From: a virus
Taxonomy: Duplodnaviria > Caudoviricetes
Strand: one strand, 5' to 3'
DNA length: 48,882 nucleotides
IMG/VR virus record: IMGVR_UViG_3300020449_000268
Location: 1 to 48,882 of that record
The notes below the pieces were generated by a model, which saw only the letters and a program-made list of their open reading frames with translations, made no database searches and was not told where the DNA came from. Each line of letters begins with the position of its first letter. The stretch's first letter is position 1. The position numbers were made by a program, and so were the translations under genes. Below are positions 1 through 48,882 of this stretch, in pieces.

Positions 1-797
1 ATTGATTGTTGAGTTGCAAGTGCTGTGGCACTATTACTTGACATATTGTCTTCATCAGCAATAGCAGTAATACCATCAAGTAAATTTAATTCAGTTGATG
101 TTGCAGTTAAGGCAACGTTTTCGTTAAATTTAGGTGATGTTAGAGTTTTGTTTGTAAGTGTTTGTGTACCAGCTAATGTAGCAACCGTACTATCAATAGC
201 AAAAGTTAATTCGTTGTCAGAAACGGTTGTGTCAATACCAGTACCACCAGTAAACGTTAAAGTTTGACCTGTAGTAAATGTATCATTTGAACCACTATCA
301 GCAGCAAGTGTAAAGTTACTTGAAGCTGGGGCAGCGAATGATAGGTTACCAGAACCGTCTGTAGTTAGTAAGTGTCCACTAGAACCGTCTGCACTAGGTA
401 AAGTAAATGTAACTGAACTTGCAACACTATTGGGAGATTTTAATGCTACAAAGTGTGCACCGTTATTGGTACCTTCGTTAAATTTAATAGTACCGCCAGT
501 TGTGGCACTATTACCTATGAATAATTCGTCTATTGCCTTATTAGAATCTACAATTACAGCAGATGAAGCTGTTAATGCACCATGTGTGTGATCTAATAAT
601 AATTTATAATATTGACCACCAATTTCTATTGCGGCGTTTGATGTTGATGTATGATCTCCAATGAATAGTCGTAGACCATTACCACCAGCACCTGTGCTGG
701 CGTTTGATGTATCGTAAACGTAAGCAAGTTCCCCTTGCTCTAAACCTGAAGGTGCCGAAGAACCTGTGGTTCGTTTAATCTTTATAATTGTTGCCAT
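1..797 (-). CDS. Tail fibre protein, partial (runs off the left edge)
   Basis: Not in the ORF track; translated by hand. ATG at 797 follows GGGAGA. It begins MATIIKIKRTTGSSAPSGLEQGELAY, a typical phage fibre N-terminus. It is G/S/T-rich, with LPSADGSSGHLLTTDGSGNLSF and TLTNKTLTSP fibre motifs. Confidence 0.8.
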   Translation of the reverse strand, partial: MATIIKIKRTTGSSAPSGLEQGELAYVYDTSNASTGAGGNGLRLFIGDHTSTSNAAIEIGGQYYKLLLDHTHGALTASSAVIVDSNKAIDELFIGNSATTGGTIKFNEGTNNGAHFVALKSPNSVASSVTFTLPSADGSSGHLLTTDGSGNLSFAAPASSNFTLAADSGSNDTFTTGQTLTFTGGTGIDTTVSDNELTFAIDSTVATLAGTQTLTNKTLTSPKFNENVALTATSTELNLLDGITAIADEDNMSSNSATALATQQS

Positions 798-810
798 TTA
801 ATTCTCCCTA

Positions 811-1086
811 TTAAAATGTGCCACCGTTTAATATTAAATTACCACTTTCAGTTTTTATTTCAGTCCTTGTTACAAATTTTTTACTAGTATCATCATATTG
901 AATCATTGCACCATCGTCTAGCGTTGACGCATTAACATCGCTCAATCCAACGAACTTGTTTACGTTACTTTGAAGTTGAGCTACAGATGGTGAAGTTACA
1001 GAAACGTTTTTCGGTCCTGTAGTATTATTATTAATTGTAGCAGTTGTATTAGTACCTGTACTATACGTTGCAGTAATATTTGACAT
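811..1086 (-). CDS. Small virion/fibre-associated protein
   Basis: T/N-rich 91-aa ORF with an LSDV motif and an LNGGTF end. It lies between a late promoter and the fibre gene. Confidence 0.6.
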   Translation of the reverse strand: MSNITATYSTGTNTTATINNNTTGPKNVSVTSPSVAQLQSNVNKFVGLSDVNASTLDDGAMIQYDDTSKKFVTRTEIKTESGNLILNGGTF

Positions 1087-1119
1087 TCTTACCTTATTAA
1101 AATTTTGTTGTTATAACAA

Positions 1120-1127
1120 TATTTATA
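1120..1127 (-). promoter_or_regulatory. T4-type late promoter TATAAATA
   Basis: tatttata on the + strand, intergenic, upstream of the 811..1086 gene. Confidence 0.7.
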
Positions 1128-1169
1128 ATAATTAAGGCTTTCCTATCAAGTACAATTATGTATTTTCAA

Positions 1170-1454
1170 CTACTTTTTGTCTGCTTCAGCGCCTGTTGAA
1201 GAAGAATTAGGTTCATCTTTTTTCATTTCTATGCCTAATTCTTTTGCGATAGCGTTATCATAGTGAGCTTGTAGAATTGCAATCTTTTCTAACTCTAAAG
1301 AAAGTTTGATTTTAGTTGCTTGCAAATCTTGTCTTACTATAATAGAATTGTAAGTTTTAGTTGACAATTCACTTTTCTTATAGTCTTTACCGTCTATAGT
1401 AAAAGTTGGTTCTGTCGCAGGTGCTGTTGTTGAGTTGATATTTTCACTACTCAT
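1170..1454 (-). CDS. Hypothetical coiled-coil protein
   Basis: 94-aa ORF with an AGGAG RBS. TFTIDGKDY is followed by a heptad-like helix. Confidence 0.65.
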   Translation of the reverse strand: MSSENINSTTAPATEPTFTIDGKDYKKSELSTKTYNSIIVRQDLQATKIKLSLELEKIAILQAHYDNAIAKELGIEMKKDEPNSSSTGAEADKK

Positions 1455-1474
1455 GTTATATTTCTCCTTATTTA

Positions 1475-1810
1475 TTATACGTTAGGTCTAATCGTCATTA
1501 GACCTTCAATTATTCTTGTTACCGTACCTGAAGCATCCGTTATGTCTAAATCATAAACGTATCTTGCAGGCGCTTCTAAAGCAGCCGTTTGTGTTGCAGT
1601 TAGTGACATTGTAACATTTCCTGTTGTTCTATCACTATCAAACACAATAGTTAAATCTGTTCTTGTTCTTGTTGAACTAAATCCCAAAGCCATCTTTGCA
1701 GAAGCCGTATAACCCGTTAAATCTAACGGATCTCCGCTGTTATCCTTTACGGTTACGGTTGAACTGAAAGTTGTTCCTTGGTCTATATTGTAGTTAGCTG
1801 TAGCTGCCAT
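1475..1810 (-). CDS. Virion structural beta-sandwich protein (fibre/baseplate adaptor-like)
   Basis: Start re-called to MAATANYNIDQGTTFS (ATG 1810). The IDQG.TF...DLTGYTA...YVYDL.I pattern is typical of T4-like marine phage structural genes. Confidence 0.7.
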   Translation of the reverse strand: MAATANYNIDQGTTFSSTVTVKDNSGDPLDLTGYTASAKMALGFSSTRTRTDLTIVFDSDRTTGNVTMSLTATQTAALEAPARYVYDLDITDASGTVTRIIEGLMTIRPNV

Positions 1811-1812
1811 AG

Positions 1813-1836
1813 TATTATTTATACGTATAAATAATA
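1813..1836. promoter_or_regulatory. Perfect 24-bp palindrome holding back-to-back late promoters
   Basis: tattatttatacgtataaataata contains TATAAATA on - (1816-1823) and on + (1826-1833), between divergent genes. Confidence 0.85.
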
Positions 1837-1861
1837 GTATTATTCTAAAGAAGGTAAAAAA

Positions 1862-2254
1862 ATGACTATTGACACACAATGGAGATACAGAAATACTGCT
1901 GTTCCTACACAGACTTTTGAAAATCCAGAAGATTTTTTTGATAATCTTTATACAGGCGCTATAGACGCTAAAGACGTAAAGGATCATAAAGATAATAATC
2001 TAAAAAATGTAGAGGCATTTGACTCATATCTACTTGCAGATAAGAAGACCGTTATTACATGTAGAAGATTTAAAAGTATGAATGAATACAATGAATGGAA
2101 AAGAGTTAGAGCATTACTGCCGAAAGTAGATTTTCATGTGTCGGAAGAAGAAGGTGATTTTATAAATGTACAACCAGGTACAAACGTTGTAACAATACCT
2201 CCTATAGATACAGAATTGTGGGAACAAAATCATAGAGATGAGGAGTATAACTAA
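1862..2254 (+). CDS. Hypothetical protein, paralog A (possible dimeric alpha/beta-barrel fold)
   Basis: Shares TF...EDFF and DKK.VI..R.F....YN.W...R..L with the next ORF. Confidence 0.65.
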   Translation: MTIDTQWRYRNTAVPTQTFENPEDFFDNLYTGAIDAKDVKDHKDNNLKNVEAFDSYLLADKKTVITCRRFKSMNEYNEWKRVRALLPKVDFHVSEEEGDFINVQPGTNVVTIPPIDTELWEQNHRDEEYN

Positions 2255-2577
2255 TGACACAAGTTGTTAAAAAATATAAACTAGAAAACATAGACGCTTC
2301 AAAGACATTTGATTCAGTTGAAGATTTTTTTAATCATTCATCTTCAGTAGAAGTAGATTCAGCAAAACTAAATGCCCATATTGAAAATGATAATGCAAAC
2401 AGCACAGGCAAAGAAGGTATATTAGGCGAAGACAAAAAACATGTTATCATTTTGAGAGAATTTGCTAATGTTGAAGCGTACAATACATGGCATGCTAAAA
2501 GAAAAGAGTTGGGTGATATTGATGATTTGATAAAAGAAACTGATATACCAATGCACCAAAATAATATTGAGTTTTAA
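2254..2577 (+). CDS. Hypothetical protein, paralog B (possible dimeric alpha/beta-barrel fold)
   Basis: Translationally coupled (TAATG) with a GAGGAG RBS. VIILREFANVEAYNTW resembles the DUF1330/EthD-like strand-helix. Confidence 0.65.
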   Translation: MTQVVKKYKLENIDASKTFDSVEDFFNHSSSVEVDSAKLNAHIENDNANSTGKEGILGEDKKHVIILREFANVEAYNTWHAKRKELGDIDDLIKETDIPMHQNNIEF

Positions 2578-2597
2578 TTGTAATCTATATATTATGA

Positions 2598-3926
2598 ATG
2601 AATGTAATTATATTATCACATAAAAGAAGTCTTAACAAGTCCGAAGGACTTATCACAGCGAATTTAAATAACCACATCACATTGGTTTGTGATGTGGTGC
2701 CTAACAAGTCAGGTGATCGCTACAAACCTTTCATAGAACACATAGACGATTTAGTTGTATCAAAGAAGTTTGATATAATAGAAATTACACAAAAAATTTT
2801 ATCGTGTGATAAAGTATATTGTGTATCAGAAAATTTATTTCCTATACAAGCACAATTAGAAAGTTACTACGGCATACAGAATATATCTGCTTTTGCAGCT
2901 GAAGTCTTTGCAAATAAACAAAAGATGGATGATTTTTGTAGAACAATAGGTCTAGGTCATAATGTACCTAAAAGTGTTACACCTACCTTTCATACTCAAT
3001 TAGATATATTTGAAGGCGATGAATTTTTTACAAAACCTGATATAGGTACAGGCAGTAACTCTTTCTATCCTAAATCTGAACAAAATGTACCTACTATAGA
3101 ATATAGAAGATGGAATAATAAACATCATTTTTTAGATCATCTTACTAAACTAGAACACAATAATAAATTTTTTGAGATAAACAAAAAAGGTATACAGAAT
3201 GAGAATTTTAATAATGTGCCTTGTAAGATTATGGCACAAGAATATTATTGGTCTGAAGAACCATCTATATCGCCATATGGTTATGTTAAGAATGGTAAAG
3301 TAGATTGTTTGTTCTATGTTAGAAATGCAAAAGTTAAATACGGCGATATACTAGACTTTAATAAAAATCCTATAGATCAACACTCAATCAGTAAGAAAAG
3401 TGATATTGCAAAAGATATGGCTGTATGGTCTATACCTGTTAGTCAAGTAGATGAAGAACAACATAAAATAATGTGTGGTTTTGTACAGACTATTGTTGAC
3501 AAATTAAAAGTAAAAGAAATGTACTTTGCAGGACCTGACTTTCATATATCAGGTAATAAATTAATTGCAATAGATTTTAACACACGTATAGGTCAGTTTA
3601 TTAATATATTAGATAAGTTACCTGGCAACAATATATTCAATAATATAGGTAACGAAAAAGAACCAGAGATTACAAATCATTTACTTTGGGGTTGTACACA
3701 ATTAAAACCTGGCATAGTAAAAGATATAAAAAATATAGAAGTAGTTGAAAAGTATTTAAATTATTTAAATGATAAGATTAAAATAGGTATGAAGATACCT
3801 GAATTTCAAAATCTACAAAATAAGAAGTTTAGTGTTAATTTAAATATTACTGGAAGAGATCAGCAAGAGCTGTTTGACAACTATAAGGATGCCAACCAGC
3901 TCTTACATAATTGTATTATTTACTAA
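2598..3926 (+). CDS. ATP-grasp domain ligase (amino-acid ligase-like)
   Basis: Motifs ANKQKM, FTKPDIGTGS, MAQEY and DFH...AIDFNTRIG (ExNxR-type). Confidence 0.75.
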   Translation: MNVIILSHKRSLNKSEGLITANLNNHITLVCDVVPNKSGDRYKPFIEHIDDLVVSKKFDIIEITQKILSCDKVYCVSENLFPIQAQLESYYGIQNISAFAAEVFANKQKMDDFCRTIGLGHNVPKSVTPTFHTQLDIFEGDEFFTKPDIGTGSNSFYPKSEQNVPTIEYRRWNNKHHFLDHLTKLEHNNKFFEINKKGIQNENFNNVPCKIMAQEYYWSEEPSISPYGYVKNGKVDCLFYVRNAKVKYGDILDFNKNPIDQHSISKKSDIAKDMAVWSIPVSQVDEEQHKIMCGFVQTIVDKLKVKEMYFAGPDFHISGNKLIAIDFNTRIGQFINILDKLPGNNIFNNIGNEKEPEITNHLLWGCTQLKPGIVKDIKNIEVVEKYLNYLNDKIKIGMKIPEFQNLQNKKFSVNLNITGRDQQELFDNYKDANQLLHNCIIY

Positions 3927-4698
3927 AGTTAGCAACAGCTTCTTCAAACATATCTATTGTTTGATTAGTACCATTCCCAACATAAGTAACAGAGCCTTTG
4001 AATTTACTATTCCACTCGGTAGTAGTAGAGAGGTTTGTTACCGTAGAACGTAATTCGTTTGTTAAGGCGTAGTTAGCATTAATGGTGATGATTGCGTCAA
4101 CAAATCTAAAACCTAATTGACCTTTTTCTGAAAAGGCAATACATTTAGATCCATCTTCCTCTAATGCGGCTTGACGTGAAGTAATCGTAAAGACCGTATC
4201 GGCATCCTTGCCAACATAACCTTTAGTAGTACTTCCGCTGCCAGAATAAGGTACAACTACAAAATTTACATTATATTTTGCACCTAAATTTTTTAAGAAT
4301 TTTGCAACTGGTTCTGATCCCCATGTCGCAATCTTAACCGTTTGTCCACTCATATCTTCAAGTGAATTGTATGCTCTACTACACATAAGAGTTTCATATG
4401 TCATTAAAGCAACAATATTATCTTTAGATACTTTCGGACTTTTTAAACTATCGTCACCTGGCCATTCACTAGACCATATCGTTAAGATAGGTTCTGTGCC
4501 ACCTTCAGCACCTTCTATATAAGTGTATGCAGTAACTGGATTGTCTGCCTGAACAAAGTTATGGTCAGTTGAATCACCTATTGTAGAAAGAATTTGTCTG
4601 AAGACACCTTCTTGTGAACCAGGGTTGATAATTTGCACTTGTGCGTATGCCATCGTACTGAATAACATACTCATTAATATTAACATTATTTTTTTCAT
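3916..4698 (-). CDS. TctC/Bug-like periplasmic substrate-binding protein (divergent)
   Basis: Has a signal peptide (AMAYA/Q). VVPYSGSGSTTKGYVGKDAD matches the Bug-family VPYxGxG...G..D motif. It is adjacent to tctA. Confidence 0.65.
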   Translation of the reverse strand: MKKIMLILMSMLFSTMAYAQVQIINPGSQEGVFRQILSTIGDSTDHNFVQADNPVTAYTYIEGAEGGTEPILTIWSSEWPGDDSLKSPKVSKDNIVALMTYETLMCSRAYNSLEDMSGQTVKIATWGSEPVAKFLKNLGAKYNVNFVVVPYSGSGSTTKGYVGKDADTVFTITSRQAALEEDGSKCIAFSEKGQLGFRFVDAIITINANYALTNELRSTVTNLSTTTEWNSKFKGSVTYVGNGTNQTIDMFEEAVANFSK

Positions 4699-4706
4699 TT
4701 TATCTC

Positions 4707-5993
4707 CTATAAGATTATTAATGTTCTAATTAAATTTTCATAAAATAGATCGCTTAGAAAGTATCCGTAAATTATAGGACTTGTGTCCCAGCGTCTAATT
4801 AAGAAACCGATTATAGACAAAACAAATATACAGATAATCATCCATTCGTGTATGGCGAATATTGAAATACTTGCAATGCTAATTATTGAGAGAAGTAAGA
4901 TATTTGCAATGTTTCTATATGTCTTATAGTAATATGCAATCTTACCTAACAGATTAAAACCGTACCAGCTTAACCATAAACAGAATACGGTCACAAAAGG
5001 AATAATATAGATTATATCTTTTAAGTGATTGACCGTGTTGTCTGCGTTGAATACGAATCCATCTTCTAACATAATATAATAAATCAAAACTTCACTTCCC
5101 GTTATGGGTATCGCTAGTATAAGCAAAGGCAATAGTGATGATAAGGCGCCACTATTATTTGCTGCCTCTGCGGCTGCTATGCTTTTAAGTACAGGTTTTT
5201 TGAAAAACCTTTTAACAATATTTGCACTTGCATAACTGCCAAGAATATTTGTTACACCAGGTATGAGACCACACCAGAACCCTACAAAACTCCCTATGAG
5301 TGTAGGTGTTGTAGTATCTTTACCTATTGTAAAATTATTTATACGTTTAGGTACTTCAACTTTAAAACTATTTAATTTTGTTAGTTCAGGCACGATATAT
5401 AAACCTATCATAACACTTGCAAAGGGTATGCCTATAGCAAGATATGAATTACCAAACGTTAGAAAACTATCAAACGTTATAGGGTCTATACCTACTTTTG
5501 CAATCATACCACCAAACAAGAACAATAGTATTGTAAACAATTTATTTTGTTTTGTCAATAGTGTAATCATTACAATTGCAGCTGCAACTATGATTGTCTG
5601 TAATACACTATTATAAAATCTAAAGACTTCTATAATTGTAGGCAATACTAATATAAATGCTGTAGTAGCAAATATAACTCCTATAGTACTACTAACAGCG
5701 TTAGAAGCAACTGCTAAATTACCGAAACCTTTTAAGAATAATCTATGACCATTTCTTGCAGTACTGATTGCTGTTGCGTCACCAGGTATACCATACAGAA
5801 TAGCAGTTACACTATTTGTATAATTTGTTGCAATCAATACCGTGATGTAATACATCATAACATTGACAGGTTCTATGTGCGTTAAGAAAGGATATAAAGT
5901 TGCAGTTGCAACAAAAGGTCCTGCACCTGGTATTACACCAAAGATAACACCACTTAAAGTGCCTATAACAGCCCAAAATATTGTATCAAACAT
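4707..5993 (-). CDS. tctA: Tripartite tricarboxylate transporter permease, TctA family
   Basis: Polytopic membrane protein with GVIPG, AILYGIPG, GIDP, GLIPG and AAAEAANNS...LPLL.LAIP signatures. Confidence 0.85.
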   Translation of the reverse strand: MFDTIFWAVIGTLSGVIFGVIPGAGPFVATATLYPFLTHIEPVNVMMYYITVLIATNYTNSVTAILYGIPGDATAISTARNGHRLFLKGFGNLAVASNAVSSTIGVIFATTAFILVLPTIIEVFRFYNSVLQTIIVAAAIVMITLLTKQNKLFTILLFLFGGMIAKVGIDPITFDSFLTFGNSYLAIGIPFASVMIGLYIVPELTKLNSFKVEVPKRINNFTIGKDTTTPTLIGSFVGFWCGLIPGVTNILGSYASANIVKRFFKKPVLKSIAAAEAANNSGALSSLLPLLILAIPITGSEVLIYYIMLEDGFVFNADNTVNHLKDIIYIIPFVTVFCLWLSWYGFNLLGKIAYYYKTYRNIANILLLSIISIASISIFAIHEWMIICIFVLSIIGFLIRRWDTSPIIYGYFLSDLFYENLIRTLIIL

Positions 5994-7759
5994 TAAAAGT
6001 ATTTTCTAAAGCCTAGATTAAAAGTTCTATCGTATTGATTATAACCATCTGGTCTTTCGTAAGACTTATCAAAGACGTTGTTTATACTCCAAAAGAAAGT
6101 AGTATTGTCAACATCAATGTTGTAACCTATATCAAATGTTTCAACAGCAGGCATATCTTTTCTTGCATATGTTGAAGCGTCTATGTCTTTATGTTTACCA
6201 AAGTAATTAAAATCAACATAGAAGTTATCATAATATATCGTTGATGTATTTTGCCAGTTAGGTCTTCTTAACATGTCTTTATCATCACCATCTTTAGATA
6301 CGGTATAAGATAGACTATTATTTAATTGTATCTTGCCATATGTAAATGTATTATTCAATTCTAAACCATGTTGATTACTTTGTTTCGTATCGTTAACGTA
6401 TGTGTTTGTATCATACTTTAAAAGATTATCTATTTCTGATTCAAAGTAAACAATACTATGACCGTCTGTTTTGTATCCTATTTCCCATGTTTTAGATTTT
6501 TCAGGTATAAGATTTTTATTACCTAAAAACCCATAGTTGTTTTTACCATACATCTCATAGACCGTAGGTGCTTTATAACCTGTAGAGTAACTTAAATGTA
6601 CACCATTATTTTCTACAGCGATTCTATGTGTGTATTGATCGTCAAATGTATTAGGTGTATCTAATCTGACACCACCATGTACAAAGACACCACTATCAAG
6701 TTGTTTATCTAAATTAATATAGTAACCATGATTGTGTCTTTCTTTATCTACGTTTGAGTCATAACCTGCAATGTTAGTATCAAAATCTATCTCTTGTATA
6801 TTATGTTCAAATCCTGTAGTTAAATCTAAACTATCTTTTAAATGAAAGGTATGACCTGCAATAAAAGTTTCTTGGTCTGAATTGTAAATATCTTTTGTAC
6901 CCTTGTCGTCATATGTTCTTTTGTGTTTAGATTTTTGAAAAGAAAACTCGGTATCTTTACTTTGTAAAGAAATGTATTGATTGTTAAATTGCCATTTAGA
7001 TGTATAATCAGTATAGTCTGTAGATTTATCTAAATCAGATTTGTTTACCGTCTGTATAATATTTGATTTTAACATCCACTTACCTAAAAACTTTTCTACT
7101 TGAAAGATATAATTTCTATCAGCAATACCATCTTTTTCTGTGCCATCTACTACAGATATACCATCAGCAGTTTCATTCTCAACTCTAAAGTCTATGATAA
7201 AACCCTTTGAGTAATCTGCTTTACCAAGTTTTATTATTTGTGTTTTCTGACCAAAACTACCACCAGATAACTCAATATAATTTAAACCATTTGCCTGTGT
7301 AACCATGTTGATAACGCCACCTATTGCATTAGGTCCATAGATACTACCCATAGGTCCTTTGATTACTTCAACTCTATCTACACCAAGAAAACTATGAGCA
7401 AATAAGTCTTCAGTACCATTCGGTGTTGAGTGATCTTGTATAGCAATACCATTAAGTGTAATAAGAGTATGGTTTGAATTTGTACCTCTCATAAATGTAG
7501 AAGTTAACTGACCATCAGGACCAGATTGTACAACGTTTAAAGAAGATACTTTTTGTAGTTCGTCTTTGTCTGCTGATACAACTTCATATGAATATGTTTT
7601 ATGAGTTAGATCGCTTGAGTTTCTAATAAATGATTTGCAGATATAGATAATCATAGTGCCATCTTCATCAAATTGTGGCCTATCACCTCTACAATCATCT
7701 GCTTTAGCGCTTGTAAAACTAATTAGTAATACAAATAATGTGAGTAATATTTTATACAT
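5993..7759 (-). CDS. btuB: TonB-dependent outer-membrane receptor, BtuB (cobalamin)-like
   Basis: Start re-called to MYKILL (signal peptide). Plug motifs are GQLTSTFMRGTNSNH and RVEVIKGPMGSIYGPNAIGGVINMVT. Barrel motifs are YKAP...GNKNL.PEKS, LRRP and NVFDKSYE...GY, with a terminal Phe. All resemble E. coli BtuB. Confidence 0.8.
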   Translation of the reverse strand: MYKILLTLFVLLISFTSAKADDCRGDRPQFDEDGTMIIYICKSFIRNSSDLTHKTYSYEVVSADKDELQKVSSLNVVQSGPDGQLTSTFMRGTNSNHTLITLNGIAIQDHSTPNGTEDLFAHSFLGVDRVEVIKGPMGSIYGPNAIGGVINMVTQANGLNYIELSGGSFGQKTQIIKLGKADYSKGFIIDFRVENETADGISVVDGTEKDGIADRNYIFQVEKFLGKWMLKSNIIQTVNKSDLDKSTDYTDYTSKWQFNNQYISLQSKDTEFSFQKSKHKRTYDDKGTKDIYNSDQETFIAGHTFHLKDSLDLTTGFEHNIQEIDFDTNIAGYDSNVDKERHNHGYYINLDKQLDSGVFVHGGVRLDTPNTFDDQYTHRIAVENNGVHLSYSTGYKAPTVYEMYGKNNYGFLGNKNLIPEKSKTWEIGYKTDGHSIVYFESEIDNLLKYDTNTYVNDTKQSNQHGLELNNTFTYGKIQLNNSLSYTVSKDGDDKDMLRRPNWQNTSTIYYDNFYVDFNYFGKHKDIDASTYARKDMPAVETFDIGYNIDVDNTTFFWSINNVFDKSYERPDGYNQYDRTFNLGFRKYF

Positions 7760-8112
7760 AATTTTCCTATCATAACACATATCAAGGTAGATACCAAAAG
7801 ATTAAAATCAAAGGGTACTGCTTGTATGTAAGTTTGTAATAAATTGCCACCGTATGAGTACCATACAGCGAAGTTAACAACAACGTGCCAAATCAAAACG
7901 CCTAAAAACGTTGCTGTTATACTATTACTTATATGTCTGCCTAGTAAGACAAAAATTGCCATACAACCATAGACAGGTATCATTAGGCCATGAAAACCTA
8001 AAAATACATCTTTAAATAACATTAAAGATAATGGTATGCCATATTGTATTCTTTGATTACTTGTAATACTAGGTAGTAATATTGCAATAGCAAATAAAGG
8101 CGTTATATTCAT
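7723..8112 (-). CDS. DUF6580/BtuM-like small membrane transporter (putative cobalamin S-component)
   Basis: Hydrophobic 129 aa with the pattern NITPLFAIAI, IPL..M..KD..LG, VVNFAVW and Y.QAVPF..N. It is directly upstream of the BtuB-like gene. Confidence 0.65.
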   Translation of the reverse strand: MNITPLFAIAILLPSITSNQRIQYGIPLSLMLFKDVFLGFHGLMIPVYGCMAIFVLLGRHISNSITATFLGVLIWHVVVNFAVWYSYGGNLLQTYIQAVPFDFNLLVSTLICVMIGKLCIKYYSHYLYY

Positions 8113-8765
8113 AATAATTTTTTATACTTTTCTGTTTGTTTGCCAGTTATCTTGGCAATAGTTCTAGGCCATGGTCCTGTGTTTGCAGTACTATGAGGAA
8201 TATTTGCCCAATCAAACCATACTACATCACCTGCTTTCCATGGTGGTACATATGTATTCCCGAATTGAATAATATGTCCTGGTTTCCAATCTTCTAACAT
8301 AACAAAAACTCTACCCCATTCAGGATCAGTTGCTCTGCTTGATGATTGATCTTTTCTTTCTTTTCTTAAACCTGTTAAACTATCAATATGTAAATGTAAC
8401 ATCATACCAGTAGTTTGAGTTTGTATATTAACTTGTGCGTCTTCTAAACCTAACTTATCTGCTAAACCACATAATATAGGACACTCTTTCTTTGTTGCAG
8501 TCCACATTCTATAGATTACAAAATCTTTAGGTATGCCCCAATCTTCTACTAGTTTATTTTCATACTCGTAATCAAAATGATCGCCACCTGGTTTTACAGG
8601 ACTAGGCCAATAGAAATCATATTGTTGCTTGTTTGCATATTCTAATTCCTTTGACCAGTCCTCGTAAATGTTTGTAACCGTTTTAAAGTATTTACCATGA
8701 TCGCTTTCTCTAAAAGGATTGAAATCATAATTACTTTGTTTAACGGTTATATCCCACCTGTTCAT
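8109..8765 (-). CDS. 2OG-Fe(II)-type dioxygenase / cupin
   Basis: HxD (LHID), distal H (PHSTAN) and PR. Start re-called to the ATGA overlap at 8765. Confidence 0.7.
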   Translation of the reverse strand: MNRWDITVKQSNYDFNPFRESDHGKYFKTVTNIYEDWSKELEYANKQQYDFYWPSPVKPGGDHFDYEYENKLVEDWGIPKDFVIYRMWTATKKECPILCGLADKLGLEDAQVNIQTQTTGMMLHLHIDSLTGLRKERKDQSSSRATDPEWGRVFVMLEDWKPGHIIQFGNTYVPPWKAGDVVWFDWANIPHSTANTGPWPRTIAKITGKQTEKYKKLL

Positions 8766-9328
8766 GCCATGCTCCAAAATGCTTTGTTATTTGTAAATAG
8801 TGTGCCTTCGTAGTATTTAATTTTTACTCTCTCAAACCAAAACTTTAAATCTACTACTAAAGTTATTCTATCGTTTTTATTTTTCAATGATTTAGCAGTT
8901 CCGTGCATGTAATTCGCACTATAAATTATAGGCGTATCATTTGTATGTTCTACCCTTTCTACTATTTGGTCAAATTGATCTATCATTAAGATAGGTGTTT
9001 TAGACCAATCGTTATCAGGTTCATCACATATAACAGGAAATTGTAATTTAGTAAAGTTCTCAAAGTCCCAATGATTAGGTATACCACCAGGGTGTACTCT
9101 ACTAAAATATATTCTTTTCTCATCTACATCAACATTAATATTGTTTATTAGATGTTTGTAAAATTCATGGTTACGATCAAACGTATTGTTCTCATCTATA
9201 GGCCAGTATTGTGGTAACTTATCTTGTCTATGTACCCACTTTGTTTGATCTATAGTATTATAAAAATCTACTATCATCTCTTTATCAAACTTTAGTGTCT
9301 TGGCTTCTACAGAATAAAAATCAGTCAT
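8762..9328 (-). CDS. 2OG-Fe(II)-type dioxygenase / cupin
   Basis: PGGIPNHWD...MHG...DRITL triad pattern. Confidence 0.65.
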   Translation of the reverse strand: MTDFYSVEAKTLKFDKEMIVDFYNTIDQTKWVHRQDKLPQYWPIDENNTFDRNHEFYKHLINNINVDVDEKRIYFSRVHPGGIPNHWDFENFTKLQFPVICDEPDNDWSKTPILMIDQFDQIVERVEHTNDTPIIYSANYMHGTAKSLKNKNDRITLVVDLKFWFERVKIKYYEGTLFTNNKAFWSMA

Positions 9329-9929
9329 TTGATACTCCTATGTTTTCTGTATTCTTACTTAACCATGTACCGTTCTTTGCTCTCTCGTACATTTCTGTAG
9401 GATGTGTGTGTATGTTTACAGAAAACACTACACGTTCCTCTTCATCATCTATAGGTGTAGGTACAGCATGTAAAACTCTGCTATCAAAAAATACAGGCGT
9501 ACCATTATCATGTATCTTACTTTTCTCAAAGTTAAATCTTTCTATTTCTGTATAGTTTTCTGTTGCAAATATTTGAGGCGTTAGATGAAACTTACCTTTT
9601 ACAGGAAACAATACAGCACCCCAACGTCTATGGTCATAATGTAAATTGATACCACCTGGTGGTAATTTAGAAAAGAAACACCAAGGTTTCTTTTTCTCAA
9701 CTCCTCTTTCACTACTACCTACAAAATCTAACGTGCTATTTTCTACAATATCTTTCCACATATTCTCGTATGGTATATTTCTACACTCATTAACAGTCCA
9801 CGTTACACCAGTTACACTTGTACCATCAACCCAATCACTAGGTTTTAAACTTTCAAGCACGTCAACTAACCATTGTTGATTGTAATAAATGTTATGACAT
9901 TTGACAAAGAAGTTACCTTGTTCAAACAT
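9321..9929 (-). CDS. 2OG-Fe(II)-type dioxygenase / cupin
   Basis: PGGINLHYD...LHAV...ERVVFS. Confidence 0.7.
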   Translation of the reverse strand: MFEQGNFFVKCHNIYYNQQWLVDVLESLKPSDWVDGTSVTGVTWTVNECRNIPYENMWKDIVENSTLDFVGSSERGVEKKKPWCFFSKLPPGGINLHYDHRRWGAVLFPVKGKFHLTPQIFATENYTEIERFNFEKSKIHDNGTPVFFDSRVLHAVPTPIDDEEERVVFSVNIHTHPTEMYERAKNGTWLSKNTENIGVSND

Positions 9930-10827
9930 GACTCATCTCCGTAAATATTCTGTACATAGGTGGTCTGTATAAATTACAATGGTCATAATCAACTTTGTTT
10001 ATTTTTAAACCTACATGTCCTGCAAGTGTATTTACAGCATGTTCAGTCCAGTTAAAGTACCATGTGTACTTCCAGTTTCTATCGTAGAAATAAAACGCAC
10101 TATTTTTTTGTGCGTGTTCTAAATCGCCATGTATCCAAGTGTGACCATGTGGGTGATCTGGTTGAAATACTTTATAGTAATTATGAACATGTGACCATAA
10201 TAGTAAACCACTAGGTGCTAAACATTTCTTTAACGTCATAAAGTTTCTATATTGTTCATCATACGTATACCAGTTTTGAGGACCAAAACATATAATTACA
10301 TCCCATTTTATATCATCAGCAGGTTTAAAATCTGCTTGACTACACAATATATCTGCTTCTTTTCTGTAAGGGTCAACACCTGTAACATTGTTTAAGTGTT
10401 TCTTATATTCGTTTACACCACAACCCATATCTAATATTGTTAGATTAGGTCTTTCTTTTTGCATTGCTTGTAATCTTTTAACAAGAGCGTCACCTCTTAT
10501 ATTCCATTTGTTCGTAATAGGTTTATCGTTTACATCTTTTATTTCACCTACGACACCTGTTGTACTTGTACCATTTTCTGCTACAAAGTAATTGTGTTGA
10601 TATTGTTTGTCTATTTCTTTTACGAAATCACCCATTGTTTTATCATGCCAATCCATAATACCACCAAGACGTATGGGATATTCTTTATCTCTTACTTTCA
10701 TTGAAAATTCTTTTTGACAAGTAAGAATAAAGTCCATTGTAAAAGGTAATTGATTGATAGGGCTATCTACTGATATGTTCCAGTAAAATAATTCTTCTAC
10801 TTTATTCCAGATTAATTTGTTTATCAT
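9922..10827 (-). CDS. Class I SAM-dependent methyltransferase with an N-terminal ACP-like domain
   Basis: ILDMGCG, VTGVDP and WDVIICFG motifs. Start re-called to MINKL. The first ~78 aa resemble an acyl-carrier helical bundle. Confidence 0.75.
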   Translation of the reverse strand: MINKLIWNKVEELFYWNISVDSPINQLPFTMDFILTCQKEFSMKVRDKEYPIRLGGIMDWHDKTMGDFVKEIDKQYQHNYFVAENGTSTTGVVGEIKDVNDKPITNKWNIRGDALVKRLQAMQKERPNLTILDMGCGVNEYKKHLNNVTGVDPYRKEADILCSQADFKPADDIKWDVIICFGPQNWYTYDEQYRNFMTLKKCLAPSGLLLWSHVHNYYKVFQPDHPHGHTWIHGDLEHAQKNSAFYFYDRNWKYTWYFNWTEHAVNTLAGHVGLKINKVDYDHCNLYRPPMYRIFTEMSHV

Positions 10828-12488
10828 ATTTTTCTCCAAGACTCACTAAATCTACCTCTAACGTGTATATCTCTGAGCCATTCCATCTTATCGTCAATAG
10901 GTCTGAAATCATTTTTGTTGCGATCAATAATCTCATCATATTCAGGATACATTTCTTTGAATACATCAAATATATTATTCTCGGTATAGAATAAGTGAGA
11001 ATAAGCTGTATCTGTATAATAATTTATATCTTTATTAAGTATCTTATATCCAATGTCTTTGTAGTCATTAAGTGCTTTAAAATAATGTTCTCTAACATCT
11101 AGTTTGTGTTTCATAAATGTTTTGTTCTTAAATAATTTAGAATATATGTCCATAAATAATTCACTTCTATTACCATTAATTTCATAATAACAATCAGCAT
11201 GATACTTTGCAAGACCATACCAGTACATTGGTATTAAGAAACTTCTACTATAAAAGAAACCTTCAAAGACTTGATCTCTTGTCATCTTATCTGTTGCAAC
11301 AGCGATCTCATCTATTACATCATTGTTATATGGCTTTGCTGTACCTTTTATATTCTGCCATATCATTTCAGGAAAACCTGTATTAAATTCTGTATTACTT
11401 AATCTACTTAAAGTATTAATCTGTATCATATCAAAAGGTGCAGGCATGTCAACTATTTCGTGTAGTCCATATTTAAATGTTTCTATTGTATCGCCTGGTA
11501 GAGGAAATATTAATTCTGTATAAGAAGAAACGCCTTTGTCTTTTAAATCTTTTATTATAGGTTTGAAACTCTTAATATCAAACGCATTTTTTCTTTTTAC
11601 ATTTTTTAACGTTTCAGGATTTGTAGATTGTAAACTAAAACCAAAAGTGTCATCTACACTTGCGTCTTGTAATTTTTTTGCAAGTTTCATTATCTTGTCA
11701 CCGTGTGTCTTTGCCCACGTAGGCATAAATCTACCATTAAAGTTACCTGCTTTCTTTTGTTCTACAACAAAATCTACAAGTTTCTCATCTCTAGGAAATA
11801 TACCAAAGTTACTATCTGCAACATCAATAGCACTTACGTTTCTATCACACATCCACTTTAATTCTTTTATACATTTTTCTGTTTCAAACATTTGTATCTT
11901 TGTATATTTTTTATGTCCTATATCACAGAAAGAGCAAGTGTAAGGACAACCTCTATTGCCTTCAAATATTGCTCTAACTTTTTGATTGTTGCCTTCTAGT
12001 AAACTATCAAAGAAACCATTAAGATAAGGACTAGGTATCATCTTTGGGTCAGCATATATTGCCTCAGCTGCATTATCAAAATCTTTTGTTACTACACCAG
12101 GTATATTGAAGTCATCATCTACCAGTATTCTTCTCATAGTTTCTTCACCATAATATGCTAAAACAGCGTCAACTTCAGGATGTTCTCTACACCATTCAGA
12201 TGTATATTTTGGTTCAGGCCCGCCTACAACTATTTTACATTTAGGATACTTTTTCTTTACTTCTTTTAATACGTCATATGTTTGTTTCCAGTTCCACATA
12301 TAACAACTTGCAGCTATGAAATCAGGATCAACAATATCAATCTCTTTATTCCACCACACACCTGCAAGTCTGTATTTGTCTTGCACTTCTTTAAATTGAT
12401 TACAATAGGACCATATTGTACCTACTGCTTGTGGCAGATAGGCTGCGTCTGTACCTAAAGGTATTTGTAGAAAATAGAAGTTACGCAT
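10824..12488 (-). CDS. Cobalamin-dependent (class B-type) radical SAM enzyme
   Basis: N-terminal B12-binding-type domain (PDF...SCYMWN...KIVVGGP) and NRGCPYTCSFC. Start re-called to MRNFYF. Confidence 0.85.
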   Translation of the reverse strand: MRNFYFLQIPLGTDAAYLPQAVGTIWSYCNQFKEVQDKYRLAGVWWNKEIDIVDPDFIAASCYMWNWKQTYDVLKEVKKKYPKCKIVVGGPEPKYTSEWCREHPEVDAVLAYYGEETMRRILVDDDFNIPGVVTKDFDNAAEAIYADPKMIPSPYLNGFFDSLLEGNNQKVRAIFEGNRGCPYTCSFCDIGHKKYTKIQMFETEKCIKELKWMCDRNVSAIDVADSNFGIFPRDEKLVDFVVEQKKAGNFNGRFMPTWAKTHGDKIMKLAKKLQDASVDDTFGFSLQSTNPETLKNVKRKNAFDIKSFKPIIKDLKDKGVSSYTELIFPLPGDTIETFKYGLHEIVDMPAPFDMIQINTLSRLSNTEFNTGFPEMIWQNIKGTAKPYNNDVIDEIAVATDKMTRDQVFEGFFYSRSFLIPMYWYGLAKYHADCYYEINGNRSELFMDIYSKLFKNKTFMKHKLDVREHYFKALNDYKDIGYKILNKDINYYTDTAYSHLFYTENNIFDVFKEMYPEYDEIIDRNKNDFRPIDDKMEWLRDIHVRGRFSESWRKI

Positions 12489-13014
12489 TTTTGAAATTCT
12501 TTGTGTCTGTCCATATAGTCTTCTTGTCAATCTTATCAAACAACTTATCAACCCACTCAAATAAATCCATCATCAATACCCAACGAGGTCCTGTATCAGT
12601 TAATTGTCTAGGCACAGCATGTAACATACGTGTGTTGAATATAACAGGACTATCAACTACAAATGACTCTACTGGATGATTGAATTGATCGTAGAAGTAT
12701 TGAGGTGTGTTTTCAAAATCACCTTTCAAAGGTATACCTAGATTGCCCCACTTGTTGTGGTCAATATGATTTACTAGCCCACCAGGTTTCACATTACTAA
12801 TAAAGAAAGATGGTCTTTTAAATTCTGCATTAAGACCTTCATATAATTCATTTAGTATAGGAAATTGTTTAGGACTTAAAGGTAGTTCTTCAACATTCCA
12901 AAGTAAACCATTTTGATCGTACCCTTGTCTCCATGTTGCTCTTTCAGCATATTCAATTATCTCATTGAAAACGTTAGTGTCGTATTGTAATTTAAATTTT
13001 TTATGATACCACAT
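12481..13014 (-). CDS. 2OG-Fe(II)-type dioxygenase / cupin
   Basis: PGGLVNHID...LHAV...PRWVL. Paralog of 9321..9929. Confidence 0.7.
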   Translation of the reverse strand: MWYHKKFKLQYDTNVFNEIIEYAERATWRQGYDQNGLLWNVEELPLSPKQFPILNELYEGLNAEFKRPSFFISNVKPGGLVNHIDHNKWGNLGIPLKGDFENTPQYFYDQFNHPVESFVVDSPVIFNTRMLHAVPRQLTDTGPRWVLMMDLFEWVDKLFDKIDKKTIWTDTKNFKNA

Positions 13015-13667
13015 TATGCAAACCTATATTGTTCTATTAGTGTTTTAAAACATTCCTCATCAAACTTCAAACAGAATACACACATAATTATATCTTCAGC
13101 AGTACTGAATACAGAATGTCTTTTGTTTGCGTTGAAATAATACAAGGTGCCATCTTCTACATCTCGTACCGTATCTTCATATATAAACTTTAAATCTTTT
13201 TTATTACAATTATTAATAAACGCAATCAATCTTATTTCTTCGTAACCAAATTCTATTTTGTTTATATCATAATGTTCAGGAAAATATCCACCTGTGTTTA
13301 GTTTTAGAAAGTGACATCTACCTAACCATGGTTTCCATGGTGCAATAAGTTTTTGTATTTCTTCAGATTGTTTGTATACCTCGGTGTATTCTTTTATATG
13401 ATGATTTGTAATACTTGTGCCATGTATCTTATTGTATTGTAGTAAACTATCTAAATCAGGCACGCCACTTAACTTGCCATCTAAACTTGTTATACTTAAA
13501 CCCCACCTGTTGTTTGGGTTTCTTAAATTGTAAGGTTTCCAATGATGTTTAAATCCTTCAATGTCTTCCATTATCTGTCTAGTGTTGATCTTTTGTTTCA
13601 TTTGTAACCAATCACCCATAAAAGAAAGTCTTTGAAGTGCCTTGTTTGTTCTATCTACACTACTCAT
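13014..13667 (-). CDS. Aspartyl/asparaginyl beta-hydroxylase-like 2OG-Fe(II) dioxygenase
   Basis: GGYFPEHYD...GTLYYFNANKRHSVF. Confidence 0.7.
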   Translation of the reverse strand: MSSVDRTNKALQRLSFMGDWLQMKQKINTRQIMEDIEGFKHHWKPYNLRNPNNRWGLSITSLDGKLSGVPDLDSLLQYNKIHGTSITNHHIKEYTEVYKQSEEIQKLIAPWKPWLGRCHFLKLNTGGYFPEHYDINKIEFGYEEIRLIAFINNCNKKDLKFIYEDTVRDVEDGTLYYFNANKRHSVFSTAEDIIMCVFCLKFDEECFKTLIEQYRFA

Positions 13668-14320
13668 ACAAATTTTATCCTTTTATTTTTTTCATTTTGT
13701 TCCCAGTTTACTAAAGTACCATCTAGTAATCTTTTCTCTATATCTTCATAACTATTATGTCGCCAAGCACAAGTTATAATAATTCTATTCTTTTCTGTTT
13801 TGTTTTCAACACCATGTATTTCAGGACCTTTAAATATCCAAGGTGCAAATTCATTTGTTATATCATTTTTTTCGTATGTCATTCTATACTTTTCTGTACT
13901 TCTATCAAAACTATCATAGAAGACTTGAGGACTTGTATCACTAAACTCACCTCTAATTGCAAAGTTTAAAGCAGTAGGTCTGTTTCTATCTTGGTGTGGT
14001 GGTGCACCACCTATTGCTGTTTGTGTGTACAATACGGTATCAAAAGATATTGCAGGCGTAAAAAGTTTTATCAACTCATAATGAAACTCACTAAAAGGAT
14101 AATTTTTACATTCCCGTCTAGCGTTAAATGCCTCTTGTACGGTCCATCTTATGTGACCACAATCAAACAGATACCAATTGTTCTCGCTTATATTCTCTAA
14201 ATGATTTAATAGATATTCTCTATCATACCAAAGAGATTTAAGTTCCCGACAATACGGTGCTGATCTTGTTTCTTCCAAGGACGTCAACCTTATCTCTGGC
14301 GTCATCATTAAACCTTTCAT
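13664..14320 (-). CDS. 2OG-Fe(II)-type dioxygenase / cupin
   Basis: PPHQD...ALNF...IHGVEN...NRIII. The start is uncertain because it overlaps the upstream gene. Confidence 0.7.
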   Translation of the reverse strand: MKGLMMTPEIRLTSLEETRSAPYCRELKSLWYDREYLLNHLENISENNWYLFDCGHIRWTVQEAFNARRECKNYPFSEFHYELIKLFTPAISFDTVLYTQTAIGGAPPHQDRNRPTALNFAIRGEFSDTSPQVFYDSFDRSTEKYRMTYEKNDITNEFAPWIFKGPEIHGVENKTEKNRIIITCAWRHNSYEDIEKRLLDGTLVNWEQNEKNKRIKFV

Positions 14321-14828
14321 AATTTGTTTGTATAATTTCTAAATACTTTATCATTGTATCAGCGTCTGATACTTGAAAACACGTCATAGGATTGTGTGTA
14401 AAGTCTTCATACTTACAATGTTTCATAATTAGATTGTCTATAATCATAGCGTATCTATGACTACAATTTCCTAATCCCTCTTTACTCATACTCTCTAACA
14501 TACCTATAGATGTAGCCCAATCACCATTAGGGTCAGGTAAGTTTTTTAAGTATGATAAATTTTCTGATTTGTGATATGCGTTTTGTACGTAACAATTATC
14601 AACACTTGTAAAATATACTTCATCAATACCTAGTTCTCTTATCTTGCTGTAATAGAAGTCGTATGCTTTTAAATGTGTGGCTGCATACTCAACAAGAAAT
14701 ACGCCAGGCAATCCTATTAGTAATATTTTTTTATCTTTAAATAATTCGTGTGTAGAATACCAGTTTGTGGCTGCACTATCTTTGTGCATAGTTTTTACGT
14801 CTGGTATTATATCGCCAACTCTTATCAT
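14238..14828 (-). CDS. Peroxiredoxin (Prx5/redoxin)-fold protein lacking the peroxidatic Cys
   Basis: MIRVGD.IP, ELFKDKK..LIGLPG, GIDEVY..SV and RYAMIID match Prx5. The PGAFTPTC motif reads PGVFLVEY. Confidence 0.75.
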   Translation of the reverse strand: MIRVGDIIPDVKTMHKDSAATNWYSTHELFKDKKILLIGLPGVFLVEYAATHLKAYDFYYSKIRELGIDEVYFTSVDNCYVQNAYHKSENLSYLKNLPDPNGDWATSIGMLESMSKEGLGNCSHRYAMIIDNLIMKHCKYEDFTHNPMTCFQVSDADTMIKYLEIIQTNYERFNDDARDKVDVLGRNKISTVLSGT

Positions 14829-16675
14829 AACATAATCTCCTTTGATTTCAAAAAACATCTCTTGGCTTTTCTTCCCCACCAGAATAAATGCTTTGAGTGG
14901 TCTACTATATCTTTATATTTATAAACGGCTACAGATACGATATTGTTAACAGCGACTAATGGTTTGTTATCATAGAACCAACTATACCAGTTTTTGTTAA
15001 ATTGTTTTTCTGTATCATCTCTTTCGTATGTGTCAATAATGTGCTTGTTAAACTGGCACGCTTCTGATACATCAACATTATATTCTTTCTTACATATGTC
15101 TATAATTTCTTTATGTACCTTGTCTATGTTTCTATATAAAAATGAAGCTGTTGCACCATTATCTTGTATATGAAAATCATCACCACCTTCTATAGTTCTT
15201 CCCCATGTCTTATCTTCAAACAAACTTTCTTTTAAACTATTTGTGTGATTTATATATTCTTCATTTAGTATACCATCGCCATCTCTACTATACTTAAATA
15301 GTTTTTTATAAAAATCAATAAATGATATATTATGTTCTCGGTTTAAATATGTGGCTGCAACTTGACTAACGCCATGATAGTGATGAGGTATCACAAGACC
15401 TTTAGCAAAAAAATACATGTCTATATAATCTTGTTTACTATAACTTTTACTTTCATATGCAACATAATCAATCTCACCATTACTATCTTTAGGATAAGTA
15501 TTACCACCTGCAGGTGCAGCTGTCTTTGTATATTTGTATCCGTATTTGTTTTTATATTCAGGTTCAGAAAAAGGAGTATTAGGCACAATACTCAAAGGGT
15601 GTACCGTCAACGCATGGTCACTTCCTAATTCTAGTATCTTACCTATTCCTTCTATCCATGTTTCTAATGTTTCTTCAGGTAGACCTACAATCAGTTCACA
15701 ATAATTATCAACGCCTGCCTTGTTATAGTCGCCTACAATTTGTTCTAATTTTTCATTTGCAAGATTAATTCTTTTGATTGCTTTTAGTGTTTTAGGATTC
15801 ATACTTTGTAAAGCAATTGTAACACCACGTCTTATCTTTGCTTCTTTGTTAAGTATTTCACCTAACTCTACAATACGTTTTGGTTGTTGTTTTGCTGTAC
15901 TATAATCTATCTGTCTAGGATAACCAGTTTCATTTCTACGTTTAGCGATGTGTCTTATAAAGTCAACATCTCTATTAAACATACCTACATTACTATCGCC
16001 AAAGTATAAGAAGTCAATTTTATTTTTTACAATCCAATCTATCTCACCTATTACTCTATCATAATCAAACATAGCAATCTTATTATAATATAAATCTTGT
16101 TGATCGCAGAAAGAACAACTATATGGACAACCTCTATTTGTTTCTATGATAGCACTATATTGTTTACCAGGTTTCATAAGACTATCCATCAACCCACTTA
16201 AATAAGGACTAGGTATATCGTTTAACTCTCTATCTGGTTTAGGTGGCGTATAAGATTCTTTTGTCATTACGCCTGGGTATGTATAGTTACCTTTTAGTAT
16301 TTCAGCAAATGCTCTTTCACCTGCATATGTAACTATAATATCGCATAGATCAGGATTGTCTTCTAACCAACTTTGTTTGAATGGCACTTGTGGTCCACCC
16401 ATTACTATTTTACAATTAGGATATTTCTTTTTGACTGCTCGTGCTAACTGACAAGTTATGTCCCAGTTCCACACGTATGTTGATAGTGCTAAAATGTCAG
16501 GATTGTCAATCTTCTTTAGATAGTCCTCTACGGATTCTCTCTCAAAGAAGATGTCGCCTAGTTCCCAATCTGTTACCTGTGTCTTACAATATTCCCAAAT
16601 ATATGCAACACTTAATGGTAAGAATATTGCGTCAGCAATTAGATTGTTTATTTGTGTAAAATATACCTTTTTCAA
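14825..16675 (-). CDS. Cobalamin-dependent (class B-type) radical SAM enzyme
   Basis: PDILALSTYVWN...KIVMGGPQ, TNRGCPYSCSFC and ELIVGLPEET. TTG start with an AAGGA RBS. Paralog of 10824..12488. Confidence 0.85.
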   Translation of the reverse strand: MKKVYFTQINNLIADAIFLPLSVAYIWEYCKTQVTDWELGDIFFERESVEDYLKKIDNPDILALSTYVWNWDITCQLARAVKKKYPNCKIVMGGPQVPFKQSWLEDNPDLCDIIVTYAGERAFAEILKGNYTYPGVMTKESYTPPKPDRELNDIPSPYLSGLMDSLMKPGKQYSAIIETNRGCPYSCSFCDQQDLYYNKIAMFDYDRVIGEIDWIVKNKIDFLYFGDSNVGMFNRDVDFIRHIAKRRNETGYPRQIDYSTAKQQPKRIVELGEILNKEAKIRRGVTIALQSMNPKTLKAIKRINLANEKLEQIVGDYNKAGVDNYCELIVGLPEETLETWIEGIGKILELGSDHALTVHPLSIVPNTPFSEPEYKNKYGYKYTKTAAPAGGNTYPKDSNGEIDYVAYESKSYSKQDYIDMYFFAKGLVIPHHYHGVSQVAATYLNREHNISFIDFYKKLFKYSRDGDGILNEEYINHTNSLKESLFEDKTWGRTIEGGDDFHIQDNGATASFLYRNIDKVHKEIIDICKKEYNVDVSEACQFNKHIIDTYERDDTEKQFNKNWYSWFYDNKPLVAVNNIVSVAVYKYKDIVDHSKHLFWWGRKAKRCFLKSKEIML

Positions 16676-16712
16676 GTTTCATTTCCTTAATCTCTCTACT
16701 CTACACTATTGT

Positions 16713-16728
16713 TATTTATACATAAATA
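16713..16728. promoter_or_regulatory. Divergent late promoter pair
   Basis: tatttat-ac-ataaata gives TATAAATA on - (16713-16720) and CATAAATA on + (16721-16728), between the two divergent operons. Confidence 0.7.
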
Positions 16729-16742
16729 TGTTATAATTAGTT

Positions 16743-17618
16743 ATGAAAAACGTAAATATAGTATGCACTAGTAAGCCTGGCGATGGCCTATTACATTATA
16801 GTTATGAACATTGTTGTTTTCTCAATGATCTAGGTATAAACACTAAACTCATAATCGTCAAAAACAAAAAACATACAGATCAGGATTACATTGACGCAAT
16901 AAATGAGTGTTATACTAAATTTGAGAATGTAATATTTGATGACTATATGCCAAAGTCAGATGATATAACTTTGATTATGGGTAGAAGTATGTTGACACTT
17001 GCATACCTAGATTATAATAGTTATACCGAAGAACAAAAACTAACATTACATAGTTTGTTTGGTGGTAAACTCATTTCTGTTTATTCAGAAAATCACGTCA
17101 AAGAATATCCTATTGCGTTAAATCATTTTAATTTTACACCAGAAAAAGTTGTTGATCTATGCGACCACGAAGTTTACGTAAATGGTGTAGGCAAACAATT
17201 TGAAAAGATAATAAATTTTAGTATATATAAACCAGTAGTTGATGATATAAAAGTTAAGCATTTGTTTTTAGGAACGAATAGAACATACTATAGAGAAGTT
17301 GAAAGACACATAAAAGATTATCCAGATCATGGTATTTTAGCATATAAAGACAAGTATATAAATGAAAAACGTAATCACTTATTTGTACCTGTTAAAAATT
17401 TACTAGGAATATTTGACACATATGTTTACACTAAACCTAATTTTGATCCTGCACCTAGAATAATACAAGAATGTAAATGGTTAGGTAAAAAATTTATATA
17501 CGCAAGAAGTAAAGATTTAAAAGATGGCGGTCCTGTTTATGTAGATAGACCTGCAAAATGTCTAACTGAACAAAAAGATAAAATAGAAAATTTACTAAAA
17601 TGGATAGAGAAACTATAA
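16743..17618 (+). CDS. Putative GT-B fold glycosyltransferase (divergent)
   Basis: N-terminal GDG loop. FDTYVY...DPAPRIIQEC..LGK resembles the GT4 E/D-x7-E motif. Confidence 0.45.
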   Translation: MKNVNIVCTSKPGDGLLHYSYEHCCFLNDLGINTKLIIVKNKKHTDQDYIDAINECYTKFENVIFDDYMPKSDDITLIMGRSMLTLAYLDYNSYTEEQKLTLHSLFGGKLISVYSENHVKEYPIALNHFNFTPEKVVDLCDHEVYVNGVGKQFEKIINFSIYKPVVDDIKVKHLFLGTNRTYYREVERHIKDYPDHGILAYKDKYINEKRNHLFVPVKNLLGIFDTYVYTKPNFDPAPRIIQECKWLGKKFIYARSKDLKDGGPVYVDRPAKCLTEQKDKIENLLKWIEKL

Positions 17619-18274
17619 GCGATACAAGTCCTATTTCTTTCTTTAGGCGTCCTAGAAATGGTATTAACGTTGATATTAGTTTTAGATGTCCTTTAGAATG
17701 TATGAGATGTCAAAGACAAACTAACTTTACATTTCATGGTAGAAAAGTATATGGTAAAGACGCAACAATGGACGAAGTGAAAAAACTAGCAGCTCACTTT
17801 ACACAATTAAATTTTTGTGGTCAGTTATCTGATCCTGTACATCATCCTAAATTCCCAGAGATATTAGAGTATTTGTATAAGAATGGTAATGAGGCTTCAA
17901 TACATAATGCGTCATCAGCTAAATCAGAAAAATTTTATATAAAATGTTTTGAGGCACATCCTGACGCAAAATGGATATTTGGTATAGATGGTATGCCAGA
18001 AGAAAGTAGTATGTATAGAGTTAACCAAGATGGTGAAAAACTATTTAAAATAATGTTAAAGTCAAAAGAGTATCTAACAAAATCACCATCATGGCAATAT
18101 ATCGTCTTTAGTTATAATGAACACAATATACAAAAGGCAAAAGACCTTGCAAAAAAACATGGTCTTATGATGATTATGTTACACTCGTCAAGGTGGATGG
18201 CTGAAAGTGATCCATTAAGACCTAAATCAACAGAATACAATTTACAATTTCAAGGTTATACTAGAGATGAGTAA
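17600..18274 (+). CDS. Radical SAM core-only protein
   Basis: CPLECMRC, FCGQLSDP, FGIDG and WQYIVF.YNEH. No C-terminal SPASM. Confidence 0.8.
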   Translation: MDRETISDTSPISFFRRPRNGINVDISFRCPLECMRCQRQTNFTFHGRKVYGKDATMDEVKKLAAHFTQLNFCGQLSDPVHHPKFPEILEYLYKNGNEASIHNASSAKSEKFYIKCFEAHPDAKWIFGIDGMPEESSMYRVNQDGEKLFKIMLKSKEYLTKSPSWQYIVFSYNEHNIQKAKDLAKKHGLMMIMLHSSRWMAESDPLRPKSTEYNLQFQGYTRDE

Positions 18275-18635
18275 GTATAAGGGCAAATTTGTTGCTCAAT
18301 GTATGAATGGTAAAATGCAATTGGCTATGAACAATAGAGGTGTGTTAATGCCTTGTTGTTGGTGTGACCATGAGCATACGTTAAGTACGCCTTTGTTTAA
18401 GAAGATGGAAAAAGTTAGTAAAGTAGCAGAAGCAGATAGTATAGAAGATATATTATTTTCAGATGAATGGTTAGATTTTGAAAAGATAATGAGAGAAGGT
18501 GAGGCAGGCGATACAAGTAGAGTGCCTGAAAATTGTATGTATCATTGTAGTGGTAGAGGTGAAGATGAGGAAAAAGTTAAGATAGAACATCATATAGATG
18601 AAGTAGGCGAATCAATTAATAAACATAAAGCATGA
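18267..18635 (+). CDS. Stand-alone SPASM/twitch-like Fe-S domain protein
   Basis: C...G.LMPCC...SIEDIL.S.EW...C..HC pattern. Confidence 0.65.
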   Translation: MSKYKGKFVAQCMNGKMQLAMNNRGVLMPCCWCDHEHTLSTPLFKKMEKVSKVAEADSIEDILFSDEWLDFEKIMREGEAGDTSRVPENCMYHCSGRGEDEEKVKIEHHIDEVGESINKHKA

Positions 18636-19372
18636 AGAAATATTTAATAGTAAGTGGTTGTAGTTGGGGTGATCCTAACTTTATTTCAGCAGAACATCCT
18701 GATATGGATACGTCTTGGAAAATGTGGCCTGAAATATTAGCAGAGAAGTTAGATATGCAACTTATAAATCTTTGTAAATCAGGACAAGGACAAGAATATA
18801 TCTATAGTTCATTGGTTGATAGATTACAAACTACACCTATTAATCAAATAGGATTAATGATAGCTGCATGGTCAACAGCACCTAGACGTGATTATCAAAT
18901 GTCAGGATTTCAAACAAGAAAACAATTGTGGACTGCCGATCAATTTGATTGGCGTGGTTGTATTGAATATTGGATAGATAGAAGTATGAGATATTATTAC
19001 TCGTTTCAATCTGTTATGGAATTACACCGAATACCTTACAAACAAATACAAATGGTTCACTTGTACACAGGTTATATGTGGGAACAATTAAGAAAAAGAT
19101 CAAATAATCCTACACATAAAGATAATGAAGACAATTTAGAAGGTGATGACTATGTATTTAAACAAGAGTATAAAAAAATGTGCGAAGAACAAATATTAAG
19201 TAATCCTTATTATAATAAAATAAATAAAAACTTTATAGATTTTTATAGAGTTGCTAAACCATCAGAAATTTATGGTGCTAAGTCTATAGAAAGAATATCG
19301 GAAAGAGATAAACACCCAAGTGAAAAAGGGCAACAACAAATAGCGAGGTTAATATATGACGGGTTGGGATAG
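18632..19372 (+). CDS. SGNH/GDSL-like hydrolase or acyltransferase
   Basis: SGCSW (GxS), WP..LA..L...NL..SG.G and a C-terminal DKHP (DxH). Confidence 0.7.
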   Translation: MKKYLIVSGCSWGDPNFISAEHPDMDTSWKMWPEILAEKLDMQLINLCKSGQGQEYIYSSLVDRLQTTPINQIGLMIAAWSTAPRRDYQMSGFQTRKQLWTADQFDWRGCIEYWIDRSMRYYYSFQSVMELHRIPYKQIQMVHLYTGYMWEQLRKRSNNPTHKDNEDNLEGDDYVFKQEYKKMCEEQILSNPYYNKINKNFIDFYRVAKPSEIYGAKSIERISERDKHPSEKGQQQIARLIYDGLG

Positions 19373-20411
19373 AGAATATCTAGCAAATAAAAATGAATAC
19401 TTGAAACTTTTTGATAACGTTATGCAAAAAGAAAATGAAAGAAATGTAGAATTTTTAGAAAAACGTATTGCAAAAACTATCGGTAGAAAATTTGCAGTTG
19501 CAGTAAATAGTGGTACAGACGCCTTACACTTTTCACTTATCATAAACAATATAGGACCTGGTGATGAGGTATTAGTTACAAACTTCTCTTGGATATCTTC
19601 AGCGTCTGTTGTATCAATGGTAGGTGCAACACCTGTATTCTGTGATGTAGATTTAGAAACAAATCATATATCAGTTGATAGTATGAAACGTATGTATTCA
19701 GATAAAGTAAAAGCAATTATATATCCACACTTGTTTGGTAATATATCTGACATGCAATATATTCAAAAGTTTTGTGAAGAAAAAAATATAAAACTTATAG
19801 AGGATGCTTGTCAATCGTTTGGTGCAAATAGAGATGGTCAATACGCAGGTACGTATGGTGATGTTTCAACATTAAGTTTTAACGCAAACAAACCAGTTGC
19901 AGGATTAGCTGGGGGTGGTGCGTTTCTTACAGATAACAAAGAAGAAGCGAATTTAGTTAGAAAGTTAAGAAGACACGGCAATAATGAAGTATTAGGTTAT
20001 AACTCTAAAATGTTAGCAATCAATGCTGAATTTATAAACTTTAGAATGGATAAAATGCACGAATGGCAAGATATGAGATTTAGAATTGCAAAAAGATATA
20101 CTAACAATCTAAAAAACTTACCTGTTATTATACCACATGTTGATGAAATTGTAAATCATTGTTATCACAAATATGTAATAAGATTAGAAAACAAAGAAAC
20201 TAGGGACAAACTACAAAAAAGACTTAACGCTAATGTACACTATCCTAATCCTATATCAGAAAACCCTATGTATAAATCTATTCTAAATAGGAAAGATAAC
20301 TGCTTGAATAGTCAGTTAATATGTGATACAATATTAACATTACCTATTCATCCATATTTAACAAATGATGAAATTGATAAAACTTGTACAAGTATAATGA
20401 TGACGGTATGA
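19356..20411 (+). CDS. DegT/DnrJ/EryC1/StrS PLP-dependent sugar aminotransferase
   Basis: NSGTDAL, GPGDEV, GATPVFCD, IEDACQSFG, SFNANK (PLP Lys) and LTLPIHP. Confidence 0.92.
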   Translation: MTGWDREYLANKNEYLKLFDNVMQKENERNVEFLEKRIAKTIGRKFAVAVNSGTDALHFSLIINNIGPGDEVLVTNFSWISSASVVSMVGATPVFCDVDLETNHISVDSMKRMYSDKVKAIIYPHLFGNISDMQYIQKFCEEKNIKLIEDACQSFGANRDGQYAGTYGDVSTLSFNANKPVAGLAGGGAFLTDNKEEANLVRKLRRHGNNEVLGYNSKMLAINAEFINFRMDKMHEWQDMRFRIAKRYTNNLKNLPVIIPHVDEIVNHCYHKYVIRLENKETRDKLQKRLNANVHYPNPISENPMYKSILNRKDNCLNSQLICDTILTLPIHPYLTNDEIDKTCTSIMMTV

Positions 20412-20725
20412 AAATAATAATTAGTCCTGACATAACCACATTTTGTTACATTGATGAACATGATAATATGGTTGATATAACAGATCAGATACCATACAGA
20501 TTAAGAGAATTTGTAAAACGAATGAAGTTTATCTTTGACGATAAAATAATCATAGACAGGTCTTATACAGAAAAAGAAAATGAAGATGTTTACGAGTACC
20601 TTATAGAAAAGGCCTACGAAACAAAAGATTATTGTTTTAAAAAAACTAAATTTAAACCTAAGCCTAAAGAAAAAATGTTAATAGCATTTAACAAATTGTT
20701 CTTTAACAAATATGACAATAGATGA
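20408..20725 (+). CDS. Hypothetical protein
   Basis: ORF coupled by ATGA overlaps at both ends. Confidence 0.6.
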   Translation: MKIIISPDITTFCYIDEHDNMVDITDQIPYRLREFVKRMKFIFDDKIIIDRSYTEKENEDVYEYLIEKAYETKDYCFKKTKFKPKPKEKMLIAFNKLFFNKYDNR

Positions 20726-21576
20726 TTAATTTAAAAGAAATACAACAAAATTATTTAGCGATAGATTTTTTTATGTCTATGTCTTGTAATAAAGATTGTC
20801 ATTATTGTACATCATATACTTTAGAGATGAGAAACTTAACGGTTGACCTTGACTTTTTAAAACGAGTATTACATTATTTAAGACACTACAAAATACGTGT
20901 TTGTTTACTAGGTGGTGAACCAGGTCTAATAAAAAATTTAGATGATGTCATTGCTGAAGTAAAAAAGAATCCTAATCACGTGCCTTCAGTACTATCAAAC
21001 TCTTTTGTACGTAAAAGATATCCACATATACTAAAAGATCCTGATATACTTTATGTTGAACATAACATATTAGATTTTTATGAAGACGGTATCAAAAAAC
21101 TAGGTAATTTAGATAAGTTACCACCTTATGGTTTTATACAACCAAATGAATACAACAATTATAATCTATGTGTAAAAACACCTAACTTTTTTAAATACAA
21201 AGATAAGTTTCCTGAAGAACTGAAACAATTAGAACACAAGAATACAATGTGGAAATCATTTAATGGTAGAACACCTAATAAAGATGATGTATTGGCAGTA
21301 CATAAACAGGCTGCAGAAATAGATAGGAAGATGTGTGCTGCTTTTCCTATGGTTCCTGTTATTGATTTTGAGAAAAGGCATATAGTACATTGTAGTAAAA
21401 AGTTTGCTAACAATCCTATTGTTTCAAGGAACTTTGAGATCACACAAGAAAATATAGACAAGATGATGAATTTTAGATTATTTAAATATGAGAACTATTG
21501 TAAAACATGTATGGAATGGGTTGAACCTAAAGGTCATTTTCCATTATCAAAATATGAGGCCATACTAAATGAATAA
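20722..21576 (+). CDS. Radical SAM protein with a C-terminal Cys cluster
   Basis: CNKDCHYC, LLGGEP and C-terminal C...HC...CKTC. Confidence 0.85.
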   Translation: MINLKEIQQNYLAIDFFMSMSCNKDCHYCTSYTLEMRNLTVDLDFLKRVLHYLRHYKIRVCLLGGEPGLIKNLDDVIAEVKKNPNHVPSVLSNSFVRKRYPHILKDPDILYVEHNILDFYEDGIKKLGNLDKLPPYGFIQPNEYNNYNLCVKTPNFFKYKDKFPEELKQLEHKNTMWKSFNGRTPNKDDVLAVHKQAAEIDRKMCAAFPMVPVIDFEKRHIVHCSKKFANNPIVSRNFEITQENIDKMMNFRLFKYENYCKTCMEWVEPKGHFPLSKYEAILNE

Positions 21577-23083
21577 AATATATGCAGTTGCTTTAAATCT
21601 ACACGATCATAATACATATGATGGTGAACACCACAATCAAAGAGAAAGACACACACGATTTAAACATAATCTGCCATACAAAGCAGAGGCATATGCTCAT
21701 CAATCAGATATTCTAAACGTAAGTGATTATAGATTAAATGATGAGTTTACAAGCAAATATTTTCACAAAGCACCTGGAGAAGTTTTAGCATTTACATATA
21801 CGTTTGGTGGTATTAGAAAATCAAAAGAAGAATTACTAGACACAATACTAAAAGGCCATGATGAAATATTTAATTACGATCCTAAGAAACTATGGGACCA
21901 TTATTACAAGAATGGTATATACTTTATAGATCATCATCAATCACATGCTGCTTATGCGTTTCTTAATTCAGGTTATGAAGAATCTGATATACTTGCGATA
22001 GATGGTATAGGTTCTAAATTTAGATGTGTATTTTTTGATAAAGAACAAAACTTAATTGACCTATCAGACAAACTACCTATAGGATGGTTGTGGAATCATA
22101 TGTCAGGTCTTACAGGTTTTGGCACGCTAGGTGCAAGTAAACTTATGGGTAAAGTAGGGTATGGTAAATTTAGTAGATATTATTATAATATGTTTGAAAT
22201 AATATTAGATGGTCCTATTACTGAAAGAAAACAAGATCATTTTAAAATGATTGATATAGATACACATGGTGTAGATGACCTAGCATATACATTACAAAAA
22301 TTTACTTTAGATAGAATTAGAGAACATGTATATCCATTAAAGACTTGTGATAATTTATGTATTGCTGGTGGTGTTGCCTATAATGGTTACATGAATGAAG
22401 AATTTACTAAACATTATAAAAATGTATTTGTACCACCTGCTGTGGGTGACGAAGGGCAAGCTATTGGTACATATCAACACGCTGATTTTGTTATAAATGA
22501 AAATGTACATATATCTAAACTATATGCTGGTAAAGAATATGATTACGTAGGAAAAGAAAAGGTAAACTATAAAGAAGTTGCACAAGCGATTGCTGATGGT
22601 AAAATAGTAGGTTGGTTTCAAGGTAAATCAGAAAGTGGTAATCGTGCATTAGGTAATAGATCAATACTTGCAGACCCACGTAATCCTGATATAAAAGAAA
22701 TTATTAATAGTACAATAAAATTGAGAGAAGACTTTAGACCTTTTGCACCTGTGGTATTAGAAGAACATTATAAAGATTATTTTGATACAAGAGGAGGTCC
22801 TAGTCCTTACATGTCTAGGATATGTAACGTGAAAACTAAACTAGTACCTGGCGTTACACACGTTGACAATACGGCTAGAATACAGACTATAAATAGGAAT
22901 GATAATGAAAAGTTTTATGATATAGTGAACGAGTTTTATAAGATAACAGGCATACCTATGTTACTCAATACGAGTTTCAATTGCCAAGAGCCAATCGTAG
23001 AAGCACCTCATCACGCATTAAGAACTTTTAGAAGAACTGCTTTAGATTTGCTCGTAATAAATGATTGGATTATAAGAAAATGA
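21569..23083 (+). CDS. Carbamoyltransferase, NodU/CmcH/TobZ family
   Basis: DHHQSHAA, IDGIG, KLMG, AGGVAYN, GDEG.AIG, GNRALGNRSILADP, FRPFAP and LNTSFN. Confidence 0.92.
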   Translation: MNKIYAVALNLHDHNTYDGEHHNQRERHTRFKHNLPYKAEAYAHQSDILNVSDYRLNDEFTSKYFHKAPGEVLAFTYTFGGIRKSKEELLDTILKGHDEIFNYDPKKLWDHYYKNGIYFIDHHQSHAAYAFLNSGYEESDILAIDGIGSKFRCVFFDKEQNLIDLSDKLPIGWLWNHMSGLTGFGTLGASKLMGKVGYGKFSRYYYNMFEIILDGPITERKQDHFKMIDIDTHGVDDLAYTLQKFTLDRIREHVYPLKTCDNLCIAGGVAYNGYMNEEFTKHYKNVFVPPAVGDEGQAIGTYQHADFVINENVHISKLYAGKEYDYVGKEKVNYKEVAQAIADGKIVGWFQGKSESGNRALGNRSILADPRNPDIKEIINSTIKLREDFRPFAPVVLEEHYKDYFDTRGGPSPYMSRICNVKTKLVPGVTHVDNTARIQTINRNDNEKFYDIVNEFYKITGIPMLLNTSFNCQEPIVEAPHHALRTFRRTALDLLVINDWIIRK

Positions 23084-23913
23084 TAGAAAGAGAAGATTTA
23101 AAATATCTGAAAAATATTGTTGACTTACAAAATAAAAATGTAAACTATAGAACACTTGACGATATTGTTTATTGTATAAAAGAGGACGATCAGTTTGGTT
23201 TTATGCACAATATTTTAAGTGCTACAAATGATAAACTAGATTATAGATTACTTGACAATGTATTGACGGTTATGAAAAAAGAACCAGAGGTTGAGAATAT
23301 TCTTATGGATTCATTTAGTACACCACAAGTAAATGCTAAAATGAATATTATAAATCACGTAGATAAACTAGGTTTAATAAATGAACAATCTGAAATAGTT
23401 ATATTTGCAGGTTGGTTTGGTAGTATTTTTGTACCAGCGCTAGCGCCAAAGGTTAAAAAGATAACTTTAATTGATATGGATGAAAGAGTTATTAATGTTG
23501 CAAAGAATAGATTATTTATGGACTATGAAAACGTAGAGTTTATAGTAGGTGATATATTTGAAACATTTAAAAAAGAATATGAAACTACTGATCTATTCAT
23601 TAATACTTCTTGTGAACATATGAGACCTATGTCTGAATGGGGACCTAAAGGACCTAGATCATTATACAAAGACTCGCCATTTGGCGAACCAGTTACACGT
23701 AAAGTACCATGGTGGACTAGAATGAAAAAAGGTGCTCATTTTGCTTTTCAATCAAACGATATGTTTAATATTGATACACATATAAATTGTGTAAATGATA
23801 TAGATGAGTTTGAAAGACAATTACCTGAAAATGCAAAAGTTAAAGTTAAAGATGAAATTAATGATGAAAGAGGAACAAGATTTACGTTAATAGGTGAAAT
23901 ATGCAAAGAGTAG
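23080..23913 (+). CDS. Class I SAM-dependent methyltransferase-like protein
   Basis: IFAGWFG, LIDMD and DLFINTSCEHM motifs. Confidence 0.7.
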   Translation: MIEREDLKYLKNIVDLQNKNVNYRTLDDIVYCIKEDDQFGFMHNILSATNDKLDYRLLDNVLTVMKKEPEVENILMDSFSTPQVNAKMNIINHVDKLGLINEQSEIVIFAGWFGSIFVPALAPKVKKITLIDMDERVINVAKNRLFMDYENVEFIVGDIFETFKKEYETTDLFINTSCEHMRPMSEWGPKGPRSLYKDSPFGEPVTRKVPWWTRMKKGAHFAFQSNDMFNIDTHINCVNDIDEFERQLPENAKVKVKDEINDERGTRFTLIGEICKE

Positions 23914-24854
23914 TTTATAGTTTATACATTGATATACCGAAAGAAGAAATAGATATATTTGATAAAAATTTACTTAAAAAAGGTGATACACCTATCAATG
24001 TAAACACTAAAAATCAATTTAAAACACATTACGCTGATCTTTGTGCTTGCAAAGAATATTATGCTAAAGAAATAGGTGCCGACTTTAAAATGTTTGAGTA
24101 TGGTCCTGATTATATTGTATATGCAAATCAACTAAAAGAAAAGTATCCTTATCTTACAACCTACAACATAATAAACTTTTACAAAATACATTTGTTATAT
24201 GAATTAGGTAAAACTTATGATGAAATTTTATATTTAGATTTTGATGTAGTTCCTATAGAGAATGAAAACTTTTTTGAGCATTGGGATTTAACAAAAGGTA
24301 TTGCTGTTTTAAATAATAACGATAGAACAATACCTATTGAGAGAGTCACAGATACATCACAAACTATAAGAAGTCCATCGTCAAAATATTTTAACGCTCA
24401 GGCAATGTTGTTTGAAAAAGGCTTGAGTACAAAAAATGATGTTATCAATACAGGTATAATAGGTATCAATAAAGATCATTTAAATAAGTTAGATTACTTT
24501 AATCATTTTGAAGATAATCTTACATTGATGAAACATTTAAAAATACAAACAAAAGAAGAAATAATTATTCCTGATTACGAACAATATACAAATAATAAAA
24601 AAGAAGTTGAGTTTATGACTCATAACGATAAGTATGTTACTAATATATTTCCTGATAAGGTAAGACAATATTTTGGTTGGGATAATGAAACTTTATTTTC
24701 AGTTAAGTTAAAAGAAAATAATGTACCTGTACAATGGTTAGACGATAAGTGGCATTACTTCTTATACAGCCAAGGCTTTATACCTAAAGGAACAATTCTA
24801 TGCCACGCTATCAATAAAGATTTTGATCTTGTGTGGAGAAGACTTAATGCTTAA
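23901..24854 (+). CDS. GT-A glycosyltransferase
   Basis: YDEILYLDFD (DxD), INTGII, DNET and WLDDKWH...CHAI. Confidence 0.7.
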   Translation: MQRVVYSLYIDIPKEEIDIFDKNLLKKGDTPINVNTKNQFKTHYADLCACKEYYAKEIGADFKMFEYGPDYIVYANQLKEKYPYLTTYNIINFYKIHLLYELGKTYDEILYLDFDVVPIENENFFEHWDLTKGIAVLNNNDRTIPIERVTDTSQTIRSPSSKYFNAQAMLFEKGLSTKNDVINTGIIGINKDHLNKLDYFNHFEDNLTLMKHLKIQTKEEIIIPDYEQYTNNKKEVEFMTHNDKYVTNIFPDKVRQYFGWDNETLFSVKLKENNVPVQWLDDKWHYFLYSQGFIPKGTILCHAINKDFDLVWRRLNA

Positions 24855-25566
24855 AATATGTACGGTATACTTTGATGGTTTTTATACACCTGATTACGTT
24901 GAAAGACTACATGATAGTTTACGTAAACACTCATCAATAGACTTTGAGTTTGTATGTTTAAGTGATACAGATGTCAAAGCAGATGTAGTCCTACCTTATA
25001 ATCATAATAGTAATATAGTTAAACATTGGCACAAACTAAAATTCTTTAGTCCTCAATTTGCATATCAAAATCCAGGTGATGATATAATCATTATGGATAT
25101 AGATCAACTCATAGTAAACAATGTTGATGAATTACTAGGTCGTCCTGTATCAGATAATGAACTATTAACATATGGTCAATGGTGGGAAAACAAACTAGGT
25201 ATCAATGGTGGTTTCTATAAGTTTAAATCAGGCAGTTTAAAATATGTGTGGGATGAGTTTGCACTTAATCCTGAATATTGGCAATTACATTTCTATAACG
25301 AGGGCACCGTACATAAGAAATATTACGGCGAACAAAATTATGTCAAGTGGAAAATATTAGAACATAAAGCAAAATTATCTAAAACACCTAGTCAATGGAT
25401 AGCAAAATATACAGATGACTTTGCAGAAAACTTAAAACTAAATCAAATGTACATGCAAAAATTTAATACTGATTTTATGATATTAGATAAAGAAGTCAAC
25501 GAAAAACTAAAAGTTATACATTTCACAGGAGTAGGAAGAAAAATAAATGCGGATTATTTGTTGTAG
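24847..25566 (+). CDS. GT-A glycosyltransferase (GT8-like)
   Basis: WHKLKFF, MDID, INGG, GEQ and VIHFTG. Confidence 0.75.
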   Translation: MLKICTVYFDGFYTPDYVERLHDSLRKHSSIDFEFVCLSDTDVKADVVLPYNHNSNIVKHWHKLKFFSPQFAYQNPGDDIIIMDIDQLIVNNVDELLGRPVSDNELLTYGQWWENKLGINGGFYKFKSGSLKYVWDEFALNPEYWQLHFYNEGTVHKKYYGEQNYVKWKILEHKAKLSKTPSQWIAKYTDDFAENLKLNQMYMQKFNTDFMILDKEVNEKLKVIHFTGVGRKINADYLL

Positions 25567-26113
25567 ATTTGGCAATAAGTTTAATCAATGGCATGTTGAT
25601 AACTTAAAACATATGATAGATGAATACTCTGGTCTAAAATATGATAGTTTTGAAGTTATAGAAGACGACCTATATGGTAATTGGTTTAACAAATTTCAGA
25701 TGTACGATAAGTTCCGAGATGGTGAAAACCTCTATTTTGATTTAGATATGGTAATATATGATAAGTTACCTAATCTTGTAAGAAAAGATTTTACGTTATT
25801 AGATGATACGTGGTGGAGAGAACCTGCTCATACACCTTTAAACTCATCTATAGTATCATGGACTGGTGATGTATCTTATATATGGGATAAGTTTAAAGAA
25901 CAAGACTCTTTCTACGTGGATACCTACACTAGAGGTAGTGATGAATGGTACTTTAAATTCATTGACTATAAAACGTATGAAAGAGTTTGTCCTTCAATTA
26001 AAGACTATATGTATAACAAACCTCCACAATTTAGTATATGTACATTAGGTCAAATGCAACATATTATGGAAGAAGGTTGGACTGGTTGGTATTCAGACTA
26101 TTTTTTAAGATAG
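25547..26113 (+). CDS. GT-A glycosyltransferase
   Basis: WFNK, LYFDLD and LNSSIVSW. Confidence 0.7.
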   Translation: MRIICCRFGNKFNQWHVDNLKHMIDEYSGLKYDSFEVIEDDLYGNWFNKFQMYDKFRDGENLYFDLDMVIYDKLPNLVRKDFTLLDDTWWREPAHTPLNSSIVSWTGDVSYIWDKFKEQDSFYVDTYTRGSDEWYFKFIDYKTYERVCPSIKDYMYNKPPQFSICTLGQMQHIMEEGWTGWYSDYFLR

Positions 26114-26593
26114 TATTTCACAAACAGCAGACAATACATCTATTTTATTTTTAGATTGTCTTAACTTTTTCTTTAAGTCTTCTTTATCTGAATCTTTAAC
26201 TTTGTCTAATTCAAATACTGCTAATTTTAAAGCAAACAAGTGATCTGCGTTTTCTTCATCATTGAATAATGCGTCAACAACTTTTGGATAAAACTTCGTA
26301 TCAATCTTGGCAGAATCCATAATGATACCATCTTTTTTAGCAATTCTTAAAACTGATTCTTCAAATAGTTTTCTTTCTCTCTTAACTTTTTGATATGTGT
26401 ACTCATGTAATTGATCCACAGTAATCATTGTCATAAGAGCTTTAAACGAAGGATGTTCCTCGTTGTATTCTATTATAGTTGGAATAGTTTGTGTCTTTTC
26501 TTCGTTAGTGCTTAATATCTCAATGTGTTTTCTTTCATTGTCAATAAAATAAGCTGTTATAAAATTATCTTTTAAATATTCTTCAGTTATCAT
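26105..26593 (-). CDS. Hypothetical protein
   Basis: Start re-called to MITEEYL after an AAGGAG RBS. Confidence 0.65.
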   Translation of the reverse strand: MITEEYLKDNFITAYFIDNERKHIEILSTNEEKTQTIPTIIEYNEEHPSFKALMTMITVDQLHEYTYQKVKRERKLFEESVLRIAKKDGIIMDSAKIDTKFYPKVVDALFNDEENADHLFALKLAVFELDKVKDSDKEDLKKKLRQSKNKIDVLSAVCEILS

Positions 26594-27311
26594 TTCTGTT
26601 CTCCTTAATATAGTCATATAAGTTTATTTTAGGTGACCAACCTATTTTATTTAGTAGTGTATTATCAGCAAGGTTATCTAATCTCTCGGATTGTTCTCCC
26701 ACAACACGTTCACAATCAATACCAAAGTATTCAATTAATTCTACGAGATTATTTGTAGTACCAGAACCTATATCTGTTACACCTCTTAAATTTGATTTCA
26801 TCAAAGTATCTATCGCTCTCACTAAATCGTCAACGTGTAAAAAATCTCTACTATGATTTGTGTTGATATAAGGAACATCATTTCTTAATATTCTAGGTAT
26901 CAACATTGTTTCTCTAGCATTAGGACCATACACGGTTGTAAATCTCATACCCATACTATTAGCAGGAGCAATACGTTCTAAACTATATTTGCTCATTGCA
27001 TATGGATTTTTCCATGGCTCGTGTGCTGTTGATGAACTTGCGTATAAGATTCTTGTGTCTTTGAAGAAATCAAAAAGTCTTTGACCTGCGATTACATTTT
27101 GTACCCAATATTCTTCAGGTCTACCTAGACTATCTCTAACACCAGATAAACCAGCAAGATGTATTACTAAATCTACAGAATGTTTGAGATCACAGGATAA
27201 TAAATCATTACCTGTTTCTTTGTCTATACAAATTACTTTATGATTTGTTTTTAAAAAGTTATGTAAGTGTCTGCCTATAAAGCCATCACTACCTGTTAAT
27301 AATATATTCAT
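26583..27311 (-). CDS. NAD-dependent epimerase/dehydratase (extended SDR)
   Basis: TGSDGFIG, HLAG, YASSS, YAMSK (YxxxK), RFTTVYGP and RDFLHVDD. Confidence 0.92.
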   Translation of the reverse strand: MNILLTGSDGFIGRHLHNFLKTNHKVICIDKETGNDLLSCDLKHSVDLVIHLAGLSGVRDSLGRPEEYWVQNVIAGQRLFDFFKDTRILYASSSTAHEPWKNPYAMSKYSLERIAPANSMGMRFTTVYGPNARETMLIPRILRNDVPYINTNHSRDFLHVDDLVRAIDTLMKSNLRGVTDIGSGTTNNLVELIEYFGIDCERVVGEQSERLDNLADNTLLNKIGWSPKINLYDYIKENRNDN

Positions 27312-27346
27312 AATTCATAATATAGTAACTTCGGGAGGAAACGAAA

Positions 27347-28282
27347 TTACGATTTAATAATTCTCAAAAAATATGTATTTGCTGTTGTAGCAGAACCATT
27401 AGGAAACTCTTGCGCCCTATAATCATCATTGTTTACTTGTCTTGTTTGATAATTACCAGAACCATTTAAAATTGTATCTGCCATACCAGAACCTCTAGTG
27501 TTACCAGTTGCAGTTGTTCCTAGTGAATAACTAATTGCATATCCATCAGATGAATCAGCAGCAGTCTTTTTGATCCAACCTAACATCAAAGAATTCCAAT
27601 TGGCAGTTGTAAATTCTTGTATGTTGTTAGATCCATCTAAAAAGTATGGTTCAGTATATGAAGCAGAAGCACCGTTTACTCTATGTAAAAAATAGTTTGT
27701 AATAGTAGTAGGTTGATCTTGTGTTTCAGGAATTGAACCTGCTGAATAAGCAGATGTATCTGCTCTTGTATCTGTGAATATTGCTGTTGTACTTACGTTT
27801 GTAAAACCAGAAGCGGCTGTTGATGAAGTTGTTACCGTATATGTTCCACCTTGTTGCGTTCCTGTTGATCCAGATGTAAGTAAATCAATTGCTGGGTGCA
27901 AAAAAGTATCTTTTACATCTTGTAAATTCATCGCCTGTATTTGTCCTGATGAATTGTAATAAACTGGGAATGTTTTTCCTGTATCAGCAGTTGGCGTTCC
28001 GCCTGTCGCTGTTGATGTTACTTTGTTGTATGATACGGTTACCGTTTGTGGTTCTTGTGTAGTTCCTTCATTTGGGAATGAACTTGCACTTGTTGATTGA
28101 GCACCAGCTGATTTTCTCGTATCGTTAATAGTACCGATGTTACCAGATGATCCAACCGTTAAGACCACAGATGGGTCTTGTGAATATTGATAGATTATAC
28201 CATCAACTATCTCGTCTACCATAGCTGTCGTCATCTCTTGTAGATTTCCGCTGCTGACGAATAAAGGTTTTCTTACTGCCAT
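27347..28282 (-). CDS. Virion structural protein (putative)
   Basis: S/T/G-rich with internal pseudo-repeats (PL/VY...SGNLQEM). It is late-promoter driven and collinear with the baseplate genes. Confidence 0.6.
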   Translation of the reverse strand: MAVRKPLFVSSGNLQEMTTAMVDEIVDGIIYQYSQDPSVVLTVGSSGNIGTINDTRKSAGAQSTSASSFPNEGTTQEPQTVTVSYNKVTSTATGGTPTADTGKTFPVYYNSSGQIQAMNLQDVKDTFLHPAIDLLTSGSTGTQQGGTYTVTTSSTAASGFTNVSTTAIFTDTRADTSAYSAGSIPETQDQPTTITNYFLHRVNGASASYTEPYFLDGSNNIQEFTTANWNSLMLGWIKKTAADSSDGYAISYSLGTTATGNTRGSGMADTILNGSGNYQTRQVNNDDYRAQEFPNGSATTANTYFLRIIKS

Positions 28283-28340
28283 AATTTCCTCATTTTTCTT
28301 TATCTGGTACCACTCTTTTCAGTAAGTACCTCTCTTTACT

Positions 28341-28354
28341 TATTTATATTTATA
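28341..28354 (-). promoter_or_regulatory. Two overlapping T4-type late promoter motifs
   Basis: tatttatatttata equals TATAAATA twice on the - strand (28341-28348 and 28347-28354). Confidence 0.7.
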
Positions 28355-28358
28355 CTAA

Positions 28359-29189
28359 TTAGGCACCTGCCGCAAACATTGTTTTTACAACGGTCCCATT
28401 AGAGTCTAAAATTCTTAATTCTACTACACTTTTTAGTTGATCCTGACCTATTGCGTCATCGGCCATATTTGCCTCAGCGATAGTATCCGCGGCAATCATT
28501 GTACCTGTAATAGTTCCAGTATCACCTGTAGTTATTACCGTACCTGAAACGTTAGGAAAATTGATCGTTCTATCTGCTGTAGGATCTACAACATTTATAG
28601 TAGTTTCGTGTGCGTCTGCTGTTGATCCTTCAAATATTAGACCACCAGTAGATTTTGTTGTATAGAAGAATCCGTCAGTTGATACGTTTTTACTTCCAAA
28701 ATCAACAAATGTTGTATTACTTGAAATTTTGTCTACCGTTAACGTTTTAGCAGATGGCATTGTTACATCATCACTCATTGTGATAGTAGAACCTGAACTT
28801 GCAATCGTACTACCTGTAAATGATAACTCACCTAATGTGTGAGCACCAGTACCTGAAGCAGTAAACTCACCAGCGATTGTTACATCATCAGGTAATGCCA
28901 AAGTTACTTTATCAGTTGCACTTACCGTTGCTGTAACTTGATTTGCTGTACCTTGAAATAATAATGTATTACCATTTACTAGTGTTTGAGTATTTGATCC
29001 ATCTGAAACCGTAAAAGATAATGCACCTGAAATGGCAGCGTATAACTCATTTACAGCACCAATTACAGATGTTGCAGAAAGGTTAGAATCAAGTGTTGCA
29101 ATATCGCCAAAATCATTAGCAGACAGAGCATTAAATTCTGTTCTAAAGTCTTCTAACGTTTGTGTAGCAGTTATTTGTCTTGCAGCCAT
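28359..29189 (-). CDS. Short fibre/baseplate-associated structural protein
   Basis: TLEDFR..FN N-terminus, SVIGAVNEL and FEGSTADAHET...DPTADRTI.FP fibre motifs. Confidence 0.65.
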   Translation of the reverse strand: MAARQITATQTLEDFRTEFNALSANDFGDIATLDSNLSATSVIGAVNELYAAISGALSFTVSDGSNTQTLVNGNTLLFQGTANQVTATVSATDKVTLALPDDVTIAGEFTASGTGAHTLGELSFTGSTIASSGSTITMSDDVTMPSAKTLTVDKISSNTTFVDFGSKNVSTDGFFYTTKSTGGLIFEGSTADAHETTINVVDPTADRTINFPNVSGTVITTGDTGTITGTMIAADTIAEANMADDAIGQDQLKSVVELRILDSNGTVVKTMFAAGA

Positions 29190-29407
29190 TAGTTTTTAAT
29201 TTCCTTTAATAGTTTCTTTATTTCAAATAATTCTTGTTTTAAAGTATTTATCTCTTTTACGGTATCTCTTAAAACATCACTTTGTTTCTCTCTAGCAGTA
29301 TACCTTGACATGTAAAGTTGATATTCACTTTTATTTACGTTGACGATAGCGTTTGAGTCGGTATCTCTTACTAAACTAGAAAATCCCTCTACTCTTAATT
29401 TGCTCAT
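29189..29407 (-). CDS. Small coiled-coil protein of the T4-like marine phage structural module
   Basis: VEG...LVRD..SNAIVN...EI..LK..L.EIK.LL pattern. Confidence 0.65.
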   Translation of the reverse strand: MSKLRVEGFSSLVRDTDSNAIVNVNKSEYQLYMSRYTAREKQSDVLRDTVKEINTLKQELFEIKKLLKEIKN

Positions 29408-29408
29408 C

Positions 29409-32400
29409 TTATACCGCCAATGCTATTCCTCTTAAATCTCTTAATACAGGTGGATAAGATGAAATTGTTCCTTTCATAACAACTTTTAGTTGGAATGAAG
29501 TAAAATCATTTATATCACTTGCCGTGTATTTGTATTCTTTAAATGTTGTATCATCTTCAGCAGGCACAATAGATGAGTCTGGACTACCATCTGAATTGAA
29601 AGGTGTCCAACTTAATTCATCTAATTTATCGCCGTCTGTTGAAACTCTAAAATACATTTCTACTTCAGATGTTGATCTTATATTTGCAGTTAATCTAATG
29701 TCTAATGCTTTTGAGTTGTTTTCTAGTAATATAGGTTTTGTACAATATACAGCAGCAGATGATGTACCTGTGTTTGCTGTATCATCAACAAAACTTGGTG
29801 TGTTACTAGATGTAGGACTATTTAATCTGTTTTGAATTGTAAAGGCACTCATTCTTTGAGTATCTAATACAGGAGAAAGTTTTGTATTTGTAGTTGTCAT
29901 TTCTAATATTGTATAGAAAGATTTACCACCAGATATACTTTCGTTTGTTGCGTTTATATCACTTGCAACCATTTGAGGTGCTGTGAAAGCAATATTGTCG
30001 TTATTAATTACAGCAAGTTTATTTGTTGCTGATGTTAATGTAAATTCTGTTTCTGATCCGTGTACTGATCTACCAGTTGTTGTTCTTACAAAGTAATCAA
30101 TATTTGTATCAGGTAAAGTCATAGTTTGTATACCACCTAGATTTAATACATCAAAGACTCTGTTTTGTGTTGCTGTTATAGCAGTACCACCAACATCACC
30201 TGTTGCAGTAGCATTTGATGAACTGCCTGAAGTTATATCGTAACTATCTAAAGTTACGTTTGAAATACTTGTATATGTACCATTAATATCACTATGAGCA
30301 ATACCATTGTGTGTACCACTTGGCACACCAGCAATTGTTACGTTATTACTTGTACCGTGCATACCATGGTTAGGATGGAATACTCTAATTACTTTAGAAC
30401 CATTTGTTGTTCTTAAAGCATTTTGTTTAAGTGTTCTTGTTCCTAATGAATCGTTAGTCAATGTTACTTCACCTGTAACATTACTAAATTCTGCTCTTCT
30501 TAATAAGAATTTCATATCTTCATTTTGTTCAGCAGACCATGTCATACCATTTTGTGATTTGAATAATACACCAGCATATGGTTGAGCAGATATTGTTCTA
30601 TTTGTATCTAAAGATGTTTCACCTATTCTTGCCACATAAGCATTGTAGTCTTGTGAGTTTGCCATTACAACAAAACAATACTCTATGTTTGATTGTATGT
30701 AAACAGGACTTGAAAATGTAAATTTAGTTGCAGTTGTACCATCTGTACTTGTATTTACAGCACTAGGATTCAAAGTTACTTCCGAGAATGGCAATATCTT
30801 TTGACCTGGATATCCATTGACCGTATTTCTTAATTGAACCGTTACTGGTATAGCAGCGTCTTTTGTACTAAAGAATACATCAATAGATGTTAAGAATACA
30901 CCACCTTCGTCATCAATTAAGAAAGTTTGAGCAAGTGGGTCATGGTAACCAACTTGTCTTTCTTCCGTTCTTGTAGATGTTCTTGTAATAGTTTGACTTT
31001 CTGTTACACTTCTCATCTCAACTTTTGCTTCTCTACTTGAAATGATTGTTTCTCTAACCGTTTCTAATAAACCTCTTGCAACGTATTCAGTATTTGCAGC
31101 TGTTTCTACGTTTGCGTTTGTTAAACTATTTGTTGATGAACTTGTTAATCTGAATAATCTTTGACCTGTTCTCCATCTAGGATTTGAACTAGTTTTAGGA
31201 TCAGGTATTGCAAATGTACCTTCAACTTTACCATTAGCGTCTGTAACTAGATTACCACCCAATGCACCACCTGATGGTGTTACGTAAGATGTAATATCAA
31301 TATTATCAAAGTAAGGATAAACTCTAGTATTAGGTTTTAATCTTGTTGCAGTAAATGATAATGTTCTACTTCTAATAAAAGGAACAAATGCGATTGAAAC
31401 TACTCTATCACCGACAGATGTTCTTACCGTTTCAGGTACAGCAACCGCTCTAATTCCTGTTCTTGTTTGTGATACTTGTTGAGCAGTAGTTACTTCTTGT
31501 TTTGCCATTACTCTCCAACCATGACCACCTCTTTTTCTATACGTACCTACGTTTCTTCTTTCTGTTTCAACAGGTCTTCCTGTCCATGTATCTTGCCATG
31601 AGTTCCACACCGTTGACATAGGAAATTCAGTTAGTTGACCAGAGTTACCAGAGTTTTTAGTTAAGTTATCCCAACTACCGTTCGGGTTGTTGATAACTAA
31701 TTCTGGTGCTCTTTCTGTTTCTTTCCATTCATCACCTGGAGGTGTTAATTCTATTGCACCTATCCATGTAAATACACCAAATGGGTTTACATTGATAGCC
31801 TTACTTGCATAAGGTTGATCTATTAGTGTTGTTTCTGTATAAGGTAAAGTTATTAGATCGCCAGTCTTTTGATAGTTATGTGCTGTTCTATCGTCTGCCA
31901 CTATTGCAGTTCCGTCATCATCTGTTTCAACTAATGATATAGCGTCTTCGTGGAATGTAGGTCTTAATTCACCGTTTGCATAATCAATTGAAACTTTGTA
32001 GTCATTGTTACCTACATCACCTATATTGTGACCTGTAAAGTTATCTACAACGAAACCATTTTTAAATCTATCAAAACCATTTGAGTCTTGTATTTGTAAA
32101 TTTTGTGCAGCTGTTTCTAATAAAGATAATTGAGTATAATATTCAGCATTTTCAATTCTTTTTTCTATTCTACCAATATCTCTCATTGTATATCGTTTAT
32201 TGTCAACGTGTTCTATACCAACATCAGCAGTATCTAATGTATATGCAGGTAAAAATAATGTGTATAGGTGCATTGCGTTATCTAAAGTACCTGGTACTCT
32301 AGGTTCTAATGAACTTGCACCTTTTAATACTTTAAAGTTACCATCTTTATCTAAAAATATTTTATCTACTCTTCCTAAATAATATTCAAAGTCTGATCTT

Positions 32401-35400
32401 ACGTCTGAATTAAATTTGATAGGTTGTACAACTGAAGCACCAGTACCATCAAATGATCTATCTTGGTTACCTGAATTAATTGTACTTGCGTCATCAACTC
32501 TAGGTCTAAAGTCTAAACAATCTCTTAATTCAAATCTAGTACCAGTATTTGTTGAAGTGTAAGCAGGAATATCTTCATAATCTATTGCTGAATATGAATC
32601 AACATCAAAATAATCTCCTGCACTATGAGTATAACAATTAAAGTTAACTAATAATCTACCAGTTGGTGTTAATGCACCAGTTTTTAATTTTATTCTACCA
32701 ACATCATAGAAGTTATCTCTTTGACCTGTATCTAAATCAAATCTATCTGTAATATCTGTATGTGATGTTGTTGCAGCTGTACTGAAGTCAGGCGCCATGA
32801 AAATTGAATTGATAGCAATTACGTCTGCTTTTTGTAAACTAATTGTACCACTTTCTATTGTTGCCTGTGTAGATACAGCAATTGTTTCATTACTATTAAG
32901 AGTTTTTGTTTTAGAAGTACCTATTGTTTTGTTTAACGTAACTAATGCTTTAATATTGTGAGCAGCATAGTTTGCACCAAAATCAATTGTTAAAGTAGTT
33001 TTAGCACCATTCAATGCAAATATAGCACCACCTTCATGGTTGTTACCTGTCAAACTCAATACATCTCCAGCAGCACCTGCTGAACCAGAACCTGTGCTTG
33101 TAATTGAGATAGTGTAATCGTCTTCTGCTAAATCAGCAAATGTTTCATTTACACCAGCAGAGAATGTAGCGATACCATCACCTGTTAGTGTTTTGATTTC
33201 GTGTTTTCTAAATGTGTAAGTTGTATCTGAAGCGTTACTATTTGCAGTAGTCTTTAATGTTTTAATATTTTCATATGGCAATTTAAATATAGAAACATTT
33301 TTTTCAGGTGATTGTATTTTTGTTCTTCTTCTTTGTGCAATTGTTTTTGTTGATACATCTGATCCACCAACAGCAGCTGATAATGTAATTGAACTATTAC
33401 TTATTATAGCTTCTACTAATCTTGTTAATGATGTACCACCATCTGTTGTAAATGATATTGAATCACCAACAACTAATTCGTCTGTAAATCTTGTGTTGAA
33501 ACCTGTAACAGCAGTACCACTATTTGCAACTGATAACGTACCAGTTAAAGTAGAATTATCGCCATTTGTAGCGTCTAATGCTGTATCAGCAGTAAATGTA
33601 GGACTACCTGCCATTGAAAGTTGTTTAACAGCAGTAATATCGTGTGAAGTTACACCTTTAAAACCTACAGCGTCTGCTTGAATAACTGCTGTGTTACTTG
33701 ATGTGCCACCTGTTATTGTTTCGCCAGCAGCAAAAGTACCTTGTACATTTGATACTATAACTACAGCGTGTGCAGCTGCACCACCTGAAGTGTAAGTAGT
33801 AAATGATCCACTATTAATAGCAGTTGTACCATCTGTATCAAATAATTCAAAATTTGATGCCGTTGGATTTCTAACCGTAAAAACATTATTGTTTAATTCA
33901 GTCATTCCACCAACACCTGTAATTGTTACTTGTTGACCTTCTTTAAATTTATTTGAAGATGTAACAACACAAGGATTAGCTTTTGTTGCAGCTGTTATTG
34001 TAGCACTTTCTGTAGTAGATACAGATTGTACGGTTGCAGTTGCACCAGAAGTACCACCAGTTACCGTTTCACCAGTTGTAAATGCTTGTGCAGTTTTAAC
34101 GTTTAAGTGAGTAAATAAAACTATATCAAAAAGATAATGTTTGTAAACAGCACTTGTTAAACTTGAACTTGAAAATATGTTTGATGTTGCAGTACCAGAA
34201 GAATATTCAAAACCTCTACTTTTTGCTCTACCGATTGTAGTAATACCTGAATTTGATCCTGTATTTGCAGTACCACGTGAACTTGTTGCTGTATTGTGTA
34301 AAGTTAAAGCTTTAAATCCTTCTACACCTGAAGCAGTTGAGATGTCAGGAGAACCAAAAACGTTTGTTACGTTTATAAAGTTACCTACATCAAATCTTGT
34401 ACTGAAATTATTTTGTGTATCAAAATCTCTTGCCTTATCAACATTCACAAATGTTGTAGCAATCGTATCTATTTCATAACCTTTTACATATGCTTTTCCT
34501 GGAGAAAATCCTACTGCAAGTTTTGTGGCGTCACCACCATTACTTGAACTATAGATACCTCTATTAGTTCCTGAGGATAAATGTTCTCTAACATCTATAT
34601 CAAAAGGTCTTACAACATAGTCACCACTTTCGTCAAATGTTCTACGAGCAAGTGTGTCTTCTAATACAGCATATTCTGTAGTATGAACTTTGTTTTGTAA
34701 TACACCACTTGATAGTCTTAATAATTCATAGAAGTTACTATCTTCAGTATTGTTTAATGCTTTCTTGCCTAGTGTTAAAAGTATTTTAAATCTGTGAGCG
34801 CCAGGTGCGTTTGAGTTTGATACGCCTTGTGCGTTATCATTTAGAGATGTATCATCACCAGGTGTAACAAAAGATTCTGTTACTGATAAACCAACTCTAA
34901 AACTAGGAGTATCTGAATATTTTTCAAGTATTAAAGTTTGTGCAGATACTTGAACGTGAAAACCATTTATGTAATATACACCTTCTTTAATCTGTGCAGC
35001 TGATCCTGTATGACAAGAAGCAACAACAGCAGTAGGACTGCCTGTAGCAGTTGATGTTATTGTTTCACCATGTGTAAAAGCAATTTGTGCACCGTCAGAA
35101 GCAGTATTGATATATTTAACAAATAGTGTATCTGGATCAGTACCATCTGTAGCAACAGCGTTTACAACTTTAGCAGTAACGCCTGAAGTGCCACCTGTTA
35201 GTGTAGAGTCAATATACGTATCTACACTTGTAGCAGTTTTAGATGTTAACTTAACAGCATAGTATTTTAAATCGTAACCAATTTCACCAGGAATGACCAT
35301 TGCACCTTTATCAAAAAGGTGATCTGACATTCTTTCTACTTGATTTTGTAATTGTGTTTGAGATTGTGTTAATTCTCTAGCTTGAACAGCAAACGCAGGT

Positions 35401-35483
35401 CTAAAAAGAACTCTATGGAACTTCTTTGACTCTGTAAAATCGTCATAGTAAGGACTGACATTAAAATCAGTTGGACTTGGCAT
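29409..35483 (-). CDS. Large virion/baseplate structural protein (DUF4815-type)
   Basis: 2024 aa with PYYDDF...FHRVLFRP..AVQARELTQ, RRTFDESGDY, RYTMRDIG, RFKNGFVVDNF and DPLAQTF. Contains an FCCH-like insert (ATKANPCVVT...GMTELN). Confidence 0.85.
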   Translation of the reverse strand: MPSPTDFNVSPYYDDFTESKKFHRVLFRPAFAVQARELTQSQTQLQNQVERMSDHLFDKGAMVIPGEIGYDLKYYAVKLTSKTATSVDTYIDSTLTGGTSGVTAKVVNAVATDGTDPDTLFVKYINTASDGAQIAFTHGETITSTATGSPTAVVASCHTGSAAQIKEGVYYINGFHVQVSAQTLILEKYSDTPSFRVGLSVTESFVTPGDDTSLNDNAQGVSNSNAPGAHRFKILLTLGKKALNNTEDSNFYELLRLSSGVLQNKVHTTEYAVLEDTLARRTFDESGDYVVRPFDIDVREHLSSGTNRGIYSSSNGGDATKLAVGFSPGKAYVKGYEIDTIATTFVNVDKARDFDTQNNFSTRFDVGNFINVTNVFGSPDISTASGVEGFKALTLHNTATSSRGTANTGSNSGITTIGRAKSRGFEYSSGTATSNIFSSSSLTSAVYKHYLFDIVLFTHLNVKTAQAFTTGETVTGGTSGATATVQSVSTTESATITAATKANPCVVTSSNKFKEGQQVTITGVGGMTELNNNVFTVRNPTASNFELFDTDGTTAINSGSFTTYTSGGAAAHAVVIVSNVQGTFAAGETITGGTSSNTAVIQADAVGFKGVTSHDITAVKQLSMAGSPTFTADTALDATNGDNSTLTGTLSVANSGTAVTGFNTRFTDELVVGDSISFTTDGGTSLTRLVEAIISNSSITLSAAVGGSDVSTKTIAQRRRTKIQSPEKNVSIFKLPYENIKTLKTTANSNASDTTYTFRKHEIKTLTGDGIATFSAGVNETFADLAEDDYTISITSTGSGSAGAAGDVLSLTGNNHEGGAIFALNGAKTTLTIDFGANYAAHNIKALVTLNKTIGTSKTKTLNSNETIAVSTQATIESGTISLQKADVIAINSIFMAPDFSTAATTSHTDITDRFDLDTGQRDNFYDVGRIKLKTGALTPTGRLLVNFNCYTHSAGDYFDVDSYSAIDYEDIPAYTSTNTGTRFELRDCLDFRPRVDDASTINSGNQDRSFDGTGASVVQPIKFNSDVRSDFEYYLGRVDKIFLDKDGNFKVLKGASSLEPRVPGTLDNAMHLYTLFLPAYTLDTADVGIEHVDNKRYTMRDIGRIEKRIENAEYYTQLSLLETAAQNLQIQDSNGFDRFKNGFVVDNFTGHNIGDVGNNDYKVSIDYANGELRPTFHEDAISLVETDDDGTAIVADDRTAHNYQKTGDLITLPYTETTLIDQPYASKAINVNPFGVFTWIGAIELTPPGDEWKETERAPELVINNPNGSWDNLTKNSGNSGQLTEFPMSTVWNSWQDTWTGRPVETERRNVGTYRKRGGHGWRVMAKQEVTTAQQVSQTRTGIRAVAVPETVRTSVGDRVVSIAFVPFIRSRTLSFTATRLKPNTRVYPYFDNIDITSYVTPSGGALGGNLVTDANGKVEGTFAIPDPKTSSNPRWRTGQRLFRLTSSSTNSLTNANVETAANTEYVARGLLETVRETIISSREAKVEMRSVTESQTITRTSTRTEERQVGYHDPLAQTFLIDDEGGVFLTSIDVFFSTKDAAIPVTVQLRNTVNGYPGQKILPFSEVTLNPSAVNTSTDGTTATKFTFSSPVYIQSNIEYCFVVMANSQDYNAYVARIGETSLDTNRTISAQPYAGVLFKSQNGMTWSAEQNEDMKFLLRRAEFSNVTGEVTLTNDSLGTRTLKQNALRTTNGSKVIRVFHPNHGMHGTSNNVTIAGVPSGTHNGIAHSDINGTYTSISNVTLDSYDITSGSSSNATATGDVGGTAITATQNRVFDVLNLGGIQTMTLPDTNIDYFVRTTTGRSVHGSETEFTLTSATNKLAVINNDNIAFTAPQMVASDINATNESISGGKSFYTILEMTTTNTKLSPVLDTQRMSAFTIQNRLNSPTSSNTPSFVDDTANTGTSSAAVYCTKPILLENNSKALDIRLTANIRSTSEVEMYFRVSTDGDKLDELSWTPFNSDGSPDSSIVPAEDDTTFKEYKYTASDINDFTSFQLKVVMKGTISSYPPVLRDLRGIALAV

Positions 35484-35499
35484 TATTTATTTTCCTCTA

Positions 35500-36996
35500 T
35501 TAAAACTCAATGATGAGTTTGATGTTTTCAGTTTGGTCAGTCGCTCTTGCAATTTTTGTTCTATTCTCAACGTATAGTATTTCTCCAGTATCATGTTTCA
35601 ATTCAGGAGCAGAATAACCTGCAGTAAACGAAACATTGTTTACGGTTGAAGTAGTATTTTGAGGTGTACCTGTAGCACTTGATGTTTGTCCTGTGATTAC
35701 ATTGGTACCACTAAAAGCAGTAACGTTACCATTTGTATCAGCGCCAGCGTCATTGTGCCTTGTCTGAATATAATATAAAATTTTATTTGTTGAATCATAC
35801 TCAACAACTTTACCCACAGCACCAGTTGAAGCCTGATTAATTTCTTCGTCAGCAACAAAAGTACCTGGTGTAGGTGAAGTATTAATTTTAACAGCGTATG
35901 TTCCTCTTAATGTTGTTGCAGAAGCAGCCGAACCAGCTGCGTTGTTTGGATCTTTAATTAAAGTAATTTTTCTAAAGTCATTTGCAGCCGTAAAGTCACC
36001 AGAGTTAGAAGATTCTGTTCCTTCTAATGTTGTATTTAACATTACAAAGAATCCACCTAATTCTTCTACAGCGTTAAAACCATGACCACCTTTTGGTGGA
36101 ATGATTACGTCTAATTCTGCACCTGACCCAGCACCACCAGCGCCTGTTGCCCCAATGATGTCAGCGTTTCTTATATAACCTGAAGTGTAACCTGATCCGT
36201 TAGTTGTTATTGTAACAGCAGTTATAGCACCAGATGTTAAAGTAACTGAACAAACAGCAGAACTACCATCACCTCTAATTGGCACGTTAGTAATTGTTCC
36301 TGATGTTCCTCCGCCTGAAACCGTATAACTTGATCCTGCAGTTTTAATTTTTACTATATCTATTCCGCCATCAGTTGCAGCTGATGATACGGTTGAGTTT
36401 GTTGCAACTGCCATAAAGTCAGTTGATAAGAAATTTGATTGTTGAGCTGCTGATAAAGTGTACATATATTTCCACTTGTATCCATCACCAGTTGTAATTA
36501 CAGATGTTGAAGTACCTGTTGGTTCTACCGTTGAGGCAGTATTACCATCATTGTCTAAACACTTGTAAACATTTCTGTCTGAAGTTAATACATAAAAAGT
36601 TGCGTCAAATAAAGTTGTTGCAGTACTATTTGCTGTTACTTTTGTTGATGTGCTACCTGTTACAAACTCCTCATAATCGTGTCTGTAAATATCGTATGTT
36701 GTACCTGTTGCCCAGTTTCTTCTAGGAATAACAAATGAAACGTCTGAACCTGTGATCTTTTTTGCAGCCAGCAGATCATCATAGTTTTTAAATTCATTTA
36801 GTACACTATCGCCTGGTGTTGTAGGTGCTGTTTCTGTACCTTCGTAATCTGTTCTTCCATCTGGTCTTGTTAAAGTACCATATGATTGTGCTCTACCTAT
36901 TCCTAAGTAGTAAACCGTAGCGGCAGTTTCAGAAAATGATTCTGAAAATTGTTCCGCATTATTCATTCTAAATTTGTTTGTTATTATTGCTGGCAT
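35500..36996 (-). CDS. gp8: Baseplate wedge subunit gp8-like
   Basis: MPAIIT.KFR..NA, VIPRRNW..G..YD.Y, VYKCL.N and DGYKWKYMY. Confidence 0.85.
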   Translation of the reverse strand: MPAIITNKFRMNNAEQFSESFSETAATVYYLGIGRAQSYGTLTRPDGRTDYEGTETAPTTPGDSVLNEFKNYDDLLAAKKITGSDVSFVIPRRNWATGTTYDIYRHDYEEFVTGSTSTKVTANSTATTLFDATFYVLTSDRNVYKCLDNDGNTASTVEPTGTSTSVITTGDGYKWKYMYTLSAAQQSNFLSTDFMAVATNSTVSSAATDGGIDIVKIKTAGSSYTVSGGGTSGTITNVPIRGDGSSAVCSVTLTSGAITAVTITTNGSGYTSGYIRNADIIGATGAGGAGSGAELDVIIPPKGGHGFNAVEELGGFFVMLNTTLEGTESSNSGDFTAANDFRKITLIKDPNNAAGSAASATTLRGTYAVKINTSPTPGTFVADEEINQASTGAVGKVVEYDSTNKILYYIQTRHNDAGADTNGNVTAFSGTNVITGQTSSATGTPQNTTSTVNNVSFTAGYSAPELKHDTGEILYVENRTKIARATDQTENIKLIIEF

Positions 36997-37011
36997 TGTT
37001 ATTCCTCTTTA

Positions 37012-37019
37012 TATTTATA
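37012..37019 (-). promoter_or_regulatory. T4-type late promoter TATAAATA
   Basis: tatttata upstream of gp8. Confidence 0.75.
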
Positions 37020-37030
37020 ATCAAAATCTA

Positions 37031-38077
37031 TTATGATCCTGCTCCTATTATTGTTTTCACCGTTGATCCACCTGAGTCTTTTATCTCTAAAGTGACGGCA
37101 CTTACTAATTCTGTAGATGATACGGTGTTTGCTTGCAGAGCTGCAACACCTGTAACGTTGCCTGATCCGTCAAAACTTGCAGATGTCCAGACTACATCAC
37201 CTGTCATACCGATTGTACGACCTGTTGCTAATGCAGTTGCCGTATCGGCATTACCTGTTATGTTACCTGTCACATTTCCTTCAATATTACCTACTAATGT
37301 ACCTGTAGTTATTGATAGATTACCTGTATCTGAAGCAGTTGCAGTTGTAGTACCTACAACGAACTTGTCAGCAGACTCGTCCCATGCAATAATAGCATTA
37401 TCTCCAGTAGAACCTCTTTCCATAATGATACCTGTATCATTGGCATTTGAAGTTGCACCACTATTTAATTCTAGTAAGTTATCATCTAAAGTAGTATTAG
37501 TTGAATTTACGGTAGTTGTTGTACCATTAACCGTTAAGTTTCCTGTAACCGTAAGATTACCAGCGGCAGTTGTATTTGCACCTGAAAAGGACATTGCAGT
37601 TCCTAGTGAAGCGCCTGATCTTAATTGTAATTCACCACTATTATTAATTACAGCACCAAAGATAGTACCACCATCTTTAAATGCAATTGTAGCACCATCA
37701 CTATCAAGCGATATATCACCTGATACGTCTAGTGTAAAATCACCTGTTCTAGTAATTGTGTTGATCTCAGGACTTGTTAAAGTCTTATTGGTTAATGTTT
37801 CTGATCCTGTTAATGAAACAAAACTATCGCCTTGTAAGGCAGTATTAAACTCGGCTAATGAACCAGTAATAACGTTACCAGTACCACCTAAATCTATTGT
37901 TTTGTTAGTTAAAGTTGCTGTACCAGCAGCAGTTAAAGGTGCTGTTAAAGTTGAACCGTCACCAAACGCAGTATAGATTTCATTAAAGTTGTCGTTGATT
38001 ATATCACCACCGACACGTAACGTACTACCCGTTCCGTCGTTTGCAGTTGATCCGATGTTTATTGTTTGTTTTGCCAT
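37031..38077 (-). CDS. Baseplate/fibre connector with a gp9/gp10-like N-terminus
   Basis: MAKQTINIGSTANDGTG.TLR.GG..IN.NF.EIY followed by fibre-like repeats. Confidence 0.75.
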   Translation of the reverse strand: MAKQTINIGSTANDGTGSTLRVGGDIINDNFNEIYTAFGDGSTLTAPLTAAGTATLTNKTIDLGGTGNVITGSLAEFNTALQGDSFVSLTGSETLTNKTLTSPEINTITRTGDFTLDVSGDISLDSDGATIAFKDGGTIFGAVINNSGELQLRSGASLGTAMSFSGANTTAAGNLTVTGNLTVNGTTTTVNSTNTTLDDNLLELNSGATSNANDTGIIMERGSTGDNAIIAWDESADKFVVGTTTATASDTGNLSITTGTLVGNIEGNVTGNITGNADTATALATGRTIGMTGDVVWTSASFDGSGNVTGVAALQANTVSSTELVSAVTLEIKDSGGSTVKTIIGAGS

Positions 38078-38090
38078 ATCTCTCTCTTAC

Positions 38091-38098
38091 TATTTATA
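38091..38098 (-). promoter_or_regulatory. T4-type late promoter TATAAATA
   Basis: tatttata upstream of the 37031..38077 gene. Confidence 0.75.
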
Positions 38099-38100
38099 TC

Positions 38101-40680
38101 TTAACCTACATCAAATTTAGTTGTTCCACTATCAAATGTGGTTTGTGTTTCATCAAACGTATCGCCTTGTAAAGCACCGATTTGTGCAGGGATTGTAAAG
38201 TTTGTTCTTATTTTTCTACCATCTTCGTTAGAAGTCATTAAAAATATTGCGCCTGAACCATCTAATGATGTTCTAGTACCTTGTACTTTTATACCACTTA
38301 ATACGGCAAATGTTATACCACTACTACTAGGTGTACCGTTCGCTGTAAGACCAAATGCAGTCTGTATCATTTTGTTTATTGTACCAAATCTAGGTCCTGC
38401 ATATGCAAAACCTTGTCTTACATTAACGTTGTTTATATCTCGTCTAACTCTACTTACATAATCTATTTCAAGTGGTTGTGTTTTGATAGTTACATCTCTA
38501 GTTGTTTTATCAAATTGTGTTATTGTATCTGTATCAAAATCAGCTGCTACAGCTGCTTTTGCATTTGCTCTTAAACTTGTGCCATCTGTTTCTGTACCCA
38601 ATCTACGACCAATAAGTTTTGAGTATAATCTTGTAATAACAGATTTTAAGATTGCTTCTACGCCAGAGTTTAATCCTGTTATTCTCTTAATCTGTGCATT
38701 TAATCTTGTCTGTACAGCAATCTCTCCTTGAAAGTAAAAACCAGATGAGTGTAAAGTTTTGACGTAACTATCTCTCCATTCATTAATTGATCTACCAACT
38801 TTTATAATGTATGAGTAGTCTTGGTATAATAAACTATCTTGTACCTTCATTGAGTTTTCAGATATCCAACCATCTTCGTTTATAAAAGCACCATCTGTAG
38901 TTACAACCGTACCTGTTGAAAGTGTACCTGTCGCTTGTTGTAATCTTAATGCAGTAAACGTAGCACCATTACTTGCTGTTATTGTTTCTCCTTCAACAAA
39001 TGATCCACTATGATTTTTTGCTTTTACAATTTGTAAAGTAGTATCTATTGAAACTATCTCAGCAGTAACACTACTAGTACCACCTGTAATTGTTTCACCT
39101 TCAGTTAAACCACCAGTAAGACCATTGAATAAAATGTATGTTGGTAATTTTATTGTTGGTGCAGGACTTGCTTGATAATTATAACCAGACTCAATAACTT
39201 TCATTGTTAATGCACGTCCTATTTCAGAACCATATGCTAATAGTTTTGCACCATTACCACCAGATGACGTAACCGTCACACTAGGTAAAGATGTATAACC
39301 ATTACCAAACTCAATCATTCTTATATCTGTTATATCTTCGTTACCTGAACCTGCTTCTTGTACAACTTTGTTACCAAAGAACTGATCGTTTTTACCAGTT
39401 TCATCTTCTAAAATTAATTGACCTGTACCTGTACCAGACTCTAATGTAACACCACCATTTACAACTGAAACTTTTGCAGTTGCATTTCCTGAACCAAAGT
39501 TTACGGTATCACCTACAGCGTAACCAGAACCACCTGTATCTACTAATACTTCTTGTATTGTACCAGGACCTATTGTACCTATTTTTACACTTGCACCTGA
39601 ACCACCTGCTGTTATCTCTACGGTATCATCTTCGTTATACAATGCACCATCATTTGTAATTGTTTTTTGATCTATGATACTTGAAACGGTTAATGATACT
39701 ATAACGTTTGAGTCTGTATTGTCTGTACCTGTTATTGTTTCACCAGCAATAAAAGTACCAGTAACAGAATCATCACCTACAATTAATTCGGTAACTTCTA
39801 CACCACCTATTAAAAATTTAAATACATCTTCTACAATGGCAGTTGCTTCATTTACACTAGCACTAGTAGGGTCATTTGCTTGTGTAATTGTTTGACCTAC
39901 AAGATTTGCGGCGTCCGAAGTGCCTAATGCTAAACAACGAATTATTTTTTTAGTATCCCATTTACCATCAGATACCCTTAACATTTCATCTTTTGGATAT
40001 CTTATTTCTGCAGCCTCATTTAAAAGTAATTTAAAAAATATTTCACTTGCACGTTTTGTACCTTTTGCTTGATACAATGATTTAATATTCTTTGTAAGAT
40101 TTCTTCTTTCTATACCTTCATGTATCTTATCAGGTACAGATGTTAAAAAAGCATTTCTAAAATTAGTTAAGAAACGTGCTATAGTTTTATCTACATCAGC
40201 GTAATCTAAAAGTTGTTGAATATTTTGAATTGGGTTTGCTGTATATCTGTTTATAGTTGCTTCAGCGCCTGATGATGAACCTGTTATTAATTCACCGTCA
40301 ATAAACTTATTATTATGTGTTACAAATAAACGAGCACCATCATCAACATCTTCTATTAGTATTGTTGTTGTTGCACCAGATGTAGCACCTGTGATTGTTT
40401 CGCCATTTATAAAATCACCATAACTAGTATCTTCTAAAAGTACATTATCACCATTATCATCTTTACTTACGTTTGTACCATCAATTACAATTTTACCTGC
40501 TGTTGTACCTTCTAATACTAGATGATCTGGATCGCCAATATTTGTTAATGTAATCTCAGCAGATTCCATCAACTGATAATATGCTTTTACAAAGTCTAAA
40601 AATAATGGGTGATCTTCAAGTACAAAATCAGGTACTTGTGAATTTATAAGGTTTGATATTTTATCGTAAAAGTTGGCCAT
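38101..40680 (-). CDS. gp7: Baseplate wedge initiator gp7-like
   Basis: Q.P.FV..DHP.F..F.KAYY, KNIK.LY.AKGT and QDS..YQDYSY.IK...H.SG. It follows gp6. Confidence 0.75.
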   Translation of the reverse strand: MANFYDKISNLINSQVPDFVLEDHPLFLDFVKAYYQLMESAEITLTNIGDPDHLVLEGTTAGKIVIDGTNVSKDDNGDNVLLEDTSYGDFINGETITGATSGATTTILIEDVDDGARLFVTHNNKFIDGELITGSSSGAEATINRYTANPIQNIQQLLDYADVDKTIARFLTNFRNAFLTSVPDKIHEGIERRNLTKNIKSLYQAKGTKRASEIFFKLLLNEAAEIRYPKDEMLRVSDGKWDTKKIIRCLALGTSDAANLVGQTITQANDPTSASVNEATAIVEDVFKFLIGGVEVTELIVGDDSVTGTFIAGETITGTDNTDSNVIVSLTVSSIIDQKTITNDGALYNEDDTVEITAGGSGASVKIGTIGPGTIQEVLVDTGGSGYAVGDTVNFGSGNATAKVSVVNGGVTLESGTGTGQLILEDETGKNDQFFGNKVVQEAGSGNEDITDIRMIEFGNGYTSLPSVTVTSSGGNGAKLLAYGSEIGRALTMKVIESGYNYQASPAPTIKLPTYILFNGLTGGLTEGETITGGTSSVTAEIVSIDTTLQIVKAKNHSGSFVEGETITASNGATFTALRLQQATGTLSTGTVVTTDGAFINEDGWISENSMKVQDSLLYQDYSYIIKVGRSINEWRDSYVKTLHSSGFYFQGEIAVQTRLNAQIKRITGLNSGVEAILKSVITRLYSKLIGRRLGTETDGTSLRANAKAAVAADFDTDTITQFDKTTRDVTIKTQPLEIDYVSRVRRDINNVNVRQGFAYAGPRFGTINKMIQTAFGLTANGTPSSSGITFAVLSGIKVQGTRTSLDGSGAIFLMTSNEDGRKIRTNFTIPAQIGALQGDTFDETQTTFDSGTTKFDVG

Positions 40681-40685
40681 TTCAT

Positions 40686-42545
40686 CTAATAACTACTAGT
40701 CGTGGTATATCCTATACCAGCGTTTGCTGAGCCTCCTACTAACGTATCAGACTCTACCGTAATTGAACTATTTGCAACATCAATATCTAATACTTGATTT
40801 CTTATAGGAACAACATCATTTGAGTCAGGTTTAACCGTAACTTCTATAACCGTAGAAGCTACACCTCTAACATTTTCTATATTAGAAACATTTAAAGAAT
40901 TTATCTCAACTTTACCTGTTGAGTAATCTATTGTACCTTGTGTGCTGTTTGCGTATGATCTAACAGAACCATCGTTTTTATATCTTCTCACATTACCTTG
41001 ACCGTCATCATCTAAAAAGAAAACGTCTGTAGTGTTGCCATCAATTTTAAATCCTGTTGATTCTAAAATACCACCAGAAGCAGAATTGTGACCTGAATGT
41101 GGATTGTATAATGCGTTTGCAAAGTTAATTGTATATTTTGTAGAACTGCCTATTGTTGGTACAAAAGACTTTCTCATTTTAATTGTAGTTATGTTAGATA
41201 AAATACTTGTGTCTGTATCATCAATCAAACCAGTTAGTTTTGAATATCTAAAAATTGTATCAAATGATTGTAAAGTAGTTGCGTTATATTCTGTTATGGT
41301 TGTAATAACGTTTGATTTGATTGTGTCAGCAGTTTTAGGTGTATTTGTGTCATCAAACTTAACGTTAGATGTAATTATTAAATCTGTTGTTTCAGGATCA
41401 ATAATAACTGGTGTAACTGAAGCAACTGAATATTTTTTTAAATCTTTTACTATTCTTTCTTTTGTAGCTTCTGTAAGATTAGAACCACTTGTTGGTAGTA
41501 TAGAAAGATAAACTCTACCGTAGAATGGAACATCATTATCTTCACCACCCCAAGCACTAACTGATTGTGTGTTAGCATAAAGTTGTTTTACTTTTGATTT
41601 GTAATCTTCTACCGTAACTGCTCTATCTTGTGACGCATAAAAACTAGGTGCATTAAATTTAATACTTTGTAAACTTTCAGGTTCAGCACCACCTTGTGCT
41701 GATGAATTAACGGTTGTAGTTATATCTGTAAAACCAGAAATAGAACCTGCTAATGTAAATGAAGTTGCACCATTAGCTTCTGTTTTATTAGTTACAACAT
41801 AACTTACATTAATTATATTACCATCTTCTAAAGATTTACCAATGATACCATCACCAAAGTATATTTCAAATTGACCGTCTTCAGCCTCTTGGCAGAAATA
41901 AACTTTTGATGTGCTATCTAATTCTGTTATTGAAGTTGCTTTTTTGTATGTGTTTTGTGTTACGTCCGATGTACTATTTTGTACAACAACTTTTATTGTA
42001 GTTGTATCTGCTCTATCACTCGGTATTAAAAATCTTTGGTCAATATCTGTACTATCATATGTGTAAGAATAAGTTACATATGTACCTTCGTAAACATCTA
42101 AACTTTGACAAGTGTAAACACCATCAATTGGTTGTACAACTTTATCTGATACTGAAACAAAAGCGTAAGTTAAGCCATCTATTGATGTAGTAAATTTTGT
42201 ACCTGCAGGAATTGTTATTGTTGATCCTGTACCATCGTTGATTACTAATTTTAAATCAGCGATTGGTGCTCTAGCAGAGTTTGGTGTGTAACCTACTAAT
42301 TTAGCCAATGACGCAACACTTGATCTTAATTGTGCTGTGTCCATAAACATTTCGTTTGCTACGAAATTTGTATTGTAAGCTAAATAGTGTGTGTTGTAAG
42401 CAAGTAGATCAAGCAATATTGCCATTGAACTACCTTCAAAGTTGTAATCTTTAAATTCGTTTTGATTTGATAAAAATCTTTTGAGTGAACCTTTTATATT
42501 CTCAAAATCTAATTCTGAAATTTCTAGTTTATGTTGTCTTGCCAT
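40686..42545 (-). CDS. gp6: Baseplate wedge subunit gp6
   Basis: LDF..IK.SL, DYNFEGS, LLAYNTHY, FGDG.IG, QDRAVT.EDY and AWGGE. Confidence 0.92.
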   Translation of the reverse strand: MARQHKLEISELDFENIKGSLKRFLSNQNEFKDYNFEGSSMAILLDLLAYNTHYLAYNTNFVANEMFMDTAQLRSSVASLAKLVGYTPNSARAPIADLKLVINDGTGSTITIPAGTKFTTSIDGLTYAFVSVSDKVVQPIDGVYTCQSLDVYEGTYVTYSYTYDSTDIDQRFLIPSDRADTTTIKVVVQNSTSDVTQNTYKKATSITELDSTSKVYFCQEAEDGQFEIYFGDGIIGKSLEDGNIINVSYVVTNKTEANGATSFTLAGSISGFTDITTTVNSSAQGGAEPESLQSIKFNAPSFYASQDRAVTVEDYKSKVKQLYANTQSVSAWGGEDNDVPFYGRVYLSILPTSGSNLTEATKERIVKDLKKYSVASVTPVIIDPETTDLIITSNVKFDDTNTPKTADTIKSNVITTITEYNATTLQSFDTIFRYSKLTGLIDDTDTSILSNITTIKMRKSFVPTIGSSTKYTINFANALYNPHSGHNSASGGILESTGFKIDGNTTDVFFLDDDGQGNVRRYKNDGSVRSYANSTQGTIDYSTGKVEINSLNVSNIENVRGVASTVIEVTVKPDSNDVVPIRNQVLDIDVANSSITVESDTLVGGSANAGIGYTTTSSY

Positions 42546-42546
42546 C

Positions 42547-42978
42547 TTATCTTACTCTTTGTAAAAATGTTGATACCGAAAGAGGTTCTTCTACGCCATT
42601 AATTAAAAATGAAACCATAATATCTAACCCATTATTTGTTTCATCTTCAGTAACAATAACATCTTCTACCGAAACTCTAGGTTCATATTTTTCAATTGCC
42701 ATAGCCACTCTATCTTTTATGAGTACCATAACAGGTTCAGTTAAATTCTCAAATAAGAACCCTCTTAAATTACAACCAAAGTCAGAATTAAAAGGTCTTT
42801 CGTATCTGTTTGTTAAGATTATATTCTTAACTGCTCTTTTTATGGCCTGAACATCAAATAACTTTGCAACATCTTTAGTTGCAGGATTTTTAGTAAAACT
42901 TAAATTCAAATCGCTGTAAATACGATTTGATCGTTTACTCTTATTCGTTGTCGTTGCGTCATAGTTTGAAAAGGCCAT
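42547..42978 (-). CDS. gp25: Baseplate wedge subunit gp25
   Basis: YSDLNLSF, AIKRAVKNIILT...ERPF...FG...LFE and YEPRV. Confidence 0.92.
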   Translation of the reverse strand: MAFSNYDATTTNKSKRSNRIYSDLNLSFTKNPATKDVAKLFDVQAIKRAVKNIILTNRYERPFNSDFGCNLRGFLFENLTEPVMVLIKDRVAMAIEKYEPRVSVEDVIVTEDETNNGLDIMVSFLINGVEEPLSVSTFLQRVR

Positions 42979-42983
42979 AGCAA

Positions 42984-42991
42984 TATTTATA
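42984..42991 (-). promoter_or_regulatory. T4-type late promoter TATAAATA
   Basis: tatttata separated from the gp25 ATG by 5 nt. Confidence 0.75.
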
Positions 42992-42996
42992 TGACT

Positions 42997-43296
42997 TTAC
43001 TGACCATTTACTAATACATTTAAAGAACCTGAAATCATTGCACCTGCGTCAGCACTATCTCCTACACGTCCCCAAGGTATACCACCTATTTTAACGTTAT
43101 CTGATCCTACATTTAAGTTTGCAACATGGGCAGGACACAACGGAGCAGGTGGAAAAGTGTGAGATACGGTAGGAGTGCCTTTTACAGCACCTGGAATTGC
43201 ATTTGCCTTAACCGTTCTTACTAATGAAGTTGATAAATTAGTGATTCCAGTACAAACATGACCTGTACTCAATGGATCACCTTCTCTAACTGCCAT
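42997..43296 (-). CDS. PAAR-like spike tip protein (gp5.4-like)
   Basis: R.GD...TGH.C, H...C..H, GS.NV.I.G...GRVGD and GS.NV.VNG. Confidence 0.85.
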   Translation of the reverse strand: MAVREGDPLSTGHVCTGITNLSTSLVRTVKANAIPGAVKGTPTVSHTFPPAPLCPAHVANLNVGSDNVKIGGIPWGRVGDSADAGAMISGSLNVLVNGQ

Positions 43297-43297
43297 A

Positions 43298-43561
43298 TTA
43301 CCCTCTTTGTCTTGCTTCTAACGCTGCTTTTCTTGCTAATCTTCTTTGTTCAATAATAATTGATTGGCGAATCTTTCTTCCTACTGGTATTTTTATCGAA
43401 TCTACGATTTTTTTGCCTTTTTTACTGATATATTCAACTCCAATAATTTTATCCTTGAAATCCCCTTGTACGGACATAGTGGCTTTCTTCAAACTCAAGG
43501 CTTCCTTCTCTTTTTCGTCACCCGATTCGTTCCAAAACTTAAAAATTCTCATTTTTTTCAT
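43298..43561 (-). CDS. Basic hypothetical protein
   Basis: Start re-called to MKKMRIF after a GAGGA RBS. It lies downstream of a late promoter. Confidence 0.6.
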   Translation of the reverse strand: MKKMRIFKFWNESGDEKEKEALSLKKATMSVQGDFKDKIIGVEYISKKGKKIVDSIKIPVGRKIRQSIIIEQRRLARKAALEARQRG

Positions 43562-43590
43562 AATTTCCTCATATTTTGATGTTTTTTTAC

Positions 43591-43598
43591 TATTTATA
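43591..43598 (-). promoter_or_regulatory. T4-type late promoter heading the baseplate operon
   Basis: tatttata in the divergent intergenic region. Confidence 0.75.
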
Positions 43599-43610
43599 AG
43601 GGTTTTTAGA

Positions 43611-43625
43611 GAACAAAATGAGAAC
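43611..43625. promoter_or_regulatory. Alphaproteobacterial LexA (SOS) box
   Basis: GAACAAAATGAGAAC is GAAC-N7-GAAC (reverse complement GTTCTCATTTTGTTC), and it is intergenic. Confidence 0.7.
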
Positions 43626-43651
43626 ATTTGCCATTTTTTTCCATTTTTTGC

Positions 43652-43680
43652 TTGATTTTTCAGTAAAAATACGGTATTAT
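43652..43680 (+). promoter_or_regulatory. Sigma70-like (early) promoter
   Basis: TTGATT-17 nt-TATTAT upstream of the + strand cassette. Confidence 0.6.
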
Positions 43681-43715
43681 GATAGTATATGAAAACAACA
43701 AAGGAAAAAAACACT

Positions 43716-43892
43716 ATGAATACAATATTTTCTATAACTACTATACTTTCGGCAATACTTGCCGTTGGTTTTATTGAAGATTGTGGCGGTCATTGTATGG
43801 GAAATGAGAACTGGACAATGTTTGCTGTAATGTTTACTTCAACTATCGTATTTGCTGTATTATCAGTAATGACTATGAAGGAGAATCAGTAA
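43716..43892 (+). CDS. Small two-helix membrane protein with a CxxxC loop
   Basis: AAGGA RBS then MNTIFS. Two hydrophobic stretches flank EDCGGHCMG. An alternative start lies at 43689. Confidence 0.6.
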   Translation: MNTIFSITTILSAILAVGFIEDCGGHCMGNENWTMFAVMFTSTIVFAVLSVMTMKENQ

Positions 43893-44122
43893 TGTATTAT
43901 ATTTCAGAACTACATATGGGTGGTCCTACACTAGATTACAAGTTAATGGACTCTACTGATTGTTGGGGACCTTATAAATCACTTTCAAAAGCAAGAAAAA
44001 TGTTTAAAGAAAAAGTATATAAAAATAAAAACTTAAACCATTGGGATTTTATGATTAGAGGACCTTATAGAACTAATAGATTAGGTCATAAAACAGAATG
44101 GTACAACGTAAAGAGTAAATAG
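43892..44122 (+). CDS. Hypothetical protein
   Basis: AGGAG RBS and TAATG coupling. Confidence 0.6.
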   Translation: MYYISELHMGGPTLDYKLMDSTDCWGPYKSLSKARKMFKEKVYKNKNLNHWDFMIRGPYRTNRLGHKTEWYNVKSK

Positions 44123-44123
44123 T

Positions 44124-45257
44124 ATGTTTAGACTTTGGTTATTTTTTGTTATATTACAATTTTTATTAAGTGTCGGTGTTGTATTTGCTAAAGATATTAA
44201 ATCATATTCTGAAATACCAGAAGACGCAAATCCTAATTATGAAGTATTAGAACATTATCTTAAAAAATATATTAGTTATTCTGATATAAAAAATAGACCT
44301 TATAAATTTACAATTACACCAAACAACCCAAAAGAATTAATCCTTGATTTAACCACAGATGAATATGTTATTAAACAATTAAATAAAACTTCTATGATAA
44401 GTTATTTAATGTATGAAGATGGTGAGATTGTTATAGATGAAATTACTCCTAAAGATAGATTCGGTCATTTATTTACTAATGAAACACTTTGGGTTTCTAA
44501 CTCTGCTGGTAAATCTATTATGTCATATGTTTATGGACATGCTGTTTGTAGAGGACATGTTGATGGTATACATCAAACTATGAATTGGGATATATTAGAA
44601 AATACATTATACGAAGGACAACCAATAATTAATATTTTAAACATGGCACCTGGTGATAAAAAAGTTAAAATAAAAAGAAACATCAATATGTCATCTTTAG
44701 AAAGTCTTTTAGAAACTGAATACAAAAATGTTAAGGCAACAAAAAGTAAATATAATTATAACAATGTAAATACAAATCTTATTGCTAGTTACCCTTTATA
44801 TAAAATGGGTCTTAATGAATATGAAAAAATGTTAAATGAAATTTTTGCTGATAAGATAGGAATTGAACATAACGTAGTATTCTATAAACCAAGAGAAGCA
44901 GGAGAAGATGAAGCTTCTGTAACTTACGGTATGCACATATCAAGGTATGATTATTTAAGAATTGCTATTGCAATGTTAAATGATTGGAATAATAATACTT
45001 GTGAAGGACAATATTTAAAATCTCTATACGAAAACAAGATAAAGAAAAATGAAGACTATAGAGATAAAAACGAAGCGTTTTCTAAACCTAAATATTATGC
45101 AGGTCAATTCCATACATTTAAAAACAAAAAAATATTTGTATTAGATGGTTATGGAGGTCAAACAATTTCAATTGACTTTGATAATAATACGATTATATCA
45201 ACACTTGCAATCCATAGAGATTTCAACTGGATGAAATTAGTACACTCTAAATTTTAA
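44124..45257 (+). CDS. Secreted beta-lactamase/PBP-like serine hydrolase (AmpC/NylB-like)
   Basis: Signal peptide, SxxK (SAGK), YxN (YNN) and DGYGGQ. Confidence 0.8.
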   Translation: MFRLWLFFVILQFLLSVGVVFAKDIKSYSEIPEDANPNYEVLEHYLKKYISYSDIKNRPYKFTITPNNPKELILDLTTDEYVIKQLNKTSMISYLMYEDGEIVIDEITPKDRFGHLFTNETLWVSNSAGKSIMSYVYGHAVCRGHVDGIHQTMNWDILENTLYEGQPIINILNMAPGDKKVKIKRNINMSSLESLLETEYKNVKATKSKYNYNNVNTNLIASYPLYKMGLNEYEKMLNEIFADKIGIEHNVVFYKPREAGEDEASVTYGMHISRYDYLRIAIAMLNDWNNNTCEGQYLKSLYENKIKKNEDYRDKNEAFSKPKYYAGQFHTFKNKKIFVLDGYGGQTISIDFDNNTIISTLAIHRDFNWMKLVHSKF

Positions 45258-45392
45258 TCTTTTACGTTTACGTTTCTTAACAACTTTTGGTTGTTCTTTC
45301 TTTTCAGGCAATATAGCACCTGTCGTAATATAGTGTAATGTTAAAGGACTATTAGGATCGTAATGTTCGTATTCGCTACGTTTTCTTTTCAC
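45237..45392 (-). CDS. Small basic hypothetical protein (51 aa)
   Basis: Hand-translated GTG-start ORF MKRKRSEYEHYDPNSPLTLHYITTG...; it fills the gap in the minus-strand run. Confidence 0.4.
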   Translation of the reverse strand: MKRKRSEYEHYDPNSPLTLHYITTGAILPEKKEQPKVVKKRKRKRLKFRVY

Positions 45393-45407
45393 GGAGTTTA
45401 TTTTTAT

Positions 45408-45629
45408 TTATACTTTTAAAACTCTATGAGCGAACCATTTTAGAAATCTTTTTATATGACCGTTTACGTATTTGTTGAAAAAGTACCTGATAAATCTTAC
45501 AAGTATTAATATCGGACTAGACAATACATCAAACGCAATAAGCCCTACATCTACAAATAGATCAATCCAATGATCTACGGTAGACCACTTCTTAAATTGT
45601 TGCCATTTGTTTTTAGTCCATTTAATCAT
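45408..45629 (-). CDS. Hypothetical membrane-associated protein
   Basis: 73-aa ORF with a central hydrophobic segment. Confidence 0.55.
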   Translation of the reverse strand: MIKWTKNKWQQFKKWSTVDHWIDLFVDVGLIAFDVLSSPILILVRFIRYFFNKYVNGHIKRFLKWFAHRVLKV

Positions 45630-45706
45630 TAATAACTGATTGGCCCAACACAGAATGCTAGTCCCAAAAACATAAGAATTAAAATTCCTGTAAAGTAGTA
45701 ATTCAT
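45629..45706 (-). CDS. 25-aa single-TM peptide
   Basis: Hand-translated MNYYFTGILILMFLGLAFCVGPISY with a GAGGT RBS, TAATG-coupled to the next gene. Confidence 0.5.
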   Translation of the reverse strand: MNYYFTGILILMFLGLAFCVGPISY

Positions 45707-45708
45707 AC

Positions 45709-45966
45709 CTACCTCGTTTTTAATAAGTGTTTTAATTTTTCGTACCAATATATACCACCATCTCGTAGTGACTCATTGGCCTCCCTTAATGTTTCAAGTT
45801 TCTTAACTAAATCTTTTAGTTGTTTTTTATCTAGTGTTTTTTTGCGTTCTACAATCTTCTCTAATTTACTTATAACATTGTCAATCTTTATACACGTCAA
45901 AGGAGGTACTTTAGGTGCCTTCTTCTTTAGAGAAGATATAGTAATTTTCTTTGGCTTTTTTGCCAT
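45709..45966 (-). CDS. Basic hypothetical protein
   Basis: AAGGAG RBS, Lys-rich, with KAPKVP..TC..ID and LR..N..LR motifs. Confidence 0.6.
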   Translation of the reverse strand: MAKKPKKITISSLKKKAPKVPPLTCIKIDNVISKLEKIVERKKTLDKKQLKDLVKKLETLREANESLRDGGIYWYEKLKHLLKTR

Positions 45967-46017
45967 ACTATTCTCCTTTTACAATGTTCGGAAATTAATA
46001 TAAGATTATGTTATTAA

Positions 46018-46032
46018 TATTTATAATAAATA
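46018..46032. promoter_or_regulatory. Divergent late promoter pair
   Basis: tatttat-a-ataaata gives TATAAATA on - (46018-46025) and AATAAATA on + (46025-46032). Confidence 0.65.
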
Positions 46033-46037
46033 GTCAA

Positions 46038-46823
46038 ATGAATGATGAAATTAAAAAGGCGATTGATATATGTAAACTTGCTCAACGTAATTATGATTTA
46101 AAAAAAAGATTACCTCATAATGATTTAGAAACATTAATTTACGTAGCGACAAATAGTCCCTCTAAACAAAATGAAACACATTTTAATTTAAGAGTATATA
46201 CTGATCCTGCTAGAATACAGGCCATATATGATAGAACAAAAAACTTTACGTTTTCTACAAACACTAGGACTGAAGAAATATTTACAACAACAGGTGTACA
46301 GAAAGATCAAAAGTATTCTGTAACTAATTCTCAAATAAAAGCAAACGTTGTATTTGTATATTGTGATGATACAAGAAACATACGTGGTGGCACGCACTTA
46401 ACAGCATTAAGAGAAGACGCAGGACCTATAGCCAAAGAAACACTATTTGAACAAAAGGCAATGTCAATAGGAATATCATCTGGTCAATTAGTTATGGCTG
46501 CAGCCTTACTAGGATATAAAACAGGTTATTGTAGTGCCTTTGAAAAGACAGGTAAAGATTCTGTACAGAATTTATTACAGACAGAATCAGAACCTAGACT
46601 AATTGTAGGTGTAGGTTATCCAGACCCTAATTTAACACGTAAACAACATCCTGATGTTTACAATAAAGATATAGGTATCAAAGAAGGTAAACATGGTAAA
46701 GATGATGAAAATTGGGTATACCCTAGTATGATAGAAGAAGATATGATAAAAGAAGCGTATTATAACTATCAAAAAATAGACGTATGGTTGAATGATGAGA
46801 AGGTTGACATTAACAAAATTTAA
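46038..46823 (+). CDS. Nitroreductase-family flavoprotein
   Basis: QRNYD, SPSKQN, SIGISSGQL..AA.LLG..TG.C and IVGVGYP. Confidence 0.8.
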   Translation: MNDEIKKAIDICKLAQRNYDLKKRLPHNDLETLIYVATNSPSKQNETHFNLRVYTDPARIQAIYDRTKNFTFSTNTRTEEIFTTTGVQKDQKYSVTNSQIKANVVFVYCDDTRNIRGGTHLTALREDAGPIAKETLFEQKAMSIGISSGQLVMAAALLGYKTGYCSAFEKTGKDSVQNLLQTESEPRLIVGVGYPDPNLTRKQHPDVYNKDIGIKEGKHGKDDENWVYPSMIEEDMIKEAYYNYQKIDVWLNDEKVDINKI

Positions 46824-46832
46824 TGATATAAT
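46804..46832 (+). promoter_or_regulatory. Perfect-consensus sigma70 promoter
   Basis: TTGACA (46804-46809), 17 nt, TATAAT (46827-46832), with an extended -10 TG. Confidence 0.7.
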
Positions 46833-47150
46833 ATGACTAAAGAGGTAAAAATAAAACCTAGGTGTTTGACGTTTCCTATGACAGATCCTGAACATATGCC
46901 AGCTGCATATACTTCAGATGGTTATATGTTACCTTGTTGTTGGTTAGATCAACCTGAACTAGATGATGATGTAAAAAAGATGGGATTAAGAAATGAAAAT
47001 CTTGCTTTAAAAAACAATAGTAAATTAGAAGATATATATTCTTCTAAAGAATGGACTAATTTTTTTGATATAGTAGTTAATAAACCAGAAAAGGCTATGA
47101 ACTATTGTCAATACAAATGTGGTAACGCAAAATGGATCCCAAAGACATAA
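46833..47150 (+). CDS. Stand-alone SPASM/twitch-like protein, copy 1
   Basis: PRC...DGYMLPCCWLD...LEDIYSS.EW...CQYKCG. Confidence 0.7.
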   Translation: MTKEVKIKPRCLTFPMTDPEHMPAAYTSDGYMLPCCWLDQPELDDDVKKMGLRNENLALKNNSKLEDIYSSKEWTNFFDIVVNKPEKAMNYCQYKCGNAKWIPKT

Positions 47151-47455
47151 GAATTAAACCTAGGTGTTTGACTTTTCAACCTAAAAGTTATCATAAACCA
47201 GCTGCATATACAGCAGACGGTTATATGTTACCTTGTTGTTGGTTAGATGATCCTAAAAACGACCACGCTTTAGAGAATGAGTTTCATATGAAAGATGAAC
47301 ACCTTGCTCTGAAAAATGTAGAGAAGATAGAAGACATATATGGTTCAAAGGAATGGGCACACTTCTTTGATACCTTAATAAATAACCCTAGTTGTGCTAT
47401 GAAACAATGCCAATACAAATGTGGCAATAGAGAAAAAGACACATACAAAAGATGA
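47132..47455 (+). CDS. Stand-alone SPASM/twitch-like protein, copy 2
   Basis: Tandem paralog of copy 1 with the same Cys pattern. Confidence 0.7.
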   Translation: MDPKDIRIKPRCLTFQPKSYHKPAAYTADGYMLPCCWLDDPKNDHALENEFHMKDEHLALKNVEKIEDIYGSKEWAHFFDTLINNPSCAMKQCQYKCGNREKDTYKR

Positions 47456-47586
47456 GAATATTAATTATACTATCAATATTATTTTTAACTGCTTGTTCAT
47501 CTACAGGTAAACCTATCAAAGAACATAGATTTATTGTGAGTGCTGTAAAACAAGTTATATCGCCAGGAATAGGATTCGGTAAATGA
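47452..47586 (+). CDS. Small lipoprotein (44 aa)
   Basis: Hand-translated MRILIILSILFLTACSSTGK... with lipobox LTAC and ATGA overlaps at both ends. Confidence 0.65.
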   Translation: MRILIILSILFLTACSSTGKPIKEHRFIVSAVKQVISPGIGFGK

Positions 47587-48347
47587 ACGGACAAGAACTA
47601 GCAGAATTTTATATCAAAAATCAAAAGCTATCTTCACCTAATATGGATCTATCGCATAGATGTATATTACGTTGCCCACAATGTTTACGACAAAAGGTAG
47701 AAGGTCTTCCTAGAATAGCAAGATCGTTTGATATAGGTAAACCAGAGTTTAGAAAAATATTAAATTACTATGATAATCAGATTACTTTCTGTGGTCAAAT
47801 ATCTGACCCAATATATCATCCTGACTTTCTTGCATTTTTAGAAATGATGGATGGTTTAGGTAAAGGTTTAAGAGTTGCAACTAATGGTACTAATACAAAA
47901 GGCATGGATGAAAAGTGGTGGGAAAAAGCATATAGTTATGGTCTAGGAGAAAATTGTTGGTACTTTGGTGTTGATGGTTTAGATGAGAAATCAGAATTGT
48001 ATCGTATAGGTTCTAACTTTAAACAAGTATGGGAAACTATGAAAATGGGAGTACAATATGGCCACCCTATTGTATGGCAATATATTATCTTTGGTTACAA
48101 TGAACATGAAATAGAACAAGCAAAAGAGATTGCACATAAAGAAGGTATAACATTATTACTAATTAAAACAAATAGAGGTTTTGATCCTAGAAGTAGAAAT
48201 TTAAGAAAGAACGTACAAAAGGCATATGAGAACTTTAACGTGCCTAGTGAAAAGAATAGAGTTAAAAAAATAAAAAGCGAAGAATACTTTAACGTTACAC
48301 CTGAACTAGAACGTTGGAGAAAAGTAAGACAAGGAGCATTTAAATGA
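47583..48347 (+). CDS. Radical SAM core-only protein (paralog of 17600..18274)
   Basis: CILRCPQC, FCGQISDP, FGVDG and WQYIIF.YNEH. Confidence 0.85.
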   Translation: MNGQELAEFYIKNQKLSSPNMDLSHRCILRCPQCLRQKVEGLPRIARSFDIGKPEFRKILNYYDNQITFCGQISDPIYHPDFLAFLEMMDGLGKGLRVATNGTNTKGMDEKWWEKAYSYGLGENCWYFGVDGLDEKSELYRIGSNFKQVWETMKMGVQYGHPIVWQYIIFGYNEHEIEQAKEIAHKEGITLLLIKTNRGFDPRSRNLRKNVQKAYENFNVPSEKNRVKKIKSEEYFNVTPELERWRKVRQGAFK

Positions 48348-48882
48348 TCTTAAAGTATGGTAACCAAGAAATTGATTTTTGGAATTTAAAAGAACAAATA
48401 GATAAATCACCACATAAGGAACAAGCATTAAAAGATATTGTATTTGATGATGACTTTTTACCTAAACAAGTTGTAGTATCATTATCAGGTGGCGCTGACT
48501 CAGCGTCTGCTACATATCTTACATTAAAACACTTTCCACAAATAGAAATATTTCCTTTTATGTGTAATGACGTAAACGCTCCTAAAGACGCTGACGCAGC
48601 TAGAGAAATAACTGAATACTTACAAAAGAAGTTTCCTAATGGTAAGTTAAATGATATAACAATAAAAGATTTTAACGATAGAGAAGTAGGTGGTTACTGG
48701 CCTCAAGCAAAAGAATTAAAAGCTTCTGATCCTGAATTGTATGGTAATATGTCAATAGTAGCAATGGCAAAGATTATACAATTAGATGAATTAATACCTA
48801 ACTTTATGAAAGAGTTTAAAGGACCTATAAGACTAGATGGTATGACAGCAAACCCACCTGTTAATATACGTATGGCATTTGG
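48344..48882 (+). CDS. PP-loop ATP pyrophosphatase (QueC-like), partial
   Basis: Hand-translated from ATG 48344 (AAGGAG RBS). Contains VVVSLSGGADSA and GMTANPP, and runs off the right edge. Confidence 0.7.
   Translation, partial: MILKYGNQEIDFWNLKEQIDKSPHKEQALKDIVFDDDFLPKQVVVSLSGGADSASATYLTLKHFPQIEIFPFMCNDVNAPKDADAAREITEYLQKKFPNGKLNDITIKDFNDREVGGYWPQAKELKASDPELYGNMSIVAMAKIIQLDELIPNFMKEFKGPIRLDGMTANPPVNIRMAF

Follow-up and report, generated by a model that had tools for sequence, protein, structure and literature searches.

In the accessible part of Zaragoza-Solas et al. 2020 (PMC7029224), the host recognition cluster of the pelagimyophages is described as containing glycosyltransferases and radical SAM cassettes, and the entries of an AMG table in the supplement include TctA and a TonB-dependent receptor for vitamin B12, the marked column being either that of this phage group or that of the cyanomyophages. 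Within the accessible text of that paper, neither cobalamin nor TonB is mentioned, nothing ties the transporters to B12 radical SAMs, and there is no account of a pathway, of swapped importers or of a bacterial equivalent. Accessible portions of two further papers record a tctA domain in SUP05 viruses (PMC4164917) and a TonB receptor of Mar_Mega_1 that was named SusC (PMC9723777). Our literature search, with most subscription papers outside its coverage, returned no paper joining such transporters to the enzymes considered below; the original prediction that this combination is undescribed in phages holds to that extent, although both transporter types were already in the 2020 supplement.

Here, we report a cassette of putative B12-dependent tailoring enzymes and importers in a 48,882-nt stretch of viral DNA (the window) which, judged by its genes, appears to come from a marine virus of the phage group infecting SAR11 (pelagimyophage-type), i.e., the group of the 2020 study, with the cassette in the same region after a VrlC-like gene, as far as the accessible part of that study goes. 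The gp6 protein matches Mosig at 59.5%, and the S21, peptide deformylase and Asp/Asn hydroxylase core genes are present in a close relative (G054, 79% complete). As originally claimed, the cassette sits among tail genes, in the host-recognition region of HTVC008M/Mosig-like myophages. Melnitz, a member of the same phage group, is recorded on Methylophilales; SAR11 as a host is taken from the group only. The features are the following.

2598..3926, plus strand: ATP-grasp-like gene, convergent to the operon
3916..4698, minus strand: divergent TctC-like substrate-binding protein (Atlas cluster PF03401 51%; best PDB match, a TTT binding protein, weak at E 0.056)
4707..5993, minus strand: TctA, membrane subunit of a tripartite tricarboxylate transporter (PF01970 E 1e-58)
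5993..7759, minus strand: BtuB-like TonB-dependent receptor (Plug and TonB barrel in Pfam; TIGR01779 best)
7723..8112, minus strand: DUF6580 S-component, short form without the first helix (PF20221 positions 27-147), predicted inner-membrane B12 carrier
8109..8765, minus strand: ox6, 2OG/Fe oxygenase-like (AtsK profile match E 3e-4)
8762..9328, minus strand: ox5, paralogue of ox1/ox3
9321..9929, minus strand: ox4, paralogue of ox1/ox3
9922..10827, minus strand: SAM-dependent methyltransferase (Methyltransf_23, below cut-off) with a small helical domain at its N-terminus
10824..12488 (ORF 10824-12560), minus strand: rSAM2, B12-binding radical SAM (B12-binding and Radical_SAM domains; 36% identity to rSAM1)
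12481..13014, minus strand: ox3, HxD..H..R cupin oxygenase
13014..13667, minus strand: ox2, cupin with HxD..H but lacking the Arg expected to bind 2OG (Cupin_2 only, E 0.009)
13664..14320, minus strand: ox1, HxD..H..R cupin oxygenase
14238..14828, minus strand: peroxiredoxin-5-like protein (Redoxin E 1e-11), peroxidatic Cys absent, C150 kept
14825..16675, minus strand: rSAM1, KedN5-like B12-binding radical SAM (PF02310 and PF04055; NF033712 E 9e-56, 189 bits)
16713..16720, minus strand: TATAAATA, T4-type late-promoter-like motif
16743..27311: adjacent sugar-pathway genes (DegT aminotransferase, radical SAMs, carbamoyltransferase, methyltransferase, glycosyltransferase, epimerase)

The 14 minus-strand ORFs span 16675 down to 3916, and with likely start codons applied, 12 of 13 junctions overlap and the remaining one is an 8-nt gap. 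A host-phage chimeric assembly is rejected because the full gene order recurs on many other, independent contigs, and the predicted run of 14 mostly overlapping or abutting genes is borne out by ORFs, junctions and recurrence alike. All 15 genes are under purifying selection (dN/dS 0.01-0.27), which rules out a pseudogene reading. The boundaries first proposed (3916..16720) cover the 14 minus-strand genes but omit the ATP-grasp-like fifteenth, a constant member of the conserved unit: it follows tctC or proW in all 36 loci that extend far enough, and it is present in a bacterial-type copy too. Its assignment to the ATP-grasp family is weak (ATP-grasp_3 E 0.059 in 2/17 sequences, motifs spotted by eye), and a PDB search with the protein gave no match. 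For the receptor, rSAM1 and TctA alike, the 50,697 records searched contained no true homologue in a cultured phage; the matches were at 23-34% and mostly bacterial-looking or unannotated.

The motif TATAAATA, which we take to be of the T4 late-promoter type, lies 38 nt upstream of the first gene's start. It occurs 15 times in the window, i.e., at chance level (12.4 +/- 3.6), with 13 of the 15 copies on the minus strand and several just upstream of structural genes. We infer late timing of the cassette from the motif's position and strand, which are suggestive, its count not being above chance; the single late motif claimed ahead of the operon keeps its place and strand bias but is joined by two copies within the cassette (14916, 5336). 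Scans of the window for sigma-70 promoters and terminators gave chance level only, and no tRNA or Rfam family was detected in it. Most of the region is covered by contigs from RNA libraries (four studies); such contigs cannot show transcription, strand, timing or a single transcript.

Both radical SAMs carry an N-terminal B12-binding domain and a CxxxCxxC radical SAM domain, each above the Pfam cut-off and with an invariant Cys motif, in agreement with the two B12-binding enzymes predicted; by domain content they qualify as class B (cobalamin-dependent) radical SAMs. NF033712 (KedN5) is the best NCBIfam model for both. We take the KedN5 family to be B12 radical SAM C-methyltransferases, and the two proteins resemble it in their domains and in being paired with a SAM methyltransferase, yet their 167-189 bits are far under the subfamily cut-off of 700; our literature search found no paper on KedN5 chemistry. 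The partner had been described as ACP-like/methyltransferase. The methyltransferase is confirmed, but an ACP role is unsupported: its N-terminal domain has no Pfam PP-binding match and no DSL-type Ser motif, presumably the phosphopantetheine attachment site of acyl carrier proteins. This methyltransferase marker was not found in 401 Alphaproteobacteria in a search run without a positive control. The peroxiredoxin-like protein, called Cys-less at first, does lack the peroxidatic Cys but retains C150, invariant in 6/6 aligned sequences. All six predicted dioxygenases bear HxD..H, and five of them (not ox2) the downstream 2OG-binding Arg; ox1, ox3, ox4 and ox5 are mutually paralogous, with HxD..H..R invariant in their alignment. 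None of the six matches a Pfam 2OG family.

Our reading, which we put forward tentatively as a whole, is a conserved phage tailoring pathway in which an imported precursor and B12 yield a group that is both methylated and hydroxylated and is probably destined for a surface glycan. TctA/TctC would import a small carboxylic-acid precursor and, in SAR11-type phages, the BtuB-like receptor and DUF6580 would import cobalamin; the two B12 radical SAMs would C-methylate the precursor and the oxygenases hydroxylate it, and the ATP-grasp-like enzyme would probably join it to an amino sugar within a surface glycan that the phage encodes. Here we infer the ligands, the step order and the destination on a glycan, be it on virion fibres or on the surface of the infected cell. 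That the product ends on a glycan seems to us just short of evenly balanced. The adjacent sugar-pathway genes are linked to the cassette in pelagimyophage-type copies only; among 27 other lineages of the radical SAM family, 16 (as a raw count) have a glycosyltransferase or nucleotide-sugar gene no more than three genes away, and the other 11 have no sugar neighbours.

The same import logic could instead lead to a small molecule that is made in infected cells and left free (a metal chelator, a short amide or a non-proteinogenic amino acid), with the host-recognition region merely a landing place for cassettes. In favour is the bacterial-type evidence, a single locus (L289). At 31-54%, it has in common with the cassette the ATP-grasp-like gene, ox1-3, the Prx-like gene, the methyltransferase and the two radical SAMs; it further has a 2-oxoacid-elongation set, i.e., an HMGL-like synthase, aconitase large and small subunits, an aminotransferase and PrpD; a carbamoyltransferase is also present. 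No importer, glycosyltransferase or amino-sugar gene was found in the 20.9 kb examined, and the locus resembles a natural-product cluster. KedN5 being the best family model fits a free product, as do a distant phage homologue adjoining an AMP-binding enzyme and a methyltransferase, and the cassette core in jumbo phages, where it moves without the sugar operon (most copies flanked by radical SAMs). No exporter or resistance gene was seen, however, and the late-type motif, the position among tail genes, and sugar genes as the commonest neighbours in the wider family speak against it; we consider a free product unlikely.

All 32 distinct cassettes carry an inner-membrane importer, TctAC in 28 and ProX/ProW in 4. 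The transporter genes predicted are present, with TctA above cut-off and the TctC-like protein weak and divergent (a full-library search gave 21 relatives, none carrying a name). As in TctABC systems, TctA has a TctC-like partner; unlike them, no TctB gene was found, TctC is divergent, and the importer belongs to a biosynthetic unit in which ProX/ProW can take its place. This replacement suggests a ligand of the betaine/choline type, whose chemistry is unlike that of a tricarboxylate. The original prediction saw TctAC as supplying 2-oxoglutarate, and a stricter version would have it import 2-oxoglutarate or citrate solely as oxygenase co-substrate, with oxygenases and radical SAMs modifying virion proteins directly. 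The need of six oxygenases for 2OG, the 28/32 frequency of TctAC and the collagen-repeat fibres near a receptor pair in one contig (L007) are compatible with this, but TctAC is replaced in 4/32 cassettes, no TctA lies near other phage clusters that combine a B12 radical SAM with multiple 2OG oxygenases, and genes for making the precursor are present in the bacterial-type copy, which makes this version distinctly unlikely. Since that copy has the 2-oxoacid-elongation set and no importers, TctAC is more likely a precursor importer than a 2-oxoglutarate importer; that it brings in a pathway precursor is, in our estimate, evenly balanced.

In phages, carbamoyltransferases, glycosyltransferases and 2OG oxygenases can have DNA as their substrate. 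FolE lies beside the radical SAM family in four of the other lineages and QueC in one, and QueC-like genes occur inside jumbo-phage copies, but a DNA hypermodification product (a sugar- or acyl-decorated base) is very unlikely for a cassette that sits among tail genes, away from the G054 replication module, that has no base-activating gene annotated in the window and that is swapped among close relatives.

The BtuB-like receptor is modelled as a Plug plus 22-strand TonB-dependent barrel closest to BtuB: BtuB leads the PDB profile search (E 3e-64, next-best 2e-25) and fills Foldseek ranks 1-12 for the AF2 model (pLDDT 87.8), as expected for the BtuB-like protein predicted, with scores under cut-off for TIGR01779 (175 bits against 600) and NF007926 (155 against 836). 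It shares the Plug and barrel fold of E. coli BtuB (PDB 1NQE-1NQH, 2GSK; TIGR01779; TM about 0.8) but is 22-23% identical, and neither a riboswitch in the window nor TonB or BtuCDF was found. The acidic residues aligned to the BtuB calcium loop, where we presume this site to be, are invariant. For DUF6580, the S-component fold was established on L041, a long homologue, rather than on the protein in the window, with BtuM at Z 12.7 tied with other S-components; its only PDB sequence match is a 6FNP chain (ECF-CbrT, E 0.044), a single-sequence PDB search was empty, and Foldseek gave nothing at E < 0.001. As far as the accessible part of the BtuM paper goes (PMC6072759), the protein shares with BtuM and ECF-CbrT the S-component fold, its gene adjoining the btuB-like gene, but no ECF module gene is present in the window, the window form lacks the first helix, and no Cys is invariant across 18 sequences, whereas an invariant Co-ligating cysteine defines BtuM. 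The BtuM-like label thus survives in fold and in the missing ECF module but not in the cysteine.

An AdoCbl-II riboswitch lies directly upstream of DUF6580-receptor pairs in 4/26 phage loci scanned (L046, L054, L048, L051), and a cobalamin riboswitch precedes receptor and DUF6580 in a 1.2-Mb alphaproteobacterial genome. These riboswitches support the predicted B12 specificity of the pair, which very probably carries a corrinoid and probably serves these two radical SAMs. The alphaproteobacterial pair closes off a glycosyltransferase/epimerase island, beside the rRNA operon. The only close receptor match in GTDB was a phage-like contig inside a MAG (6/64 parts scanned).

B12 import is an add-on rather than a fixed pathway part. 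A BtuB-like gene, in two versions that are 25% alike, occupies the same slot in 12/12 pelagimyophage-type cassettes and is absent from all others, i.e., 20/32 cassettes lack B12 import; so do 44/50 contigs with this radical SAM family (receptor in 6/50, near-complete ones 0/3), and a KedN5-like match is found in 11/50 receptor contigs (3-56% complete). The receptor and the B12 radical SAMs co-occur in the pelagimyophage-type but not across all cassettes, and of the pathway bundled with its supply lines, as first proposed, the packaging is supported while B12 import is not fixed and 2OG supply comes second to precursor import. Members of the receptor family are scattered over many unrelated sites, often by tRNAs or replication genes, and 88/201 host-like genomes have their own B12-domain genes, but an independent auxiliary importer feeding host B12 enzymes or altering the outer membrane, with incidental placement, is very improbable given two different receptors in the same slot of 12/12 cassettes and repeated adjacency to a second B12-type radical SAM family in other pelagimyophage-type contigs (L007-L010, L073, L081). 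Where the pair follows a PAAR gene, five contigs carry a KedN5-like gene elsewhere. B12 for a class II RNR was rejected, the sole RNR found in five contigs being class Ia.

In the host-like family, a B12-binding domain occurs in 28/31 of the genomes with a receptor and in 60/170 of those without (Fisher p 9e-9; the genomes are not independent). TonB_C was found in none of five phage contigs, and its absence from G054 and its presence in only 1/201 host-like genomes give the receptor no evident energy source. P. ubique reportedly has no TonB-dependent uptake of iron (accessible part of PMC3475125).

Taken further, the tailoring reading would mean that phages took a bacterial cluster, dropped precursor synthesis and added swappable importers, always for the precursor and, in SAR11-type phages whose hosts are mostly without it, two-membrane B12 import, making infected SAR11 cells a hidden B12 sink with a receptor lacking a recognisable TonB and a new methylated virion surface group; this fuller scenario is possible but on the unlikely side. 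Direct handles on the pathway come from the exchanges seen in nature, between the two receptors, between TctAC and ProX/ProW, and between synthesis and import, and the TctC ligand should equal the product of the bacterial synthase/aconitase set. The question is also raised of how TonB-dependent receptors, present in 31/201 host-like genomes, are energised in that family. Should the tailoring reading hold, lytic phages that infect the most common bacteria of the ocean would run oxygen-sensitive, B12-dependent chemistry, bringing their own vitamin and precursor uptake, and viral infection would be tied to marine B12 cycling.

Baseplate genes identify the window as the tail region of a T4-like myophage, and the nearest relatives of its gp6 are found in the Pelagibacter phages Mosig (59.5%) and HTVC008M, plus Melnitz. 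Downstream of a DUF4815 gene (2024 aa), which may be the VrlC counterpart, fourteen ORFs overlap at 12 of 13 junctions; the region corresponds to the "host recognition cluster" of PMC7029224. The features used here are:

16675 down to 3916, minus strand: block of 14 ORFs
14825..16675, minus strand: rSAM1, a B12-type radical SAM protein
10824..12488, minus strand: rSAM2, a second such protein
5993..7759, minus strand: BtuB-like receptor
2598..3926, convergent: gene with ATP-grasp-like motifs (profile match weak)
46008..48347, plus strand: additional small cluster of a nitroreductase, two SPASM proteins and a radical SAM

A 128.7-kb relative whose rSAM1 is 97% identical (G054) encodes ribosomal S21, peptide deformylase and Asp/Asn hydroxylase, all named core to pelagimyophages in PMC7029224, so the host of the window phage is probably SAR11. 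Compared with up to six relatives, all 14 genes and the convergent neighbour have a dN/dS of 0.01-0.27. The motif TATAAATA is found 38 nt above the first start codon of the block; its copy number is at chance level, with 13 of 15 copies on the minus strand and several above structural genes. Since late-promoter detection performed poorly in pelagimyophages (PMC7029224), we infer, rather than assign, late timing of expression.

In both rSAM1 and rSAM2, a B12-binding and a radical SAM domain score above the Pfam cut-off; KedN5 is their top NCBIfam model, at scores far under its cut-off. Six HxD..H dioxygenases had been proposed: four are paralogues with an invariant HxD..H..R and ox6 matches AtsK, but ox2 is without the Arg. 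The supposedly Cys-less peroxiredoxin has indeed lost its peroxidatic Cys, yet C150 is retained in 6/6 sequences, and the domain taken as ACP-like is a methyltransferase N-domain without the ACP attachment motif. The ATP-grasp-like gene comes after the importer in 36/36 loci reaching that far and is present in a bacterial-type copy (L289), and it therefore belongs to the unit. Partial forms were also seen: rSAM1, the Prx-like gene and ox1 are missing from L332 and L336, where rSAM2 and the two importers are retained; L201/L202 have rSAM1 and the short receptor but no rSAM2; the methyltransferase stands without the rest of the cassette in L310:10001-11588 (with ox6, contig 44% GC) and, upstream of a glycosyltransferase-like gene, in L337 and L338.

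A metagenome scan gave 60 loci, of which 57 were analysed after dropping three weak matches; 36 run from the methyltransferase to the ATP-grasp-like gene, 32 being distinct, and related copies do not count as independent events. All 32 have an inner-membrane importer, either TctA + TctC (28) or a ProX/ProW-like pair (4). A BtuB-like gene is present in 12, as a long form with DUF6580 (7) or a 542-546-aa form without it (5), the two forms being 25% alike. These 12, one essentially the window's own genome, are exactly the cassettes with a pelagimyophage flank; the other 20, two of which end <500 nt from the ATP-grasp-like gene, have none, and several of them are on jumbo-phage contigs (137-236 kb, 36-66% complete). 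B12 import is thus a lineage-specific add-on, a slot filled twice, next to a constant binding-protein importer. The predicted tie of B12 import to the pathway holds in every pelagimyophage-flank cassette but not in the majority overall.

The receptor family is widespread among marine myophages (109 relatives found, 80 kept), mostly not adjoining a radical SAM; a KedN5-like match occurs in 11/50 receptor contigs, which are 3-56% complete. The radical SAM family is also common (450 relatives in 40/64 database parts, 79 loci kept), with the receptor in 6/50 contigs tested and 0/3 near-complete ones. In L226, L235, L246, L256 and L233, GTP cyclohydrolase I or QueC adjoins this family together with epimerase/DegT genes. 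One jumbo phage (G001, the L042 contig) has a BtuB-like receptor and, far from it, an AMP-binding enzyme, methyltransferase, KedN5-like radical SAM and oxygenase in series (147000-166999; L180:8318-12727). Other jumbo phages (L080:6968-8080, L059:6250-7389, L070:4428-7040) have ferrochelatase, serine hydroxymethyltransferase, a Vut_1 vitamin transporter and KDO-type synthase/cytidylyltransferase genes near the receptor. A second pelagimyophage host-recognition operon (L182-L186, in G004, G014, G011, G042 and G006) contains one B12 radical SAM alongside four genes of radical SAM/SPASM type and several 2OG oxygenases, the receptor being at a separate site after a PAAR gene.

The receptor profile (47 sequences) matches BtuB with E 3e-64 (second-best receptor 2e-25), and BtuB entries take ranks 1-12 against its AF2 model (pLDDT 87.8). 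The transporter called BtuM-like, DUF6580, has the S-component fold, as seen in a long homologue (Z 12.7 to BtuM, level with other S-components), but it has no invariant Cys, the feature that defines BtuM (PMC6072759). Scoring 72-93 bits against a cut-off of 36.5, AdoCbl-II riboswitches immediately precede the DUF6580-receptor pairs of 4/26 phage loci scanned, and another precedes the pair in a 1.2-Mb alphaproteobacterial genome (G220), adjoining glycosyltransferase and epimerase genes and an rRNA operon; such regulation of homologous pairs argues for B12 specificity. We read the family of G220 as SAR11-like from its small genomes (0.6-1.6 Mb), GC (26%) and locus layout. Among 201 of its genomes, the receptor occurs in 31 and a B12-binding domain in 88, with 28 carrying both; TonB_C is found in one, outside the 31. 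In close relatives of the window's receptor, two Cys flank a TonB-box-like N-terminal strand (7654-7700 region), an insertion missing from most family members. Glutamine (glnA) riboswitch matches above cut-off lie near the receptor on phage contigs (L034:3594-3640, L033:9440-9487, L020:6912-6960).

L289 is a 24-kb metagenome contig; proteins that are 74% like its methyltransferase occur on contigs as long as 2.6 Mb. Nine genes of L289 have counterparts in the phage unit (31-54%). Beyond these it encodes an HMGL-like synthase, both aconitase subunits (large and small), an aminotransferase of class I/II, MmgE/PrpD and a carbamoyltransferase; neither TctA, ProW nor a receptor was found in the 20.9 kb examined. 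Synthase and aconitase sets elongate a 2-oxoacid via a citrate-like intermediate, as in the leucine and homocitrate pathways. Because L289 has a synthesis set in place of importers, the simplest reading, from this one locus, is that the phages may import the compound that the bacterial-type copy synthesises.

As for the destination of the product, a surface glycan ranks first, though tentatively. In 16/27 other lineages of the radical SAM family, a nucleotide-sugar or glycosyltransferase gene lies within three genes (142 neighbours scanned, without a background rate), and the window's adjacent operon encodes DegT, carbamoyltransferase, glycosyltransferase and epimerase. Some O-antigens carry C-methylated, hydroxylated 5-oxoproline groups amide-linked to amino sugars, which would require an enzyme set of this kind. 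Against it, L289 and most jumbo-phage copies have no adjacent sugar genes, and FolE/QueC neighbours of the radical SAM family leave some room for a DNA target. A free small molecule is a less probable product.

The TonB-dependent vitamin B12 receptor and TctA are already among the AMGs in the PMC7029224 supplement, tctA was noted in SUP05 viruses (PMC4164917) and a TonB receptor in Mar_Mega_1 (PMC9723777). Among openly available papers, we found none linking receptor or TctA to B12 radical SAMs, nor a description of the cassette, its importer swaps or its bacterial counterpart. The cassette is real, a phage accessory tailoring cluster; its logic is partly different from the self-provisioning of the original prediction, with B12 import an add-on and precursor import favoured by L289.
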